A stretch of DNA of 63,771 bases, filler included, from Gemmatimonadota bacterium (GTDB taxonomy: Bacteria > 4572-55 > J002), in NCBI GenBank assembly GCA_003697105.1. It is 6 parts of 6 records of this genome, joined end to end, with 100 filler letters (N's around TTAATTAATTAA, not from the genome) between each part and the next. Parts side by side here need not be neighbours in the genome. Positions count along the whole stretch, not along the records: positions 10,402 to 26,078 come from RFFQ01000133.1; 5 more parts are not named here. One strand, given 5' to 3'. Positions 1-63,771 of this stretch are shown in pieces. The position numbers and the translations under genes are program-made. The notes beneath the pieces are model-generated. The model was not told the origin of the DNA, did not search any database, and was given only the letters and a program-made list of their open reading frames with translations. The first letter of the stretch is position 1. Each line of letters starts with the position of its first letter.

Positions 1-99
1 AAAAGCAAAGAACCACCACCCATTGTCGATCAAGACTTTAGAAAAAGGCATCTGGCACTTGTGACGGTCTAAAATTCTCACAGGTCAGGTGATAGAACA
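1..99 (+). repeat. Dispersed repeat family A (partial copy, likely mobile-element end; ends ...CAGGTCAGGTGATAGAACA)
   Basis: Near-identical to 59802-59900 and to the reverse complement of about 39739-39837; similarity stops sharply after GAACA in all three copies; lies at a contig end. Confidence 0.9.
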
Positions 100-162
100 A
101 ATTTATTTAAATTACCTTGCCATATAGATTTTGTCAATATGGGAAATCCAGCATAAAACCGC

Positions 163-191
163 TTGACAACCCTGTTGCCTCCTTCTATTTT
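163..191 (+). promoter_or_regulatory. Putative sigma70 promoter
   Basis: TTGACA-17 nt-TATTTT upstream of the 250 ORF, which has an AAGGAG RBS. Confidence 0.5.
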
Positions 192-249
192 AGGCATCTT
201 AAATCTCGTCAGATTTTACTTCTGAACCCCGTTTAGTTAAGGAGTTTCC

Positions 250-1770
250 ATGTTACAAGGTAAACGTAACCTGTTGATCCTACAAATCGTTTTGATAAGT
301 GTTTTTTCCTACGTATATGTTCAAGCCCGTGGCGATAATATCATCCAAAATCTGAATCTGTTTGGTCAGGTACTCAAAAATGTGGAAGAAAAATATGTAG
401 AAGAGGTCGATATGGCGAAGTTGTTGGAAGCCGCCACGGAGGGTTTGTTACGCCCGCTCGATCCTTACTGCCACTTGGTTGAAGCCGATGAACACGGTAA
501 CTTTCCACCACCTCATCACGGGAAATATGAGGTTGCCGGTTTGGTCCTCGGCGATTTTAACCACTCCCTGCGGATCGTCAGTACCTATGCTGGAAGCGAA
601 CCCGACCAGCGGGGTATCCGTTCCGGGGATTATATTTACAAAGTTAATGAGACCATTGTTCGTAATTTTTCCTTACCGGAATTGGTGCAATTGATTAACG
701 AAGTCGATACGGATACGTTGACCTTGGCAATTGTGCCGGTCGGTTCGCGCGGGTCGATCAATTACCGTTTCATGCGACCCGATGTGATCCAAAATAGTAC
801 CCCCCAAACCGTGCCTTATGCCTTTGTCACAGATGACCGGATCGGCTATGTACGGCTCGCTTATCTGACGGATCAAACGGCGGAAATCCTCAAGACGCAA
901 CTCGACCAGTTTGCCGCAAAAAACGTGACCCAGTTGGTTCTTGACCTGCGAGATTGTGCCAACGGTACCGTTGAAGAAGCCCAAGCGTTGGCGGAATTGT
1001 TCTTGCCCCGCGGGACAGTCTTTGCCGAGTTGAGCCATGACACCCATCAAGCACCCACCCAATTTAAAACCACCACCGCGCCAGTCTGGACGGGACCGGT
1101 TCTCCTGCTGACCAATCGGGGTACCGCCGGTATGGTGGAACTGCTTGCCGCCGCTATTGTTGAACATCAACGCGGTATCACCGTCGGGAAACCCACTAAC
1201 GGCAAAACCGGTTATCAGGAACTGTTGCCGGTAACTTCTACCTTGAAGATCGAACTCACCACCCGTGAATATCTCACTAGCCGTGGGAATTCACTCTTAC
1301 GTGAGGTCACGAAAGATGAAAATGGTGACGAAAAAGAGTTGCACCCCGCCGGCTTGAAACCCACGGTTGAAGTCAATGAAAAGTTGGATAAACGCTTTAT
1401 TCGCCAATTAGATGCCCAAAAATTGATCGATAAATTCGTCACAGATAAACCGTTGTTGCACGCTGATGCCCTCGATGAAGACGTACAGAAACAATTGCAG
1501 CAGTTCTTAGAAACCGAAAAATTTGAAACCGAAATCGAGCTTATTCAGGAATTATGGGACGATCTAAAACTCCGCTTGGAAGAAGCCTCATTACGCCACA
1601 ACCAAGGAGAGCTTGCCGCCGCTGAATTTGCCCTCACCCATGACCCACTGTACCAAGAAGCCGTTACCCTGTACAAAGGAATTACAACGACAGCTCAGCT
1701 AGTCGAACGGGGACAGGCGCGTCAGGTAAAAGCAGAAGCCGAGAAAACAGAGGAACCGGATCAAAATTAA
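250..1770 (+). CDS. S41/CtpA-family C-terminal processing protease homolog (PDZ + S41 domain), probably catalytically degenerate
   Basis: N-terminal TM/signal, YVEEVD..LLEAA..GLLRPLDPY, IGYVRL, LVLDLR, T(N)GK motifs; the catalytic SASASE motif reads TAGMVE. Confidence 0.8.
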   Translation: MLQGKRNLLILQIVLISVFSYVYVQARGDNIIQNLNLFGQVLKNVEEKYVEEVDMAKLLEAATEGLLRPLDPYCHLVEADEHGNFPPPHHGKYEVAGLVLGDFNHSLRIVSTYAGSEPDQRGIRSGDYIYKVNETIVRNFSLPELVQLINEVDTDTLTLAIVPVGSRGSINYRFMRPDVIQNSTPQTVPYAFVTDDRIGYVRLAYLTDQTAEILKTQLDQFAAKNVTQLVLDLRDCANGTVEEAQALAELFLPRGTVFAELSHDTHQAPTQFKTTTAPVWTGPVLLLTNRGTAGMVELLAAAIVEHQRGITVGKPTNGKTGYQELLPVTSTLKIELTTREYLTSRGNSLLREVTKDENGDEKELHPAGLKPTVEVNEKLDKRFIRQLDAQKLIDKFVTDKPLLHADALDEDVQKQLQQFLETEKFETEIELIQELWDDLKLRLEEASLRHNQGELAAAEFALTHDPLYQEAVTLYKGITTTAQLVERGQARQVKAEAEKTEEPDQN

Positions 1771-1794
1771 CCCCTGCAGGACTCCAAATTTATA

Positions 1795-1823
1795 TTGACT
1801 TTTAAGCAGAGTTCTGCTATTCT
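1795..1823 (+). promoter_or_regulatory. Putative sigma70 promoter
   Basis: TTGACT-17 nt-TATTCT upstream of ATG 1873 (GGAGG RBS). Confidence 0.45.
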
Positions 1824-1872
1824 ACAAGCCAATCGACATGCCATTCCTAAAAAATTAAGTTCGGAGGATGAA

Positions 1873-2346
1873 ATGCTTCCCACACGTTTTTCCAATGCCT
1901 CTCAAAAAGGCTGGATTGCCGACGTTATTGTGATTATTCTGATTATTGCCGTTGCCGTAGCACTGGTTTATATCATTGAATATCCGTATCGGATTGAGAA
2001 GGAGATCGAATACAATCAGAAAGAAATGGAAGCACGTGAGAACTTAACCCGAATTGCAAAGGCGTTAGAGCAGTATAAGCGAGATTTTGGGGAATATACG
2101 GATCGAAAATTGTTACTGCGGCGGTATGACAAAGATGTAGATCAACTGCGAGACCCAATGACTTTTGAAGGTTATACCATTGAACTCGTACGTACCCCGC
2201 AAGATACAACCTATACCATTCGATCACCTTACGAACCATTTGGCAGCATCATCAATGGTGTTCGGACGTGGATTGGGCGTCCGGTTTCATTGCCCCCAGA
2301 TAGTACTGCGACAAAAGAAGGAGAACCCGCTGACGCCAACCCCTAA
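1873..2346 (+). CDS. Type IV pilin/pseudopilin-like protein
   Basis: Short leader ending QKG, then a hydrophobic helix, then ARENLTRIAKALEQYKRDFGEY resembling the GspG/pilin helix; start moved to the ATG with GGAGG RBS. Confidence 0.55.
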   Translation: MLPTRFSNASQKGWIADVIVIILIIAVAVALVYIIEYPYRIEKEIEYNQKEMEARENLTRIAKALEQYKRDFGEYTDRKLLLRRYDKDVDQLRDPMTFEGYTIELVRTPQDTTYTIRSPYEPFGSIINGVRTWIGRPVSLPPDSTATKEGEPADANP

Positions 2347-2376
2347 GATGAATCATATCCGCCGAACTTGTGATAC

Positions 2377-2417
2377 AAAAATGTGTGATCGAAATGGTTT
2401 CGATCACGCATTTTTTT
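2377..2417 (+). terminator. Intrinsic terminator
   Basis: AAAAATGTGTGATCGAAA-TGG-TTTCGATCACGCATTTTTTT hairpin with U-tract. Confidence 0.7.
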
Positions 2418-2442
2418 ATGCCCTTTTGGATGGACGTAGCTC

Positions 2443-3375
2443 ATGCCAGTTCACGCCGCGATTGATATTGGCACAAATGCCGTTCTGTTACTTATCGCTG
2501 ACATCTCGAAACAAGGTCTCACCCCGCTTCACCTAGAGACCCGTATTGCCCGTTTGGGGCAACAGGTACATCTTACGGGTGAGTTGACACCTTCTGCAAT
2601 AGATCAGGTCACAACCATTTTGCAGGATTACCAGCGGATAATCCAGAATTTTGGTGCGGAGCCGGTCCTTGTCACCGGTACAAGTGCCGCCCGAGATGCC
2701 AAAAACCAAAGTAAATTGGTGGAGGCGGTCCGGAAGACCACCGGCTGGCAACTGCGTATCCTCTCAGGAGAAGAAGAAGCTCGCCTGACCTTTGAGGGGG
2801 GTGTCCTTGGACTAACCCCGGATACTTCGCACATTTTGCTGGTCGATATTGGGGGTGGGAGTACCGAACTCGTGTGGGGTATCCCCTCACCGCCCTCAAT
2901 ATATGCCTCGATTAGCCTGAATTTAGGTGCGGTGCGGTTGTTGGAAAAATTCATTACCGCAGCCCCCACGCCGGAGCGTGAATATCATGCCCTGCAACAA
3001 GCGATCCGCGCCGAATTGGAAATGGTTCCCCAACCTCCCATCCCGCCGGTGACATTAGCCGGTGTCGCCGGAACGGTAACCACATTAGCCGCGATCCACT
3101 TTGGGCTGGCAGAAGAAATCCCCGGACAGCTGCATAACCAGAGACTTTCACGGCATGATATTCACCGGATCAACGGCCAACTTCGCCAACAATCTCTGTC
3201 CGAACGCCTCCAGACACCGGGTTTACACCCCGGCCGGGAAGATGTCATTATTGTTGGCGCAACCATCCTCGAAACAATTATGGAAATGTTCGGGTTTAAG
3301 ACAATCACCATTAGCGAATACGGCTTGCGCTACGGCGTATTGTGGGACTACATCTCTCAGACGGAACACCGATGA
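2443..3375 (+). CDS. ppx: Ppx/GppA family exopolyphosphatase (short form)
   Basis: AIDIGTN, TSAARDA, LSGEEEA, DIGGGSTE, GLRYG motifs. Confidence 0.9.
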   Translation: MPVHAAIDIGTNAVLLLIADISKQGLTPLHLETRIARLGQQVHLTGELTPSAIDQVTTILQDYQRIIQNFGAEPVLVTGTSAARDAKNQSKLVEAVRKTTGWQLRILSGEEEARLTFEGGVLGLTPDTSHILLVDIGGGSTELVWGIPSPPSIYASISLNLGAVRLLEKFITAAPTPEREYHALQQAIRAELEMVPQPPIPPVTLAGVAGTVTTLAAIHFGLAEEIPGQLHNQRLSRHDIHRINGQLRQQSLSERLQTPGLHPGREDVIIVGATILETIMEMFGFKTITISEYGLRYGVLWDYISQTEHR

Positions 3376-4697
3376 AAACCGTTTTGATTCTTGCATACTA
3401 TTTTCCGCCGTTGGGCATGGGTGGCGTTCAGCGTTCCGCGAAATTCGTCAAATACTTACACCGTTTGGGCTGGCGACCGGTGGTCCTAACCGTTGGCGAT
3501 ATTGACTATTACGCTTACGACCCGGAATTAATGCAAGACATCCCTTCGGAGGTAGCCATCCACCGGATTACCGCGCCAGAGCCAGTGGTCATCCGGCGAG
3601 TTGCCAACAGGTGGCGTAACCGGTGGGTCCGGAGATCGCCCGCTACAGCATCCCCCCAGACGGGTAAAAAATGGAGTGAGCGGTTACAATGGGTTCTTTT
3701 GCCGGATACCAAGTCGATCTGGTGCCAATGGGCGTTACCCACAGCGCTAAATTTGATTCGGGATCAGGCGGTTGATGTGATCTTCGCCACCGCACCGCCG
3801 TACTCTGTCACCGGTTTGGGGATGGCATTAGCCCGCAAAACAGGCAAGCCGCTGGTAGTGGATTTTCGGGATGATTGGACCGGTGGAGAATTTGACCGTT
3901 ACCCCACGCGATGGCACCGCCGGTGGGTTGAACGTTTAGAAACCCGGGTGCTACAGTATGCCAGTGCCGTGGTTTCCGTCGCCGAACCGATCACGCGCCG
4001 TTTTCAGCAAAAACTCGGCAGCCAACCGGAAAAATTCTATACCATCCCGAACGGATTTGATGCGGAAGATTTTACCCGACCCGCACTGCCACGCTCCGAA
4101 AAATTGACCTTTACGTACAGCGGTGCAGTCACTCCGGATCGAGACCCTACTCCCTTTTTACGGGCACTTTCCCGTGCCGTGCAAAGTCATCCGGAACTGC
4201 GGCATCACATCCGGTTTGTTTGTGTCGGAGCACATTTGGGAGTCGATGTTCGGGCGCTTGCCAACCACTTGGAATTATCATCAATGGTGGAATGGGTACC
4301 GTACCAACCACATTCCAAAAGTGTGGCATATCTGCTGGCATCGGATGTGCTGGTTTTATTGATAACCTCTGAAACCGCCCGGTCGGCGGATGTGCCCACC
4401 GGTAAAATTTATGAATATCTGGCGGCACAAAAACCGATTCTTGCCCTCGCGCCTGAAAATGGCATAGCGGCAAACATGATCCACATGTATGGCAGTGGTA
4501 TGGTGTGTGACCCAACACATGTGGATAAAATAGCAACTACCATTTGGCAATATTACCAACAGCTTAAAAGCGGCACATGGAACCCATCCCCACCGCTCCC
4601 CATAACCTGTTTTGAGCGCCAAACCTTAACTCGGCAACTCATTGATATTTTTGACACAATCATTTCAACCCAGAGGAACAGATCGACGAATGCGTAA
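3372..4697 (+). CDS. Glycosyltransferase family 4 (GT-B)
   Basis: YYFPPLGMGGVQR N-terminus, DFRDDW, IPNGFD, GKIYEYL motifs; ATGA coupling to ppx. Confidence 0.88.
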   Translation: MKTVLILAYYFPPLGMGGVQRSAKFVKYLHRLGWRPVVLTVGDIDYYAYDPELMQDIPSEVAIHRITAPEPVVIRRVANRWRNRWVRRSPATASPQTGKKWSERLQWVLLPDTKSIWCQWALPTALNLIRDQAVDVIFATAPPYSVTGLGMALARKTGKPLVVDFRDDWTGGEFDRYPTRWHRRWVERLETRVLQYASAVVSVAEPITRRFQQKLGSQPEKFYTIPNGFDAEDFTRPALPRSEKLTFTYSGAVTPDRDPTPFLRALSRAVQSHPELRHHIRFVCVGAHLGVDVRALANHLELSSMVEWVPYQPHSKSVAYLLASDVLVLLITSETARSADVPTGKIYEYLAAQKPILALAPENGIAANMIHMYGSGMVCDPTHVDKIATTIWQYYQQLKSGTWNPSPPLPITCFERQTLTRQLIDIFDTIISTQRNRSTNA

Positions 4698-7032
4698 ACC
4701 TGTACTACTCATTTGGGGATTAACAACGTTTTTACTGCTGATGTTGATCGGCAGCTCTCGCTTATCTTCCACCACCGAAGCCGCATCCCGGTCGGAAATT
4801 GCCGCCACCTTTAACCCGGAAGCGATCCGGGAATGGGTCCGGCACGATTATGCCGTGGATTCCCTCTCAAGCCAGATCGAATCTCAATTTGTAAAGTTTA
4901 CCCGTGGCTATCTGCTGTACCAGCAGGAACATTGGCAAGCCGCCCAAGCCGATTTTGCCAGTATGCTCGACTGGCAATCTTTTCCGTTAGAAGATTACGC
5001 GCAGTTTTATCTGGCAGACATTTTCCGGCAACAAGATTTGCCGGATTCTGCCGCAGTGTATTTGGAAGCTATTTTGAAACATCACCCCCAAAGCCTTTGG
5101 ATACCGGAAGCAGGCATCTGGTTGGGGCAATATTATGTAGAACGTGAGCAATATGAACCTGCAATCCGGGTGTTGGCACAGGCACTCAGTGTGCCCTCCC
5201 TCGATCCGGAAAAAAAATATGAGTGCCTGACTCTCTTGCAACGGGCGTATCAGGAACAGGATGACCGGGTACCGGCAGATTCCCTGAAATTGTACCTATG
5301 GCGGGAATTTCCCCTGCGACATGAAGGCAACCGTCCGGCGAATGCTACGCTAGTGGATCGATTCCGCCGGGCGGAACTCTTTTTTGAAAATGGCTATATG
5401 ACCAGCGCCCGCAAAAGTTACACGGCATTAAAAAGCATCGCCCGAACGCCGGAAGATAAAGCCCGTGCCACCCTTGGCGAAGCCCGTGCCCGAATGAACG
5501 CCAAATTTCGCTGGCGACGATCCCGAAACGAAAAACGGATGGCAGAATTGACCGTATCAAACTTAAAACCCCTGTTTCAAAAAAAACTACCCGCAGAACT
5601 GGGTTCGGAAGTTGGTTATTGGTTAGGGCGTGCCTATGAACGATTGGGGCGGGAAAAATCTGCGCGAAATGTGTACAAAGCTACTTTGGAACGCTACGCT
5701 AACGGTACATATAGCCCCAAAGTCCGAATTGAATTAGCGGAACTATATCTCAAATCAAAACAAATTCATCTAGCAGATTCACTCAGCCAGCAATTAGCGG
5801 TCACGGAGGAATCGGTTGTCTCTTTGTGGCATTTGGGGTGGGCGGCGTACCAAACGAATCAATTTGAATTCGCCGAACGTATCTTTCAAGAAATAGGGCA
5901 CCTGCCAGATTCCCGGCGGTGGCAAACTCGGGGACGGTACTGGGCGGCACGTTCCCTAGAACGGCAGTACCAGTGGGAAAACGCCGCTATTCTATATCAG
6001 CAGATTTGGGATCAATTTGATTACACCTATTATGGCTATGCCAGCCGCAGCCGGCTTAACCAACTACCGGCAGGTGTGCGCCAGAGGCTTTCAGAGACCG
6101 AACCGGACACGCTGGAAGCCCGATCCTCCCAATTGTGGATCAATCGATTTTGGAATACGTGGCAACGCAGTTGGCGCCGTACCGGACGTTCTTTGCCGGA
6201 GATTGAGGTCGATGTGATCCCCGAATTTCAGCGTTACCATGAGTGGCGTGCTCAATTATTTATGCAATTGGGGCTTTACGAACCGGCTCTGAATGAACTC
6301 AAAGCGTTGCAACGGGAGTACCCCCAACGAATGGCGTATTACGCTCAACTGGCATGGGTGTACCAGCGCATGGGTGATTACCGGCGGAGTATTATCTGGC
6401 TGAACCGGTGTCCCGATCCTCCCGATGCCACCGAAGAAACCTACTGGCATCTGTATTACCCGCTGGAATATTGGGATATTGTTAAAGAAAAGACCGAAAA
6501 ATATAATATTTCACCCTTTTTGCTGATGGGGTTAATTCATCAGGAGAGTGCCTTTGACCCCAAGGCAAAATCGATTGCCAACGCACGAGGCTTAACGCAA
6601 GTGATCCATTCCACTGGGCGGATTATCGCCCGGCGATTAGGGGTGCGTGGATTTAAATCCAGCATGTTGTACGATCCCCCAACGAGTATCGAATTTGGCG
6701 CCTATTACTTAAATTTGGGATTGCAAAAAAGTGGCGGAAATGTGGCGGTAGCAGTGGCGGGCTATAATGCCGGTGTGGAACGGGCAGTCCGGTGGTGGCA
6801 GGAACGCGGCGATCTGGAAGTTGATGAGTGGATTGAAACCATCCCCCTGAACGAAACGCGCAACTATGTCAAACGGGTCATTCGGAATTACTATGCCTAT
6901 CAAGATATTTATGGCGAGGATGTCCAGCAGGTCAATCCGGCGGGATATTTAACGAATCGGATTCCGTTTGTGGGAGATCCAACCATTGGCGGATGGGCGC
7001 CTGCGGGGCGAACACCCGGAGTTGTTGAATGA
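4690..7032 (+). CDS. Soluble lytic transglycosylase (Slt-type) with TPR repeats
   Basis: N-terminal TM, TPR-like helices, C-terminal QESAF..A.S.ANARGLTQV, GYNAG, ETRNYVKRV. Confidence 0.9.
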   Translation: MRKPVLLIWGLTTFLLLMLIGSSRLSSTTEAASRSEIAATFNPEAIREWVRHDYAVDSLSSQIESQFVKFTRGYLLYQQEHWQAAQADFASMLDWQSFPLEDYAQFYLADIFRQQDLPDSAAVYLEAILKHHPQSLWIPEAGIWLGQYYVEREQYEPAIRVLAQALSVPSLDPEKKYECLTLLQRAYQEQDDRVPADSLKLYLWREFPLRHEGNRPANATLVDRFRRAELFFENGYMTSARKSYTALKSIARTPEDKARATLGEARARMNAKFRWRRSRNEKRMAELTVSNLKPLFQKKLPAELGSEVGYWLGRAYERLGREKSARNVYKATLERYANGTYSPKVRIELAELYLKSKQIHLADSLSQQLAVTEESVVSLWHLGWAAYQTNQFEFAERIFQEIGHLPDSRRWQTRGRYWAARSLERQYQWENAAILYQQIWDQFDYTYYGYASRSRLNQLPAGVRQRLSETEPDTLEARSSQLWINRFWNTWQRSWRRTGRSLPEIEVDVIPEFQRYHEWRAQLFMQLGLYEPALNELKALQREYPQRMAYYAQLAWVYQRMGDYRRSIIWLNRCPDPPDATEETYWHLYYPLEYWDIVKEKTEKYNISPFLLMGLIHQESAFDPKAKSIANARGLTQVIHSTGRIIARRLGVRGFKSSMLYDPPTSIEFGAYYLNLGLQKSGGNVAVAVAGYNAGVERAVRWWQERGDLEVDEWIETIPLNETRNYVKRVIRNYYAYQDIYGEDVQQVNPAGYLTNRIPFVGDPTIGGWAPAGRTPGVVE

Positions 7033-9070
7033 GGGAGTCCCGTTTTTCTGTACGACCTAAGCGGTGATTGCAAACGATCTGGATGCGCCAGTACAGCAAA
7101 TTTTGGCGGTACTCCGCATCCAATGCGTTTCCTATTTTCAGGGCATTTTTGCAGTCCCCGCTTTGTTCATATGCCAACATAAGTTGGTATTGTATTTGGG
7201 GATTTTCCGGTTCTTTCGCCAAAGCGTCTTCCAATATCGGCACCGCCGCCGCCCCCTTGCGTTGCTTGACCAACAACTGCGCCAACCAGCGGCGGTGCTT
7301 GTCGCTGTTCGGGTTCAAGGTGAGTTCGGCGTTTAGTCGTTCGATGGCTTCCTCTAACCTGCCCGTCGCTTGGAGCAACATCGCAATATTGAACTGCAAC
7401 CCCGGATAGTTAGGCATTATCTGTTCTGCCTGTTGGTAATCTTTCTCCGCTCGATCATAATCTCCCTGCCGCAAATAGACATATCCCCGCTGGACATACC
7501 CATCCACCCGGAAGGGGTCTATTTCAATTGCGCGGGAAAGCTCCTTTTGGGCGGCAAGCAAGTACGGTTGCTTATTGAGATTCGGGTGGTCATACGTCGC
7601 AATCGCCAATTGGCGCAAGATATTCTGACCCCGCTGCAGAGCCACATCACCCCGAAAAAAGATGATAGAATGCCACCCCACTCCACCCACCAGCACCGCG
7701 CTGATCAACCCGATCAGAGGAAAGTAACCCGGCAGCGGATGGTGGCGAAGTTTTCTGGAACGGGGTTTCTCAGATGCCTCGCCGGTGGGATCGTCACCCC
7801 ATGCGCACCGGTCGGTAATTCCCATACTCAACCACAGCAGGGTCGCCGTGGAGACAAACCGGCTATCCACACTGAACAAATTTTGCACCCACACACCGGT
7901 TATCCCCACGATAAGATAGAGGGTTGGGTCACGCCAAAAGGACGGATGTTTTAAGTAGGCACGGATGGCGCTCCCGTACAGTAACATGAGTACGGAAAGT
8001 TGTAACAGCAATCCAATAATGCCGGTTTCGGCGGCAGTCTCCAAAAATTCGTTATGCGCATGGGAAAGCAGATGGCGGCTAAAGGGGTGATATTGATCCA
8101 ATTCCGGCGGTTTAAACAGGGGAACCTTCACTACAAACGTGCCGTAGCCATGTCCCCACAGGGGTTGAGCCTTAAACATGTTGAATGCACTTTGCCAGAT
8201 CAACACCCGCGCCCTGTTGAAATCGGAGTCCACGAGGGTTTTAATGCGATCCTGAAATTGCGGAACCATCCACAATATCCCGGCACCGATTCCCACCAAT
8301 AACATGACCATCCCGACCATCAAAAAGGCACGCCGGCGATCCGTTTGCGGGTGGCGCATCACTTTCCAGCCGGTGAGTAACGCCAACAGAATACAGGCAG
8401 CCACAAAACCAACCCATCCGCCCCGGCTTTGGGTAAAGACCAGACTCAGGATCATTCCGATCATCAGTAGTGCGATTCCGATCCGGAGAGGTACGGATCG
8501 AGCTTGGAGCAATCGCCACAACGCCAGGGGTAACGTCAGTACCAAATAGGTTGCCAGATGGTTGGGTGAGCCAAAGGTTGACCAGACCCGTTTAATCGGA
8601 TGATCTCCCCGCCACGGTAGAAATTCGATGTCAAACCATTGTAAAATGGCATACATCATCACTAATGTTGCCGCCATGAGCCAGACATCGACGAGCCAAC
8701 GTAATTGAACACGCCGCGTGATGGTGTGCAACGCGCTGAGGTAAATCAGCACATAAAACAAAAAATTACTGAAGGCAAAAAGGGTGGTACGCCAATAAGG
8801 TAACGCCCATAACAAGGTGAGGGCATTCCATAACAGATAGAGACATATCAAACGGGATAACCGGGTGGGTAAATATGCCGTTGGGGGGCGAACAGCAAAC
8901 TGGATTAGGAAGGTTGCACCCAATAATGCCCCGCTCAGACGCAACAGCACGGTTTTAATCACACCGACATCAGACGTTTGGTACCAAATCAGGGTTGGGA
9001 TGAAAAATGTGAGGAGGAGAAGTATGGTGTACGAGAAATGGCGGGTAAAATAGGCTCGTTTTGCCGTCAT
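6932..9070 (-). CDS. O-antigen ligase / O-oligosaccharyltransferase-like membrane protein with C-terminal TPRs
   Basis: Many TM helices, STFGSPNHLA, TQSRGGW, R..IW, GHGYGTF, HAHNEFLE..AETGIIG; TPR tail. Confidence 0.85.
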   Translation of the reverse strand: MTAKRAYFTRHFSYTILLLLTFFIPTLIWYQTSDVGVIKTVLLRLSGALLGATFLIQFAVRPPTAYLPTRLSRLICLYLLWNALTLLWALPYWRTTLFAFSNFLFYVLIYLSALHTITRRVQLRWLVDVWLMAATLVMMYAILQWFDIEFLPWRGDHPIKRVWSTFGSPNHLATYLVLTLPLALWRLLQARSVPLRIGIALLMIGMILSLVFTQSRGGWVGFVAACILLALLTGWKVMRHPQTDRRRAFLMVGMVMLLVGIGAGILWMVPQFQDRIKTLVDSDFNRARVLIWQSAFNMFKAQPLWGHGYGTFVVKVPLFKPPELDQYHPFSRHLLSHAHNEFLETAAETGIIGLLLQLSVLMLLYGSAIRAYLKHPSFWRDPTLYLIVGITGVWVQNLFSVDSRFVSTATLLWLSMGITDRCAWGDDPTGEASEKPRSRKLRHHPLPGYFPLIGLISAVLVGGVGWHSIIFFRGDVALQRGQNILRQLAIATYDHPNLNKQPYLLAAQKELSRAIEIDPFRVDGYVQRGYVYLRQGDYDRAEKDYQQAEQIMPNYPGLQFNIAMLLQATGRLEEAIERLNAELTLNPNSDKHRRWLAQLLVKQRKGAAAVPILEDALAKEPENPQIQYQLMLAYEQSGDCKNALKIGNALDAEYRQNLLYWRIQIVCNHRLGRTEKRDSLIQQLRVFAPQAPIRQWLDLPQTESDSLNIPPD

Positions 9071-10188
9071 GGGGCGGTATCTATCTGGATCGTAGGAAGT
9101 GTGAAATGGAAGGTACTGCCTTGTCCCTCTTGGCTTTCGACCCAGATTCGCCCGCCGTGAGCTTCCACGGCAAGCTTGCAGAACGTCAACCCCAGACCGG
9201 ACGACACAAACTGATTTTCTTGATGCTTCCGGACTTGTTCAAATTTGTCAAAAATACGGGCTTGGTCTTCTTTGGGAATGCCGGCGCCGGAGTCGCTGAC
9301 ACTGATTCGGAGCCATCCTTCCGTGTGGGGGTGGGTACTGATGTGAATCATGCCACGTCGAGGTGTGAATTTTACGGCATTGCCGATCAAATTGGCGAAA
9401 ACCCGGACAAGTTTATCCCCGTCCACCTGAACAAATGGCGCATCGTAAGGAATATCGGTCTGGAAACTAATCTCTTTCTGGTTGATCAAGATGCGCACTT
9501 GCATAGCGGCATCACTCACCAGATCATAAATCCGGTGGGGGCGGCATGACAACTCCATGGCGCCTTCTTCCATCTTATGAATATCCAAAATATTGCTGAT
9601 CATCATCAGGAGTAGATTGGCACAATGTTGGCCATCATTAATCAGCCGGAGGGCAGTTTCTTGGTTCAGGGAGTCTGCCATTTGTGCCAGCATCTCAAAA
9701 ATGCTGGATAAGCTGGAGACCGGATTGCGGAGGTCATGAACCACCATATGCGTCAATTCTTCCTTCATTTTTTGGGAACGAACTAACTCTTGATTTGTGG
9801 CGGCGAGCTGGTCGTACAATGCTTTTACCCGGAGTTGTGCCCGCAATTTAGCATCCAACTCCTCAAACTCAAAAGGGCGGATGATGTAGTCATCGGCGCC
9901 AGTTTCCAAGCCCCGGATCATATCTTCCCGTTTGCGCTTCACCGCCGTGACCAAAATGACCGGTACATGACGTGTTTGCGGGTTTTCTTTGATTTTTTGG
10001 CACAATTCAAACCCGTTAATGTCCGGCATCATCACATCGGAGAATACCAGATCAATATCCTCCGCTAATTTTTCCAAGGCTTCACGCCCGTTGCTGGCAA
10101 AAACGGTCTCGTAACTGGCACCATCAAACATGGCTTCCATTAACATCCGGTTGTTGGCGTTATCATCGACAATTAAAATTTTGGGCAT
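9067..10188 (-). CDS. Hybrid response regulator / histidine kinase (REC-HisKA-HATPase)
   Basis: ILIVDD..DVMMP receiver; HDLRNP H-box; NLIGNAVKFT, DSGAGI, GLGL boxes; start moved to MPKIL (GGAG RBS). Confidence 0.92.
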   Translation of the reverse strand: MPKILIVDDNANNRMLMEAMFDGASYETVFASNGREALEKLAEDIDLVFSDVMMPDINGFELCQKIKENPQTRHVPVILVTAVKRKREDMIRGLETGADDYIIRPFEFEELDAKLRAQLRVKALYDQLAATNQELVRSQKMKEELTHMVVHDLRNPVSSLSSIFEMLAQMADSLNQETALRLINDGQHCANLLLMMISNILDIHKMEEGAMELSCRPHRIYDLVSDAAMQVRILINQKEISFQTDIPYDAPFVQVDGDKLVRVFANLIGNAVKFTPRRGMIHISTHPHTEGWLRISVSDSGAGIPKEDQARIFDKFEQVRKHQENQFVSSGLGLTFCKLAVEAHGGRIWVESQEGQGSTFHFTLPTIQIDTAP

Positions 10189-10301
10189 TACCTGTGAGAA
10201 TCTCCTTTGCAGGGCAGTATTACCGGGGTTAAATACCATCAAAATTATGTAAATATAGATTATCAATACTCGCGTTGAACCCTGAGCGTTAGCCGGGCGG
10301 C

Positions 10302-10401
10302 NNNNNNNNNNNNNNNNNNNNNNNNNNNNNNNNNNNNNNNNNNNNTTAATTAATTAANNNNNNNNNNNNNNNNNNNNNNNNNNNNNNNNNNNNNNNNNNN
10401 N
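10302..10401. other. Artificial contig linker
   Basis: N run with central TTAATTAATTAA (stops in all six frames). Confidence 0.99.
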
Positions 10402-11503
10402 CATCTGCGGAGGATTCTTCCGGTGCGGTATCGTCCCTTTGGGGTTCAACAGCGGGGGATTCTCCACGCTCAACGTCATCTGCGGAGGATTCCGGCGCGG
10501 TTTCATCCGCTACAGGGGTTTGGTTGTCTTCCTCTGCTTCACGGATCACCCGCGCAATTTTTTCTTCCAGACCCGCGTTGGTTTTCTGAATATCTTCAAT
10601 TTTATTCCGCTTTTCCTGAATCCAGTTCTGCGCTCGTTCCACAAAATTATCCGACCATGCGGTCTCAATATCTTTTTCCAACTCGATAATCTGTTGTTCC
10701 AACCGGTAAATGACATCTTTATTTTTGGCGATTAAGGCTTGCCAGCGATCAATATGTTCCATCTGGCGTTGTTTCCATACTTTATCCCGTCGTTGTCGGT
10801 CCGAGCGAATTTGGTCAATCCGCTCATTTGCCCGATCCCAAGCGGCATTGAGCGTTTTGCGCAGTTTTTCGCGTTGGGCGCGCCCTAAATATAGCGTTTT
10901 GAATTCCGATTGAATTTGTTTGATGGTATTGAGCACGGCATACGGATCCTCGGTTTCCGCTTGTTCGCGGATCGCTGTGGCGCGGCGGTTGGCATCTTCA
11001 AAGGTTTGGTTCCACATTTCTTCGCGACGCATTTTCCAGAGGTCATTCACATCTCGCCATTGCTTCCAGCAGACATCTTTATCTTCTTTGAACATCCGAA
11101 CGTGGTCGCCTTCATGTTCTACCGGTACTCCTTCGGTGAGCCATTTGAGGGCTTCGTTCAGCAGGTCTTTTGCGCCTCGAATATCGGCACCATTTTCGGC
11201 GGAATTGAGTTTTGCCACGGCCTCATGGATTTTTGTCTCGATTTTCTCCCGTTGTTGGAAGGATCCCAACTGCCGGATTTGCATCAATTCTTCGTGTTCT
11301 GTGCGCGTTTCTTCACACAGATTGCTAAATTTGTCCCACAGGCGTTCCCGGTCTTCTCGCAACAAGTGACCGGCATCTTTAAACATTTGAGAGATTTTGC
11401 GAGCATCGACCCAAAATTCACCGTATTTTCGGTCATGTTGTTCCAGTTCGAGAATCGCCTGTTCAATCTGTTCCGCCGTGACCGGCGTTTTTTGCTCAGA
11501 CAT
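10402..11503 (-). CDS. Helical coiled-coil repeat protein (DUF349-like), 3' end truncated, with acidic tandem repeat tail
   Basis: Recurring RE.LW.KF / QREKLRKTLNAAW helical repeats; tail repeats DETAPESSAD / DDTAPEESSAD; runs into the linker. Confidence 0.55.
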
Positions 11504-11595
11504 CGTTGGTAACTCCTCTTGTAAAAGGTTCGTGAATGGATATGGCAGGTATCGGTTCTGCTGATTTGGGTGATTTCCTCCAAATCAGAATCGCA

Positions 11596-13005
11596 TTATC
11601 TAACCGCACCGGTTGGTGCGTGTGAAGTGTCTAATGTATCAAATTTCAATCGTTCTGGCAACCGTTCTCTTTGGTCAATATCGTTCAAATCTTCTTTTTC
11701 CCGAATCACATCCACCTGACCGGCATCCCCAATCAAGACCACATTGGGGCGATATTCAATAAATTGCATCCACTGGGTCACATTGTATGCTCCCACCGGT
11801 GAGAAGATCAAGCGGGTTCCCCGGTCCAAGGGGGGCAAAAGTGAGCCTTCATCGATAATGTCAATATTCATACACAGGGGACCATAAATGACGGCGGGTT
11901 CATTAACCCCTTGTATTTCGCGATCCAGTTCAATCGTATATTTATACCAGTAGGAGGTGTACAGCAAGTTCACGCCGGCATCCGCTACATAGGAACGGCG
12001 CCCATCTGGCAGGCGTTTTGTCGCAACAACAGAGGTGATTAGATACCCCGCCTCATCGATAAGCCACCGGCCCGACTCTAAAAAGAGGCGTGGAAAATCA
12101 CCCGGTCGCAAATGGCGATAGAGGGCATCGGTGATCCGCTCGGCATAGTCATCAATTGGCGAAATCGCTACCTCCGGCGGTAGATACATCCCTTTGAGGC
12201 GGCTCTTGGAGGGGAAACCACCGCCAATATCCAGATATTCGATCTTAAAACCAAATTGGTCTTCCAGTTCGTAAGCAAAGCACACCATTTTTTCCACTTC
12301 TCGCGCATACGCCGAGGGGTCTAAAATGTACGTCCCAATGTGGCAATGCAACCCGTTGATCGCTATTTTGCCGCCGCTGGCAATCCGTTTGACGGCATCC
12401 ATTGCTTGCCCAGAATCCAGATTTAGCCCAAAACGTGACCACTGGGGATGGATGCCGGTATCCATGTTCAACCGGATGCCGATTTTCACGGGTTTACCCC
12501 AAGCATCTGCTACCCGCTCTATATCATAAATTTCATCAAAATGATCCAGGTTCACCATTGCCCCTTCACTTAACGCTTTTTGGAGAGCAAATGGTGACTT
12601 AAACGGGCCATTAAAAATAATGTCCTTCCCTTCGACTCCCAGCCGGCGCGCTTTGTCGTACTCCATTTCGGAGACCACTTCAGCAATGGAGCCTTCTTGG
12701 TGCATAATGGCACAAATTGCCTGCAAATAGTTGGTTTTGTACGACCAGCCAAAGGTAACATGGGGATAACGCGTGTTGAACGCCGTGAACATCTCCCGGT
12801 AGCGGCGGCGAAGTGTTGCCTCTGAATAGACAAACAACGGCGAACCAAATTGTGAAACCAACTGGTCAATACTGACTCCGTCAATGTCCTTCCGAATCTT
12901 CCGGGCATAATACGGACTGCTACCAAATTTGTTCATAAAACCGCTTTCCAACTTGATAAACACCGGTTTTTCATAGATTTTTTTCATGCCCATATCCTTT
13001 TCCAT
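11596..13005 (-). CDS. Fold-type III PLP-dependent decarboxylase (LysA/Orn-DAP-Arg family) with N-terminal extension
   Basis: SYKTN (PLP Lys), HCHIGT, DIGGGF, ESGR, GPLCMNID, GAY motifs; alternative start at 12987 (MKKIYEKP). Confidence 0.88.
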   Translation of the reverse strand: MEKDMGMKKIYEKPVFIKLESGFMNKFGSSPYYARKIRKDIDGVSIDQLVSQFGSPLFVYSEATLRRRYREMFTAFNTRYPHVTFGWSYKTNYLQAICAIMHQEGSIAEVVSEMEYDKARRLGVEGKDIIFNGPFKSPFALQKALSEGAMVNLDHFDEIYDIERVADAWGKPVKIGIRLNMDTGIHPQWSRFGLNLDSGQAMDAVKRIASGGKIAINGLHCHIGTYILDPSAYAREVEKMVCFAYELEDQFGFKIEYLDIGGGFPSKSRLKGMYLPPEVAISPIDDYAERITDALYRHLRPGDFPRLFLESGRWLIDEAGYLITSVVATKRLPDGRRSYVADAGVNLLYTSYWYKYTIELDREIQGVNEPAVIYGPLCMNIDIIDEGSLLPPLDRGTRLIFSPVGAYNVTQWMQFIEYRPNVVLIGDAGQVDVIREKEDLNDIDQRERLPERLKFDTLDTSHAPTGAVR

Positions 13006-14043
13006 CTAGTTTTCACCCTGAGTCGTTATTTTCTGGAACATCTGCATATCCGTAACCAGCTCATCGGTGTAACGGATATACAGTTTGCCGGGGTCATAAT
13101 CGAAGGTGGCCGGTAAAGGCAACTGGTAAATCTTACGGATGATATTCGCCGGAAGGTTGACTCCGACCCCAGTCGCAAAATATGACCATGCGGGAAAACG
13201 CGGATTGATTTCAATCAGATAAACCGTATCGCCATCGACCATACATTCCATTTCCAGTGGTCCCTTCCAACGATACCGCCGGATAAAGTTGGCTGTGACG
13301 TCTCGCATTCGCTCATTTTTGATGGTCACGCCCGTCCATATTTTACCCAGTGAGGTAATCCACATTTTTTTGATACCCACCTGCCCGAGCAACTCACCCT
13401 GCCCATCACCGACCGCCACAACGTTCATCTCTTCGCCAAAGACCATCCCTTGGACGATAACCGGGTAGCCCCATTCGGCAACCAACTTGTGATAATGCGC
13501 CACCGCTTCCTGATAGGTATAGGCTTTGTACGCCTTATAGAAAGCACCTTTAACCATCACCGGCAAACCGATCCGCTCTACGGCACGGTGCAGTTCTGCC
13601 AGCGAGGTTACCACCTTTGTGGGGGGAATACTCACCTGAATGGCCTCTGCAATATCAGCCAACCGGTCTTTGCCACGCAAGTTAAATTGATCCAAGGTTG
13701 GCAGGAACGTACGAATGCCCAGCGCTGCTATTTCGTGCTGGTATTTGGTAAAAAAGGGCAATTCTGCATCTAAACACGGCAAAACCACATCCAGCCCATA
13801 ACTGTGTTTGATGTAGTGCAACCGTTGCAAATATGCCTCCGCATCCGCGGAGGGATAGGGCATAATGAATGCCTTATTGATAACCCAATCCATGTAGATG
13901 CCCGGCTCCTGAGTGTCGTATGCCAAACCCACAACATGGACCTTGAGATCGGGGTCTTCGTGCAAACTGCGGGCAACGCCTACCCCCGGACCCGGATTAT
14001 CCACCGCATTAATCCCAGAAATACCCACATAGATTTCTGCCAT
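13006..14043 (-). CDS. ATP-grasp ligase (carboxylate-amine ligase-like)
   Basis: PVMVKG, PVIVQ, LIEINPRFPAW ATP-grasp motifs; abuts the decarboxylase with no gap. Confidence 0.88.
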   Translation of the reverse strand: MAEIYVGISGINAVDNPGPGVGVARSLHEDPDLKVHVVGLAYDTQEPGIYMDWVINKAFIMPYPSADAEAYLQRLHYIKHSYGLDVVLPCLDAELPFFTKYQHEIAALGIRTFLPTLDQFNLRGKDRLADIAEAIQVSIPPTKVVTSLAELHRAVERIGLPVMVKGAFYKAYKAYTYQEAVAHYHKLVAEWGYPVIVQGMVFGEEMNVVAVGDGQGELLGQVGIKKMWITSLGKIWTGVTIKNERMRDVTANFIRRYRWKGPLEMECMVDGDTVYLIEINPRFPAWSYFATGVGVNLPANIIRKIYQLPLPATFDYDPGKLYIRYTDELVTDMQMFQKITTQGEN

Positions 14044-14069
14044 ACATGCTCCTTTCCAGCTTCCAGCCG

Positions 14070-14306
14070 CTAGATCAACTTGTGGGTCCGTAAAACATCT
14101 ATAAAATCATTGATGTCCCGTTCCGCGTCTTCGGGTTGGACTTCAAAATCTGCACAGAGGTCTTCGACAATTTGCGATGGTGATTTTTGGGCGCGCAAGC
14201 CTTGCAGGATAGTCAAGCCGGTGGGGTTGGTCGTGAAGCTTTCACCTGTCGTTGGATCAAACACAAAACCTTCATCATTTATTGCCAATTGGTGCAGCCG
14301 GTTCAT
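14070..14306 (-). CDS. PqqD-family / RiPP recognition element (RRE) protein
   Basis: 78 aa; GFVFDPTTGESFTTNPTGLTILQGL...IVEDLCADFEVQPEDAERDINDFIDVL pattern of three strands plus three helices typical of PqqD; AAAGGAG RBS. Confidence 0.88.
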   Translation of the reverse strand: MNRLHQLAINDEGFVFDPTTGESFTTNPTGLTILQGLRAQKSPSQIVEDLCADFEVQPEDAERDINDFIDVLRTHKLI

Positions 14307-14358
14307 GGGGTCTCCTTTCCGATAAAGTCGTCGTCAAGCCAGATACGCTTTAGCTACT

Positions 14359-14913
14359 CTAATCAAGTTCGTTATGGTGCTTCTCATGTTCGTCGGGGTC
14401 TTCCTTGGAGTCTTCTTGTTGAAGAGTGACCGTTAGCGAACCGGTCTGTTTGACCCCGGTATTCGCCGGAGGTTTAATCCCCGCTTCGTGTAGCCTCATC
14501 GACCATGTTTTAATGGTCTCTTTTTGGGAGTCATTTAACTTTGCGTCTGGATGTAGGGGCAGATAGATTGCTAGGGGCATTTTGCCTTCTGCGACTTCTT
14601 CCCAAATTTCCTCCGCCAAATCGATCTGTTCTTCTGCATCCATTAGACCCCATTCCGAAAAATTGAGATATTCCCTGCCGTGATTGACATCCCGCGCTAC
14701 CAACCACGAGACCGGAGCAATTTTACTGTACCAGGGCCACACCGTTTCATGGGAATGGCAATCATAACAAGATGTTTTAAAGATCGATTTGACACCGGGG
14801 GGAGCCTCTAAATCCGCCCGAACAACCGGATTTGTGCGCTCCACCGGCACAAATTGAATCCCGATAAACCCAAGCCCCAAAAGGACAACCATAATGCGTA
14901 ATAGTGCTTTCAT
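14359..14913 (-). CDS. Haem-binding domain protein (single CxxCH c-type cytochrome)
   Basis: Signal/TM then IQFVP, SCYDCHS, WPWYS..APVSW, LNFSEW, MPL..Y..LHP. Confidence 0.85.
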   Translation of the reverse strand: MKALLRIMVVLLGLGFIGIQFVPVERTNPVVRADLEAPPGVKSIFKTSCYDCHSHETVWPWYSKIAPVSWLVARDVNHGREYLNFSEWGLMDAEEQIDLAEEIWEEVAEGKMPLAIYLPLHPDAKLNDSQKETIKTWSMRLHEAGIKPPANTGVKQTGSLTVTLQQEDSKEDPDEHEKHHNELD

Positions 14914-16247
14914 ACCCTCTCCTCCACTGAGCCCTCGATATGGGTAATAACAAAAAGGGTAAAATCCCCGCTTTTTCCTTTAATTTGAATGTTTTCCAAG
15001 GTTTCTGTTTGTACCGGCAGGGTTAATCGATTTCGGACAGCTTGACTTACAATAACTTGACCGGGTTTGGCAATGGATTCCAGACGAGAGGCAAAATTGA
15101 CCGTATCTCCAATGACGGTGTAATTCATGCGGTCTGGGGAGCCGATATTACCCACAATCGCCTCACCGCAATGGATGCCAATCCCTAGGGAAATGGGAAG
15201 GTCAACATCTTGTTGTTTTGCCTCCCGCAAGTATGCCGCAAAGATTTTCTGCATTTTCAAGGCGGCACGGACTGCGCGTTCCGTATCATCCGGTTTGCGG
15301 ATCAGGGCACCGAAAACCACCATCACACTGTCTCCAATAAATTTATCAATCGTTCCGCCAAATTCGTGAATGACACCGGTCATTTTTGAGAAAATCTGGT
15401 TCAGAATACGCACCACGTGTTCCGGTGAGGTTTGTTCTGAGAATGCCGTAAACCCCCGAATATCCGCAAAAAGCACGGTTACATCCTGCTTAATACCACC
15501 TAATTGGATCTGACCCGGTTGTTTGAGGATCGTCTGCGCCACTTCCGGCGAGACGTAGTTCCCGAAGATCGTCTTCAGTTGATCCTGTTCAGCTTGTTGG
15601 GTTTCAATCCGTTTACCTGCCTGATTGACGATGACACCCAGCAAGAGAAACAACATCCCCGAGCCTAGGGTCAGCACCACACTGACCCGCCAGACGACAG
15701 CCCCGATTTCCCGGTCCATCCCTTCTAACGATTGGTCTAGCACCAGAACGTAGCGCACGGTATCGTCAATGGCAATCGGCTGCCCGGTACAGATCACATG
15801 ATGCCCGTACTCCTTTTGGGTGCGCTCCTCGACAAACAACGTGCCGGCTAACGGAATTGTCGCTTCTTCATCTGTTTCGGTTTGCCCCAGTTCATCTGTT
15901 TCCAAACTGGCGATGATCTCCTGTGCCGCATTGACAACCAGCGCTTCGGTTATCTCTTTGTCTTCCGCAATATCTTCCAAATAATCCTGCACCTTAGCCA
16001 AAAAAGCATCTTCCGTTAAATGTCTTTGATGATATTGGAGTGCCGCTTCTCGGACCAAATCACCGATAAATTCAGATAGATATAACGCATTTTCCTGTGT
16101 GCGAGCGGTGATCTGCTGAATTTGAATGCGCGTAATCACGACCACCGTGATCGCAATAATCAGCAAGGAGACCAACGCTCCTCGCAGAAAAAATTGTGTT
16201 AATAACTGCCGGCGATATGAATATACCATGAACTTTTGCATCTCCAT
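14910..16247 (-). CDS. Membrane-anchored class III adenylate/guanylate cyclase
   Basis: Two TMs flanking a periplasmic domain; LFADIRGFT, DKFIGDSVM, YTVIGDTVNFASRLE, IKGK. Confidence 0.92.
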   Translation of the reverse strand: MEMQKFMVYSYRRQLLTQFFLRGALVSLLIIAITVVVITRIQIQQITARTQENALYLSEFIGDLVREAALQYHQRHLTEDAFLAKVQDYLEDIAEDKEITEALVVNAAQEIIASLETDELGQTETDEEATIPLAGTLFVEERTQKEYGHHVICTGQPIAIDDTVRYVLVLDQSLEGMDREIGAVVWRVSVVLTLGSGMLFLLLGVIVNQAGKRIETQQAEQDQLKTIFGNYVSPEVAQTILKQPGQIQLGGIKQDVTVLFADIRGFTAFSEQTSPEHVVRILNQIFSKMTGVIHEFGGTIDKFIGDSVMVVFGALIRKPDDTERAVRAALKMQKIFAAYLREAKQQDVDLPISLGIGIHCGEAIVGNIGSPDRMNYTVIGDTVNFASRLESIAKPGQVIVSQAVRNRLTLPVQTETLENIQIKGKSGDFTLFVITHIEGSVEERV

Positions 16248-16339
16248 AACCAGATGTTACTTCCATATTTCCTAAGATGGTATCCCCTTCAGGGGGAGTG
16301 GGGGCACGTATTTTAGGGCAACCGGTTTACCACCAGCCC

Positions 16340-17116
16340 TCAATAGCGGAAATGTTTAATCGCCTCGCCCTTTTCCTCAATTTCCGTCATGGCTTGAATC
16401 CCCAGTTGCAGATGGATGTCGGTCCATTTGGCGGTCACCTGTTTATCGGATTGCTCTGTTTTGACACCATCGGGTGTAACCGGCACATCCGAGACCAACA
16501 ATAACGCCCCGCGTGAAATCTCGTTATAATGCCCCACAATAAAAAGGGTGGCGGTTTCCATATCAATGGCAAGACAGGTCATGGCGCGCAGTTTTTCTCG
16601 GAACGCCTGATCATGCTCCCAGACACGGCGATTGGTCGTGTACACTACGCCGGTACGATATTCATAGCCTCCCTCGACGATCTTTTCGGAAACAAATTTA
16701 TGGAGTTTAAACGAAGGTAGCGCTGGTACTTCCGGAGGATAATAATCATTGCTCGTCCCTTCGCCCCGAATAGCGGCAATTGGCAGAACAAAATGCCCTA
16801 TTTCACTGGATTTTTTCAGTCCCCCACATTTACCTAAAAAAAGCACCCCTTGGGGACGAATCGCACTCAACAAATCCATGATAGTCGCCGCATTTGCCGA
16901 CCCAATCCCAAAATTGATGATCGTCAACCCTTGACCATTACTCGCGGCTTGCATCGGCTTGCCCAGCCCGTACACTTGGCAATCAAACTGTTCCGCAAAT
17001 TGCACCACATAATTTTGAAAATTAGTCAACAAAATGTACGATCCAAATTCTTCCAACGGCATACCGGTATAACGGGGTAACCAATTTTTCACGATTTCAG
17101 TACGGTCAATCCACAT
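16340..17116 (-). CDS. amn: AMP nucleosidase (short, PNP/UDP family)
   Basis: NWLPRYTG, LLTNF, INFGIGSANAATIMDLL, GKCGGL, DMETAT. Confidence 0.85.
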   Translation of the reverse strand: MWIDRTEIVKNWLPRYTGMPLEEFGSYILLTNFQNYVVQFAEQFDCQVYGLGKPMQAASNGQGLTIINFGIGSANAATIMDLLSAIRPQGVLFLGKCGGLKKSSEIGHFVLPIAAIRGEGTSNDYYPPEVPALPSFKLHKFVSEKIVEGGYEYRTGVVYTTNRRVWEHDQAFREKLRAMTCLAIDMETATLFIVGHYNEISRGALLLVSDVPVTPDGVKTEQSDKQVTAKWTDIHLQLGIQAMTEIEEKGEAIKHFRY

Positions 17117-17161
17117 TCGTCCGTGTCTCCTTCTCGTTTGGATTATTTAACAGCAAATAAG

Positions 17162-17998
17162 TTACGAGCCTTTCGCCTCTACCCGTCTTCCCCACATCCA
17201 CATTCCAATGGCGACGCCCATCATACCTAAGCAGAGCATCTGTCCCATGGAAAATTGCAAAAAGACAAATCCGAGATGGGCATCCGGTTCACGGAAGTAT
17301 TCGATAAAAAATCGAACAAAGCCATATCCGAACACGTACATCCCGCTTAAAAAACCGAGAAACGGTGTTTTTTTGCGCAACAACCACAGTACAAAAAACA
17401 GAAAAATTCCCTCAAAAAAAGCTTCATACAACTGCGAAGGGTGGCGCAAAAGATTATCTCCCGCGTTTGGAAAGTACATCCCGATAGCGGCTTCCGTAAC
17501 CCGTCCGTAAAGCTCGCCATTGATGAAATTCCCGATCCGTCCAAAGGTGTATCCCAAGGGAATTGCCGGAGCAAACAGGTCGGCAACGTGGAAAAAGTGC
17601 ATCTGATGTTTGCGAGCAAAGAGAATCCATGCGATAATCACCCCGATCAGCCCCCCGTGATACGACATGCCGGAAATCCCCACAAACCGTCCCTCACGAA
17701 AGGGCAAAAAAATATGGATCGGGTCCTGAATAAGCATACGAAAGTCATAAAAAAACACGTAACCCAACCGCCCTCCCAAGATCACGCCCACAATCGCCCA
17801 CATAATCGCATCGGCAGCAAAGTCTCGCGGATAGCGCAATTTGTCATGTGTTATCCGGTATTGAACAAGGAAGTACGTCAAGGCAAACGCCACAATATAC
17901 ATCGTGCCGTACCAGCGTATCGCAAAACTACCGACACTAAAAATAATTGGATTCATTTGAGATGGCAGATGTTGCCACCACTGGATAAAAGCCTCCAC
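17162..17998 (-). CDS. lgt: Prolipoprotein diacylglyceryl transferase
   Basis: IRWYG, GGRLGYV, GMSYHGG, GRIGNFINGELYGR, HPSQLYE, EYFREPD. Confidence 0.95.
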   Translation of the reverse strand: MEAFIQWWQHLPSQMNPIIFSVGSFAIRWYGTMYIVAFALTYFLVQYRITHDKLRYPRDFAADAIMWAIVGVILGGRLGYVFFYDFRMLIQDPIHIFLPFREGRFVGISGMSYHGGLIGVIIAWILFARKHQMHFFHVADLFAPAIPLGYTFGRIGNFINGELYGRVTEAAIGMYFPNAGDNLLRHPSQLYEAFFEGIFLFFVLWLLRKKTPFLGFLSGMYVFGYGFVRFFIEYFREPDAHLGFVFLQFSMGQMLCLGMMGVAIGMWMWGRRVEAKGS

Positions 17999-18018
17999 AA
18001 ATTACTCCTTCAAAATAA

Positions 18019-19272
18019 TCAAGAATGGGGTGTTACTTCCACTTCACACCAGTCATCGCCCATTGCCCGGCATTTGACTTGAACCCCCCAAAACGTGTCA
18101 TCCCGACGTCGGAGGTGGTCATAAAAGTCATCGTTTAGTACTGGTTTCGTCGTGATGTCTTCACAATAGAGGAGATTCATCACTCCGGCGGCACCACCGG
18201 TCACTAGGTAACTCACCGGTCGAGTTGATTTACCGTACATCGCTAGGTAACTGTTGCTCTCATAATCACCATCGACCCGCAAGACCATTCGCTTGCCCGG
18301 GTCAAGTTCTGTCACCGTCCAATAGCCCCAACCCAGTGCGTTCACTACCGCCATCATACCACTGATCCAGTCTTCCCGGGTTTGGCATTGCGGCACCACC
18401 AACCCGTACCACTCATCCGATTCCATAATACCCCCAAAGGTATAAACGGCACAGACGTGACCCGCTTCCACAAACAGATCACGTGCCAGTTCTGGTTCGC
18501 CGGTAGCGTTGGTGATTGCCCTTGCCGCTTCATAAGTGATGTAATTGTAGTAATTGGCAAAATGGCGGGTGAGGTAAACACCAAAGGCGGGGATCAATCC
18601 ATCGGCATTGCCTTCCAGGGGTATCCCCCGGACGGCATTTGTGATGCCGGCTTCATCTACTTGAGTGGGTATCCCCTTTCGACGCGAGGTGGCATCCCGG
18701 ATGGTTACGCCTGTACCCACGGAAACCGGCACATACGGCATTTCTGGGTCAATAGCAACGTTAAACTCATTCTGAGAATGTCCCATGCTTAAACATTTTT
18801 CTTGAGCCACCCGGTAAAATCCGGGGGTTTTGTAATAGGCAATCGCCATAGCCGCCTGTATAAAACCGCAGGTGAAATAATCAACGGGTTGTTCGCGGAC
18901 ACCCCACTTTTCTTTCCAGCCCAGACTGTAGTGGGTAAGCGGTGTGACCACCGTTCCGCCGTTCTCCGGTAAACCGCTCAAATCCAGTGTACCGAATCCT
19001 AATTGCCCATAGATCGTGCTGGCAACACGCAACCGGTGCTGGGGGTCCCGAATGTGAGGGTGGGTTTCAAACAACCGGTGTAGCATCCCATAGGTACAGA
19101 CCACTCCCCCGCGTGTTAAAATTTCGGCGGCAGGAATATAAGACCCCGCATCCTCAATGGTGCGCTGCAAAAACAGATTGTAATGGTTGCAGTGGAAGAT
19201 CATCGGTTCGCCATAGAGTACCGCGAGACCTTCCTGCTCATGGAGCGTAATTTCCGCCTTGAAAGGTGTCAT
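18019..19272 (-). CDS. Tandem V4R (4-vinyl reductase-like) domain protein
   Basis: Two similar halves, each with a G(F/W)G motif and a terminal C..MG motif (KCLSMGHSQNEF; KCRAMGDDWCEV). Confidence 0.7.
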   Translation of the reverse strand: MTPFKAEITLHEQEGLAVLYGEPMIFHCNHYNLFLQRTIEDAGSYIPAAEILTRGGVVCTYGMLHRLFETHPHIRDPQHRLRVASTIYGQLGFGTLDLSGLPENGGTVVTPLTHYSLGWKEKWGVREQPVDYFTCGFIQAAMAIAYYKTPGFYRVAQEKCLSMGHSQNEFNVAIDPEMPYVPVSVGTGVTIRDATSRRKGIPTQVDEAGITNAVRGIPLEGNADGLIPAFGVYLTRHFANYYNYITYEAARAITNATGEPELARDLFVEAGHVCAVYTFGGIMESDEWYGLVVPQCQTREDWISGMMAVVNALGWGYWTVTELDPGKRMVLRVDGDYESNSYLAMYGKSTRPVSYLVTGGAAGVMNLLYCEDITTKPVLNDDFYDHLRRRDDTFWGVQVKCRAMGDDWCEVEVTPHS

Positions 19273-19289
19273 GTTCCCCTCTCCCTCGT

Positions 19290-19493
19290 TTAGTTGATGG
19301 TAATCGGTTTCCCTAAAATAGCGTGTGCCGCTTTTAGTAGCTTTTCTTCCAGCACGGGGTCATCCGGTGTGGACTCATCAATTTTACTTAGATTAACTCC
19401 CGCTTTTAACCCCACCCGGGCAACGATCAATTTGGCTTGTGCCCCTTTAGATTCCGCCGCAATGGCATCGATTATTTTTTTAAGCCGTCCCAT
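19290..19493 (-). CDS. Small conserved-looking hypothetical protein (67 aa)
   Basis: GGGAGG RBS, tight operon spacing, GLKAG..L..I...TPDDP motif. Confidence 0.65.
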   Translation of the reverse strand: MGRLKKIIDAIAAESKGAQAKLIVARVGLKAGVNLSKIDESTPDDPVLEEKLLKAAHAILGKPITIN

Positions 19494-19547
19494 AGCAACC
19501 CTCCCTGATCCGGTGAAAAATGGCATAAAATTCTGCTAATATCATAA

Positions 19548-19868
19548 TTATAACAACTGTTGAACCTGCTGTTGGTACTGCTCACCAAAATTGGGGAAAA
19601 GTGCCTCTAGGGCACGGATCGCATCCATTTTAAGCAGGTAGTGAAAGGTAACGGTCACTTCCATTGCACCGAAAATACCGGTAATTAAAATTTGGTCATC
19701 CCAATAAAACCGGAAAAAGCCTGCGCCGGCATGTTCCACGACGTATTTGTTTGTCACCCGTTGCGAGTCCAGCCGGTCTAAATCCAGGGGTTGATCCAGC
19801 CGGAGCCGTAAATGAACGCCTTTTTCCAAGCAACAATGACCTATTTCCACATTTGCCACCCGGCTCAT
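19548..19868 (-). CDS. Hypothetical protein (106 aa)
   Basis: ATGA-coupled to the upstream MCP-like gene. Confidence 0.6.
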   Translation of the reverse strand: MSRVANVEIGHCCLEKGVHLRLRLDQPLDLDRLDSQRVTNKYVVEHAGAGFFRFYWDDQILITGIFGAMEVTVTFHYLLKMDAIRALEALFPNFGEQYQQQVQQLL

Positions 19869-20923
19869 TGCAACATCTCTCCTAAATCTTCAGCAGTTTG
19901 GAGTACATTTCGGGTTACATCTTGAATTTCGCCGATCTCGCGCTCAATGTCTGCTAATTGCTCTACTAACCGTTTCAGAAGGGGGGTCTGTTGATCCACG
20001 GAGGCTAACGTATCATTGAAAATATCATATAGCCTTTGAATGGACTGCTCAATTAAGATGGCATTTTGGCTGATCGAGGCAAGCTCATCAACGATCGTCT
20101 CGGCACGACTGATATCCGTTTTCAATTGGTCCAAAATATCCGCGGAGTTCGCAAATAGGTCATCGAGATATATCTGCACTTTTCGGGTGGAATCCCGTGC
20201 TTCCAACGCCAGCCGGGAAAGTTCTTCGGCAATCACCCCAAAACCTCGCCCCCGGTCACCTGCCCGCGCGGCTTCGATGGTTGCATTGAGTGCCAACATA
20301 TTGATGGCATCCGTTACCATATCATTTGTGTTCAGTATTTCGGTTAAATCCTGAATTCCACGTTCCAAAATATCCAGTTTGGTAATATGATCCCGGCTCA
20401 TATGGAGGGTCGTTTCTGTCTCTTTTAGATGTTCTTGAATGGAGTGCAAGGTCTCTGCAGTTATCATCCGCACCTGTTGGTACTCCGCATTATTCGTCTC
20501 TGACAAAGACATTAACTGCGCATTCTGGTCGATCAAGGTTGACGTCATGGATCGGAACTTGAGCAACGTCTCATTGAGCCGGTCTTCATTTTCCAAACCA
20601 GCTTCAGTGACAGCAGAAAGGGTGAACCGGACAATATCCAACGTATTTTGGAGGCTCTCCAGTTGATCCGTTACGGAAGATACAGCCTCGCCACGGGCAT
20701 CTGGCGCTTCGGATTCTGGATCGAAATCCGGCGGTGATGGGGGTGAAGATGGTACTTGCCGGTGGTACTGCTGAATCATCAGTCCAGCGGTGACGAGTAA
20801 CATCAGTGAAAATAATCCACGGGCGAAAAGCCAAGGTAGCGGGTCATGCCAGCGAGTATCCAGCACAACGACAAATGCGGATAGAATCAGTAATATCGTG
20901 CCCAATCGAGGAAGCCAAGACAT
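19865..20923 (-). CDS. Methyl-accepting chemotaxis-like protein (short, two closely spaced TMs)
   Basis: NMLALNATIEAARAGDRGRGFGVIAEEL signalling hairpin. Confidence 0.85.
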   Translation of the reverse strand: MSWLPRLGTILLILSAFVVVLDTRWHDPLPWLFARGLFSLMLLVTAGLMIQQYHRQVPSSPPSPPDFDPESEAPDARGEAVSSVTDQLESLQNTLDIVRFTLSAVTEAGLENEDRLNETLLKFRSMTSTLIDQNAQLMSLSETNNAEYQQVRMITAETLHSIQEHLKETETTLHMSRDHITKLDILERGIQDLTEILNTNDMVTDAINMLALNATIEAARAGDRGRGFGVIAEELSRLALEARDSTRKVQIYLDDLFANSADILDQLKTDISRAETIVDELASISQNAILIEQSIQRLYDIFNDTLASVDQQTPLLKRLVEQLADIEREIGEIQDVTRNVLQTAEDLGEMLQ

Positions 20924-21074
20924 GGATACTCCTTGGAGAGAGGTTCGGTTTCATTCGCATTTTCGCACAAACCCGGCAACTTGTCAATCGTTTTCTAATG
21001 ATCGAGACCGATGTCCGGTAATTTGCGGCATTTTTGCACAAGGGGTACCATTCCATGGGGCAAGAGGGGGAGGG

Positions 21075-22325
21075 TTAACTGAGATGCTGGGCAACATCGG
21101 TGGCATACGCCCGCAGCGCCGGTAACACACCGGCAAGCGCACTGAGAAGGATAATCCCCAGTGGCGCTAAGAGGAAGATCCATTGCGGTAAAAAGAGATG
21201 AAGCACAACACCGGTTTGTGCCCGAATAACGATACCTGCCACTCCTACAATCAACAGATAAAATCCGAAACCCACCAGCGACCCCCAGACGCCAATCAAG
21301 GTGGACTCTAGGATGATAACAGTGAACAAGGTACGGCGACGCGCACCCAATGCCCGCAAAATAGCAAATTGCTGGCGGCGTTCGCTAATGGTGTTGTAAA
21401 TACTCGCCAAAATGGAGCCGGCGGCAACAAGCACCACGAGATAGGCTACAATCGTTAAAACCCGGTGAATCCAGCCCAATTTCTCAAATAAGTCTGCCAT
21501 TACTCGTCCAATAGGATACGCCAGCGTTGCCATGTTGCCTTGTTTGTTGATCTCCTGATCCAGAAAGAAGCCGCCCTGTGGGTCGCGCAATTTGAGCATC
21601 ACGACACTCACTTCTTTGTGCGCATCCGGGATAGGTTGCCCGCGTACCGGTTGGTACACCTCACCACTACCTCGCAGTACGTGCCCTGCCATCCGAAAAA
21701 CACCTTCAATCGGAATCCAAATAACCCGGTCCGAAGGGGTATTGGTCGGCTTTAAAATACCGGTCACGACATAGTCCTCGTCATGGTCGTGCCCCCCTGT
21801 GCCCAAGCCGTGAGTTGGGTGAAAGGTATCGCCCACCTTCAGACCTGTTTTTTGCGCGGCGAAACTACCGAGCACCGCTTCCTGCCGGGTGGAATCAAAA
21901 AATCGACCGTGCTTCAGTTCGTATTTTTTGCCTTGCTGGTACTCAAAATCCGTGAAGAGCACATCCGTCGTACCGACAATCCGAAAACCCTTATAATGGT
22001 CTCCGACAGCATAGGGAATTGCCAGTTCCACGCGGGGGTCACGCTGCATCTGCTGGAACAATCGCCACGGGATATTGCCCGGCGAGGTCTCCAAATGAAA
22101 GACGGCATTTAACACCAGTTGCAACGGGCTACCCCGTGCTCCTAAAACCGCATCAAAGCCGAAGTTACCACCGGTAAATGCCCGGTAAGTCTGGGTTTGT
22201 AAACTGAAAACCGCCATCACCAATCCGGCGGCGAGCGCCACTGAAAAGGTGGTAACCAGTGTTGAAAGGGCATGTTGGCGCAAACTACGCCAAACAATGC
22301 GGATCAAACCACGGAATTTTGCCAT
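21075..22325 (-). CDS. MacB/FtsX-family ABC transporter permease
   Basis: GARGSPLQLVLNAVFH, ERRQQFAILRALGA, PALRAY. Confidence 0.88.
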   Translation of the reverse strand: MAKFRGLIRIVWRSLRQHALSTLVTTFSVALAAGLVMAVFSLQTQTYRAFTGGNFGFDAVLGARGSPLQLVLNAVFHLETSPGNIPWRLFQQMQRDPRVELAIPYAVGDHYKGFRIVGTTDVLFTDFEYQQGKKYELKHGRFFDSTRQEAVLGSFAAQKTGLKVGDTFHPTHGLGTGGHDHDEDYVVTGILKPTNTPSDRVIWIPIEGVFRMAGHVLRGSGEVYQPVRGQPIPDAHKEVSVVMLKLRDPQGGFFLDQEINKQGNMATLAYPIGRVMADLFEKLGWIHRVLTIVAYLVVLVAAGSILASIYNTISERRQQFAILRALGARRRTLFTVIILESTLIGVWGSLVGFGFYLLIVGVAGIVIRAQTGVVLHLFLPQWIFLLAPLGIILLSALAGVLPALRAYATDVAQHLS

Positions 22326-22376
22326 AACGGTCTGTCTTTTAATCAAAATTGCCTACCAAAGAAGGTATGGCAACGC

Positions 22377-23057
22377 CTACGCTAATACCCGGTTAATCGT
22401 TTCAAATGGAATCACGTGATCAAACTGAGCCAACATTGCTGGGTCGTGGCTGACCAGTAGCAGAGCCGCACCTTGTTCGGCGCAGACTCGACGGATCAAG
22501 TTGAGTGCCTCCTGTGCATGGTGCACATCCAGATTGCCAGTGGGTTCATCGGCGAGAACCAGTTGGGGTTGGTTCGCCAATGCGCGAGCCACCGCAACCC
22601 GTTGTTGTTGTCCGGCAGAAAGTTGTGACGGCCGGTAGTGCAATCGATCCGCCAAGCCGACGGTTTCCAGCAAGTAGCGCGCCCGTTGCCGGTCAATCCC
22701 CTGCCCGAACATCATCGCCAACTCGACATTTTCGAGCGCCGTGAAACCATCCAATAGGTTAAACGCCTGAAATATGTAGCCGGTGCTTCTGGCGCGCACG
22801 ACATCCCGCTCCGGCTCTGATAGCGCCGTAATCTCCTGTCCATCAAGGAAAATCTGCCCGCTATCTGCTTGTAAAATTCCGGCAATCAGGTGGAGAAAGG
22901 TCGTTTTGCCGGAGCCACTGCGTCCATGAACGGCAATTTGGTCACCGGAGGAAACGTGAAATTCCGGTACGTCAATAATCGGTAAGGGGTCGCCATCTGG
23001 CGTGTAATAGCTTTTTTTAAGGTGGGTGACAGTAAGAAGTGGTGCAGAATCCGGCAT
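22377..23057 (-). CDS. ABC transporter ATP-binding protein (LolD/MacB-like)
   Basis: [33 protein letters not shown]. Confidence 0.92.
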
Positions 23058-23079
23058 CGTATTCCCAACAGGTGAACGT

Positions 23080-24096
23080 TCACAATTGTTTACCCATCGC
23101 CGCGGCAATTTGGCGACATTGGTCTATCATCATTAAAAATTGAGCGGGGTTAAGGGATTGGACGCCATCCGAAAGCGCTTGATCCGGGTCTGGGTGAACT
23201 TCCACCAGTAAGCCGTGTGCTCCTGCCGCTACCGCCGCCCGTGCCATTGCGGGTACATATTCCCGAATACCAACGCCATGGCTCGGATCGGCAATGACCG
23301 GCAGGTGGCTGCGCGCCTGTAGGGTCGGAATTGCGGACACATCAAAGGTGTTGCGGGTGTAATTCTCAAATGTGCGAATCCCCCGTTCGCAGAGTATGAC
23401 TGCCGGATTGCCTCCTGCCATGATATATTCCGCCGACATCAGCAGTTCTTCAAGGGTCGCGGAAATGCCTCGTTTGAGTAAAACGGGTTTGGGGAGCGCC
23501 CCCAACTCCTTGAGGAGATCATAATTGTACATGTTACGGGCGCCCACCTGAAAAATATCGACGTAATCCTGCATCAGTGGTAATTGCGATTTATCCATCA
23601 CTTCCGAGACAACCAGTAAATCGTACCGGTCGGCGGCGGCACGGATCAGCTTTAAACCGGGTTCCCCCAATCCTTGAAATGAATAAGGCGACGTGCGTGG
23701 TTTGAATGCGCCACCGCGCAGGATTTTCGCGCCGCTTTCCTTGACGATTGCCGCAACCGTGTTAATTTGCGCTTCGGACTCAATCGAACACGGTCCCGCC
23801 ATGAGGATCACCTCGTCTGGGCGCCCGATCTCCACATCGCGAATGCGGATGGTGCTGTCCGCCGGATGGAACGAACGATTGGCTAATTTGTAAGGTTCTG
23901 TAACCTGATGCACGTAATCAACTCCATCCAACACCGCTATTTTGTCCGGGTCAAAAGGGCGATGATTTCCGAGGGTCCCCCAAGCGGTACGTTCCACTCC
24001 AGAGATACGCTGTACCGGAATACCCCACTCTGCAAAGCGATGTTCTACCTGTTGAATTTGCGCTTCTGTGGCATGTTTTTTCATTACCACCAGCAT
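23080..24096 (-). CDS. aroF: DAHP synthase, type I-beta with N-terminal regulatory domain
   Basis: AGPCSIES, RGGAFKPRTSPYSFQGLG, QVGARNM, CERGIRTFE, DPSHG. Confidence 0.93.
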   Translation of the reverse strand: MLVVMKKHATEAQIQQVEHRFAEWGIPVQRISGVERTAWGTLGNHRPFDPDKIAVLDGVDYVHQVTEPYKLANRSFHPADSTIRIRDVEIGRPDEVILMAGPCSIESEAQINTVAAIVKESGAKILRGGAFKPRTSPYSFQGLGEPGLKLIRAAADRYDLLVVSEVMDKSQLPLMQDYVDIFQVGARNMYNYDLLKELGALPKPVLLKRGISATLEELLMSAEYIMAGGNPAVILCERGIRTFENYTRNTFDVSAIPTLQARSHLPVIADPSHGVGIREYVPAMARAAVAAGAHGLLVEVHPDPDQALSDGVQSLNPAQFLMMIDQCRQIAAAMGKQL

Positions 24097-24360
24097 GATA
24101 TCTCCTTCATTAAGATATGCTTCCCAGCGAATTCGGCAAGAGTTGTTTGCACGGAAGATTAGCCGCGCCATTATAAAACGTGGCGAATTCGTTGACATCT
24201 ATTTATTCCAAAATCAGCGGAGTCACTCGTATGAGAAAAATGTCCCGTACACGTGCCATCCGGCTATGATGCAACGGGGTACGGTGAATAATATAACGCA
24301 CCAAATTTCACTGGGATAAAATGGCATCGCAAGTCTGGCATGGCTCTATTTCCGTGCAGG

Positions 24361-25941
24361 TCACTCCGCTTCAGGCTCGTTCTCATCCCCTTTAAGTGGA
24401 CGCATCATCGGGAAAAGTAACACATCGCGGATGCTGGGAGCATCGGTCAAGAGCATCACCAGCCGGTCAATACCGATACCACAACCGCCGGTGGGGGGCA
24501 TACCGTATTCAATCGCGGTGAGGAAATCTTCGTCCAGTACTTGTGCTTCTTCATCCCCCCGTGCTTTTAAGCCCATTTGTGCTTCAAACCGCTCCCGCTG
24601 GTCGATGGGATCATTTAACTCGCTAAAGGCATTCGCGTACTCCGCATTGGCGATGTACAACTCAAACCGTTCGACGGTTTTATCGTCGCTCCGGTGTTTT
24701 TTCGCCAGCGGGGAATTTTCCACCGGGAAATCCATCACAAACGTGGGTTGTACCAATTTTGGCTCGACCCATACGTCAAAGATTTCTTCCAGTAAATGTC
24801 CGCGGTCCATCGTATCATCCACGACAATCGGTTCTGGGACACTCGCTTGCGATGCCGAGTCATTCGGGTGCTCCTGATGAAACTGTGTGCGCAATTCCAG
24901 CGCGGTTTCATTGAGCTGGTGGATGACTTCGCGCAATTGAGCCTCATCCATCGACTTCGTATCAAAACCGGTATGCGTTTGAATCAGGTCGAACCACTTT
25001 GCCCGGTGGAACGTACTCAGGTCAATCTCCATGCCCTGATAGGTAATATTCAGCGTCCCCAACACGTTCTGGGTGACGGTCTGGATCAATTTTTCAGTGA
25101 TGTTCATCATATCATAGTAATCGGCATACGCTTGGTAAAACTCCATCATAGTGAATTCCGGGTTGTGGGTGCGGTCCATCCCTTCATTACGGAAATCTTT
25201 GCAGATTTCATACACCCGGTCAAATCCCCCGACGATCAACCGTTTGAGATAAAGCTCATCGGCAATGCGCAGATAAAGCGGGATATTAAGGGCATTCAGG
25301 TGCGTTTTGAACGGGCGGGCATTGGCGCCGCCATAAAGCGGTTGCAGGGTAGGGGTTTCGACCTCCAAAAAGTGGAGACCATCCATAAACAATCTTGTTT
25401 CGCGGATGATCCGGCTACGGAGTTCAAACGTTCGCCGCACATCGGGATTCATAATCAAATCAGCGTAACGCTGGCGATAGCGGATTTCCTTATCTTTCAA
25501 GCCGTGCCATTTTTCGGGCAACGGATGAATCGATTTGCATAAAACAGAAATCGCGCCGGCGTGGATGCTTTTTTCACCGGTTTTGGTGGTAAAGGCGTAG
25601 CCTTCTGCACCTAAAAAATCGCCGACTTCGAGTTTTTTGAACAGTCCGTTATAAACATCTGCTCCCACGTCATCCCGCCGGATGTAAATCTGGATTCTAC
25701 CGGAAGCATCTTCCAGATGGCAAAACGAGGCTTTACCCATCCGCCGTAAGGACATGATCCGCCCGCACACCCGGACATTTTCTTGACTCTCGCTCAGGTG
25801 TTCAAATTGGTCCACCACTTCCTGCGCAAAATGGGTGCGGTCATAGCGGTAGGGATACGGATTAAAGCCTTGCTGGCGGATTGCCTCTATTTTAGCGATC
25901 CGCTCCGCGATCAAAGGGTGCTGATGATGTTCTGCTGCCAT
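24361..25941 (-). CDS. lysS: Lysine--tRNA ligase (class II)
   Basis: RYRQRY, GGANARPF, LRIADELYLKRL, FRNEG, ELNDP, YGMPPTGG. Confidence 0.97.
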   Translation of the reverse strand: MAAEHHQHPLIAERIAKIEAIRQQGFNPYPYRYDRTHFAQEVVDQFEHLSESQENVRVCGRIMSLRRMGKASFCHLEDASGRIQIYIRRDDVGADVYNGLFKKLEVGDFLGAEGYAFTTKTGEKSIHAGAISVLCKSIHPLPEKWHGLKDKEIRYRQRYADLIMNPDVRRTFELRSRIIRETRLFMDGLHFLEVETPTLQPLYGGANARPFKTHLNALNIPLYLRIADELYLKRLIVGGFDRVYEICKDFRNEGMDRTHNPEFTMMEFYQAYADYYDMMNITEKLIQTVTQNVLGTLNITYQGMEIDLSTFHRAKWFDLIQTHTGFDTKSMDEAQLREVIHQLNETALELRTQFHQEHPNDSASQASVPEPIVVDDTMDRGHLLEEIFDVWVEPKLVQPTFVMDFPVENSPLAKKHRSDDKTVERFELYIANAEYANAFSELNDPIDQRERFEAQMGLKARGDEEAQVLDEDFLTAIEYGMPPTGGCGIGIDRLVMLLTDAPSIRDVLLFPMMRPLKGDENEPEAE

Positions 25942-26078
25942 TTTAGAGGTTTCCTTTCTATGATATTCACTATGATATTTAATTAGCTAAAATTGCCATA
26001 ATCTGATTAAAATCGTCCGGTAAACCGGAGGTAAACTGCATTTTTTCTTGGGTGTGCGGGTGCACAAACTCGATTTCG

Positions 26079-26178
26079 NNNNNNNNNNNNNNNNNNNNNN
26101 NNNNNNNNNNNNNNNNNNNNNNTTAATTAATTAANNNNNNNNNNNNNNNNNNNNNNNNNNNNNNNNNNNNNNNNNNNN
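26079..26178. other. Artificial contig linker
   Basis: N run with TTAATTAATTAA. Confidence 0.99.
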
Positions 26179-26276
26179 TCGAGCGATTTATCAAAGAACA
26201 GGGCATCAGCCCAGACGAATGGGCTGATATTATGGAATACATAAAGCTAGGCTGAAGACTTCTGCGGAGACTTCAG
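26179..26276 (+). mobile_element. Probable right end of an IS (family B): ORF C-terminus followed by terminal inverted repeat
   Basis: Open frame ERFIKEQGISPDEWADIMEYIKLG* (stop 26253-26255) directly followed by CTTCTGCGGAGACTTCAG, the reverse complement of the TIR at 52573. Confidence 0.65.
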
Positions 26277-26303
26277 ATCAATTTAACCCGAGTTTGTCAA
26301 CAG

Positions 26304-26339
26304 AAAAAAAAGGGTGACTGCCGTATGGCAATCACCCTG
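26304..26339 (-). terminator. Intrinsic terminator
   Basis: Minus strand CAGGGTGATTGCC-ATAC-GGCAGTCACCC-TTTTTTTT. Confidence 0.8.
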
Positions 26340-26366
26340 AAACATTGCGAAATACCGCGTGATCTC

Positions 26367-27086
26367 TTAATGGATACCCACACCCAGAATCATCCGTAAT
26401 TTGAATTCGGCGGCGCCTTCTTCAACATCACCGGCGGCAAAGGCGCTGCCAAGCGCCACCCACAACCCATCTTCACCGTGGGAAATTGTCGGTCCCAGGT
26501 AGGTTGCGTCTTCACTGGTTTGCAGTTCCATCCCTACCGCCAGTAATTTAGTAGGATGGTAGGAGATTCCGGCGTTCAACTTGGTTTCGGTTTCCCATTC
26601 ACTATCTTCCCATTCGGCTTCAAAAACAGGGTTCAGGGCGATGTTCCAGCGATCAAAATCGCGAGCTAGGATCAATTTTCCTTCTAGTTCATGCTCATGA
26701 AAATCGGATTTACCTTTATATTCGGCATAAAGTTGGGGGTCTATGAACCATTTTCCCCGTTCACCTAACCGGTACCGGCAACGCAATTTATAACCATTGT
26801 ATTTAAGGGCGTCATCGGGTGCTTGCTTAAAAACTTGATAAATCGCAACATCAAACCGCTCATTCATCCCTATTTCGACCTCAAATTGATGTTCTGTAGT
26901 TGTGGTACCTTCTGGTTGGTCAAGATTAGGTGTGGTGGTGGTATAATAGTGTTCCAGTTCAGCGTGTCCGGGTTCGGTACTGATATACGGGTATGTCCAG
27001 ACATAAGACCGCTGATCCGCATGTACCCAATTTAGACTGATCAACAATAGGGCACAACTCCAACAAATAATTAAGCTACGACGCAT
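26367..27086 (-). CDS. Putative outer-membrane beta-barrel protein
   Basis: Signal peptide (VHA/D), alternating aromatic beta-strand pattern, C-terminal LRMILGVGIH; GGAGG RBS. Confidence 0.6.
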   Translation of the reverse strand: MRRSLIICWSCALLLISLNWVHADQRSYVWTYPYISTEPGHAELEHYYTTTTPNLDQPEGTTTTEHQFEVEIGMNERFDVAIYQVFKQAPDDALKYNGYKLRCRYRLGERGKWFIDPQLYAEYKGKSDFHEHELEGKLILARDFDRWNIALNPVFEAEWEDSEWETETKLNAGISYHPTKLLAVGMELQTSEDATYLGPTISHGEDGLWVALGSAFAAGDVEEGAAEFKLRMILGVGIH

Positions 27087-27191
27087 CGCATCCTCCAAAA
27101 TTAAGTATAGGTGATTGAACTATAGTTTTATTACTAAAACGAAGGTTGTGTATATAATATTCACTTTTCGGAATGTCAAGATTTAAAAAGT

Positions 27192-27228
27192 AAAATCCCA
27201 TCTTTTACTCAATAAAAGATGGGATTTT
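27192..27228 (-). terminator. Hairpin terminator after the DHOD-like gene
   Basis: AAAATCCCATCTTTTA-CTCAA-TAAAAGATGGGATTTT inverted repeat. Confidence 0.7.
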
Positions 27229-27269
27229 CGCTCTATTTTTCAGCCGCTATCGCTTATTGTCTCTTGCTT

Positions 27270-28277
27270 TTAGATATAGGCATATTCTTTACGGTAATAA
27301 GTAAGGGCTTTCATATACTGGGCTCTTTCGTATCCGGTGGGGTCTTCGCAGTGGATTTGGCTCATGCTACCTTGCATTTGTTGCACGGATTCATACTCAT
27401 ATTCCAGTAACCATTTGGTTAGGTCTTGTTCCACGCGGCGGATATGTCCGATGCCATTACGAAGTAACGCAGAACACATTTGGGTCACTTTCGCCCCTGC
27501 CATCAGCATTTTGATGACATCTTTTGCGCTGTGAATCCCGCTAGTGGCGGCTAAATCGGCATTGATCCGACCGTATAAGATAGCGATCCAGCGTAAGGGA
27601 AGGCGCAACGCATGGGGAGTACTCAGAATCACATGGGGGGTGATTTCCAATTCTTCCAGATCGATATCCGGCTGGTAAAAGCGGTTGAACAGGACGAGTC
27701 CGTCTGCTCCGGCATCTGCCAGTTTTTTGCTCATATTGGCGATGTTGCTAAAAAACGGTGATAACTTCACGGAAACAGGAATCGAGACGACACTTTTGAC
27801 ATTTTGCAAAATATCCACGTAGGTTTTTTCCACTTCTGTACCATTCAGATTCACATCGGTGGGGATGTAGTAAATGTTGAGTTCTAGGGCATCGGCACCG
27901 GCTTGTTGCATTTTGCGGGCAAATTCGGTCCAGCCTCCAATTGTGGAGCCGTTCAAGCTGGCGATAATCGGGATATCAACCGCCTCCTTCGCTTTGCGGA
28001 TATGCTCCAGATATTCTTCCGGCCCCATCCGATATTCTTCCGGTTCAGGAAAATATGTTAGTGCTTCAGCGAAGCTTTCCGTGCCAAAGGTCGTATGAAA
28101 GTGCAAATCCTGTGCTTCCATCCGCAGTTGTTCTTCAAACAGGGAATAGAGGACGACAGCAGAAGCGCCGGCATCTTCCATCTGCTTGATCGAATCCACA
28201 TGTTCCGAAAGGGGAGAGGCTGAGGGTACAAGGGGTGTACGCAACTTCAAGCCTAAATAGGTGGTACTCAAATCCAT
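27270..28277 (-). CDS. Dihydroorotate dehydrogenase-like FMN protein (PFOR-associated)
   Basis: [42 protein letters not shown]. Confidence 0.88.
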
Positions 28278-28349
28278 GATCGTTCTCCTTCAAAGTTCAA
28301 TTTCGGGGGTCAAAGACCTTTTGTTCGACCCCCGAGTTGGGTTCGGAAA

Positions 28350-31300
28350 TTATTTGTCCGTTGGATGGTTTGAGGATCGGGACGCAAGATACTCATAGTG
28401 TTTCCAGCGCCGGTCCACATCCGCTTGTGCCAGTTTGAATAAGCGTTCGGCGATGTCAGGTTTACTCTTGGTGAGCATTCGGAACCGATTTTCCATATTC
28501 AGATATTCAATAACGGCTTTCTTCGGTGCTTTGGAATCCAAACTCAAGGGATTTTCTCCTGCTTCGGCCCGGAGCGGGTTGTAGCGATACAACAACCACT
28601 GACCCGTATTGACCGCCATTTTTTGATTCTCCATTGCTTTTGCCATATTGATTCCATGTGCAATACAATGGCTGTAAGCGATGATCAACGAGGGTCCTTG
28701 GTATGCTTCGGCTTCGATAAAGGCACGCAAGGTGTGCATATCCCGCGCCCCCATTGCCACACTCGCGACATAGACATTGCCGTAGCTCATCGCCATCAGA
28801 CCGAGGTCTTTTTTACCGGCTGGGCGTCCGGCAGCGGAGAATTTGGCAATAGCACCGCGTGGAGTGGCTTTAGAGGTTTGCCCACCGGTATTGGAGTAAA
28901 CTTCGGTATCCAGTACGAGGATATTTACATCACGTCCGCTTGCCAGCACATGATCCAAGCCGCCATAACCGATGTCGTATGCCCATCCATCACCACCGAT
29001 GATCCAAACGCTTTGTTTAACCAGATTATCTGCCAGAGTAAGCAACTGTTTGGCATCGATAGTGTCCAAATCGCGAAGTTTTTGCTTGAGGAGGGCAACT
29101 CGTTCCCGTTGCTCATAAATACCGGCTTCGTCTCGTTGATCGGCAGTTAAAAGGGCAGTTGCCAGATCGTCGCCAATAGTACCGGCGAGTTTCTGGACTA
29201 ACTCTCGGGCGTATTCTTGTTTTTTATCGATCGCGAGGCGGATTCCCAGCCCAAATTCGGCATTGTCTTCAAAGAGGGAGTTTGACCATGCGGGACCGCG
29301 TCCTTCTCTATTTTTTGTCCAGGGTGTTGTGGGTAAATTTCCGCCATAGATGGAGGAACAGCCCGTGGCATTGGCAACCACCATCCGGTCTCCAAATAAT
29401 TGGGTCGCAAGCTTGACATAGGGGGTTTCCCCACAGCCGGCACATGCTCCCGAAAACTCGAACAACGGGAGTTGTAATTGTTGTTGCGGTAGCTTGGTAA
29501 CCTCAATATTCCGCCGGTCAACTTCTGGGAGAGAGAGGAAGAACTCCCAATTTTCTCGCTCGGTGTCGCGTAGCGGGGGTTGGGGTGCCATGTTGATCGC
29601 TTTGAGCCGTGTTTGGGTCTTGTTCTTTGCCGGGCAAACTTCAACGCATAGCTCACAACCGGTACAATCTTCCGGAGCGACTTGTAGGGTGTATTTCATC
29701 CCCGACCACGCTTTGTCACGGGCGTCTGTGGATTTAAATGTTGCCGGGGCATCTTTCAAGAGATCGGGGTCGTACACTTTCTGGCGAATCACTCCGTGCG
29801 GGCAGACCAAGGAACACTTGCCACATTGGATACACACGTCGGGGTCCCAAACGGGAATTTCCAGCGCAATATTGCGTTTTTCCCACTGGGTTGTGCCGGT
29901 TGGGTATGTACCATCTTCTGGAAAACAACTGACCGGTAGATCATCACCCTGCCCCGCCATAATTTTAGCGAGAACATTGCGGACGAATTCCGGCGCACGT
30001 TCCGAGACCGTTGGCGGCTGTTCGCGGCGGCTGGTGACTGCACCCGGAATTTCGACTTCGTGCAGGTGTGCCAGCGCTTGGTCCACCGCATTGATATTCA
30101 TCTGAACAATATGATCTCCTTTTCGTCCGTAAGTCTTCTTGATGGCGTCTTTAATGGCGCGAATTGCTTCTTCTTTGGGTAGCACGCTGGAAATCGCAAA
30201 AAAGCAGGTTTGCATCACGGTGTTAATACGGTTGCCCATGCCGGCATTTTTAGCGACATCATAGGCATCAATCACATACAGTTTAATTTGTTTCTCGATA
30301 ATCTGTTCTTGATAGTTCCGGGGTAGCGTATCCCAGACCTCATCCACACCGGCTTGCGTGTTTAGGAGAAATGTACCACCGGGAACAAGTGATTTTAGCA
30401 TATCATAGCGCTCTAGAAAAACTGTTTGATGACACGCCACAAAATTTGCTTTGCTGATTAAATAAGAAGACCGGATAGGCTCGGGTCCAAAGCGCAAGTG
30501 TGAAACCGTCACCGCGCCCGCTTTTTTGGAATCATAGACAAAATAGCCTTGGGCGTAGTTATCGGTATTTTCCCCGATGATCTTGATCGAATTTTTGTTG
30601 GCGCCAACCGTACCATCAGACCCCAAACCATAAAAGAGCGCCCGTACCACATTATCGGATTCGGTGGAAAATTCGGGATCGTAATCAAGACTGGTATGGG
30701 TTACATCATCGTTGATGCCAATGGTGAAATGATTTTTGGGGATGTCTTTTTTCAGTTCGTCGTAAATTCCCTTCACCATTGCTGGGGTGAATTCCTTGGA
30801 AGACAAGCCGTACCGTCCTCCGATAACCTTTGGCAAGGCGTCGAATTTCGCCCCGCCATTGTTCATGCTCTCGTACAGCGCATTCACCGTATCCTGATAG
30901 AGGGGTTCCCCTAGGCTACCCGGCTCTTTGGTGCGGTCTAACACGGCGATGGCTTTTGCCGATGCCGGAAGGGCTTTGATAAATTGTTCCATACTAAACG
31001 GACGATACAGCCGGACTTTCAGCAAACCCACACTTTCGCCTTTATCATTGAGATAATCCACCGTTTCATGAATGGCTTCACTACCCGATCCCATGCAAAC
31101 AATAACTCGATCCGCATCTGGTGCGCCGACATAATCAAATAGATGGTATTGGCGCCCAACCAACTGGGCGAACTTATCCATTGCGTCCTGCATAATCGTC
31201 GGAGCCTTTTGATAATACGGATTGACGGTTTCCCGCGCTTGGAAAAAGACATCCGGATTTTGGGCCGTACCGCGTAATACCGGATTCTCTGGATTGAGAC

Positions 31301-31919
31301 ACCGTTGCCGGTGCTCGAAGACCAATTGGTCATCGATCATCGTCCGCATATCGTCTTCCGTCAATTGCTCAATTTTGGAAACCTCATGCGATACCCGAAA
31401 GCCTTCAAAGAAGTGAACAAACGGTATTCGAGCTTTCAGTGCCGCCGCTTGCGAAATCAGTGCAAAGTCCATCGCTTCCTGTACGGACCCGGAAGCAAGC
31501 AAGCCAAAGCCGGTTGCACGCGTCGCCATCACATCGCTATGGTCTCCAAAAATAGAGAGTGCCTGCGCCGCGATAGAGCGGGCTGACACATGAAATACCG
31601 TCGGCGTCAATTCTCCAGCGATTTTATACATGTTTGGAATCATCAATAGGAGACCTTGCGAAGCGGTAAAGGTGGTTGTTAGCGCCCCACCCTGTAGAGC
31701 ACCGTGAACCGCGCCGGAGGCACCACCCTCGCTCTGCATTTCCACTACGGTTGGAACCGTGCCCCAGATATTGGGGACATTTTCCGAAGCCCACTGGTCT
31801 GCCCACTCCCCCATCGGTGAAGAGGGGGTAATCGGATAAATGGCAATGACTTCGTTGATGCGGTGTGCCACATACGCCACCGCTTCATTGCCATCCAGAG
31901 TGATAAATTGTCGTTGCAT
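28350..31919 (-). CDS. nifJ: Pyruvate:ferredoxin (flavodoxin) oxidoreductase
   Basis: YPITPSS, MQSEGGA, GLGSDGTVGANK, two 4Fe-4S motifs (CIQCGKC, CTGCELC), GACAGCGE, GGDGWAYDIG. Confidence 0.97.
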   Translation of the reverse strand: MQRQFITLDGNEAVAYVAHRINEVIAIYPITPSSPMGEWADQWASENVPNIWGTVPTVVEMQSEGGASGAVHGALQGGALTTTFTASQGLLLMIPNMYKIAGELTPTVFHVSARSIAAQALSIFGDHSDVMATRATGFGLLASGSVQEAMDFALISQAAALKARIPFVHFFEGFRVSHEVSKIEQLTEDDMRTMIDDQLVFEHRQRCLNPENPVLRGTAQNPDVFFQARETVNPYYQKAPTIMQDAMDKFAQLVGRQYHLFDYVGAPDADRVIVCMGSGSEAIHETVDYLNDKGESVGLLKVRLYRPFSMEQFIKALPASAKAIAVLDRTKEPGSLGEPLYQDTVNALYESMNNGGAKFDALPKVIGGRYGLSSKEFTPAMVKGIYDELKKDIPKNHFTIGINDDVTHTSLDYDPEFSTESDNVVRALFYGLGSDGTVGANKNSIKIIGENTDNYAQGYFVYDSKKAGAVTVSHLRFGPEPIRSSYLISKANFVACHQTVFLERYDMLKSLVPGGTFLLNTQAGVDEVWDTLPRNYQEQIIEKQIKLYVIDAYDVAKNAGMGNRINTVMQTCFFAISSVLPKEEAIRAIKDAIKKTYGRKGDHIVQMNINAVDQALAHLHEVEIPGAVTSRREQPPTVSERAPEFVRNVLAKIMAGQGDDLPVSCFPEDGTYPTGTTQWEKRNIALEIPVWDPDVCIQCGKCSLVCPHGVIRQKVYDPDLLKDAPATFKSTDARDKAWSGMKYTLQVAPEDCTGCELCVEVCPAKNKTQTRLKAINMAPQPPLRDTERENWEFFLSLPEVDRRNIEVTKLPQQQLQLPLFEFSGACAGCGETPYVKLATQLFGDRMVVANATGCSSIYGGNLPTTPWTKNREGRGPAWSNSLFEDNAEFGLGIRLAIDKKQEYARELVQKLAGTIGDDLATALLTADQRDEAGIYEQRERVALLKQKLRDLDTIDAKQLLTLADNLVKQSVWIIGGDGWAYDIGYGGLDHVLASGRDVNILVLDTEVYSNTGGQTSKATPRGAIAKFSAAGRPAGKKDLGLMAMSYGNVYVASVAMGARDMHTLRAFIEAEAYQGPSLIIAYSHCIAHGINMAKAMENQKMAVNTGQWLLYRYNPLRAEAGENPLSLDSKAPKKAVIEYLNMENRFRMLTKSKPDIAERLFKLAQADVDRRWKHYEYLASRSSNHPTDK

Positions 31920-32134
31920 ATTTCTCCCCTTTCGAGAGTGAAAACCTATGAATGATAACAGATTATTCAGTCAATATTGATTTTGATAAATTGAATTTAA
32001 TACCTTTGACTCCATTATACAAGTAAAAAATGAGGCGCTTTTATGTTTATTTCGGGAAAAATAAAAGCGCTATGTTCGTAGGTGTGTATATTAAGATGAC
32101 GCCATGTAAAGATACGTGTAAGATCATACTTAGA

Positions 32135-32410
32135 TTAAGATGTGTCCGAAGCGTCACCACCGGTTTCAGTGAGTTCTGCCAACTCGCCCATTTCCCGCAG
32201 GTACTCAAATACCTGATTTGCTTCAGCTTCATCCACCACATTTAAGGCGAATCCCACATGTACCAGTACGTAATCCCCGATTTTGGCTTCCGGGACATAC
32301 GCCAGATTGACTTCTTTCTGGATACCGCCAAAACTGACTTTACCGGTGCGCAATAGGGGGTCGCCGGTGTCTTGAATGGTGGTGATTTTACCGGGTACCG
32401 CTAAGCACAT
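32135..32410 (-). CDS. hypC: Hydrogenase maturation chaperone HypC
   Basis: MCLAVPGKI start, GDYVLVHVGFAL. Confidence 0.95.
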   Translation of the reverse strand: MCLAVPGKITTIQDTGDPLLRTGKVSFGGIQKEVNLAYVPEAKIGDYVLVHVGFALNVVDEAEANQVFEYLREMGELAELTETGGDASDTS

Positions 32411-32483
32411 AATTATTCTCCTGCATTGTTTTGATATAAAAAGTGAATCCACAGAACAATTTGAAGGGGGTCTTCCGTGGTGC

Positions 32484-32699
32484 TTAAATGGATTCAATTT
32501 CCTTCAGAATACCTTGAAGTGCCTCGATGATAGCTTCATTCCGGCAGATCATCTCTTCCTCGTTGCGGACATGTTCTGGGTTTTCGGTTTCACGGTCCAA
32601 CTCTGTTTTAAATTTACGTACCAAATCTTGATGCATCGCAATATGTTTCTGAATAATGGATTTAACATGCTCTAAATCTGTTCGTAATTGGCGAGACAT
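32484..32699 (-). CDS. Small helical hypothetical protein (71 aa)
   Basis: Strong AAAGGAGG RBS; sits between hypF and hypC. Confidence 0.65.
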   Translation of the reverse strand: MSRQLRTDLEHVKSIIQKHIAMHQDLVRKFKTELDRETENPEHVRNEEEMICRNEAIIEALQGILKEIESI

Positions 32700-32714
32700 G
32701 TGCCCTCCTTTCCC

Positions 32715-35012
32715 CTATTGAACGGCGATAATTTGTCCCAGCGAGATTCCCCCGTCGTTAGGGGGAATCCGCTGGTGCCAATAGACCCGAAAATCATGCT
32801 GATTTAATTGTTCTATTATCGTTTCGGTGAGATATTTATTCTGGAAGCATCCTCCGCTGATAACCACCTTTTGTAAACCGTGCCGCTGGGCTTGATCGAC
32901 GATTATTTGGGTTAACATTTGATGGAACAGTTGAGCTATTTTTGCCCGGCAGGTGTTGGAGCGGATGTGTTGAATAAGATACGTCAGCCATGGTTTTAAG
33001 GAAAGCGCATAATTTTTGGTTTGCATAATTTTTTGATTATCTTCAAACCAAACCTCACCCACACCTTCCTCAAAAGCCAAAAACTCCAACAACATCGCCG
33101 CCTGCCCCTCATAATTCATCACTTGACAACAATCCAACAATGATGCCATAGCATCAAATAACCGTCCCACACTAGATGTCATCGGACAATTCAACCCTTG
33201 CTTCAACATGGAGTGAATAATCTTCAATTCCGCCGCAGAAAATGCTTGTACTGAAGGCAGGTCCCTCCCCCACCCCCCAAAGACCTCATCCCCAAAATAA
33301 TGATAGAGCAATCCTATTGCCGAGCGGCGCGGCTCCTTCACCGCAGTTTCGCCACCGGGGAGTGGAAAAGGTTCTATACATGCCACACGTTCCCAGTCTA
33401 AATGCGTCCCTTGCAGAGACTTCCGGGCTGTAATGACGAAAAACTCGCCTCCCCAAATAGTACCATCGGTGCCGTATCCCGTACCATCCCACGAAACACC
33501 CAGCACGGGCGGATCAACCTCATTTTCTGCCATACACGCAAGCACATGCGCTACGTGATGCTGAACCCCCTTTTGCACTAAGGGTTGTTTGCGCGCAAAC
33601 TGGGTCGATAGGTAATCAGGGTGCAAATCGTGGGCAATAACCTCCGGTTGGACATCATACAACCGTTGAAAATCAGACACAACCCTCTGAAACGCACCAA
33701 ACGCTTCTGCGGTTTCTAAATCGCCAATATGCTGGCTCAAAAAGACCTGATTTCCAACAGAAAGAGCCACCGTATTTTTTAGGTGTCCCCCCACTGCCAG
33801 ACTTGGTTTCGATTGGGGATTAAGCATAGAAACCGAGATCGGTAGCGGGGCATATCCTCGGGCACGTCGTAGGATCATTTCCCGCCCGCCCATCAGCCGG
33901 ACGATAGAATCATCCACATGCCGTACAATCGGGCGGTTATGCACCAAGAACAGGTCGGCGATACCTGCCAAACGCTGTAATGCTTCGCGCTCATCCGTAC
34001 AGATAGGTTCATCCGAAAGGTTACCGCTCGTAGCCACTACCGGAAATCCCAAATCCGCCAACAATAAATGGTGCAACGGGGTATAGGGTAGCATTACCCC
34101 TAAATAGGGATGCCCGGGCGCCACTTCGGTTGAAATGGAAATGTTACGGTGGCGTAACAAGAGTACAATCGGGGCTTCCGGGGATTGCAGTAATGCGGCT
34201 TCAGCATCCGAAACCACACAATCATACGCGATCATCTCCACCGAGGGATAAAACAGAGCAAACGGCTTTTCATCCCTTGCTTTAGCCTTGCGCAACCGTT
34301 GAACAGCACAGGTATTCCGGGCATCGACAATCAAATGGAAGCCACCTAATCCTTTAACAGCGACAATTTTTCCTTGCCGGATCGCCTCCTCCGCCAGCCG
34401 TAATGCGTCCTTATGGGTTGCCAATACTTCCCCGCCAGCGTTCCATAGTTGCAGATGCGGTCCACAAACGGGGCACGCATTGGGTTGTGCATGGAAACGG
34501 CGGTCTAGGGGATTTTCGTACTCCGCTTGACACACCTCACACATTGGAAATGCCTTCATGGTTGTGTTTGGACGGTCATACGGCAATGCTTCAATGATGC
34601 TAAAACGAGGACCACAGTTGGTACAATTGGTAAAGGGATAGCGATACCGCCGGTTTTGCGGATCAAAAATCTCGCGTCTGCAATCGGCACAAGTAGCCAC
34701 ATCCGGTAAGATCAGGGCATCTTTACGCCCTCGGGTATCGCTTTCACGAATCTTAAATGCCGTATAGCCCAGCGGGTCAAGAAAGTGCGATTCTAAGCTT
34801 TGAATACACGCTAGGGCGGGTTTTTCTGTTTTCAGGCGATTTATGAAATTATGTAAATCTGATTTATGACCTTCAACTTCAATCAAAACCCCTTGTGGCG
34901 AATTATTGACCCAGCCAACCAACCCCATTTCGTGCGCCAACCGGTAGATAAACGGGCGAAACCCCACGCCTTGTACCACACCCCGAATGGAAAGCCGTAA
35001 ACGAGTGTTCAC
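32715..35012 (-). CDS. hypF: Carbamoyltransferase HypF
   Basis: GVVQGVGFRPF, CADC..E, NCTNCGPR, RRFHAQPNAC, DLHPDY, QHH.AH, PPNDGGISLGQ; GTG start overlapping the hypB stop. Confidence 0.96.
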   Translation of the reverse strand: MNTRLRLSIRGVVQGVGFRPFIYRLAHEMGLVGWVNNSPQGVLIEVEGHKSDLHNFINRLKTEKPALACIQSLESHFLDPLGYTAFKIRESDTRGRKDALILPDVATCADCRREIFDPQNRRYRYPFTNCTNCGPRFSIIEALPYDRPNTTMKAFPMCEVCQAEYENPLDRRFHAQPNACPVCGPHLQLWNAGGEVLATHKDALRLAEEAIRQGKIVAVKGLGGFHLIVDARNTCAVQRLRKAKARDEKPFALFYPSVEMIAYDCVVSDAEAALLQSPEAPIVLLLRHRNISISTEVAPGHPYLGVMLPYTPLHHLLLADLGFPVVATSGNLSDEPICTDEREALQRLAGIADLFLVHNRPIVRHVDDSIVRLMGGREMILRRARGYAPLPISVSMLNPQSKPSLAVGGHLKNTVALSVGNQVFLSQHIGDLETAEAFGAFQRVVSDFQRLYDVQPEVIAHDLHPDYLSTQFARKQPLVQKGVQHHVAHVLACMAENEVDPPVLGVSWDGTGYGTDGTIWGGEFFVITARKSLQGTHLDWERVACIEPFPLPGGETAVKEPRRSAIGLLYHYFGDEVFGGWGRDLPSVQAFSAAELKIIHSMLKQGLNCPMTSSVGRLFDAMASLLDCCQVMNYEGQAAMLLEFLAFEEGVGEVWFEDNQKIMQTKNYALSLKPWLTYLIQHIRSNTCRAKIAQLFHQMLTQIIVDQAQRHGLQKVVISGGCFQNKYLTETIIEQLNQHDFRVYWHQRIPPNDGGISLGQIIAVQ

Positions 35013-35653
35013 ACAACCAGCCCCTTGATCCACGCCAACCACTCCTCTACCCCTTCCCCGGTCCGGCAAGACATGCGAATAATACGCATGTCCGGGTTCA
35101 GTGCTTTGATATCTGCAGTGAACTGAGCTTCATCAAAATCAATATAAGGTAGCAAGTCAATCTTGTTCAAGATGGTCAAATCGGCTGTACGGAACAATTT
35201 GGGATATTTGATCGGCTTGTCATGACCTTCCGGCACGCTTACGACGGCAATACGTTTGGTTTCGCCAAGGTCGAAACCAACTGGACAGACTAAATTACCG
35301 ACATTCTCGATGATGATAATCTGTAAATTATGTAAATTAAAATTATCCAAAGTGCGCCACACCAAATTTGCCTCTAAGTGACATCCCCCCGCCGTGTTGA
35401 TCTGGGTCACCGGCACGCCAAATTTCGCCACCCGCTCTGCATCCCGCGTGGTATCGGGATCACCTTCGATCACCCCAAAACGGAACTCCGCCTTAAGATG
35501 GCTTAAAGTGGTTTCAATTAAACTGGTCTTCCCTGAACCGGGCGCACTGATCAAATTCAGCCCAACAATGCCGTACTCTTCAAATTTCGCCCGAACCATC
35601 GCCGCCAGATCATCATTTGCTTTTAAGACCTTATGAACAACCTGAACTTCCAT
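35009..35653 (-). CDS. hypB: Hydrogenase nickel-insertion GTPase HypB
   Basis: PGSGKT, GGCHL, ENVGNLVCP, KPIKYP, NKIDL. Confidence 0.96.
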   Translation of the reverse strand: MEVQVVHKVLKANDDLAAMVRAKFEEYGIVGLNLISAPGSGKTSLIETTLSHLKAEFRFGVIEGDPDTTRDAERVAKFGVPVTQINTAGGCHLEANLVWRTLDNFNLHNLQIIIIENVGNLVCPVGFDLGETKRIAVVSVPEGHDKPIKYPKLFRTADLTILNKIDLLPYIDFDEAQFTADIKALNPDMRIIRMSCRTGEGVEEWLAWIKGLVV

Positions 35654-35770
35654 TGCGATACTCCTTGTATATGATACGTTTGAATTAGTTAAAAATGGCT
35701 GGAATATCTTTGATGCGTTTAGTAAAAATTAGGACTCCTGTACGACCCGACCCTGAAGGTCTTTTTGCCA

Positions 35771-36130
35771 TCAAAGCTCTCCGGCAGGATCAACAAATGT
35801 AATCGATTCCAAAATAAATTCGTCTCCTTGTTTGATCTCTCCCCCACTCGATTCACACTGGGGACAGACCCAAAAAACATCGTGCGGTTCAAACTCGGTA
35901 TGGCACTGCTGGCATTTGATCTTCACCGGTACAACGTCCCATACCAAGTCAGCCGTTTCGGCAATCGTCCCTTTTGCCATGACCTCAAACGCGAATTCCA
36001 AAATATCGGGCACGATATGTTGCAATTCACCAATTTGCAATTTGATTCTTTCCACTTTGGGATGACCATGCTCGGCGGCAATCTCTATCGTTTTATCCAT
36101 CAAGGCTTGCATCAGGCTATATTCGTGCAT
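35771..36130 (-). CDS. hypA: Hydrogenase nickel metallochaperone HypA
   Basis: MHEYS start, two CxxC motifs, G.E...SI. Confidence 0.95.
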   Translation of the reverse strand: MHEYSLMQALMDKTIEIAAEHGHPKVERIKLQIGELQHIVPDILEFAFEVMAKGTIAETADLVWDVVPVKIKCQQCHTEFEPHDVFWVCPQCESSGGEIKQGDEFILESITFVDPAGEL

Positions 36131-36215
36131 AATTGAGGTCTCTGGAAGTAGAAGTAAGAACACCTATTGAACTGAGGACTTAATATAGCATAAAACGAGG
36201 TGAAAGTCCACTATT

Positions 36216-36689
36216 TTATACGGGTGGCACGGATGAAGACTGGTGCGGATCAACCAACCAGTGGACATGGCTGTAAAGCTTAGGCAGCGCGGCTTGAACC
36301 GGTTCGGATAACGTTTCGCCAAACTCCAGCGATCCAGCACCAATGGAGAGCATATGGGCTAACGGCGCCCGTCCATAGACCGTTTTCGTGAGTGCCAACA
36401 ATCCTGTGGGGCTAAAATGATGTGTCAAAGGACGACTTTCCAACGTATCTGGGTCAACCGGTGTCGCTAAAAACTCACCCGGCGCCAAATCAATTGAAAC
36501 ATCAATAAAGATCACCACATCGACTTGTGCTAAGTCATCTGCCAATTCCGGTGTCAGTTGGTGAGCGGTTCGGATGGTAATATTCGTGTTTAAAGCAAAG
36601 GTTTGGGCTAAGTGTTCAGCGACCACCCAACCCAAACCGTCATCGGCACGCATCGGATTACCGTACCCGATAATGAGTATTTGTGACAT
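36216..36689 (-). CDS. Hydrogenase maturation endopeptidase (HyaD/HycI family)
   Basis: IIGYGNPMRADDGLG, HQLTPEL, VIFID, THH. Confidence 0.9.
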   Translation of the reverse strand: MSQILIIGYGNPMRADDGLGWVVAEHLAQTFALNTNITIRTAHQLTPELADDLAQVDVVIFIDVSIDLAPGEFLATPVDPDTLESRPLTHHFSPTGLLALTKTVYGRAPLAHMLSIGAGSLEFGETLSEPVQAALPKLYSHVHWLVDPHQSSSVPPV

Positions 36690-36740
36690 TATTGAGTATC
36701 CACCCCCAGAGATGTTTGGAAAATATCGTGCTTTAAGCCC

Positions 36741-37220
36741 CTACCCACGGCGAATTTCCGCTCCGGTGGTAGATAGATCGAAGGGCAACCGGTCCAACTG
36801 ATGCCCTTGTACTCTCGCGGAGGCAAAGTCTGCAATGGAGACTTCGGTCAAATAATGGCGCATACTTTTCCGTAAATTATGGCAAACCAAATCTAAGGTA
36901 CAGGAGTGCCCTTCTTCACAGCGTTTCAAACCCAGCACACAACTCTCTAACCGGTTATCCAAATCTTCAAAAACATTAATGATCTGGTACAATGTAATAG
37001 TAGCGGGGTCTTTCACTAAAGAAAATCCCCCATTGGGACCTTTAATCGAAGTCAGTATTTTTGCTTGAACCAGTTGTTGTAACAATTTGGATAAAAAATG
37101 TTTTGGGATATTCTCCTCCCGTGCAATGATCTCCCCCGCTACCGGGACATTATCTTTTAAGCTAGCAATATACGCCACTGCCCGCAGTCCATATTGCGCT
37201 GGTTTGGAAAACAAAACCAT
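36741..37220 (-). CDS. Rrf2-family transcriptional regulator with Cys cluster
   Basis: FSK..QYGLRA, IPKHFLSKLLQQL, S.KGPNGGF, CVLGLKRCEEGHSC. Confidence 0.92.
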   Translation of the reverse strand: MVLFSKPAQYGLRAVAYIASLKDNVPVAGEIIAREENIPKHFLSKLLQQLVQAKILTSIKGPNGGFSLVKDPATITLYQIINVFEDLDNRLESCVLGLKRCEEGHSCTLDLVCHNLRKSMRHYLTEVSIADFASARVQGHQLDRLPFDLSTTGAEIRRG

Positions 37221-37332
37221 GGATATCCTCGCTGAAATAAAGATAAAAGATTAGAGGACTATTCAATCCCTTTATGTGCGGAATCTATAATATCTCCGGC
37301 AAATGAAGTCAAGCAATATTTTCTAAGCTCAT

Positions 37333-37537
37333 CGGGGGTTACAACACGATATTCATATATAGTGAGGGGCTGAAGTGTGTATTTAGAGAAAAAGCGAATT
37401 ATGGACATCACCAACCACAATATAGGCACGATATAGGGGGTATCAGAACACGATATTGGGTGAGAATAAATCTTTACATACAGATAAAGCGAAATACACA
37501 CGTTCAGAATATTGCCAGAGCTTAAAACACGATATCA
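37333..37537 (+). repeat. Downstream iteron-like repeats (4 copies)
   Basis: (A/G)CACGATAT cores at 37344, 37426, 37448, 37527, same motif and orientation as the upstream array. Confidence 0.75.
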
Positions 37538-37595
37538 GCACATCTATAAAGATGGAAGTGTGTAGTTGGTGATAACCCCATTGGGAAGAAACACA

Positions 37596-38978
37596 TTAAG
37601 TAGAAGACGCGCTCAGAAATTGGCGGATGTTATCTTCTACAGCGGCTTTAACAGCAAGGCTGGTTAATCCATGCTTCTGATACTGGGTTGCTAAAAAATC
37701 ATCCAGTTGTGCCACCGCTTCTTTTAGTATCTCTTCCTGTTTGTCTGCCGGAAGCGCCCGGAACCGATCCAATAAGGGGTCAGGGGGCGAAGGCAAGCAT
37801 CCGGTTGCGGTATCTGGAGTCGTCGGGGAAGGTGGGGGGGTTGGTTCAGCATAATCTGAAGGGGGTTTATAATCATCTTCAATACTCTTGCGCAAATACC
37901 CTTGCGGATTCTGCGAAATATGGCGGTGATGTACCTGCACCATCCAGTCATAAACAGCGATCTTCTCCTTAATCCGGTCTGGAGAGTACGTTTTGACCAA
38001 TCCAGCCGCTGCTTTAGGAGTAATCTTGCGTTGGATCAATGCTTCAATTAACGTGGTTTCCGTTTCGGAAAATTCTTCCGCTTCATCGTTATCCACCACC
38101 TGACTTTTCACCTCAATAGCGTTCCGGGCAGGAGCAAATCGATAAATAATTTTGAGGTCTCCATTTTCCGTCCGGTAACAGACATCGGAAAGAAAATCAA
38201 AATCATCTCGTAATTGATCATGGGCACGCTTTAGGGTCCGTTTCAGGTGGGAAGGCCGCTTATCTCGGATCGGCAACAGATCCGCGAGTTCCTGCAGAGA
38301 CATCTTAAATTCGGGGTAGTGATTATAGCGCATCTTGGACAAAAAGCGATACAGGCGTTTGGTGAGAGGTGTACGCATCGCCAAATATTTATCAATATCA
38401 ACACTGCGGATAAAGCCATTGCGTACGCTTTCTACAAGCGCAGGGGAAACCACAATATAGCTAAGGGGCAGGGTACCATCATTCTTCTTTTTCTTACCGG
38501 CTTTTTCCTCGTAAAGATGGTATTCGGCAAACAGATTAACATTACGGGTAACGTATTTTTTCGCTTTATTATCCCAAAAGGCGCGTTTAGCTTTAATTGA
38601 TACGGTTTTTAAACGGTCCAGGGATCGTTCCAAGCGGTCATATTCCCGTTTGGAGGTATTCCACCGGAGTAGTTTTAACAGTTGGTAACGGGTAAAGTAA
38701 ATCCGGTCACCCTCAAAATTTTGGTCTTTCCAGAGTTTCATTAAGGCAAGATAAACGTCATAATCAATGGCAATGGGCAAGCCGTACTCTTCAGCTCCCG
38801 TGACAATCCATTCTTGCTTGACCAGTTTACCAGAATTGCGATCTTTGATATAACGACTAAATTTGATAGTTGCCTGATCACCCGTTTGGCGTTGGGTAAG
38901 AAGGGCAAAGGGGAACTCTGCCAAATTCATTTCATCTTTTGTTAAAACCAGTAGTTCTTCTCGTTTAGGAGTGGTCAT
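37596..38978 (-). CDS. Plasmid-type replication initiator protein A (RPA/RepA family)
   Basis: KDEMNLAEFPFALL, YGLP...D.DVY.AL, FTRYQLLKLL.W, KRLYRFL, C-terminal NPQGYLRKSIEDDY; flanked by iterons. Confidence 0.85.
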   Translation of the reverse strand: MTTPKREELLVLTKDEMNLAEFPFALLTQRQTGDQATIKFSRYIKDRNSGKLVKQEWIVTGAEEYGLPIAIDYDVYLALMKLWKDQNFEGDRIYFTRYQLLKLLRWNTSKREYDRLERSLDRLKTVSIKAKRAFWDNKAKKYVTRNVNLFAEYHLYEEKAGKKKKNDGTLPLSYIVVSPALVESVRNGFIRSVDIDKYLAMRTPLTKRLYRFLSKMRYNHYPEFKMSLQELADLLPIRDKRPSHLKRTLKRAHDQLRDDFDFLSDVCYRTENGDLKIIYRFAPARNAIEVKSQVVDNDEAEEFSETETTLIEALIQRKITPKAAAGLVKTYSPDRIKEKIAVYDWMVQVHHRHISQNPQGYLRKSIEDDYKPPSDYAEPTPPPSPTTPDTATGCLPSPPDPLLDRFRALPADKQEEILKEAVAQLDDFLATQYQKHGLTSLAVKAAVEDNIRQFLSASST

Positions 38979-39084
38979 GCCTACCTCGCTTTGGAATGCC
39001 GAATATTATCACCTGCTGTATGTAGCCGATCATATCAAAAAAGCAGTAGGGGTGCAAGTACATTTTACAGGTGCGGTTGATTTC

Positions 39085-39240
39085 AAAACAATATCAGTAT
39101 AATTTAAGTTTACATAATTGAAAATCATTTAAATTCTAAAATAAAATGACACCAACACCAGATTGTTTTAAGTTGTAAAAGTTGTTTTGTTGTATATTGT
39201 TGCCAAATTGTAACTTACTGATAAAAATGGAGTTGGTTGC
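39085..39240. other. AT-rich putative DNA-unwinding element
   Basis: Strongly AT-rich tract with repeated (G)TTGT units between the rep start and the iteron array. Confidence 0.55.
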
Positions 39241-39247
39241 TCAAAAA

Positions 39248-39652
39248 GGTTCTTCAAACACGATATCAACGGGGTTCAAAACACGAGATTTCGGGGGTTA
39301 AAACACGGTATTATGGGGTTCAAAACACGAGATTTCGGGGTTTTGAACACGATATTAGCCTTTATTGAGGGTCTTAAAACACGAGATTTCGGGGGTTAAA
39401 GCACGGTATTATGGGGTTCAAAACACGAGATTTAATCATGTTCTTTTGTTTTGCTTTTCAACTTTTACTTGAGATTTATTGCCTTTATTGCTGATTTAAC
39501 AGGTTGTTAAGATACATTTTATGCTTCACTACCTGCCGAGGGTTTAAAACACGATATTAACGGGGTGTAAGCTTCAAAAATAGAAGTATGATCCAACTAT
39601 TTGCTTTTTTACCATTGCGTTACCGTTGATCGGTGGTTAAAACACGATATTC
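39248..39652 (+). repeat. Iteron array (consensus GGGGTTnAAACACGrkAT)
   Basis: (A/G)CACG cores at 39258, 39281, 39303, 39325, 39347, 39379, 39401, 39423 (spacing 23,22,22,22,32,22,22) plus singles at 39549 and 39642. Confidence 0.92.
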
Positions 39653-39738
39653 TTTTTTATTTCGCCGGTATTGTGGCTGGTTTATGGGGTAGGGGAGAGG
39701 TATCTACCGGAAAATTTTCAGGTTAAGCATCTTAGGGA

Positions 39739-39950
39739 TGTTCTATCACCTGACCTGTGAGAATTTTAGACCGTCACAAGTGCCAGATGCCTTTTTCTAA
39801 AGTTTTGATCGACAATGGGTGGGGGTTCTTTGCTTTTTCCTTCTAGCCCTAAGAGATGTCCCAGCAGGATGCCGGCCGCCGGTAAGGCACCTAATCGGTA
39901 TCGTTTGGGCTGATATCCGGCATAAACACTTCCGGGCGTATGGTAAGAGA
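39739..39950 (-). repeat. Dispersed repeat family A (212-bp partial copy)
   Basis: Reverse complement of 59689-59900 with a few substitutions; starts TGTTCTATCACCTGACC; runs into the linker. Confidence 0.92.
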
Positions 39951-40050
39951 NNNNNNNNNNNNNNNNNNNNNNNNNNNNNNNNNNNNNNNNNNNNTTAATT
40001 AATTAANNNNNNNNNNNNNNNNNNNNNNNNNNNNNNNNNNNNNNNNNNNN
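39951..40050. other. Artificial contig linker
   Basis: N run with TTAATTAATTAA. Confidence 0.99.
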
Positions 40051-42971
40051 CTCACTCCGGCGGGGATCGTCAAGGCTCCGCCCCCATCAATGATGGCAAA
40101 TTCAGTGGCATCGGCGCCGCTAAGCTCCTGAGAGTAAATTGATAATTCCGTGTTACCCATGTTGGTTATCGTGAAGACAACCTCCGCCGTTTCCCCCTCT
40201 AAAATCGTACCAAAATCACCCGCTGTTGGGCTGACATCAATCTCTGGAATGAGTGGGATCCCCTCTCCAATGATGATCTGCCCCACCGGATTGGTGTAAT
40301 GCACGGGTGGTTCTCCTTCATTGAGCACAAACGGGTTAAATGTCAACTCGGAGACTCCATCGGTAAGACCGGTGAATGTCATTGTCAGCAGTTCACCTTC
40401 ACCCTCCAGTGCATTAATGGCAAAACCATTAGCAATCACTAAGCCCGGCGTGTTGGCATTGACTTGCGTGAACCAGCCATCCAGCAAGGTACCAAATTCC
40501 ACGTCATTATTTGTGATACTCAGATAATCTGCATTGTAGCCAAGGCGCATTTCAAAGGCAAGCACCCCATCCAAGGGGCTAACCCGTGAGACGTGCACCG
40601 GTACGGCTACTTGACCGCCCACATCAACGGTTAGATTTTCCCCGTTGGGGATAAATACATCGATAAACGCATGTGCCTGATCGCCAATACCTTGCACCGG
40701 AACATCGAGGGTCGGGTTTTCGGGGTCGTCACTGCTGATGGTGAGCGTAGCAGTGAGTAAATCCGGTTGAGTGGGGGCAAATTGAACCGTAAATTGATGG
40801 TCTTCACCCGGCAACAACGTGAATGACCCCCCTCCAGCAATAATCGAAAATTGATCGGGATGGCTACCGCTAAAGGTCTGATCAGTGACGGTAATCGATT
40901 CCACACCTTCGTTGGAGAGGGTTAGGGTTTGTGTATCCGTCTGGCCCACTTCAATTGAGCCAAAATCAAGGCTAGTGGGAGAGATCGTCAAACCCAGCGC
41001 TACCCCCGTACCCACAACCACCGTTGCTAACGGATTGTCATACGTTGCCGCCGGCTCACCTTCATTAAATTGAGCAGAGGTCAACCCGAATTCGGATGTA
41101 CCATCTGCCGCACCGGTAAACTGGAGTGTTGCCAGTAACCCGCTGCCTTCCAACGGCGTGATGGCATTCCCGGCAATGATGATCACATCGGGTTGGCTGG
41201 CGTTAATAATCAATGTCCAACCGCTGACAAGCTCACTCATGGTAATATCATTTTCGGTGATACTCAAAAAGCTGGCATCGTAGTAAAATTCGAGCCGGAA
41301 CGCGATCACCTCATCAATGGCGTCCACTTGGGTGATATGGATGGGAATGCTGGCGGTTTCGCCGATAGCGATGTCAAATTGAGTGGGTTCTGGTGTAAAA
41401 ATGGTGATTTCAGGGTTGCCCAAGGCACCTGTTCCTTGCAGTGGAACTTCAAATGCGCCATTTTCGGGATCATTGCTAGAGATGGTGAGCGTGGCAGTTT
41501 GCACACCTTCGGTGGTGGGGGCAAATTGGACGCTGGTGAGATGGATTTCGCCGGGTTCTAACACAACCGGTCCGCCACCGGCGGTAATTGCAAACTGATC
41601 TGCTTGACTACCGCTCAAGGTCTGTGCCGAGACAGTCAAGGTCTGGTCTCCGGCGTTAGAAATACTGAATGTTTTCGTTGCGGTTCGTCCAATTCGCACG
41701 GTTTGGTAATCCCAACTGCTGGGTGTGACGACAATCTGCGGGCCGCTATCGGGGATACCGGTACCCACAATCACCGTACCCAGCGGTGAGGTGTAACTGG
41801 CTGCCGGTGTACCTTCATTGAACGTCATCTCCTGAATGTTCAGGTCACTGGTGCCGTTTGCTAAACCGGTAAAGGTTAACGTCACAAACTCACCCGAACC
41901 TACGAGCGGAGTGCTGATATTCTGCCCGGTGATGGTCACCACACCGGGTGTCTCGGTGTTGATGATCGGTGACCAACCGTCCAATATCGACCCCAACTGG
42001 ACATCCTCTGGTGAAAGGCTAAGATAGGTGGGATTATAGGTCAATTCCATCTGGAAGGCGATCACTTCGTCTAGAGCGCTCACCATAGAAAGGTGAATGG
42101 GGACGTTAACCGTACCTCCCACATCAACGGAACGTTCCACCGGATCAGGGATAAAAACCTGAATTTCCGTGTGGACTTGTGCTCCGGTTCCTGTTAGTGG
42201 CACGTAAAAGGTAGGGTTATCCGCATCATTACTGCTGATTTGCAATTCAGCGCTGTAGGACTGCTCCGCGCTGGGGGTAAATTCGATGGTGGTCTCTGTG
42301 GAACCGGCGGGCGGCAAGGTGGCGGGGTCACCGCCGGCCGTGATGGCAAACTGGGCGGCATCCATCCCACCTATCGTGATGTTACTGATAGTCAACGCCG
42401 CGTCTCCCGTGTTGAGGATCGTAAACGTTTGGGTTGCAGATTCACCGAGCCGTACATTCCCAAAATCGTGTTCGGTAGGGGTCACGGCGATCTGCGCACC
42501 TAAGGGTATGGTTGCGGTAATCGTTGCCACCGGACGGTCAAACGAGGCGCGATCCCGGTCATTGAAGGTAAAATCATTCATATCCAGCGTGGAGGTTCCT
42601 TCTGCTACGGACGTAAACGTCAACGTCAGGAACAAACCGGAACCTTCCAGCGGAGTGGAACCAGACCCATTGACCATCAATCGCCCATCACGTACGAGAA
42701 CCGTTAGCGACCAACCCTCCAGCATGGCACTCGGTGCAACGTCATTCTCTCCAATAGTAACGTAGCTATCGCGATACGCCATATCCATTTCGAATGAAAA
42801 ATAATTATCGCTCGCAAAAATGTCGGTAACGTGTAAGGGAACATCAAACACATCACCGGTATTAACCGTGTATGTATTGGGCACGGCAGAGACGTGAACC
42901 GCCGCTTGTGCCTGTGAGAGGGTAAACAAAAATAGAGATAAAATGAGCGCAATACGTAGCATGGAATTCAT
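40051..42971 (-). CDS. Secreted modular protein of alternating cohesin-like and ASH/choice-of-anchor-D Ig-like domains (3' truncated)
   Basis: Signal peptide (AQA/A); four repeats of VP.H......AF...L.Y....L....G.G...TLTF......S.L.....FNEG alternating with P...DFG.V..G......FTI.N.G...L.....F.P.......LTISSND repeats. Confidence 0.8.
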
Positions 42972-43500
42972 AATAACCTCCGAAATAAGTGAAAGTATAA
43001 GGAATCTGAGTTAACGAAAGCCCTAACCAGCCTTCCACACCCCATAGTAGCTGATAATATTGGAGCTATTTTTTGACATTCAATTTTAGGAATGCCTCCA
43101 TTATCAATAGGTTACAATTTCAGAATGCGGAATGCCGATTCCAACGAATGATTACCCCGGTTATGTTTGAATCTCCTTGCGGAAAGGGGTCCCATTCCGT
43201 GGTGGATGCCGGATTGGTCGTTCCCCAAGTTGGGCGCAAGTCCCGTGAATAAGAACAACTGTGACTTCATGCAAAGACCGGAGAGCCGGTGAGCATTCAA
43301 TGGTGTAACCGTAACTATCTGAGCCGGAAAGCCAATTATTTCTATTCGAGGGGTTGTATCATCGTATAAAAAATAGCATTGAACACGGCCCACTGTTCGA
43401 AATTATTCGCCTAAAATAAATGCTTCTTTTGAATCCAGCAAGGTGAAACTTAACGAAAACACCTTTCCCAATCGTTTATGATGGCGTTTCGGATTATGCC

Positions 43501-43529
43501 TTGACAAGGGGAAAGGCTTATGTTAGTTT
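43501..43529 (+). promoter_or_regulatory. Putative sigma70 promoter
   Basis: TTGACA-17 nt-TAGTTT with a TG extension. Confidence 0.5.
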
Positions 43530-43574
43530 ACGGCAAATTTTGCGAATTTCTCCGCTTCAAATCCAAGTAACATT

Positions 43575-44441
43575 ATGACCCCACCACGAATTTTAGTTGT
43601 TGATGATGAAAAACGAATTGTTGAATTGATTCGCTATCAACTGGAAGAAAATGGCTATCGGGTGGAAGAAGCGTATGATGGCGAGATGGCTCTGGAAAAG
43701 GCAAAGCGTCTCAAGCCAGATTTGATTATTTTGGATTTAATGATTCCCAAACGAGATGGGATTGAAGTTTGTGAAGAACTGAAAACCCATCGGGAATACA
43801 ACCCGATTCCCATTATCATGTTGACTGCGCGAAGCAAAGAAGAAGATCGGATTCAGGGCTACCGGGTTGGGGCGGATCGCTATCTAACCAAGCCGTTTAA
43901 TCTGGAGGACTTAGCAGAGACGGTTGAGACCGTACTGGCAGAAAAAAAGCGGGAACGAGAACAAGACCAGATTTCGGAAAAAGTATCTTTTACCTTGCAA
44001 AGCCGAATTGAATGTATGCGGCAGGTCAATCAGATCGTCTCGCGGTTGTACCGCGAAACTCGCCTTAGCGAAGAAGAAGTTATGAATGTGGATTTCGCCT
44101 TGATGGAATTGATGCAAAATGCGATTGAACACGGCAACAAAAGCGATCAAAACCGGTTAGTGAAGTTTGGCTATACCCTTTATCCCGACCGGGTTGAGTT
44201 TACCATTGAGGATGAAGGTGAAGGCTTCCGGGCGGATCAAGCGAATCACGGGGACGTGATCCTCAAAAAATTGCTGAAAGGCGAGAAAAACATACCCGAA
44301 ATTGAACGGCGAAAACGTCCGGGCGGCTTAGGGATTTATCTGGCAAAAATGATGGTGGACAAAATTGAATATAATGAACGTGGTAACCGGGCTGTGCTTA
44401 CTAAATATCTGCCGCCTAACCCCCAAGATACACAATCATAA
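43575..44441 (+). CDS. Response regulator fused to RsbW/anti-sigma-type HATPase domain
   Basis: ILVVDDE, LDLMIP, KPF receiver; ALMELMQNAIEHGN, IEDEGEGF, GGLGIYL..MVD..EYN. Confidence 0.88.
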   Translation: MTPPRILVVDDEKRIVELIRYQLEENGYRVEEAYDGEMALEKAKRLKPDLIILDLMIPKRDGIEVCEELKTHREYNPIPIIMLTARSKEEDRIQGYRVGADRYLTKPFNLEDLAETVETVLAEKKREREQDQISEKVSFTLQSRIECMRQVNQIVSRLYRETRLSEEEVMNVDFALMELMQNAIEHGNKSDQNRLVKFGYTLYPDRVEFTIEDEGEGFRADQANHGDVILKKLLKGEKNIPEIERRKRPGGLGIYLAKMMVDKIEYNERGNRAVLTKYLPPNPQDTQS

Positions 44442-44471
44442 GACCATTCCGGCATGTCCACACCGTTGGCT

Positions 44472-44503
44472 GAGCGCGCGAATGATACGGGCGCTCTTTT
44501 TTT
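44472..44503 (+). terminator. Intrinsic terminator
   Basis: GAGCGC...GCGCTC hairpin followed by TTTTTTT. Confidence 0.55.
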
Positions 44504-44518
44504 CACCTTAACCTAAGA

Positions 44519-45334
44519 ATGATAATAATGCAACGCCTCTTAAAATCTGTTATTTTCGGAATGCTTCTCAGTCTGTTGCTTTCAGGCTGTGGTGCTCACC
44601 AACCCATTCCACTCTCGGCAGTAGAGGAATACCACCTCTACAAAAATGCATATGATCAGAAAAAATATCGCGAAGCAGTCGAAGGGTTTGAACGTTTTGT
44701 CCGCATCCATTCCGGTAGTGAGTTCGCTGAAGCGGCACAATTCTATCTGGCGGAAGCACATTACTACCAGCGGGATTATATCCTCGCTTCGACAGAATAC
44801 CGGTACTACCTCAACCGGTATGCAACAAGTCCCCATGCCGAAGAAGCACTTTTCAAACTGGCAATGTGCTACTACCACCAATCACCTAAATCTCAATTGG
44901 ACCAGACGGCTACCGAAGTCGCAATCCGTGAATTGAGCCGGTTTATCACCAAATACCCGAACAGTCCCTATGCGGAAGAAGCCGAACAACACCGGAAAGA
45001 ATGCCGCAATAAATTGGCAAAGAAAACATACGACAATGGCTATATCTATGCACGCTCCTTAAAAGCATACGATGCCGCCATTTTGTACTACCAACAGGTG
45101 CTGGATTTGTATTCCGATACGGATTGGGTAGATAATGCGCAGTGGGGTATCGCAGAAGCCTACCGCAAATCTGAACGGTGGGAAGATGCACGGCAGGCGT
45201 ATACCGAATTGGTGCAAATGGAGGGTGTGGAGCCAAAATTAAAGGAGCGTGCCCAAGCGTATATTCTAGAAATGGAGCAACACATCCCAGACCATACTGT
45301 TACAGGCATCAATAGCAATGCCACGACGTATTAA
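44519..45334 (+). CDS. bamD: Outer membrane protein assembly factor BamD
   Basis: Lipobox LSGC, TPRs, LDQTAT..AI.EL..FI..YPNSPY..EA pattern. Confidence 0.88.
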   Translation: MIIMQRLLKSVIFGMLLSLLLSGCGAHQPIPLSAVEEYHLYKNAYDQKKYREAVEGFERFVRIHSGSEFAEAAQFYLAEAHYYQRDYILASTEYRYYLNRYATSPHAEEALFKLAMCYYHQSPKSQLDQTATEVAIRELSRFITKYPNSPYAEEAEQHRKECRNKLAKKTYDNGYIYARSLKAYDAAILYYQQVLDLYSDTDWVDNAQWGIAEAYRKSERWEDARQAYTELVQMEGVEPKLKERAQAYILEMEQHIPDHTVTGINSNATTY

Positions 45335-45468
45335 GCCGTGATCGATGTACCGCGGCCTGCCTTCAAAGGATTGGCAGGTGTAACGTGCCAGATCGATCCC
45401 AACATCACGTATTTTACATTGTATTTACTGACACTCACACTATGAAATTATCTTGCGGAGGTTAAGAC

Positions 45469-46479
45469 GTGCCTGAACACCAGACGAATCACCAAGATTT
45501 ACAAACTGTGGAAGAACTGAAAACCGCAAAAGACCAGATCACATCGCAACTACGGAAAGTCATTGTCGGGCAGGAAGACGTTATTGAAAAACTATTGATT
45601 GCCTTGCTGTCCAATGGACACTGTCTGTTAGTTGGGGTGCCGGGTCTAGCAAAAACCATGTTGATCCGTACCATTGCGGAAACGCTGGATTTGTCATTTA
45701 GCCGGATTCAATTTACCCCAGATTTGATGCCGTCAGACATCACCGGTACGGAACTTGTGGAAGAAGAAATGGGCACCGGCAAACGGGTTTTCCGGTTTGT
45801 CAAGGGTCCCATTTTTGCCAACATTGTTTTGGCGGATGAGATCAACCGGACTCCCCCGAAAACGCAAGCGGCGCTATTGCAAGCGATGCAGGAGCGTGAA
45901 GTCACCGCCGCCGGAGAAACGTTTCACCTAACCCCACCGTTTTTTGTGCTGGCAACCCAAAACCCCATCGAACAAGAAGGAACATACCCCTTGCCGGAAG
46001 CCCAATTAGACCGCTTTATGTTCAATGTGTTCGTGGATTATCCCAAGTATGAAGAGGAAATCGAAATTGTCAAAACCACGACCAGTTCCTATAAAGCGGA
46101 GTTGGAAACCGTTCTCCACGCGGAAAAGATCATCGAACTCCAACAGTTGGTGCGCCGGGTACCGGTTTCGGACCATGTTGTTAATTATGCGGTGCGGTTA
46201 GTCCGTAGTACCCGCACCACGAGCGAAAATGCGCCGTCGTTTATCAAAGATTGGGTTAGTTGGGGAGCGGGACCCCGTGCCTCCCAGTATCTGATCTTAG
46301 GTGCAAAAACACGGGCGATTTTGGAGGGACGTTATACCCCCGAATGTGCCGACGTACGGGAATTAGCTCTAGCGGTCTTGCGGCATCGCATCGTGACCAA
46401 TTTCAATGCCGAAGCGGATGGTATTGATAGCGATCAGGTTATCCAACGTTTGATTCAAGAGGTACGAGAAGATCAATAA
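45469..46479 (+). CDS. moxR: MoxR-family AAA+ ATPase
   Basis: [58 protein letters not shown]. Confidence 0.95.
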
Positions 46480-46480
46480 C

Positions 46481-47257
46481 ATGCGTCTGGGGATAGGGTT
46501 ACTCCTGATCGGGCTTTTAGCAGGCTGTGCCCGCTATGATCTCGTCACCGCGGTGACCGAAAATGGACTTCCCTTGCGGTTATCGCTGGAAACGGGTCAA
46601 AAATGGGTGTATGCGTATCACCAGCAGACCGATGTTACCGCCAGTGTGTTCGATACCACGTTTGCAGTGCCCCACACGACCCAACTTCAATTGCAAGTGA
46701 CAGTGCAACAACCGCAAACGAATGGGTTTTTGGTAGAGACCTCTGCCGTGGATACCTCGGGCAACGTACTCTCCTCGCAGTTGGTGAGTCTTACACCGGA
46801 AGGTGATATTTATGAAGCATCAAATTCCCCTTCCCCGAAAATTGATCCGGCGTCAATGTTGCGCCACTTAGTCGATTTTATACCGGAACAACCTGTGAAA
46901 ATCGGGGATCAATGGCAGGTAACATCACCGTTGAATGACCCCGGAACGGATTCCTTGACGGTTTACTATACGCTTCAATCCATTGACACCACATCAGAGA
47001 TTCCCACGTTGCGAATTACGTGCGCGGGTGCTTTTGCAACAGATAACATCCACGTGGAGAATACAGACCACGCCGTCTCGCTTGTATCTGTCGGGGAGTT
47101 GACCGGTGTGATTATCTTTGCGCCCCTGCACGGATGTGTGTTACAAAAAGAAATAGAAGCAACGCAACGTGTTGAAAGTACGGCGTTTGATAGGTTTCAA
47201 TCGGAAGCCGTCGCTTCAACCCTAACGACCCGTACGATCATCACTAAAATCCTCTAA
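46481..47257 (+). CDS. Hypothetical lipoprotein
   Basis: Lipobox LAGC; beta-rich with P..PVKIGDQW motif. Confidence 0.7.
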   Translation: MRLGIGLLLIGLLAGCARYDLVTAVTENGLPLRLSLETGQKWVYAYHQQTDVTASVFDTTFAVPHTTQLQLQVTVQQPQTNGFLVETSAVDTSGNVLSSQLVSLTPEGDIYEASNSPSPKIDPASMLRHLVDFIPEQPVKIGDQWQVTSPLNDPGTDSLTVYYTLQSIDTTSEIPTLRITCAGAFATDNIHVENTDHAVSLVSVGELTGVIIFAPLHGCVLQKEIEATQRVESTAFDRFQSEAVASTLTTRTIITKIL

Positions 47258-47279
47258 TATAACATAAGGTGGGTCTGCG

Positions 47280-47669
47280 ATGGGTATCTCTAACCGTTTG
47301 TTTCGTCTGGCAAAAGCCTATATTAACGATTTTATCCATCCGGATCGGTATGACGACGATCCGCTAAAAGATGCCTTTGAGGAATTAGAGCGGGAAGAGC
47401 GGAAACAACGCCGTTCTACGTCCGCAAATCATTCCTCCCGCCGGCGCAAAGACCCCCGCATCGCGCAGTATTACGAGCGGCTCAATGTACCTTATGATTC
47501 GGATTATGAAACTGTGCGGGATGCTTGGAAAATCCTAATGAAAAAATATCACCCGGACCGTCACGCCGGTGACCCTGAAAAAGTGAAAATGGCGACGAAA
47601 ATTTCGCAAGATTTAACCGAAGCGTACAAGGAGATCGAAAAATACCTGAAAGCGAACCGTCGGGTATAA
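47280..47669 (+). CDS. J-domain protein (C-terminal J domain)
   Basis: YYERL....V..AW..LMKKYHPDR....K.....Q.LTEAY. Confidence 0.9.
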   Translation: MGISNRLFRLAKAYINDFIHPDRYDDDPLKDAFEELEREERKQRRSTSANHSSRRRKDPRIAQYYERLNVPYDSDYETVRDAWKILMKKYHPDRHAGDPEKVKMATKISQDLTEAYKEIEKYLKANRRV

Positions 47670-47693
47670 CAAAATTCCACAGAAGACATACCG

Positions 47694-47734
47694 ACCGCCA
47701 AGTTGAGCTATGTTTCGCTTGGCGGTTTATTTTT
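47694..47734 (+). terminator. Possible intrinsic terminator
   Basis: ACCGCCAAG...CTTGGCGGT followed by TTATTTTT. Confidence 0.55.
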
Positions 47735-47747
47735 CAATGAGGATACA

Positions 47748-49172
47748 ATGGATTTAGACGATAAAATTACGGAACTTACCCTCCATAATGGGATGCGCTG
47801 GTTTTTTGTGGAACGGCATACCGCGCCGACTTTCTCTGGAGTGATTCAATTTAAGGTGGGGGGTGTCGATGAAGTTGAAGGACAGACCGGATTATCCCAC
47901 TTATTCGAGCACATGGCGTTCAAAGGCACCAGTGTAATCGGTACCCGAGATTACCAAGCCGAAAAGATCATCCTCGATCAAATTGACGAACTGGCACGCC
48001 AATTTACCCTTGAACAGCGAAAACCGGTGCCAGACCAACTCCTTCTGGAAGAACTATACCAGCAGTTGGTACAGCTCAACCTCGAACACCGGCAATATGT
48101 GATCAAAGATGAATTTTGGCAAATTTACAACCGGCACGGCGCCAATAATTTGAATGCCGGTACCAGTAAGGATACCACCAGCTACTTGGTTTCCCTCCCC
48201 GCCAACCGCTTGGAGTTATGGTGCTTAATGGAATCGAATCGATTAGCCGATCCTGTTTTTCGGGAGTTTTATTCTGAGCGAGATGTGGTAATGGAGGAGC
48301 GCCGCTTGCGCATTGATAGTAACCCCAGCGGAAAATTATATGAGCAATTTTTGGCAACTGCCTACACGCGCCACCCGTACCGGTGGCCTACCATTGGCTG
48401 GATGGAGGACATCTCGCAGGTGACTGTGGAACAAGCACAAGCCTTGTACCGGACATATTATGTGCCCGGTAACGGCGTTGGGGTACTGGTGGGGGACTTT
48501 GAATGTGCGGAAGCCATCCGTTTGGTGCAAACCTATTTCGGGCAATTACCTGCCGGAGACTTGCCGCCAGAAGTCACCGTTGAAGAACCACCCCAAACGG
48601 AAGAACGCCGGATTATTGTTGAGTTTGATGCCGAACCGGAACTCCTGATCGGCTACCATGTGCCCACTTACCCGCACCCGGATGATGTGACGATAGATGT
48701 TATTTCCAATCTGCTCACAAACGGGCGTAGTTCCCGGCTCTATATGGCATTGGTCAAACAACAAGAGGTTGCGACAGAGGTCAACAGTTTTCGGGTGCCG
48801 GGGGATCGATATCCCAACGTACTCGCCATTAATGTGATTCCGCGTGCCCCTCACTCGCCAACAGTCATTGAAGAGCGTGTCTATCTGGAGATCGAACGGC
48901 TCAAAACCGAACCCGCGGATGCGTGGGAACTGCAAAAACTGAAAAATCAATTGGATGCCACCCTCGTGCGAGGGCTTGGCTCAAATTTGGGGCTGGCAAG
49001 TCGCATCGCCTATGCGGTACACCTCTCCGGGGACTGGCATTATTTTAAGACGTATCGCCAACGGTTAGCGCAGGTAACCGCGGATGAAATTATGAGGGCT
49101 GCCCAAACATATTTGACCCCACAGAATCGCACTGTAGCGACCCTCCAACGACCGGAGGTAACCCCTTCATGA
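47748..49172 (+). CDS. M16 family zinc peptidase, catalytic subunit
   Basis: GLSHLFEHMAFKG (HXXEH), LNAGTSKD, ERDVVMEER. Confidence 0.93.
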   Translation: MDLDDKITELTLHNGMRWFFVERHTAPTFSGVIQFKVGGVDEVEGQTGLSHLFEHMAFKGTSVIGTRDYQAEKIILDQIDELARQFTLEQRKPVPDQLLLEELYQQLVQLNLEHRQYVIKDEFWQIYNRHGANNLNAGTSKDTTSYLVSLPANRLELWCLMESNRLADPVFREFYSERDVVMEERRLRIDSNPSGKLYEQFLATAYTRHPYRWPTIGWMEDISQVTVEQAQALYRTYYVPGNGVGVLVGDFECAEAIRLVQTYFGQLPAGDLPPEVTVEEPPQTEERRIIVEFDAEPELLIGYHVPTYPHPDDVTIDVISNLLTNGRSSRLYMALVKQQEVATEVNSFRVPGDRYPNVLAINVIPRAPHSPTVIEERVYLEIERLKTEPADAWELQKLKNQLDATLVRGLGSNLGLASRIAYAVHLSGDWHYFKTYRQRLAQVTADEIMRAAQTYLTPQNRTVATLQRPEVTPS

Positions 49173-50551
49173 ACCGGCAACGCCATTCCCCCACAATTTG
49201 GATTCATCCTAACGAACTGGCAATTGAACCCCTCGAATGGGATATTCCCAACGCCATGCGATTGGAACTCCACAACGGTATGATTGTTTACCTCCAAGCG
49301 GATACCGAACTGCCCTTGCTGGATGTGAGAGCCATCATCCGTGCCGGTACGGTTTACGAGCCTCCCCATCTAACCGGATTGGCGGAAATCACCGCAGAAA
49401 CCGTGCGTACCGGTGGAATCGCTTCCCCTCAACGAACCATGACCAGCGATGACGTTGACCGGCACATCGAGTATTTGGCGGGACGGTTGGAAACCTACGC
49501 TGACCGCGAGTATTCTCTGGCGTCACTTTCCATTTTGGAAAAAGATAAAACGGAAGGGTTGGCGTTACTACGGGATATGCTCATGTATCCGGCATTAGAT
49601 GGAAAGATCATCGAACATACCAAAAAGAAGCAGATTGAGGATATCCGGCGGCAAAATGACAATCCACAACAAGTTGCCTTTCGAGAATGGCTGAAACTGG
49701 TTTACGGCGCGAAAAGCCCTTGGGCGATGACTCCCCAAGTGGAAACTATCCAGTCCATTCAGCAAACGGATGTGAACGATTTTTACCAGCGATATTATCA
49801 GCCAAATAACATCATTTTGACGGTCTATGGCGCATTCGATCCGGATCGGATTGAAATGGAGTTAGAAGAGTTGTTTCAGGCGTGGCAACCCCAACCTATT
49901 TCGTTTCCGGCGATACCGCCCATCACATCGACGACCTCGCCGGAACTGGTTGTCGTTCCTAAAGTACAAGAGCAAAGTGTAATTGTACTAGGTCATTTGG
50001 GCATCCGGCGGAATAGCCCAGACTATTTTCCGATTTTGGTCATGAACGAGATTTTGGGCGGCGGATTTACCTCGCGCATGATGCGAGAAATCCGCTCAAA
50101 TCGAGGGTTGTCGTATGGGGTTTACAGCCGGTTGACGGAGGGCACCGAGGCGGGTGTGTTTGTCTCCTATTGTGCCACAAAAACGGAATCCACCCGTGAA
50201 GCCATTGAGGTGATGACGGGCATCGTGCGGGAGATGAAAACCGCGCCACCGGCTCCGGAAGAAATGGAATTGGCGACAGAAAGCCTGCTGAATAACTTTG
50301 TGTTTCAATTTGATGCCCGTTCCGAACTCGTTCGTCGCCTTGCAGGGCTTGAATTTTTTGGACAACCGGCAGATTTTTACCAAACGTACCGCGAAAATGT
50401 GGTGCGTGTTACCGCTCAAGATGTGCAACGTGTCGCTGAAACGTACCTCCACCCGGAGAACCTCAAAATTTTGGTAGTCGGTGATGCCGAACAATTGATG
50501 GTCTCCTTACAACCCGTGGGCACGCCGCGCCTCATCCACTTGAATCCGTAA
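49169..50551 (+). CDS. M16 family peptidase, non-catalytic partner subunit
   Basis: M16 fold without HXXEH; ILGGGFTSR...IR..RGLSYG; ATGA-coupled. Confidence 0.9.
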   Translation: MNRQRHSPTIWIHPNELAIEPLEWDIPNAMRLELHNGMIVYLQADTELPLLDVRAIIRAGTVYEPPHLTGLAEITAETVRTGGIASPQRTMTSDDVDRHIEYLAGRLETYADREYSLASLSILEKDKTEGLALLRDMLMYPALDGKIIEHTKKKQIEDIRRQNDNPQQVAFREWLKLVYGAKSPWAMTPQVETIQSIQQTDVNDFYQRYYQPNNIILTVYGAFDPDRIEMELEELFQAWQPQPISFPAIPPITSTTSPELVVVPKVQEQSVIVLGHLGIRRNSPDYFPILVMNEILGGGFTSRMMREIRSNRGLSYGVYSRLTEGTEAGVFVSYCATKTESTREAIEVMTGIVREMKTAPPAPEEMELATESLLNNFVFQFDARSELVRRLAGLEFFGQPADFYQTYRENVVRVTAQDVQRVAETYLHPENLKILVVGDAEQLMVSLQPVGTPRLIHLNP

Positions 50552-50552
50552 C

Positions 50553-52376
50553 TTAGCTGTGCTGAAAGGTTTGGATTGCCTCTCGCAAGCGGTTGGAGAG
50601 GTTCTGTAACTCTTGGGTGATGGTATTGGCATCTCGCCCAGAATCAGCAACTTCCTGAATCCCTTCCGAAATTTCATGAAGCAATGTCACCATCTGGTCA
50701 CTGGCGGCATTTTGTTGGATAACCGCGTTGCTAATCTGGCGTGCGGAACTGGCGGTTGTTTCGGCTTCGGTGGCAATCTCCTGCAAGGCTTTTAAGGTCA
50801 CTTCTGTCAGGTGGACACCTTCGAAAATCAGGTGGGTTTTTGCTTCTGAAGAGATGCCCAACTCGTTATTGGCGACCGTAATTTCCTGAATAATGCCGCG
50901 CATTTCCTGAACGGCATCCGCGGTTTTGCTCGCTAAATCCCGAACTTCTTTTGCCACGACTTCAAACCGTTTGCCCACGGCGCCGGCACCGGCGGCTTCT
51001 ATGGAGGCGTTGAGCGCGATAAATTTGGTTCTGTCGGCAATGTCACGGATCAAATCCATCACCCGGTAGATATTCTCGAATTTCGTTTTTAAATCGGCGA
51101 GTTTCGCGATGACTTCATTATTTTTCTGGTCGATTTGGCGGACACCGGCGTTCATTTCCCCCATTGCCCGTAGCCCTTTCTGGGAGCTGGTTTCTGTTCG
51201 ATTGGCAATTTCCACCACCTGTTTTGCCCCACCGGCAACTTGTGCCGAAGTAGAAGCAAGTTCCTCCATTGTGGAAGTGGCATTGACAATGGAATTGGAC
51301 TGGCTTTCCAACTGAGCAGATTGTCCTTGGGCGATCATCGCCAGAATTTCCGCCGTGCTATCCAACTGGTGCCAACTATCATTGATGCGCTTTACTAAAT
51401 TTTCCAGATGATCCGTCATCTGATTGAAATAGCTGGTCAGCATTCCGAATTCATCGCGGGAGACTACCGGTACGCGGCGGGTTAGGTCACCACTGATGAT
51501 TTCTTGTACGGCACGCTGCACCGAAACCACCGGAAAATGAATCGATCGCGCCAGCAATAATGCCAAAATGGTGGTTAAAATGATGCTGACCAACGCCATG
51601 GCGATCATGTTGTTTTTGAGTTCCATCTTGATGATCTCGGTTTGCGCCGCATCTGCCTGCGCGATGTCGGCGGCTTTTTGGTAGGATACCGTACCGACCA
51701 TCAGAAAGGCGGAAAGGACGATCAGCAACACCACAAAAACCACTTTTACCCGCACGGTGACCACTTGCATCTCCCGGTGGTGAAACCCTCGTAAGTGGCT
51801 GTGAAACAAGTGTATTATCGGAAAAATAAGTTGTTCCATGATGAAAAAATCAACCGTGCTGATGATCGTGATCACAATTGCGCTGGCAACAAGGGAATGT
51901 TTGATAAAGGGTGCCGTTGGGATGTCCGGACGAAAGAGAATGACGATCAAAATCGTAGGGATGGCAATCACAAAAAAGGCGGAAATTAGCTGAAACACAA
52001 AAAACCGTGCCGGCAGATCGATTACCTCTTGCCAAGCTTGCTCCACCGCCGTTTCCTCTACGGGTTTATCTTCCAACAGGGATTGGATTACCGGTTTGAC
52101 ATGCGGTGTTTTGGCACGGGTAAACAGGCGTAATCCCATCAAAAAGAGTAAAGAAGTAATAAACAAGATGGAAATAATAAAAAAGCGGTGTTCGCTAATA
52201 TACGGCATGTTGATTTGGGCATAAAAATATCCCAAAATGGCGGCGATAAACGTATTTGCCTTCATCAACGGCAGTGCGATGGTCAGGTAGTTGTCCTGCC
52301 ACCAGCGGAAACCCGTAAAAAACAGGCGGGTCAAGCTGTCGGATGTCCCGTAAAATAGGTCTGAACTGGATTTCAT
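50553..52376 (-). CDS. Methyl-accepting chemotaxis protein (multi-TM, HAMP)
   Basis: GDLTRRV...DEFG..T..FN.M HAMP; IALNASIEAAGAG..GKRFEVVAKEVR. Confidence 0.9.
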   Translation of the reverse strand: MKSSSDLFYGTSDSLTRLFFTGFRWWQDNYLTIALPLMKANTFIAAILGYFYAQINMPYISEHRFFIISILFITSLLFLMGLRLFTRAKTPHVKPVIQSLLEDKPVEETAVEQAWQEVIDLPARFFVFQLISAFFVIAIPTILIVILFRPDIPTAPFIKHSLVASAIVITIISTVDFFIMEQLIFPIIHLFHSHLRGFHHREMQVVTVRVKVVFVVLLIVLSAFLMVGTVSYQKAADIAQADAAQTEIIKMELKNNMIAMALVSIILTTILALLLARSIHFPVVSVQRAVQEIISGDLTRRVPVVSRDEFGMLTSYFNQMTDHLENLVKRINDSWHQLDSTAEILAMIAQGQSAQLESQSNSIVNATSTMEELASTSAQVAGGAKQVVEIANRTETSSQKGLRAMGEMNAGVRQIDQKNNEVIAKLADLKTKFENIYRVMDLIRDIADRTKFIALNASIEAAGAGAVGKRFEVVAKEVRDLASKTADAVQEMRGIIQEITVANNELGISSEAKTHLIFEGVHLTEVTLKALQEIATEAETTASSARQISNAVIQQNAASDQMVTLLHEISEGIQEVADSGRDANTITQELQNLSNRLREAIQTFQHS

Positions 52377-52478
52377 TGATTCTCATCTCGTGGATTGTCA
52401 AGGGATTGTGGGATTCAGAAGTTTCAATCTATCATATTTTTACATACCCTGTCAACAGCGAAATTCCGGTTCATAATA

Positions 52479-52527
52479 CAATACCTTCGCCAAAATTTGA
52501 GGTGACATAATATTCTCTTTTTACATT
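52479..52527 (+). repeat. Short dispersed repeat family C (~47 bp)
   Basis: CAATACCTTCGCCAAAATTTGAGGTGACAT.ATATTCTCTTT matches the reverse complement of 59901-59946. Confidence 0.85.
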
Positions 52528-52572
52528 ATAGCATGATTGACTTTCTATTTTCATTCATTGCTATAAGAGGAG

Positions 52573-52774
52573 CTGAAGTCTCCGCAGAAGTTTTCCGCTG
52601 AATACCGTTTTAGTTTGAATTTTAATTCTTTACTTCTTAAATTGTTGAGCAAGTTAAACGTTCCCTAACCGATAACCTGCAGGAGACCGGCGATGCGTTC
52701 AAGGTGTTGGCTTCGCAAGCTCAACCAACGAACTGCATTTATCAGCGAATTACGGAGTTGTGCGGAGACTTCAG
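52573..52774. mobile_element. MITE-like element (family B), 202 bp, with 14-bp perfect terminal inverted repeats
   Basis: Left CTGAAGTCTCCGCA, right TGCGGAGACTTCAG; the right ~98 bp recur inverted at 63674-63771; no transposase ORF. Confidence 0.8.
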
Positions 52775-52775
52775 A

Positions 52776-52875
52776 NNNNNNNNNNNNNNNNNNNNNNNNN
52801 NNNNNNNNNNNNNNNNNNNTTAATTAATTAANNNNNNNNNNNNNNNNNNNNNNNNNNNNNNNNNNNNNNNNNNNN
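52776..52875. other. Artificial contig linker
   Basis: N run with TTAATTAATTAA. Confidence 0.99.
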
Positions 52876-53397
52876 CGTGGCAAAACCATTGGTACAGAAC
52901 CGGATGCTATTGAAGGTTTGACCATAATAGTCAAAGTCAAAGCCTAAATCGAACGGGCCGACGTTGGTATCGTCCCCCAGACCGGTGATCAGCGTACCGC
53001 TTTCGCTGATGTCATTCCATTCATAACTGGGACCGCCACCTTCATCGCTGTCAATCCAGCTATAACCGTACCAGTCGGGTCCACCCGAACCCCGCAAAGA
53101 TGGTGTACCGGTACCACGTACATCGTCACCTTTGCGAACATCGGATTCTTGACCAATGATTGTTTCTTTCGGAGTGACCGTTGCACGATTATCATCAAAT
53201 TCAACCGCGATACTATAAGTTAAGTCCGCATCGCCGGTATTTGAGATGGTCATCATTTCCGTATAATCCGTCATACCGAAATCGAGTGTTACATCGAATT
53301 CAGTCGGATCAACTTCAATAGTCTGACCCAGTGCAGTGGAAGCACCAAGAAAGAACACTAAACATATCACAAGCGTGATAAACTGTTTAGAATTCAT
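52876..53397 (-). CDS. Secreted Ig-like/surface protein, N-terminal fragment (3' truncated)
   Basis: Signal peptide; TISNTGDADLTY Ig strand; GGPDWYGYSWIDSDE.GGP.YEW.DI motif; AAGGAGG RBS. Confidence 0.75.
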
Positions 53398-53522
53398 AAG
53401 GCAAAAACCTCCTTATAACTTGAAAAAAAAGAAACGAATTAAATAATGTAGAGTGAAAAAAAAACAACTACAACTTGGGGTAGATTCTGAAGATATTACG
53501 CGGTAATCACCTCCTTAAATAG

Positions 53523-53572
53523 AAAAACCGCTCTGAGGAGTATCGGTATCAGACCGTATCCCGCAGAGCGGC
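53523..53572 (-). terminator. Terminator-like hairpin in the 5' leader of the 53397 gene
   Basis: Minus strand GCCGCTCTGCGGGATACGG...CCGATACTCCTCAGAGCGG-TTTTT. Confidence 0.6.
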
Positions 53573-53891
53573 TTATCCAACACATTTAAAGTTCATACAA
53601 TTAAACCACCATGTATAAAAATCCCCGCCAGTAGTGCTTGAATGTAGAGAAAAACTGATAATCATCATGTAATAGCCTAGCTATATTACTAAAGTATCAG
53701 TCGCTATAAACAGATATACGCTGCAATTCTCGTTTACATTACAGGAAAAAGATAAAATTGTCAAGCACTTTTTATGTGGGCAAAAACCACCTCTTTATAC
53801 GTAAATTATTAGAATTGAAAACGTTACCAACATAACGTGGGGTAAACCGTTTTCTCAAATTTTTTTGATAAAGACCGTTTTTTGACCGCCC

Positions 53892-55736
53892 TTATCCTCG
53901 ATCTGCCCGTTCGTATTCTTTCACCGGGGGCTTGATAACCGTAGGAGTGACAAAAATCATCAATTCCCGTTTATTTAAGGTACTGCGTTCGCTTCGGAAG
54001 AGCTGGCCAAAAACTGGTAAATGTCCCAAAAAGGGTACAACGCTTTTTGAGCGGTTGCGGTCGGTACTCATTAAGCCACCAATTACCGCCGTAGCGCCAT
54101 TATCCACCATCACCCGTGTTTCGGCATCATCTTTATTAATCAACTCCTGACCGGCAGCTTCTGGGGCGATAGAACTCACTTCAACGTATAAATCCATCAG
54201 TACCTTATCATCTGCGATCACATGTGGGGTGACGCGTAACGTTACCCCAATATCTTCTGTTTTTTGAGTAACTTCAGTACCTTCCGGCGATTTTTCGGTA
54301 CGGGTACGCCCTTGACCCGCGTGGATTTTCGCCTCTTCATTATCGAGCACCGTAATTCGCGGTTCAGAGAGTGTTTCACCCTGTCCTTGATCTTCTAGCA
54401 TCTGGATCATGGCACTAATATCGATGGTCGATAATAAAGTACCAAATCGAAAAGCGGTCGTCCCTAACAACGGAAAGCTTGTCTCGCCTTCCGCATGGGT
54501 ATCCACTAACGGATTCCCAAAATTACCGGCACTCCAATTAATTCCAAATTGTTTTGTAGCATTGGGGGCAATGGAAACCACCTTTGCTTGAATAACAACT
54601 TGAGGGATATACGTATCCAGTTTAGTTAATAATGCCCGGGCTTCTTCTATATAAGAAGGTAAATCCGTCATAATAATCGAATTCGTCCGCCGGTCAACTT
54701 GAATACTGCCTTTGGGGGATTTAACTCGCGATAATGCCGGCTGAATCTCGCTCGCGGTTGCATACTGCACTTTAATTACTTCCGTGGTAAACGGCAACAA
54801 TTCCTCTAATTCTTGTTGATTTCGCAATTTCTGGCGTTCAATTTGGTCAAATTCATTTTTAGTGACCACCCGAATAATTCCATCTTCTTCTTCGATCGCC
54901 ACAAAATTACTCACATCCAAAATGAGGTCCATCGCCCGGCGCCACGGCACATCAATTAGGCGCATTGAAATAAGCCCCCCGACGGCATTACTTGCCACAA
55001 TGTTCACATTCCCGTAATCCGCTAAGAATCGGAGTACATTACGCACATCCGCTTTGATCAAATCAAATGAGATCAATTTCTCTTCTTCCAGAGCGGCATC
55101 TTCTGCGTCTTCTTCCATCCCCGGGGTTTGCGGATTTTCCACCACAATAAAATCATCTCCTGCGACATAGGCGGGGCGGTCATCTGTACCGGTTTGCACC
55201 GGAGGTAAATAATCTCCATCGGGAGAAACCGGAGAAGGATTAGTGGATGAACTGGTACGGTCCATTTGGGGTTTCGATTCGGGTGGGGACGGTGTCTCTG
55301 TGGGCAAGCCTTCACCTTCTTTAAAGCCCATCGTGTCAATGGCAACAATGAGGTTATTTTCTTCCGTCAGGATAAGGTATGAGGCGCGCTCTGCCAAATC
55401 GATCACAATCCGAACGGTGGGTTCGGGGAGTTCCTCAAATAAATCTCGTTGCCCCACACGAATAGCGGTGATCCCCTTTGCTTCTAAATTTTCGAGGATA
55501 CTGGTTCGGACTTTATTTTGTGCATTTTTACAATCGATCACGATCCGGTGGGGCCGGTCCATCATAAAATCTTCATAAATAACCGGACCATCGGCTTTGA
55601 TGGTAACATACGTTGTTTCCCCCACTTGTCGAATATCAATGTCCGATATCTCATACGCCCAACTGTTGGAAAGTCCAACACCCACGCATAAGATGATGCA
55701 AAATGTCATCAACTTGAAGATGTGACTTATCGTCAT
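53892..55736 (-). CDS. pilQ: Type IV pilus secretin PilQ
   Basis: AMIN domain, ISFDL..ADVR.VL, VPWRRAMD, QVVIQAKVV, LSEPRITVLDN, VTLRVTPHV, VPFLG.LP.FG.LF, ELMIFVTP. Confidence 0.92.
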   Translation of the reverse strand: MTISHIFKLMTFCIILCVGVGLSNSWAYEISDIDIRQVGETTYVTIKADGPVIYEDFMMDRPHRIVIDCKNAQNKVRTSILENLEAKGITAIRVGQRDLFEELPEPTVRIVIDLAERASYLILTEENNLIVAIDTMGFKEGEGLPTETPSPPESKPQMDRTSSSTNPSPVSPDGDYLPPVQTGTDDRPAYVAGDDFIVVENPQTPGMEEDAEDAALEEEKLISFDLIKADVRNVLRFLADYGNVNIVASNAVGGLISMRLIDVPWRRAMDLILDVSNFVAIEEEDGIIRVVTKNEFDQIERQKLRNQQELEELLPFTTEVIKVQYATASEIQPALSRVKSPKGSIQVDRRTNSIIMTDLPSYIEEARALLTKLDTYIPQVVIQAKVVSIAPNATKQFGINWSAGNFGNPLVDTHAEGETSFPLLGTTAFRFGTLLSTIDISAMIQMLEDQGQGETLSEPRITVLDNEEAKIHAGQGRTRTEKSPEGTEVTQKTEDIGVTLRVTPHVIADDKVLMDLYVEVSSIAPEAAGQELINKDDAETRVMVDNGATAVIGGLMSTDRNRSKSVVPFLGHLPVFGQLFRSERSTLNKRELMIFVTPTVIKPPVKEYERADRG

Positions 55737-56557
55737 CTTCCATCCCTCCTTGAGTTTTCACTCTGAAGCCGGCGCTGAACGTCTTCAATCAACGGATCCT
55801 CTCGATTGACAATCGTCCCAACTTTCATCGTCTTTGATAATAATTGTTTCCCGGAGAATTCATCTTCAACTTCAAAAATAATTTCATCCGTAAGAATGCT
55901 GTGAACTCGACCATTACTCACCCGGTCACCTTCCTGAAGATAGTAGGCAAATCCATTGCCATCTTGGACTAATGCGACACGACCATCAACACCATCCAAA
56001 ATACCGAAAAGCTCGATACTCGTAACATCCAGTTCACCTTCGGGCTGGGGCAGATTTCCTTGGCCTTCACTATTATTTCTGGAGGATCGCTTTTGGTCTT
56101 TAATCAAAGGTGCAAACGGGTCACGAGCCGAACTCCGGCGATACACATATTTTGGCTCGCTGACCGCTTCCTCTTCTTTAACATCTGGTTTGAACTGAAA
56201 TACATCCGGTTTGGACGTCTCTGTCGGGATTGATGGTTTACCAATATCCGTGGTATCAAGACTCCCAATAGGTGGTTTCCCGGCTTCCTGAGAATCCGCA
56301 ACAACAGGTGGTTTAGGACGGGGTTTCGGTTTGGGTTGGCGCTGCTGGGGTTTGACAGGAACTTCATCTTCCTGACCAAACAACGATTTAACCCAATTAA
56401 TCGCACCACTGATAAACCCTTCATCGGAGCTTTCAGCAGGTTCTTCCCATTCATCTTCTTGAGCAAAGACATCAACATGTCCTTCATTCAACGTCATGAG
56501 GCTCAAGACAAGCAATACACCCAACAGCACGCTCACTTTACCAATCTTCAAATTCAT
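55733..56557 (-). CDS. pilP: PilP-like pilus assembly protein with long Pro/charged linker
   Basis: RDPFAPL motif, L.GI......ALV.D..G..Y.L..GD; located between pilO and pilQ. Confidence 0.7.
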   Translation of the reverse strand: MNLKIGKVSVLLGVLLVLSLMTLNEGHVDVFAQEDEWEEPAESSDEGFISGAINWVKSLFGQEDEVPVKPQQRQPKPKPRPKPPVVADSQEAGKPPIGSLDTTDIGKPSIPTETSKPDVFQFKPDVKEEEAVSEPKYVYRRSSARDPFAPLIKDQKRSSRNNSEGQGNLPQPEGELDVTSIELFGILDGVDGRVALVQDGNGFAYYLQEGDRVSNGRVHSILTDEIIFEVEDEFSGKQLLSKTMKVGTIVNREDPLIEDVQRRLQSENSRRDGR

Positions 56558-57164
56558 CCACCTCACCTCCATCGCTGTCAGAGCCACCCGGCGGTGCCAT
56601 ACCTTCCTTAAACGCAAAGGCGTTTACCGTAAAATCAACTTGGATATTTTGGTCACTCTCATTTGATTTGAACGGCTGAATGCTAATTTTTTCGACCTTC
56701 ACAATCCGCTTAAAGTTCGCAACATCAGCAAAAAACTCGGCAAGGTCATGGTAAGTTGAGGTCGCTTTAATCTGGAACGGATGCGTTTCGACAACCGCAC
56801 TACCGCCCGAAGTTACCGGTGCCGGTCTTATCTCTTTAATTGTGACATTTCGCGTGACCGCGGTATTCGTCAATTGAACAATCAACCGGGCAACTTGTTT
56901 TTTGCTAGGCAACCGTGCACTCACATCTTCCCATTTTTCATTGAGTTTGTCCAATTCCTGCTGAATCATGGGTAATCGATTTGCAACGGCACGAACTTGG
57001 TCGAGATCATTCTGCAACTTAGAAAGCTCTTCTTGTTTTTTTACCACTTCTGCTTTCGCCGGACTTAACAAATAGTTATAACCCCCGTACGCCACCCCCA
57101 AAATCAGCAAAATCATCACCAACAACACCTGTATTACAGGGTCTTTCAAATCAATGTCATTCAT
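56538..57164 (-). CDS. pilO: Type IV pilus assembly protein PilO
   Basis: TM, coiled coil, RLPSKKQVARLI, TYHDLAEFFADVANFKRIV. Confidence 0.9.
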   Translation of the reverse strand: MNDIDLKDPVIQVLLVMILLILGVAYGGYNYLLSPAKAEVVKKQEELSKLQNDLDQVRAVANRLPMIQQELDKLNEKWEDVSARLPSKKQVARLIVQLTNTAVTRNVTIKEIRPAPVTSGGSAVVETHPFQIKATSTYHDLAEFFADVANFKRIVKVEKISIQPFKSNESDQNIQVDFTVNAFAFKEGMAPPGGSDSDGGEVDEFEDW

Positions 57165-57210
57165 GTGATTACCACCACCTTAACTTACGGGTAGGATTCT
57201 CCCTATTTCA

Positions 57211-57660
57211 TCACTGAAATTGGGTCAAATACACCGGCTGTAAATTCCGCTCTTCAGATACACTGACAAAAATATTTTGAACATTATACGAGAATGTCTG
57301 ACCTTTTGTATCCGTAAACGTGTAGGTTAAAGAGACAAACGCTTGATAAAACGGTTCATAGGTTAAGTTTCCGTCGTCATCTTGGGTAGGAAACGTTAAA
57401 TACTGGTTGAACCGGTACACCCCATTTTCATCCGTATAAAGCACATCTGTAAACGTGCCTTGGTCACCGTTTGCAGTCGAAGCAAGCACAGAAACCTCTA
57501 CCATGACCTCCGGTACTCCGACCGGAATTAACGGCGATTGCAAGACCGTCCCGCTCAGTTCAAAATTATCTGGATCATCTTCGGCTTGATCACAACTGAA
57601 TAACGAAAAGGCGATACCGCCGATCAAGACGGCGAAAATCAGATGTTTTATGCCTACCAT
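57211..57660 (-). CDS. Hypothetical lipoprotein (Ig/prealbumin-like fold) inside the pil operon
   Basis: Lipobox LFSC; LSGTV....GVP.V.V.V...YTDENGVYRF; GAGGTGA RBS. Confidence 0.75.
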   Translation of the reverse strand: MVGIKHLIFAVLIGGIAFSLFSCDQAEDDPDNFELSGTVLQSPLIPVGVPEVMVEVSVLASTANGDQGTFTDVLYTDENGVYRFNQYLTFPTQDDDGNLTYEPFYQAFVSLTYTFTDTKGQTFSYNVQNIFVSVSEERNLQPVYLTQFQ

Positions 57661-57681
57661 GATTCACCTCAATCTAAACAA

Positions 57682-58332
57682 TTAGCTATGGTCTTCTGCC
57701 AAAGGAGCACCCAAGGACTCTGGAGCAACCAGTTTTATCCGCATTTCAAACTCATACAATTGGTAATCACCGACAAGGGTCCGTTGTTTTTGACCCGTTC
57801 TGGAAGACATCAATTCAATATCGGCGGGGTCTGCCACAATATCACTTCGTTCTAACCGGTAAATCAGCTCTGCCACGCGCACATTCGAAAACGCTTCACC
57901 TTTTAGCAAGATCGCCGGTCGTCCAGCAGAGGATTGGTCTCTGATTTCCGTAATCCAGACTTGTTCCGGAAGTGAATGTGCCAGTTGTTCCATTACTTGC
58001 ACCCAATAAAATCGATTTTGATCGAGGCGCTCAACCTCTCTTAGCCGTTCATTGGTCATAGTGCGTTTTTCTTCCAACGCCTCAACCTTTTGTTTTTCTG
58101 CTTTGCGGCGGCTTAACTCGGCATTGACTTCAGCAATCTGTTGGTTAAGGTCGGCTTTTTGACCTTCCAGACTGCGCCACCAGATAAAAATACCCATTAC
58201 GACAACCACCAACACAACCGCCGGAATCAAAATGCGTAAATCAAGAAGATTTAGACCTCCACCACCGCTGATCTCTTCTATATCGGCGCCTTTTCCCCGG
58301 TCTTCCGGTGGCAATAAATTAATTCTAATCAT
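57682..58332 (-). CDS. pilN: Type IV pilus assembly protein PilN
   Basis: MIRINLLP, TM, coiled coil, LP..VW.T, L.G.A.SN. Confidence 0.92.
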   Translation of the reverse strand: MIRINLLPPEDRGKGADIEEISGGGGLNLLDLRILIPAVVLVVVVMGIFIWWRSLEGQKADLNQQIAEVNAELSRRKAEKQKVEALEEKRTMTNERLREVERLDQNRFYWVQVMEQLAHSLPEQVWITEIRDQSSAGRPAILLKGEAFSNVRVAELIYRLERSDIVADPADIELMSSRTGQKQRTLVGDYQLYEFEMRIKLVAPESLGAPLAEDHS

Positions 58333-58333
58333 G

Positions 58334-59380
58334 CTATTTACCCGGCTTTCTTAAGGCAAGACCAATACCAACCATCAACAATGGAGCAATCTGCTCTGGG
58401 TCTTCCCCACGAAAAATATCAATATCATAATCTACCGTTTTGAGCGGATTAGCAATTTCAACCGGTACCCCATGATGCTGTCCGAGATAATCTGCTAACC
58501 CTACAATCCGCGCATTACCTCCACTAAGCACAATTCGATCCACGCCATCGGCGCTCGCCGTGCGAACAAATGAAAACGACCGGTCAATGCTGTTCGCAAG
58601 GTCTTCCACTACCGATTCAAGAATCGGTTGCAATTCATCCGGTGAGACATCGTCCACCGGCTCTCCTTTTAACAAAGCGATGGAGGTTTCGTAAGTTTGG
58701 TTGAGATTTCGTTGAATGGCTTCCGTAAACGTCTTACCCGCAACAAAAATTTCCTTTTGAAAGATAGGGTGACCCTCCCGAATGACAATCAAATTAGAAA
58801 CCTCCGAACCAACATCGATTAAGGCGATGGTTTCCGGCGAGATGCCATAATTTTCTTCGTAAGAATTCATCATGGCAAAATTATCCAAATCAATAATCAC
58901 CGGTACCAGCCCGGCTTCCCGAATCAAGTCAACGCGGGTATTAATCATATCTCGTTTGGCAGCAACAAGTAACACACTCATCTGCCGGTCACTACTTTGG
59001 TCATCAATGATCTGTAAGTCTAAATAAACCTCATCAATATCAAATGGAACATGTTGTTCCGCTTCCCACCGGATCGCCTCGCGGGCTTCTTCTTCCTTCA
59101 TCTTATCCATCGTGATCGGTTTCATGATCACGGCTCGACCACTGACAGACGTCACGACATGTTTGGTTTTCAGACCGGTTTCTTCCCACAGTTCCCGGAT
59201 GGTCTCAATCACAAGGTCCCGGTCCATAATTTCACCTTCAACAATGGCTTCCGGAAGCAACGGCTTGACGCCAAAGTTTTCCAGACTATACCCTTTGCCG
59301 CTTTTTTTCAATTCAACAACTTTAATCAGATGGCTCCCGATATCCAGCCCCACCGCCGGTGTGACTTTCTTAAAAAACAT
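58334..59380 (-). CDS. pilM: Type IV pilus assembly protein PilM
   Basis: VGLDIGSHLIKVVEL, EAEQHVPF, LIDVG, VLSGG.A, VGIGLALR. Confidence 0.95.
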   Translation of the reverse strand: MFFKKVTPAVGLDIGSHLIKVVELKKSGKGYSLENFGVKPLLPEAIVEGEIMDRDLVIETIRELWEETGLKTKHVVTSVSGRAVIMKPITMDKMKEEEAREAIRWEAEQHVPFDIDEVYLDLQIIDDQSSDRQMSVLLVAAKRDMINTRVDLIREAGLVPVIIDLDNFAMMNSYEENYGISPETIALIDVGSEVSNLIVIREGHPIFQKEIFVAGKTFTEAIQRNLNQTYETSIALLKGEPVDDVSPDELQPILESVVEDLANSIDRSFSFVRTASADGVDRIVLSGGNARIVGLADYLGQHHGVPVEIANPLKTVDYDIDIFRGEDPEQIAPLLMVGIGLALRKPGK

Positions 59381-59580
59381 GGTCGTTCCCAACCTTGAAG
59401 GTGATAAACATAGCGGTTTACAATGCTTTAAAGATCATATCATAGACGTTTCAACACTGTCAAGCAAATTTTCTATACCCGATTATTCCGGCTTCCGGTC
59501 TTGCAAATGGGTTAATAGAATCAAATGAGCCAAATCGTAGTGATTTGGCTCGGTTTGTCAGGCGATTTCCATAGCGTTTA

Positions 59581-59680
59581 NNNNNNNNNNNNNNNNNNNN
59601 NNNNNNNNNNNNNNNNNNNNNNNNTTAATTAATTAANNNNNNNNNNNNNNNNNNNNNNNNNNNNNNNNNNNNNNNNNNNN
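59581..59680. other. Artificial contig linker
   Basis: N run with TTAATTAATTAA. Confidence 0.99.
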
Positions 59681-59900
59681 CCGCGCGATCTCTTACCATA
59701 CGCCCGGAAGTGTTTATGCCGGATATCAGCCCAAACGATACCGATTAGGTGCCTTACCGGCGGCCGGCATCCTGCTGGGTCATCTCTCAGGGCTAGAAGG
59801 AAAAAGCAAAGAACCACCACCCATTGTCGATCAAGCCTTTAGAAAAAGGCATCTGGCACTTGTGACGGTCTAAAATTCTCACAGGTCAGGTGATAGAACA
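59681..59900 (+). repeat. Dispersed repeat family A (220-bp partial copy)
   Basis: Matches 1-99 and the reverse complement of 39739-39950. Confidence 0.92.
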
Positions 59901-59946
59901 ATGTAAAGAGAATATCATGTCACCTCAAATTTTGGCGAAGGTATTG
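59901..59946 (-). repeat. Short dispersed repeat family C, abutting family A end
   Basis: Reverse complement of 52479-52526. Confidence 0.85.
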
Positions 59947-60055
59947 ACGATAAAAGCGGCTTCAAATAACACAGTCAACCCGTCCCCGTCAATCTTTTTC
60001 TGAAGCGGTATGCCGGTGAGACCCGTCCCGTCCTTCTGATCTCGCTAAATTTCGC

Positions 60056-60084
60056 TTGACGGTTATCCCGTCGTGTACTACAAT
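60056..60084 (+). promoter_or_regulatory. Putative sigma70 promoter
   Basis: TTGACG-17 nt-TACAAT upstream of the kinase gene. Confidence 0.55.
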
Positions 60085-60157
60085 ACCCCGTACGGAACAA
60101 GCTGGTGATTCCTGAAAAATAACAAAAAATCGTTTATGACCCCAACTCATTCATCAA

Positions 60158-63100
60158 ATGCCTCTCTTAAATAATCGCTATAATATCCTCAAGCACCTCG
60201 GTGATGGTGGCATGGGGGCAGTGTATCTGGTTGAAGATGTCTTTGAAGAAAACCGCAAATTTGCCCTCAAGACCATCTTGCCGCGTGGCGAACAGGCACA
60301 GGCGATCCTCAAATTATTTAAAAATGAATTTAAGGCGATGACCCAATTGCGGCACCCCAACTTGGTACGGGTGCATGACTTCGGCACCATTGTGGGTAGC
60401 GAAAAGTACTTCTTCACGATGGATTATGTCGATGGGCAGAACCTGAAGACCGCCATGAATCCGGTGGATTATGGGCACCTGTACACCTATTTGGTGCAAA
60501 TCTGCCGCGCTTTGGATTACATCCACTCCCGCGGGCTGATCCACTTTGATCTCAAGCCGGAAAATATTCTGATTCAGAACGGTGGGATGCACGGTGAACA
60601 GGTCAAAATCACGGATTTTGGTCTGGTGGGGCGGCAAGGGTTAGTAACCGCTCGCGGTACTATCTTTTATATGGCGCCGGAGATGATCCTCGGTGAAAAT
60701 GTGGATTTTCGAGCGGATTTGTATGCCCTGGGTTGCACCGTGTATGAATGTATCACCGGCAAACCGGTGTTTGATGGGACAATGGAGGACATCGCCAAAG
60801 GACACCTCGAACGGGAACCGGTTCGCCTGCAAGTCATCGACCCCAGTATCCCCCGCCAAGTGGAAAGCATTGTCCATCGCTTGCTAGAAAAAAAGCCCGA
60901 CCACCGCTATCCGTCCGCCTCGGCGGTAATTCAGGCAATCAGCCGGATTACCGGAGAAAATTATGCCCAAACCCCCATGATTATGCGGGATGATGGAACG
61001 TTAGAAAGCGCATTTATCGGACGGGGACGGGAACTGGCTCGTTTCAACACTATTCTCGATTCGCTGGAAGCTGGCAGTTCATCCCTCCCCATTTTAATGG
61101 TGGTCAACGGTGAGGCAGGTATCGGCAAAACGCGCTTGATAACGGAATTCCGTTACCGTGTACAATTGCGAAATCTAACCTTTCATCACGGAAATAGTAT
61201 CCAAAATGATGTAACCCCCTACCAACCGTGGCGAGCCATCTTGCGAACGTTTATCCATCAAGTCGGCGAACATTCCGAACGCTACATCAAACCGTACTTT
61301 AACGCGCTGGTCAAACTCCTGCCCGAACTGGCTGAAACCTATCGCTTCCCCTACAACGAACATGATACCGCCAACCTCCAACAACTGCAACTGTGGGATG
61401 CTATCGCGAATTTCATCGCGCAAATCACCCGTGAAAATGCTTGTATTATCACTATTGATAATGCCCAATGGAGTGACCGGGAATCCCTCGATTTACTGGT
61501 GCATGTCATCCGTACTCAACTGGCAGAACGTACAAAAATGATGATTACCTTCGTCACGCGCGATGCCAACCCGTTCGCCCAAGCACCGTTGGATGATGTC
61601 CATCCCGAACTGACGGCCGGACCCCACCTGCTAGAACTGTCGTTAGAACCGTTCCGCGATAGTGAAGCGATTCAAATTTTGCGCTATTGGATGCCCAATG
61701 TGGAGTTTTCCGCACCGGTTCTCACGGAAATCAACCGGAAAGCCGGAGGGAATCCTTTTTTCTTGGAAGAGGCGATCCGCTTACTGGCTAGGGCAAACAT
61801 CACCTCACTTACGGATCGGGCACAGGTAGAAACCTATTTGCAACTGCCGGAAACCGTCGATCAGGCGCTGGAACTCAACCTGAAAAAACTCCGCACGGAT
61901 GAATTGCGAACTTTGCGTGTTCTGGCCGGATTCAAACGCCCGGTATCACTCGACCTCATCCGCCGGACGACAAACCATCCCGAGGCAGAACAGCACATTC
62001 AAAGCTTGATCCGCAAATGGCTGGTGGAACGGGTGCAAGGTGTGGAAGGTTACGAATACGGAATGCGCCAACCCCAGTTGTATAACGTGGTAGAACACAT
62101 CACCGATGAAGAAGAACGGCAGGAAATCCATACCCGAATCGGCTATATTCTTGAAGACGTGCTGGCAGACCGGCTCCCAGACCACCTAGAGTGGGTCGCG
62201 AACCAATTCATCCATGGCAATAACCCCGAAAAAGGAATTTTTTACGGCAAACAGGTTATCGAAAAACTCTCGCACATCTACGCCACCGATAAGATCGTCG
62301 ATATTTGTAATTTGGTATTGAACCAGATTGAGCACAGCAACAGCCCGGAACAGTACCGCTTAGAGCAAGCCCACCTGCTGATCGAAAAAGCGCGCGCCCT
62401 GGACCAACAAGGGCAGACCGGTGCCGCTGAATCCATTTTTGCCACCCTCATCAATCGATTTGATGATGTTTTGAGTCTGGAAGAGCAGGTTCAACTCCAT
62501 ACCTGGATGGCCGGCGGGCAAGCAAAATTAGGAAAATTGGAACAGATGTACCAAACTCTGCAAACCGGTATTTCCATCGCCCGCGACACGAAAGATACCG
62601 TCCTGAAATTGTGGCTACAGCAAAAATTGGCACTCTATTATTATCAAATCGGCGATTTTGAGAAACAACACCGGATTTTAAGCAACGCGTTAGAAATGTC
62701 GCGGAAACTGGACGACCCGGGTCTGACCGCCGCCTTGCTGAGTGATTTGGGCATCAATAGTACCTGCTTGGGCAAGTTAAATGAAGCGATTCAGTACTAT
62801 TTTGACGCGGCAAAAATCCAAAAAGCCCAACACGACGAATACGCACTTGCCAGTACGTGGGGCAACATTGGGGTGACCTATGACATCTTTGGTAAATATC
62901 AAGAAGCACTGGAATACCACAAACGAAGTTTGGAAATTTACCGTACCATTGGGCATAAATCCAGTGAGGCGATGAGTCTGGCTCATATTGGTTTAATCCA
63001 TGCCCGGTGGGGACAGTTTGAAGACGCTGAATTTTACCTGAAAGAAGCATTGAATATCACCAAACGATTGGGCAATCGCCGGGAAGAAGCATCTCATTTG

Positions 63101-63598
63101 TATAATCTGGCGTGCCTTTACCATGACCAAGGGCAGTCCACGCCGGCACTCATGTATGCCGAATTTGCCCGCGAACTCTATCAAAAAGCAAAAGATCGGG
63201 ACGGCTTGGCGCATACCTACCTGCTTTATGGGGAAATCTACTATAGCCAACGAAATTGGCAAGCCGCCGAAACGTGGTTTCATAAAAGTCAGGAACTCTT
63301 TAACCACCCAGATGACCATCCCAATAGAATTCAAGTGCAAAATTATATGGGGTTATTAGCGTTACGGAAAGGAAATCAGACTGCCGGTCGGACGTTATGT
63401 GCCGAAGCGATGAAACGTGCGGAACAACTGGATTTGCCGGAATTGGAGGTCTCCTTGAAGGAGGCGACCGGGGCGTATCTGGTGGAACAGGGAGACCCGC
63501 GGGGTAAAGTGCTCCTCCAACAGGCGTATGAGGTTGCCCAGCTATCAACTTCTATTCATCGTGCCCGGAAAATCAAAGCCCTTCTGGATTCCGCCTAA
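60158..63598 (+). CDS. Hanks-type Ser/Thr kinase - STAND/AAA ATPase - TPR protein
   Basis: GDGGMGAV, ALK, HFDLKPEN, DFG, APE; FIGR..EL, GEAGIGKT, IDNAQW.D, GGNPFF; long TPR C-terminus. Confidence 0.92.
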   Translation: MPLLNNRYNILKHLGDGGMGAVYLVEDVFEENRKFALKTILPRGEQAQAILKLFKNEFKAMTQLRHPNLVRVHDFGTIVGSEKYFFTMDYVDGQNLKTAMNPVDYGHLYTYLVQICRALDYIHSRGLIHFDLKPENILIQNGGMHGEQVKITDFGLVGRQGLVTARGTIFYMAPEMILGENVDFRADLYALGCTVYECITGKPVFDGTMEDIAKGHLEREPVRLQVIDPSIPRQVESIVHRLLEKKPDHRYPSASAVIQAISRITGENYAQTPMIMRDDGTLESAFIGRGRELARFNTILDSLEAGSSSLPILMVVNGEAGIGKTRLITEFRYRVQLRNLTFHHGNSIQNDVTPYQPWRAILRTFIHQVGEHSERYIKPYFNALVKLLPELAETYRFPYNEHDTANLQQLQLWDAIANFIAQITRENACIITIDNAQWSDRESLDLLVHVIRTQLAERTKMMITFVTRDANPFAQAPLDDVHPELTAGPHLLELSLEPFRDSEAIQILRYWMPNVEFSAPVLTEINRKAGGNPFFLEEAIRLLARANITSLTDRAQVETYLQLPETVDQALELNLKKLRTDELRTLRVLAGFKRPVSLDLIRRTTNHPEAEQHIQSLIRKWLVERVQGVEGYEYGMRQPQLYNVVEHITDEEERQEIHTRIGYILEDVLADRLPDHLEWVANQFIHGNNPEKGIFYGKQVIEKLSHIYATDKIVDICNLVLNQIEHSNSPEQYRLEQAHLLIEKARALDQQGQTGAAESIFATLINRFDDVLSLEEQVQLHTWMAGGQAKLGKLEQMYQTLQTGISIARDTKDTVLKLWLQQKLALYYYQIGDFEKQHRILSNALEMSRKLDDPGLTAALLSDLGINSTCLGKLNEAIQYYFDAAKIQKAQHDEYALASTWGNIGVTYDIFGKYQEALEYHKRSLEIYRTIGHKSSEAMSLAHIGLIHARWGQFEDAEFYLKEALNITKRLGNRREEASHLYNLACLYHDQGQSTPALMYAEFARELYQKAKDRDGLAHTYLLYGEIYYSQRNWQAAETWFHKSQELFNHPDDHPNRIQVQNYMGLLALRKGNQTAGRTLCAEAMKRAEQLDLPELEVSLKEATGAYLVEQGDPRGKVLLQQAYEVAQLSTSIHRARKIKALLDSA

Positions 63599-63629
63599 AG
63601 AGTACCGCGACCGCCGCATCCGTTTTGCC

Positions 63630-63665
63630 ATGCCAGATACCACCGGGTATCTGGCATCTTTTTTT
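63630..63665 (+). terminator. Intrinsic terminator
   Basis: ATGCCAGATACC-ACCG-GGTATCTGGCAT then CTTTTTTT. Confidence 0.75.
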
Positions 63666-63673
63666 AATTTGGT

Positions 63674-63771
63674 CTGAAGTCTCCGCACAACTCCGTAATT
63701 CGCTGATAAATGCAGTTCGTTGGTTGAGCTTGCGAAGCCAACACCTTGAACGCATCGCCGGTCTCCTGCAG
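63674..63771 (+). mobile_element. End of a family B element (TIR plus subterminal sequence)
   Basis: Begins CTGAAGTCTCCGCACAAC; reverse complement of 52677-52774. Confidence 0.85.

Follow-up and report, generated by a model that had tools for sequence, protein, structure and literature searches.

RREs are taken as a hallmark of RiPP clusters, an association on which genome-mining tools rely, and discrete RREs normally pass a bound peptide to a neighbouring enzyme. Examples are the lasso B1 proteins TbiB1 and TfuB1/FusB1 and LppB, the RRE of linear polyphosphorylated peptides, all of which have about 80 residues and a PqqD-type winged helix and are encoded by a discrete gene adjoining the enzyme they serve. 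In lasso systems the recognized motif sits on a precursor of 30–60 residues and, as quoted in excerpts of PMC13381572 and PMC10368454, reads [Y/W]xxPx[L/V/I/F/A]; the former excerpt also assigns, by mutation, LppB N33 to holding the Pro kink of the leader and D70 to holding its Tyr hydroxyl. The PQQ system (PqqD, PqqA and PqqE) likewise uses a small chaperone of the PqqD family (PF05402) that binds a peptide for a neighbouring enzyme. Recognition can extend beyond short leaders: according to an excerpt of PMC12455567 on nitrile-hydratase-like leader peptides (NHLP) and a protein/protein engagement model, it can use large, folded, enzyme-derived leader regions.

On the enzyme side, ATP-dependent amide formation is paired with decarboxylation around FslC, the N-citrylornithine decarboxylase of rhizoferrin (PDB 7kh2), and around BtrK, a LysA-fold decarboxylase that acts with BtrJ and BtrI in butirosin (7ru7, 2j66), alongside an ATP-grasp ligase and on a conjugated or tethered amino acid. 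Neither FslC nor BtrK is known to begin with a leader-like segment or to work with an RRE.

Here we analyse a stretch of 63,771 nucleotides, filler included, from a Gemmatimonadota bacterium (GCA_003697105.1; hereafter the window), in which, to judge from the sequences, the motif usual for a lasso-type RRE seems to be recognized on a metabolic enzyme that is full-length and catalytically intact. The window shares the ligand motif with lasso B1 and LppB systems, but places it at the N-terminus of a PLP enzyme of about 450 residues; core peptide and Thr(-2) are both missing, and the enzyme that goes with the RRE is likely a PRK12767-type ATP-grasp. The cassette would pair amide formation with decarboxylation as FslC and BtrK do. 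In NHLP, as far as that excerpt goes, an enzyme-derived domain acts as leader for a short modified core, whereas the window decarboxylase keeps its catalytic residues and has a short motif and no evident core. A literature search found no description of a cassette of PqqD, ATP-grasp and decarboxylase.

A conserved cassette with no visible precursor peptide

The features of the locus are as follows.

11596-12987, minus strand: tail-bearing PLP decarboxylase of fold-type III, FslC/LysA-like, 463 aa (PF02784, PF00278, PDB 7kh2)
12898-12987, minus strand: whole N-terminal tail of the decarboxylase, residues 1-30, with motif, G-x-x-N-K-F-G segment and linker (AF2, family and PDB alignments)
12958-12975, minus strand: codons of the putative docking motif Y5-E-K-P-V-F10, of the [Y/W]xxPx[I/L/M/F/V] type, in the decarboxylase tail (sequence, conservation)
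13006-14043, minus strand: likely ATP-grasp enzyme of the PRK12767 'CPSase-like' type, 345 aa (NCBIfam NF009405, PDB 2pn1)
14070-14306, minus strand: discrete 78-aa RRE of the PqqD type, put forward as the receptor for the tail (PF05402, fold, N27/D64)

The PqqD gene lies two genes upstream of the decarboxylase gene, with the ATP-grasp gene between them and its stop codon adjoining the decarboxylase ORF, an arrangement that agrees with the earlier note, which had seen Y-E-K-P-V-F two genes from an RRE. Because the intergenic gaps of the operon measure only 18–92 nt, a precursor gene cannot fit within it. A survey of cassette-linked ORFs of at least 30 aa at 80 loci found no conserved small ORF that might be a separate precursor, only shadow or lineage-restricted ones, so that the earlier impression of an RRE with no other visible substrate holds at this scale.

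Besides the PqqD gene, the conserved cassette comprises genes for the ATP-grasp enzyme (found at 78 of 80 genome loci), the PLP decarboxylase, a UT+M23 fusion, an unnamed 307-aa protein and a TPR protein (kept at 56 of 80 loci). In all nine expanded clusters the PqqD gene directly adjoins grasp1, with the decarboxylase gene 2–4.5 kb off. In a fusion search, whose negative outcome weighs little, no larger protein containing PqqD came up at E 1e-8 or better, nor one that joins it to the ATP-grasp or the decarboxylase.

The decarboxylase matches PF02784 (5.5e-34) and PF00278 (1.3e-11) above both cut-offs, and K84, H216, G255-257, E304, C372 and Y401, which we take to be the catalytic residues of fold-type III PLP decarboxylases, are invariant in its family alignment A1. 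It falls below the equivalog cut-offs for FslC (NF041039, 223.8 bits versus 500) and lysA (TIGR01048, 216.5 versus 297.9), and FslC is its closest solved structure (E 4.3e-59). The 345-aa protein likely belongs to the ATP-grasp superfamily: it scores just under the cut-offs of PF02222 (25.9 versus 27) and PF15632 (25.6 versus 29.1), and matches NF009405 at E 1.5e-19, below the cut-off of that model, and PDB 2pn1 at E 1.5e-09.

As a whole, the cassette looks like a small-molecule pathway. We rejected a lasso peptide biosynthetic system: the leader motif is present, but there is no short precursor, and none of the conserved cassette genes examined encodes a B2 protease, a lasso cyclase (C macrolactam synthetase) or a kinase. 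The PQQ system fits no better, as the window PqqD scores 23 bits against a TIGR03859 cut-off of 46, its fold match to 3g2b is weak (E 0.016), none of the operon genes tested encodes a radical-SAM PqqE, and PqqA would not fit.

The decarboxylase begins with an extension that carries the motif

Positions 12949-12987 (minus strand) code for MKKIYEKPVFIKL, and the decarboxylase reads MKKIYEKP from an ATG at 12987 that is preceded, 9–13 nt upstream, by the Shine-Dalgarno sequence AAGGA. Homologues begin three or four residues ahead of the motif Tyr, and Y-x-x-P stands at about residues 5–8 in 119 of the 120 homologues listed, the sole exception being the 433-aa P0082, which starts MNKFG. An alternative in-frame ATG at 13005, 18 nt upstream, would add MEKDMG, which is absent from every homologue. 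A true start downstream of the motif, which the earlier note had named as a way in which its proposal could fail, is thus at odds with both the start at 12987 and the homologous N-termini.

Family models and solved structures align to the decarboxylase only from residue 32–41 or so of 463, and in the AF2 monomer residues 1–30 stay under a pLDDT of 50 and form no secondary structure, with a confident fold from about residue 31. The extension ahead of the LysA-type fold is therefore real and has about 30 residues, near the 35 or so first claimed. In the comparison with FslC and BtrK, alignments begin at residues 26–35 of the window decarboxylase, and BtrK itself starts at the fold (query residue 35 corresponds to chain residue 3).

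Across relatives, [YW]xxPx[LIVMFA] occurs in all 213 cassette decarboxylases that remain once duplicates and unreadable N-termini are set aside. The aromatic position 0 is Tyr in 176 and Trp in 37, Pro at +3 is invariant (213/213), and position +5 is I in 155, L in 44, M in 7, F in 5 and V in 2. Both the aromatic residue and Pro are kept in all 27 clusters at 60% identity, even where the rest of the tail is unalignable, and the motif lies at a fixed 40–44 residues ahead of the G-S-P anchor of the fold in every motif-bearing decarboxylase. As background, the motif appears in the first 25 residues of 19 of 1,595 other ORFs of at least 200 aa at the same loci (1.2%). Judged by its residues, the tail motif is the [Y/W]xxPx[L/V/I/F/A] motif bound by discrete lasso RREs. 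Three apparent exceptions dissolved on inspection: L113 and L174, candidates for PqqD without motif, are ORF-calling artefacts with the motif in frame upstream of a start other than ATG, GTG or TTG, and P0130, an 871-aa ATP-grasp–decarboxylase fusion considered as a tail-less form, keeps the tail, with Y-V-R-P-S-I, in its linker.

The PqqD protein resembles leader-binding lasso RREs

The PqqD protein matches PF05402 with 53.7 bits (cut-off 23.4, E 2.6e-14), and its best PDB sequence matches are TfuB1 and TbiB1. Its AF2 model (pLDDT 93) has the winged-helix fold, with strands at residues 14–17 and 22–25, a two-residue strand at 8–9 and helices at 28–38, 43–54 and 58–74 according to DSSP. The top six Foldseek hits of this model are lasso B1–leader complexes, among them 6jx3_B (TM 0.75) and 5v1u_D (TM 0.81); over the lasso B1 and LppB proteins, TM scores of 0.75–0.81 go with 30–33% identity. 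Leader-bound RREs reach E 4e-5, compared to about 0.1 for response-regulator DNA-binding domains.

The columns of LppB N33 and D70 correspond to N27 and D64 of the window protein, at the same 37-residue spacing, and each of the two is conserved in 97% of 175 unique PqqDs. The Trp-type PbaB1 has G and Q at these contact columns, and in our set D64 is lost in 4 of 29 proteins paired with Trp-type tails versus 1 of 147 with Tyr-type tails (Fisher p 0.0027 over cases that are not phylogenetically independent), a direction of covariation that fits the published Tyr/Trp rule.

The protein also scores 40.5 against TIGR04353, the PqqD chaperone of the HPr-rel-A system, over a cut-off of 35. Assignment to that family needs an HprK-related kinase A as neighbour, and we rejected it since the five neighbouring proteins tested include no match to an HprK-related kinase.

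The motif tracks PqqD across relatives

Among 229 non-duplicate decarboxylase ORFs, 176 have both the motif and PqqD, none has PqqD without the motif, and ten have neither, this last class being motif-less relatives with at least 5.6 kb of upstream DNA and no PqqD in that stretch. At the cluster level (60% identity), 23 clusters have both and nine have neither. The comparison proposed in the earlier note, of YxxP in PqqD-linked and unlinked homologues, hence gives 176 linked loci with the motif and 23 of 23 assessable clusters against 0 of 10, in favour of its proposal, with the qualification that the whole cassette is conserved together, so that co-occurrence alone cannot separate an RRE that binds the tail from two components that serve the same pathway.

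Tail-less comparators were taken from phylum genome samples; a metagenome scan with the tail-less alignment A3 returned only tail-bearing cassette members among its best 80 matches. Two of the ten motif-less, PqqD-less relatives, L244 and L250, are close controls: they share 41% identity with the window decarboxylase and keep the fold while lacking the motif, and L244 has lost the tail itself. L250 retains two ATP-grasps and the gene for a UT-like membrane protein, but its motif is replaced by DVVKEL and a TPR gene occupies the expected PqqD position. PF05402 has no match in the L250 genome (G1122) or in the L244 genome (G459), each of which is possibly incomplete. The other eight comparators are remote, at 28–31% identity. 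Motif, PqqD and ATP-grasp are all present at L269 (HMM E 7e-75) and all absent at the equally remote L259 (9e-76). Two loci depart from the standard layout: at the tail-bearing L090 neither PqqD nor an ATP-grasp turns up in 4.9 kb of upstream and 1.3 kb of downstream DNA, and at L074 PqqD sits on a separate contig from the decarboxylase.

A docked tail as the probable explanation, and its rivals

Complex prediction for PqqD with tail residues 1–40 gave ipSAE values of 0.56, 0.56 and 0.61, compared to 0.00 for the best of three controls, with at least 83% contact agreement between runs and a partner pLDDT of at least 54. Of 80 solved complexes, 58 attain the mark applied to this score, as do 2 of 110 mismatched pairs; only seven of those 80 complexes, but both mismatches, do so at 0.60 or under. 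The binding of the tail by the RRE put forward in the earlier note thus gained a signal that the controls lack, at a level rated only as 'weak support', and since lasso RRE–leader complexes have already been solved, the score may reflect likeness to these rather than the affinity of this pair.

We consider it probable that the tail docks on the RRE, which thereby links the decarboxylase with the ATP-grasp enzyme. Tail binding, a bridging role, the order of reactions and the product are what we infer, as follows. The flexible 30-residue tail would serve as a built-in 'leader peptide' through its [Y/W]xxPx[I/L] motif (YEKPVF), bound, presumably in the form of an extra beta-strand, by the 78-aa lasso-B1-type RRE; if this protein works like the RREs already characterized, Asp64 would grip the Tyr hydroxyl and Asn27 would secure the Pro kink. 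The RRE would bring the ATP-grasp and the decarboxylase together in a single complex and possibly activate them, and the amide made by the former would be handed straight to the latter, for which FslC acting on N-acyl-diamino acids and BtrK acting on carrier-bound Glu offer models of amide formation followed by decarboxylation. Tethering appears the most likely purpose because the RRE gene always adjoins the ATP-grasp gene and discrete RREs normally serve a neighbouring enzyme. Between the two roles that the earlier note had left side by side, our reading leans towards an adaptor and away from modification by the ATP-grasp, as no tail nucleophile is invariant across divergent clusters.

That second role, in which the tail is a true RRE-guided substrate covalently modified by the ATP-grasp, either as a self-carrier (with an amino acid on Lys +15), likened to LysW/LysX or BtrI/BtrJ/BtrK, or through a graspetide-type cross-link, is unlikely, although several observations speak for it. 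The usual task of an RRE is to bring peptides to modifying enzymes, and PqqD always adjoins the ATP-grasp; 7ru7, the L-glutamyl-[BtrI] decarboxylase (E 2.6e-23 to the window enzyme), is a LysA-fold enzyme whose substrate is tethered to a carrier; and past the motif the tail has a further conserved stretch, G(+11)..N(+14)K(+15)F(+16)G(+17), with K at +15 in 191 of 213 sequences. Over the 27 cluster representatives, however, +15 is K in 18, R in 4, T in 2, A in 2 and Q in 1, and +14 is N in 15; the NKFG block is wholly missing in the L254, L251, L247 and L269 types, which keep motif, PqqD and ATP-grasp. The motif Glu at +1 is swapped for V, I, Q, S or others in relatives, and no candidate carboxylate, acidic or nucleophilic tail position is invariant in the 27 clusters, as a graspetide would lead one to look for. 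Its self-carrier form, in which the RRE would position the tail, the ATP-grasp would load an amino acid, for example on Lys +15, and the arm would swing into the active site, is doubtful to much the same degree; if true, it would be an RRE-guided 'swinging-arm' pathway joining RiPP logic with LysW/BtrI-type carrier chemistry.

We likewise hold it improbable that the tail belongs to the decarboxylase proper (as a dimer-swapped arm, a lid or an autoinhibitory segment), that PqqD serves a peptide encoded elsewhere and that the motif is convergent. Fold-type III decarboxylases are obligate dimers whose N-terminal strands contribute to the C-terminal domain, a conserved stretch that lacks order in a monomer model could become ordered against the other subunit, and the small-ORF survey covered linked ORFs of at least 30 aa only. 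Yet motif and PqqD come and go together, the motif is exactly that of this RRE subtype while the RRE keeps both motif-contact residues, L244 and L250 retain the fold without the motif (L244 without the tail), and a search of eight tail-bearing genomes with the family profile yielded a single strong match apiece (E 1.7e-24 or better). Direct docking of the tail on the ATP-grasp, TPR or UT-like proteins, with PqqD otherwise employed, for example as a regulator, is more improbable still. TPR proteins are typical peptide binders and widely conserved in the cassette, and RREs have a winged-helix fold for which Foldseek also returns the DNA-binding domains mentioned above, with weak scores; but the trio occurs with no nearby TPR or UT gene in the window and several other genomes, leader-bound RREs are by far the stronger structural matches, and the leader-contact Asn and Asp are conserved. 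That the resemblance is due to chance, or the motif outside the real protein through a wrong start codon, is hardly credible: six-residue motifs can appear by chance and an upstream in-frame ATG exists, but the 213 of 213 relatives stand against the 1.2% background, and the homologous starts and the Shine-Dalgarno sequence fit the ATG at 12987.

Spread of the cassette

The decarboxylase profile matches at E 1e-80 or better in 16, 50 and 31 of 401 sampled genomes from three phyla. Most returned loci have the tail, together with PqqD and ATP-grasp where the upstream DNA suffices, and cassette loci occur in Aquificota, Calditrichota, Gemmatimonadota, Planctomycetota and others.

Peptide-recognition machinery thus seems to be reused to dock a whole enzyme. 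If confirmed, this would make leader/RRE recognition also a means of building enzyme complexes, explain a class of 'orphan' RREs and caution against treating every RRE as a RiPP marker, and the 10-residue tag with its 80-residue receptor might provide a portable kit for enzyme scaffolding.

We also considered an anti-phage defence system and rejected it, as PADLOC assigned 0 families to the trio of the window and to the neighbours conserved with it. One tail-less relative is located among TIR, AAA and WD40 genes, and the L254 cluster type has a UT+SIR2 fusion, on which PADLOC gave weak SIR2 matches only, at E about 1e-3.

A PqqD, ATP-grasp and decarboxylase cassette

All results reported here come from computational analysis. 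On the minus strand of the window, the genes for a PqqD-type RiPP recognition element (RRE), an ATP-grasp enzyme and a PLP-dependent decarboxylase of fold type III are closely packed.

Genes of the cassette and its surroundings in the window
14359-16247, minus: haem-binding-domain protein (PF14376) and membrane adenylate/guanylate cyclase, directly upstream of PqqD
14070-14306, minus: PqqD-family protein, 78 aa (PqqD model 53.7 bits, cut-off 23.4)
13006-14043, minus: ATP-grasp enzyme, 345 aa, between the PqqD and decarboxylase genes
11596-13005, minus: decarboxylase ORF, Orn/DAP/Arg decarboxylase family (PF02784 5.5e-34, PF00278 1.3e-11)
downstream of the decarboxylase: 385-aa protein without a family match

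The NCBIfam models closest to the decarboxylase are FslC (223.8 bits) and LysA (216.5 bits) and, as both scores lie below the equivalog cut-offs, the enzyme is by sequence neither of these. Intergenic gaps in the operon are just 18-92 nt, which leaves no space for a precursor-peptide gene. The haem-binding-domain and cyclase genes overlap by 4 nt and are not conserved beside the cassette in the other genomes whose loci we compared. The C terminus of the 385-aa protein is unreadable because the first N-run region falls at the 3′ end of its ORF; such regions, each with two 44-base N runs and 12 bases between them, lie at window positions 10302-10401, 26079-26178, 39951-40050, 52776-52875 and 59581-59680.

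Scanning a single genome from each species turned up 351 relatives. Of the best 80 loci, 72 have PqqD and 78 have ATP-grasp; the gene order is PqqD, ATP-grasp, decarboxylase throughout. Eight loci gave no PqqD match: in seven the DNA ends before the expected PqqD position, and in the eighth, L074, a different ORF occupies the 483 nt upstream of ATP-grasp, and PqqD is on another contig of the same genome. By record title, the loci belong to Aquificota, Calditrichota, Ignavibacteria/Melioribacteraceae, Gemmatimonadota, Planctomycetota, several proteobacterial groups, Cyanobacteriota and Chlamydiales, among others. Directly after the decarboxylase, 71 of the 80 loci encode a protein of roughly 695 aa in which a urea-transporter-like membrane domain (PF03253) is fused with an M23 peptidase (for example, L004:7358-9445), and further downstream genes encode a 307-aa protein without a family match (47 of 80) and a TPR protein (56 of 80). 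None of these three genes is found at the cassette in the window, which consists of the trio only. In samples of three phyla, a strong decarboxylase match occurs in 16, 50 and 31 of 401 sampled genomes, 50 of 401 being the figure for the phylum around genome G003, where many carriers have small genomes (1.6-2.3 Mb). Most loci returned from these samples have the N-terminal tail described below, together with PqqD and ATP-grasp where the upstream DNA permits.

The decarboxylase has an N-terminal tail

The earlier note had described an extension ahead of the LysA-type fold, and this extension is real. Window positions 12949-12987 encode MKKIYEKPVFIKL (minus strand); AAGGA stands upstream of the ATG at 12987, and an alternative in-frame start 18 nt further upstream is possible. 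In 119 of the 120 best database homologues, Y-x-x-P sits at residues 5-8 or so, shortly after the start, which places the true start ahead of the motif; the sole exception is P0082 (433 aa), whose N terminus reads MNKFG. Alignments to family models and solved structures start only at residue ~32-41, and in an AlphaFold2 model built from 64 sequences (mean pLDDT 82.8) residues 1-30 have pLDDT below 50 and no secondary structure, with a confident fold from about residue 31.

For a wider view, we pooled the decarboxylase ORFs called by the family HMM (E value of 1e-40 or better) in the window and the fetched loci, giving 260 ORFs, or 229 without duplicates. In 213 of the 229, a [YWF]xxPx[LIVMFA] motif lies 36-52 residues ahead of the conserved G-S-P anchor of the fold, at a distance of 40-44 residues in the loci listed. 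All 213 have Pro at +3; the first position is Tyr in 176 and Trp in 37, and +5 is I in 155, L in 44, M in 7, F in 5 and V in 2. Clustering the fold parts at 60% identity gave 27 clusters, across which Tyr/Trp and Pro are invariant; a G..NKFG block after the motif is partly kept and is lost in several. Representatives at 30-50% identity have the same conservation pattern, though their tails can no longer be aligned. As background, 19 of 1,595 (1.2%) further ORFs in the same loci, each 200 aa or longer, have such a motif in their first 25 residues. Loci L191-L213, from the phylum sample around G003, share a Trp-type tail, W-x-K-P-[ST]-L-T-P-H-R.

The tail motif and PqqD occur together

A motif equally frequent without PqqD would have spoken against the leader proposal, and the 229 non-duplicate ORFs show the reverse. 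Motif and PqqD occur together in 174 loci, or 176 with L113 and L174, and PqqD without the motif in none; ten decarboxylases, representing nine clusters at 60% identity, have neither the motif nor a PqqD within at least 5.6 kb upstream, and four lose their N terminus at a locus edge. In L113 (4881-5010) and L174 (1400-1456) the tail is in frame without a preceding ATG, GTG or TTG, which points to non-canonical start codons or to local errors in the sequence. The motif was seen without PqqD at 39 loci, and in 36 of these the upstream DNA extends no further than 1.4 kb. L252 is truncated by the contig start, and a PqqD lies at the edge of another contig of the same genome; L074 is the locus noted above whose PqqD is on a different contig. 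The only unexplained exception is L090:2284-6251, where a tail-bearing decarboxylase follows an 872-aa ORF on an 8.1-kb contig with no PqqD or ATP-grasp.

The close motif-less relatives are L244 and L250, 41% identical to the window enzyme. L250 retains the two ATP-grasps and the urea-transporter-like gene that its cluster type normally has; in place of the [YW]ETPEL of its sisters it reads DVVKEL, and a TPR gene occupies the expected PqqD position. Neither its 2.9-Mb genome nor that of L244, either of which may be incomplete, has a PF05402 match. Divergence alone is not the explanation, since L269 (HMM E value 7e-75) has motif, PqqD and ATP-grasp and L259 (9e-76) none of the three.

The RRE resembles lasso B1 proteins

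By model score, fold and contact residues the window PqqD is an RRE. Among solved structures, TfuB1 and TbiB1 come closest to it in sequence, and its AlphaFold2 model (pLDDT 93) superposes on the leader-bound 6jx3_B and 5v1u with TM 0.75-0.81. The decarboxylase motif looks like that of a lasso leader, as the earlier note had read it: the account of Popov et al. (2026, PMC13381572) has discrete lasso RREs recognizing [Y/W]xxPx[L/V/I/F/A], and PMC10368454 places YxxPxL at lasso leader positions -17 to -12. In LppB, the former reports, the leader Tyr forms a hydrogen bond with Asp70 and the leader's Pro kink is kept in place by Asn33, roles confirmed by mutation, and the Trp-specific PbaB1 has Gly42 and Gln79 in place of Asn and Asp. 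In a profile alignment, N27 and D64 of the cassette PqqD line up with Asn33 and Asp70 and lie 37 residues apart, as those two do; chain 9x90_B has G and Q in these columns, as expected for PbaB1. At 97% each across 175 unique cassette PqqDs, N27 and D64 rank with the most conserved positions. Where the tail is of the Trp type, 4 of 29 loci have another residue in place of the Tyr-binding Asp, against 1 of 147 where it is of the Tyr type (Fisher p 0.0027); this matches the published Tyr/Trp rule, but the four cases stand for perhaps two evolutionary events.

Complex prediction of PqqD (alignment A2) with tail residues 1-40 (alignment A1) gave ipSAE values of 0.56, 0.56 and 0.61, whereas none of the three controls exceeded 0.00; runs share at least 83% of contacts, with partner pLDDT of at least 54. 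In the benchmark, 58 of 80 solved complexes came up to the mark, as did 2 of 110 mismatched pairs, but at 0.60 or under just 7 of the 80 and both mismatches did so. The verdict was 'weak support', and because lasso RRE-leader complexes are already in the PDB, the pass may show no more than likeness.

Proposed role of the tail

The tail is most likely a built-in leader of the decarboxylase that would be bound by the cassette's own RRE. What this binding would achieve we infer from gene arrangement and tail composition, weighing the two roles suggested earlier, modification of the tail by the ATP-grasp and an adaptor function. No ligatable tail residue is invariant across the 27 clusters, which argues against an obligatory covalent modification. 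A discrete RRE gene is usually adjacent to the gene of the enzyme it serves; here, PqqD adjoins ATP-grasp in all nine expanded clusters, with the decarboxylase 2-4.5 kb off, and the fixed motif-fold spacing of 40-44 residues suggests a defined assembly and not a loose tether. On these three grounds we prefer an adaptor model: the RRE would bridge decarboxylase and ATP-grasp, and the ATP-grasp product would be decarboxylated without release. The nearest characterized decarboxylases use conjugated or tethered amino acids: FslC acts on N-citrylornithine, and BtrK on Glu bound to the carrier BtrI.

Relation to known systems

The recognition module is already known; its proposed ligand and its context are new. 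Our literature search returned no description of a PqqD/ATP-grasp/decarboxylase cassette or of an RRE that reads a full-length enzyme. The RRE-Finder paper mentions some lasso-type discrete RRE hits without co-occurring lasso peptide machinery, which could represent uncharacterized classes. We rejected a lasso identity, since B2 protease, cyclase and core peptide are all missing from the conserved cassette genes; PQQ, graspetide and known defence systems were likewise rejected. The 'HPr-rel-A system' PqqD model also gives the window PqqD a score above its cut-off, but the neighbouring proteins tested include no HprK-like kinase.

Some loci differ in content. The tail-less decarboxylase of L244 (7313-12489), for which PADLOC gave no match, has WD40-repeat, AAA-ATPase and TIR-domain proteins for neighbours, surroundings reminiscent of a conflict or defence island. 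In the divergent L254-L258 cluster type, from the phylum sample around genome G002, the urea-transporter-like domain is fused to SIR2, not M23 (L254:7287-9161), and genes for a TPR protein (818 aa) and an unnamed protein (316 aa) lie between ATP-grasp and decarboxylase. P0130 (871 aa), from the representative library, is a natural in-frame ATP-grasp-decarboxylase fusion whose linker keeps the tail with a Y-V-R-P-S-I motif, as if the stop codon between the genes had been lost.

Follow-up and report, generated by a model that had tools for sequence, protein, structure and literature searches.

Leader-binding domains of the PqqD type (RREs) serve as class-independent hooks for genome mining and are assumed to bind free precursor peptides. 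Here we ask what such a domain binds at a locus where a precursor gene is not apparent. The locus lies in a stretch of 63,771 nucleotides (hereafter the window), joined with filler from six parts of six records of the Gemmatimonadota bacterium GCA_003697105.1, on a contig that follows an N run and a spacer and occupies window positions 10402-26078. Its minus strand carries genes for a 78-aa PqqD-type protein (14070..14306), a 345-aa ATP-grasp carboxylate-amine ligase of the carbamoyl-phosphate-synthase-like subgroup (13006..14043) and a PLP-dependent decarboxylase of the alanine-racemase fold (11596..12987). A first-pass annotation had singled out these genes as a tightly linked trio without a stand-alone precursor and read them as a peptide- or protein-templated pathway distinct from lysine biosynthesis.

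Gene layout at the locus

Our ORF calls agree with this description of the trio, with gaps as called of 26 bp between the PqqD and ligase genes and 0 bp between the ligase and decarboxylase genes. The decarboxylase ORF was first called as 11596-13005 (469 aa); alignment with 35 orthologues places its likely start at the seventh codon, window position 12987, which yields a protein of 463 aa and widens the second gap to 18 bp. On one side, 52 bp separate the PqqD gene from a haem-binding-domain gene at 14359-14913, and on the other, 92 bp separate the decarboxylase gene from the next gene, which starts at 11503. As had been reported, no pqq, radical-SAM or lasso-cyclase gene was found on the contig with Pfam. 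A scan of the same contig for promoters and terminators returned counts no higher than chance.

A cassette conserved across phyla

The same-order trio was found in 40 genome loci, collected using the ATP-grasp ligase as query, and in 80 metagenome loci from many phyla. Among testable genome loci, the PqqD gene lies upstream of the ligase gene in 38 of 38 and the decarboxylase gene downstream of it in 38 of 39; among the testable metagenome loci, the PqqD gene is found in 62 of 63 and the ligase gene in 62 of 66. The linkage of the trio is far above chance. Two exceptions were observed, one locus with a ligase gene but no decarboxylase gene after it (L032) and one with a tailed decarboxylase but no PqqD or ligase gene within 5.5 kb upstream (L056).

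The conserved unit extends beyond these three genes. Downstream, in 23 of 25 genome loci and 52 of 55 testable metagenome loci, is a gene for a protein we call UT-M23, an inner-membrane protein that combines a channel resembling urea transporters with an M23 metallopeptidase and a C-terminal domain rich in beta structure, and a YaiO-like gene is found in 20 of 24 genome loci. The metal-binding motifs of the M23 domain are kept in 25 UT-M23 orthologues, and leads from the ESM Atlas point to a YaiO-like barrel and a DUF3108-like C-terminal domain. The expected co-occurrence of the three genes in other genomes was borne out, while the extent of the unit had been drawn too narrowly, as it adds the UT-M23 and YaiO-like genes.

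In this genome, the UT-M23 and YaiO-like genes lie on a separate contig, G000:C51. The trio is parted from them by a lineage-specific gene at 10402..11503 (minus strand), which encodes a coiled-coil, acidic-repeat protein with no Pfam or NCBIfam match and no homologue in the 40 related loci. This inserted gene is cut by the contig end at 10402, and its acidic repeat carries on at the first bases of G000:C51; the UT-M23 and YaiO-like genes thus adjoin the contig of the trio.

The cassette proteins are 55-73% identical between distant phyla, yet their distribution inside phyla is patchy; in one phylum, a ligase orthologue occurs in 1 of 151 genomes sampled. At least nine phyla carry the cassette, among them Aquificota, Calditrichota, Gemmatimonadota, Planctomycetota and Chlamydiota. 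We read it as a unit of five to six genes dispersed by horizontal transfer. Two representatives appear as putative fusions, one joining ATP-grasp and decarboxylase (871 aa) and one joining decarboxylase and UT (781 aa). An Rfam search for riboswitches across eight related loci (133 kb) found none. Membership of a known anti-phage defence system was rejected, with 0 PADLOC families matched by the five cassette proteins at E up to 0.01. We found no paper on this gene combination, though supplements of RRE-mining studies may list it.

The three core proteins

Pfam assigns residues 14-78 of the small protein to the PqqD family (PF05402; E = 2.6e-14, 53.7 bits, cut-off 23.4), and the best NCBIfam match is the lasso PqqD chaperone model, at 2e-12 and below its cut-off (47.2 vs 70). 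A profile built from 31 orthologues is nearest to the solved lasso B1 proteins TfuB1 (6jx3; 7.2e-10) and TbiB1 (5v1u/5v1v; 5.6e-9), while the genuine PqqD 3g2b reaches only 0.013 against it. Sequence evidence places the small protein among true PqqD-type leader-binding domains, next to the lasso B1 proteins, in keeping with its earlier designation as an RRE. A role as the genuine PqqD of PQQ biosynthesis was rejected on a TIGR03859 score of 23 bits (cut-off 46) and on the gene content of the contig.

The ligase is a member of the ATP-grasp superfamily. Its Pfam matches to ATP-grasp families are weak, with only CPSase_L_D2 above cut-off (22.0 vs 19.8), and its NCBIfam matches are carbamoyl-phosphate-synthase-like models. 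An AlphaFold2 model (pLDDT 89.2) nevertheless matches ATP-grasp enzymes in Foldseek at probability 1.00 with TM up to 0.76, led by 2pn1 and followed by carbamoyl-phosphate synthase, biotin carboxylases, PurT and L-amino-acid ligase. The protein is 55-68% identical to orthologues from other phyla, among which E278, N280 and R282, at the Mg/ATP-binding E-x-N motif, are invariant. Searches that included Foldseek found no informative close relative. An assignment as graspetide synthetase was rejected, there being no graspetide-type NCBIfam match at E up to 0.01 and no precursor ORF found upstream of the PqqD gene.

The decarboxylase belongs to Pfam families Orn_Arg_deC_N (5.5e-34) and Orn_DAP_Arg_deC (1.3e-11) and is 62-73% identical to 30 orthologues. 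In NCBIfam it falls below cut-off for both FslC (223.8 bits, cut-off 500) and lysA TIGR01048 (216.5 bits, cut-off 297.9). Its closest solved relative is FigC (7kh2; 4.5e-59), followed by the best DAP decarboxylase (1.7e-40) and BtrK (2.7e-23). The PLP lysine, the glycine loop and the catalytic cysteine are all invariant. The cysteine loop at 11860..11874 reads C-M-N-I-D, compared with C-M-Q-H-D in FigC and C-E-S-S-D in the DAP decarboxylase of M. jannaschii; C372 is invariant, and conservation among orthologues is 90% or more at M373, N374, I375 and D376. Two DAP-binding determinants, whose roles are taken from the available part of PMC7857480, are replaced: a Thr aligns with the distal-carboxylate-binding Arg, and Met takes the place of the acidic residue that binds the substrate side-chain amine, as the same source describes for FigC. 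Judged from these residues and scores, the decarboxylase is not a canonical LysA, as the first-pass annotation had proposed, and it is best grouped with FigC, BtrK and other decarboxylases whose amino-acid substrates are acylated or tethered. It was not assigned as an N-citrylornithine decarboxylase (FslC/FigC, NF041039), given its score and a partner that is an ATP-grasp enzyme rather than an NIS synthetase.

A leader-like tail on the decarboxylase

All orthologues of the decarboxylase carry an N-terminal tail of about 33 residues (residues 1-33, 12889..12987 in the window). FigC and DAP decarboxylases lack it: when the protein is aligned to 7kh2 and 1twi, the match starts only at query residues 32-34. 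Residues 1-30 are disordered in the monomer model (pLDDT <50). Residues 5-10 of the tail, YEKPVF (12958..12975), follow a family pattern, [YWF]xxPx[ILMF], that is found in every decarboxylase whose N-terminus lies on its contig (2 of 111 are truncated). Across the 111 decarboxylases, position 5 is Y in 91, W in 16 and F in 1 (3 gaps), position 8 is P in 109 (2 gaps), and position 10 is I in 91, L in 12, M in 4 and F in 2 (2 gaps). This aromatic-x-x-Pro-x-aliphatic element is the only part of the tail kept in all clades, including representatives that are only 37-50% identical. It matches the lasso leader motif YxxPxL, which lasso B1 proteins recognise according to the available part of PMC10368454. 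The tail and the PqqD gene occur together in 62 of 63 testable metagenome loci and 38 of 38 testable genome loci.

A model of the three-chain complex places the PqqD protein on tail residues 2-13 with a score of 0.70 (runs of 0.69, 0.70 and 0.71). The best of three controls scored 0.01; both kinds of control gave 0.00-0.01, and replacing the decarboxylase gave 0.01. Among solved complexes 116 of 157 reached the pass mark for this score, and among mismatched pairs 2 of 215 did, in a calibration that differs from the present job, which had three chains and its own alignments. The runs agreed on at least 79% of contacts, with a partner pLDDT of at least 85. The predicted interface comprises decarboxylase residues 2-13 and 325 and PqqD residues 15, 22-30, 32-33 and 50-75, corresponding to the beta3/helix cleft. 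The PqqD protein is thus predicted to bind the decarboxylase by its leader-like tail. Of the templated pathway proposed earlier, the RRE stands, while the implied ligand, a free precursor or a separate carrier, is replaced by the decarboxylase tail as the predicted partner. The same model gave no confident contact between the PqqD protein and the ATP-grasp ligase, which is no evidence against binding, and any bridging of the two enzymes by the RRE is pure inference.

A proposed ligase-decarboxylase pathway

We propose, at what we judge to be an even chance of being right, that the trio forms the cytoplasmic core of the cassette and constitutes a ligase-then-decarboxylase pathway in which the RRE holds on to the decarboxylase's own tail. 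The full cassette would comprise, in order, a lasso-B1-type RRE, an ATP-grasp ligase, a FigC-like PLP decarboxylase, the UT-M23 inner-membrane protein and one or two YaiO-like outer-membrane barrels. The RRE would clamp the N-terminal [YW]xxPx[IL] motif of the decarboxylase rather than a free precursor, as the complex model predicts and as conservation of the motif supports. By analogy with FigA/FigC and BtrJ/BtrK, the ligase may join a carboxylate to an amino acid through an amide bond, and the decarboxylase, its pocket putatively enlarged and lacking the DAP-binding residues, may then strip the alpha-carboxylate to leave an N-acyl amine or amide. Docking on the RRE would keep the decarboxylase in complex with the ligase, the membrane peptidase-channel protein or both, so that the intermediate could be passed along and the product trimmed or carried across the envelope. 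If true, this reading points to an uncharacterised envelope-spanning cassette that could yield a new metabolite of the amine or amide type.

Alternative explanations

Docking leaves one feature of the tail unexplained. Beyond the motif, G16 (88 of 111), N19 (95 of 111), K20 (95 of 111) and G22 (92 of 111), as well as F21, are conserved to a degree that exceeds the needs of a passive linker. It is possible, if unlikely, that the tail is itself the substrate: the RRE would bind the leader-like motif, the ATP-grasp enzyme would ligate an amino acid, for instance through its side-chain carboxylate, onto a residue of the G-x-x-N-K-F-G segment, the decarboxylase would act in cis on the attached residue, and the M23 peptidase would trim or release the tail or the adduct. 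Such an enzyme-borne precursor would follow the lasso-like logic of a leader binder combined with an ATP-dependent amide former and a peptidase, and it would suit both the flexibility of the tail and the kinship with BtrK, which uses a tethered glutamate according to the available part of PMC7857480. However, divergent clades with the whole cassette have S, R, L or Y in place of K20, the only conserved nucleophile in the tail, which disfavours Lys20 as a general covalent attachment site, and a 463-aa precursor with a single turnover would be costly. The complete version of this scheme, in which the decarboxylase is its own RiPP-like precursor, the adduct is decarboxylated in cis and the amine or amide released by M23 leaves through the UT-like channel and YaiO-like barrels, is improbable in our estimation; if true, it would amount to a self-templated small-molecule factory spread horizontally over at least nine phyla.

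We also consider it improbable that the docking is a modelling artefact, in which case the PqqD protein would have another partner, the tail would serve otherwise, for example as an active-site lid or regulator, and the remaining genes would make up a plain ligase and decarboxylase pathway for a small molecule. RRE-leader complexes have already been solved, so the model's pass may reflect a likeness learned from them, and PqqD residues 1-14 are strongly conserved yet lie outside the predicted interface. Tail position 7 (K/R) and PqqD position 67 (D/E) seem strongly coupled in raw counts, concordant in 87 of 93 pairs and discordant in 6, yet the tree shows only four independent changes, and once relatedness is allowed for, a sign test finds no significant covariation. 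Mutual information between tail and PqqD columns was dominated by variable columns and was uninformative. The artefact account must, however, contend with the near-zero scores of both kinds of control, the B1-like character of the PqqD protein, the near-complete co-occurrence of tail and PqqD gene, and the fact that the one motif kept in all clades is the one that lasso B1 proteins recognise, as described in the available part of PMC10368454.

A conventional RiPP or scaffold-peptide pathway with its precursor elsewhere in the genome, in which the ATP-grasp enzyme would receive that peptide from the RRE and the decarboxylase would tailor it, is quite unlikely. Free leader peptides are the normal ligands of RREs, this genome holds three further PqqD-domain ORFs, and RiPP machinery is known to operate in scaffold-peptide pathways (PMC13622209, in the part available). 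Nevertheless, no conserved small ORF precedes the PqqD gene within 400 nt in 37 related loci, the only small-ORF clusters there being pairs from close relatives. This speaks against a stand-alone precursor upstream of the PqqD gene and accords with the earlier statement that the flanks hold no convincing one. A six-frame regular-expression search of the genome, for the leader alone and for the leader with NKFG, returned the decarboxylase as the only match in a plausible context. Moreover, a cassette that travels whole from phylum to phylum should bring its own precursor, and the free alpha-amino acid group on which a PLP decarboxylase depends is missing from a backbone peptide.

That the decarboxylase is simply the working DAP decarboxylase of this organism, with the linkage irrelevant to its chemistry, is very improbable given its sub-threshold lysA score, the replaced Arg and acidic residue, the patchiness of the cassette, and the presence of a separate canonical lysA in 5 of 5 cassette-bearing genomes from other phyla. 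The separate lysA that the first-pass annotation had suggested looking for was thus present elsewhere, but was not found here: a search of this 96.85%-complete assembly gave no second lysA-like gene bar a 20-bit fragment, which lends some weight to the refuting case of a sole lysA. The genome does carry dapA and dapF; none of the three genomes of this class has a lysA match above cut-off, and the two non-canonical decarboxylases of G006 and G007, which belong to the class, have no counterpart in this genome, all of which favour a LysA role. Against this, G007 lacks both the cassette decarboxylase and a canonical lysA, so members of the class must obtain lysine in some other way.

Comparison with known systems

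LysA shares the fold and the catalytic residues of the decarboxylase, which differs from it by the extra tail and the two replaced DAP-binding determinants. Borosin- and omphalotin-type precursors are fused to their own tailoring enzyme, and LysW/LysX is an amino-group carrier protein system in which LysX is an ATP-grasp enzyme; each uses a peptide segment, either joined to an enzyme or working alongside one, as handle or carrier, much as proposed here. The PqqD protein lacks the acidic C-terminal carrier tail of LysW, its C-terminus being hydrophobic and not acidic in 38 sequences, which rules it out as a LysW-like carrier.

In butirosin biosynthesis, BtrJ is an ATP-grasp enzyme. BtrI/BtrJ/BtrK thus also pairs an ATP-grasp enzyme with a decarboxylase of the same fold, acting on tethered glutamate (PMC7857480, in the part available). 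Of the BtrJ/BtrK-like pair on a tethered amino acid envisaged at first, the kinship of the decarboxylase with FigC and BtrK holds up, although BtrK is a far weaker match than FigC (2.7e-23 vs 4.5e-59), whereas the separate carrier does not: no acyl carrier protein was found among conserved neighbour clusters with Pfam, and the small protein is of the PqqD type, so a BtrI/J/K module was rejected. FigA/FigC (FslA/FslC), which makes rhizoferrin, offers a further parallel. FigC shares the Met after the catalytic Cys and the Thr at the DAP decarboxylase Arg position, and the common logic would be to make an amide on an amino acid and then decarboxylate the larger product. The two systems differ in that FigC His357 is Ile in this decarboxylase, that the FigA ligase is an NIS synthetase and not an ATP-grasp enzyme, and that FigC has neither the N-terminal tail (its alignment begins at query residue 34) nor an RRE.

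Lasso peptide biosynthesis provides the nearest relatives of the PqqD protein in the B1 family. A complete lasso pathway was rejected, since a B1-type RRE is present but the B2 protease, the cyclase and a short precursor were not found: neither B2 nor cyclase genes occur among the conserved neighbours or on the contig, and a genome-wide search for the B2 protease (PF13471) gave one match of 24.6 bits, under the cut-off of 26. The tail motif matches the lasso leader YxxPxL (PMC10368454, in the part available), and its predicted docking falls on beta3 and the helices. The Thr at position -2 of lasso leaders is, however, not conserved in the decarboxylase tail, and the motif, which in lasso systems sits on a short precursor, stands here at the N-terminus of a 463-aa enzyme. 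A lasso-type RRE seems to have been co-opted here to dock a full-size metabolic enzyme bearing a leader motif, which, if true, would explain a class of orphan RREs without a precursor and add a new way to assemble enzyme complexes.

Gene content of the locus

The locus consists of three minus-strand ORFs, which the ORF listing places exactly where the first-pass annotation had put them and whose families were confirmed with Pfam and Foldseek. The first (window positions 14070-14306) encodes a 78-aa PqqD-type protein (Pfam PqqD, E = 2.6 × 10−14). After a 26-bp gap, positions 13006-14043 encode a 345-aa ATP-grasp ligase, identified by weak Pfam ATP-grasp matches and by an AlphaFold2 model (pLDDT 89.2) that Foldseek matched to ATP-grasp enzymes with probability 1.00. 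Directly abutting it (0 bp), positions 11596-13005 encode a PLP decarboxylase of 469 aa as called, containing both halves of the ornithine/DAP/arginine decarboxylase fold (Pfam, 5.5 × 10−34 and 1.3 × 10−11); alignment with orthologues indicates that the likely start is the seventh codon, at window position 12987, giving 463 aa. Gaps of 52 and 92 bp separate the trio from its flanking genes, and Pfam detected no pqq, radical-SAM or lasso-cyclase genes on the rest of the locus contig, bearing out the absence reported earlier. The PqqD gene has as its upstream neighbour, 52 bp away and in the same orientation, a gene for a haem-binding-domain protein (PF14376). The first 4 bp of that gene coincide with the last 4 bp of a gene for a membrane adenylate/guanylate cyclase; these two neighbours (region 14359-16247) are not kept at other loci.

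Downstream of the decarboxylase, the product of the gene at 10402-11503 is an acidic coiled-coil protein that matches no family; the gene is cut by the start of the contig (C9), which begins at window position 10402 after an N run and spacer. Contigs in the window are joined by N runs and a short spacer (10320-10401) with stops in all frames, such that the ORF listed as 10346-11503 reads through N and the real gene is truncated at 10402. The acidic repeat of this gene resumes in the first bases of another contig of the same genome, C51 (locus L044, 1-403), where the next genes are for a 691-aa protein combining urea-transporter (UT) and M23 peptidase domains (UT-M23) and then for a 318-aa protein. 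Thus, an assembly break inside a repeat hides the remaining cassette genes from the window. Type IX secretion sorting-tail proteins were also seen, one on C51 (L047, 2235-3590; FlgD-Ig/Por_Secre_tail) and one with FG-GAP repeats at L007 (13478-15118); in Calditrichota-like loci they adjoin or sit between the YaiO-like genes.

Conservation and spread of the cassette

A scan using one genome per species returned 40 loci, spanning Calditrichota, Aquificota, Gemmatimonadota, Nitrospinia, Planctomycetota, Verrucomicrobiota, Chlamydiales, Desulfurellales/Hippea and Cellvibrionaceae. Before the ligase, a PqqD gene is present at 38/38 testable loci, and after it, the decarboxylase is present at 38 of 39, the miss being L032; L042, which ends inside the ligase, was not counted for the decarboxylase. 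A UT-M23 gene lies downstream at 23 of 25 testable loci by script count, and one of the two misses, L036, does have it in the gene-order listing. Genes of the 318-aa family lie downstream at 20 of 24 loci, often in two copies; the ESM Atlas likens this family to YaiO-type outer-membrane barrels, which is a lead only. A further 80 loci came from a metagenome scan that started from more distant decarboxylases, with PqqD upstream at 62 of 63 testable loci, UT-M23 downstream at 52 of 55, and the ligase upstream at 62 of 66 under a strict filter. Over-long ORF calls account for two of the four ligase misses (L078 and L125), a third (L127) has barely sufficient upstream DNA, and L056 is a genuine exception. 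Co-occurrence of the trio across genomes, raised in the first-pass annotation, is therefore seen in both genome and metagenome loci.

Relatives of the ATP-grasp ligase number in the thousands, the best 120 being 61-68% identical, and among 151 genomes of one carrier's phylum a ligase orthologue (E up to 1e-60) was present in the carrier only. High identity between phyla alongside patchy occurrence within them suggests an accessory module that spread by transfer.

Several loci depart from the common arrangement. At L032, the sole genome locus of this kind, a gene for a DCC1-like thiol-disulfide oxidoreductase separates the PqqD and ligase genes (610-2285), and the 1.8 kb after the ligase holds no decarboxylase. 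The L056 decarboxylase (5511-6860) has an intact tail motif; neither a PqqD nor an ATP-grasp gene occurs within 5.5 kb upstream of it, UT-M23 is absent downstream, and it may be a relocated copy. Five Aquificota loci (L012, L016, L018, L021 and L042) carry a CusA/CzcA-type RND efflux pump directly before the cassette, together with its outer-membrane and fusion proteins and a DUF2231 membrane protein, which may hint at a metal-related role or be coincidence. Two protein cluster representatives resemble fusions, of ATP-grasp and decarboxylase with a YxxPxI tail retained between them (P0130, 871 aa) and of decarboxylase and UT domain (P0141, 781 aa); both are apparent and possibly gene-calling artefacts.

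A leader-like tail on the decarboxylase

The PqqD-type protein is closest to the leader-binding B1 proteins of lasso peptide systems (TfuB1, 7.2 × 10−10; TbiB1, 5.6 × 10−9), genuine PqqD matching far more weakly (0.013), and its best NCBIfam match is a lasso chaperone model. All decarboxylase orthologues in turn share an N-terminal extension of ~33 residues that is missing from FigC and DAP decarboxylases, alignments with which start only at query residues 32-34. The first element of this tail is an aromatic-x-x-Pro-x-aliphatic motif (in the window, YEKPVF), matching the YxxPxL motif that lasso peptide leaders carry according to PMC10368454. Across 111 decarboxylases (31 genomic and 80 metagenomic), position 5 holds Y (91), W (16), F (1) or a gap (3); position 8 holds P (109) in all but two truncated sequences; and position 10 holds I (91), L (12), M (4) or F (2). 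The motif is kept in clades whose tail is otherwise changed and in cluster representatives of only 37-50% identity.

In the decarboxylase monomer model, pLDDT stays below 50 over tail residues 1-30. We predicted a complex of three chains (ligase, decarboxylase and, as the scored partner, the PqqD protein), each with a 31-row alignment, and obtained a score of 0.70 (runs 0.69, 0.70 and 0.71), compared with 0.01 for the best of three controls; in the calibration, for which the job set-up differed from ours, 116 of 157 solved complexes attained that mark, as did 2 of 215 mismatched pairs. Runs had at least 79% of contacts in common, with partner pLDDT of at least 85. Confidently predicted contacts run between decarboxylase residues 2-13 (plus 325) and PqqD residues 15, 22-30, 32-33 and 50-75, the usual strand-and-helix cleft. 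Since the score falls to 0.01 when an unrelated protein replaces the decarboxylase, the model places the PqqD partner on the decarboxylase tail, not on the ligase. Because RRE-leader peptide complexes have already been solved, we read this pass as likeness to them, not as binding. Tail position 7 (K/R) covaries with PqqD position 67 (D/E) in 87 concordant versus 6 discordant pairs (n = 93), representing only four independent changes on the tree, and the sign test was not significant. The genome has three further PqqD-domain ORFs, two adjacent on contig C48 (1178-1649) and one on C14 (7131-7328) lying inside a 554-aa frame, which may belong to other RRE-dependent pathways.

The first-pass annotation had remarked on an RRE with no stand-alone precursor peptide. 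The best explanation for this puzzle is a leader-like handle borne by the decarboxylase. One feature fits this explanation poorly: the stretch after the docking motif (G16 in 88, N19 in 95, K20 in 95 and G22 in 92 of the 111 sequences) is conserved too well for a linker. This over-conservation keeps alive a bolder reading, in which the tail itself is the substrate of the ligase and peptidase. K20 is replaced in divergent clades, which argues against a universal lysine attachment site in the tail.

The decarboxylase resembles FigC rather than LysA

The decarboxylase scored 216.5 bits against the lysA model (cut-off 297.9) and 223.8 bits against the model for FslC, like FigC an N-citrylornithine decarboxylase (cut-off 500). 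Its nearest solved structure is FigC (7kh2, 4.5 × 10−59), ahead of the best DAP decarboxylase (1.7 × 10−40) and BtrK (2.7 × 10−23). As described in PMC7857480, FigC has Thr in place of the Arg with which DAP decarboxylase binds the distal carboxylate of DAP, and Met in place of the acidic residue beside the catalytic Cys. Alignments give the window enzyme Thr and Met, respectively, at these two positions. Its Cys loop reads C-M-N-I-D, the corresponding loops of FigC and the M. jannaschii enzyme being C-M-Q-H-D and C-E-S-S-D; the catalytic residues do not vary across 31 orthologues. Judged by its sequence, the decarboxylase is not a canonical LysA. The same paper groups FigC, SbnH, AcsE, MccE and BtrK in one clade whose substrates are acylated or tethered amino acids, which by analogy would fit a ligase-then-decarboxylase logic.

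The separate canonical lysA considered in the first-pass annotation is present besides the cassette enzyme in 5/5 cassette-bearing genomes of other phyla; no second lysA-like gene was found in the assembly under study (G000, 96.85% complete), which does contain dapA and dapF. None of G000 and two genomes of the same class, G006 and G007, has a match above the lysA cut-off (0/3), and all three have DapF. In G006 and G007 the same fold is represented by two distinct non-canonical decarboxylases, one per genome (L128, 5989-7278, and L130, 5989-7227), only 28% identical to each other, and G000 has no counterpart of either. The cassette decarboxylase is absent from G007, and lysine therefore seems to reach members of the class by an unusual route independent of the cassette. 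It is very improbable that the cassette enzyme doubles as LysA in the G000 organism.

Proposed mechanism and comparison with known systems

In the mechanism that we favor, the RRE would clamp the leader-like handle of the decarboxylase, as the docking model suggests, and this docking may hold the decarboxylase in a complex with the ligase, the membrane UT-M23 protein, or both. Given the FigC-like pocket and the precedents of FigA/FigC and BtrJ/BtrK, we infer that the ATP-grasp enzyme and then the decarboxylase would act on a substrate that contains an amino acid and exceeds DAP in size, yielding an N-acyl amine or amide, a product that the envelope proteins might handle. The M23 metal-binding motifs of UT-M23 are conserved, and the UT domain presumably has both termini in the cytoplasm, in which case the peptidase would face the cytoplasm. 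In searches of the main texts of articles, we found no description of this gene combination. The ingredients are each of a known kind: RRE-leader recognition is one, and ligase-decarboxylase pairs acting in sequence, as in FigA/FigC and BtrJ/BtrK, are another. What appears to be new is their combination, a lasso-type leader fused to a PLP decarboxylase in an envelope-spanning cassette with UT-M23.
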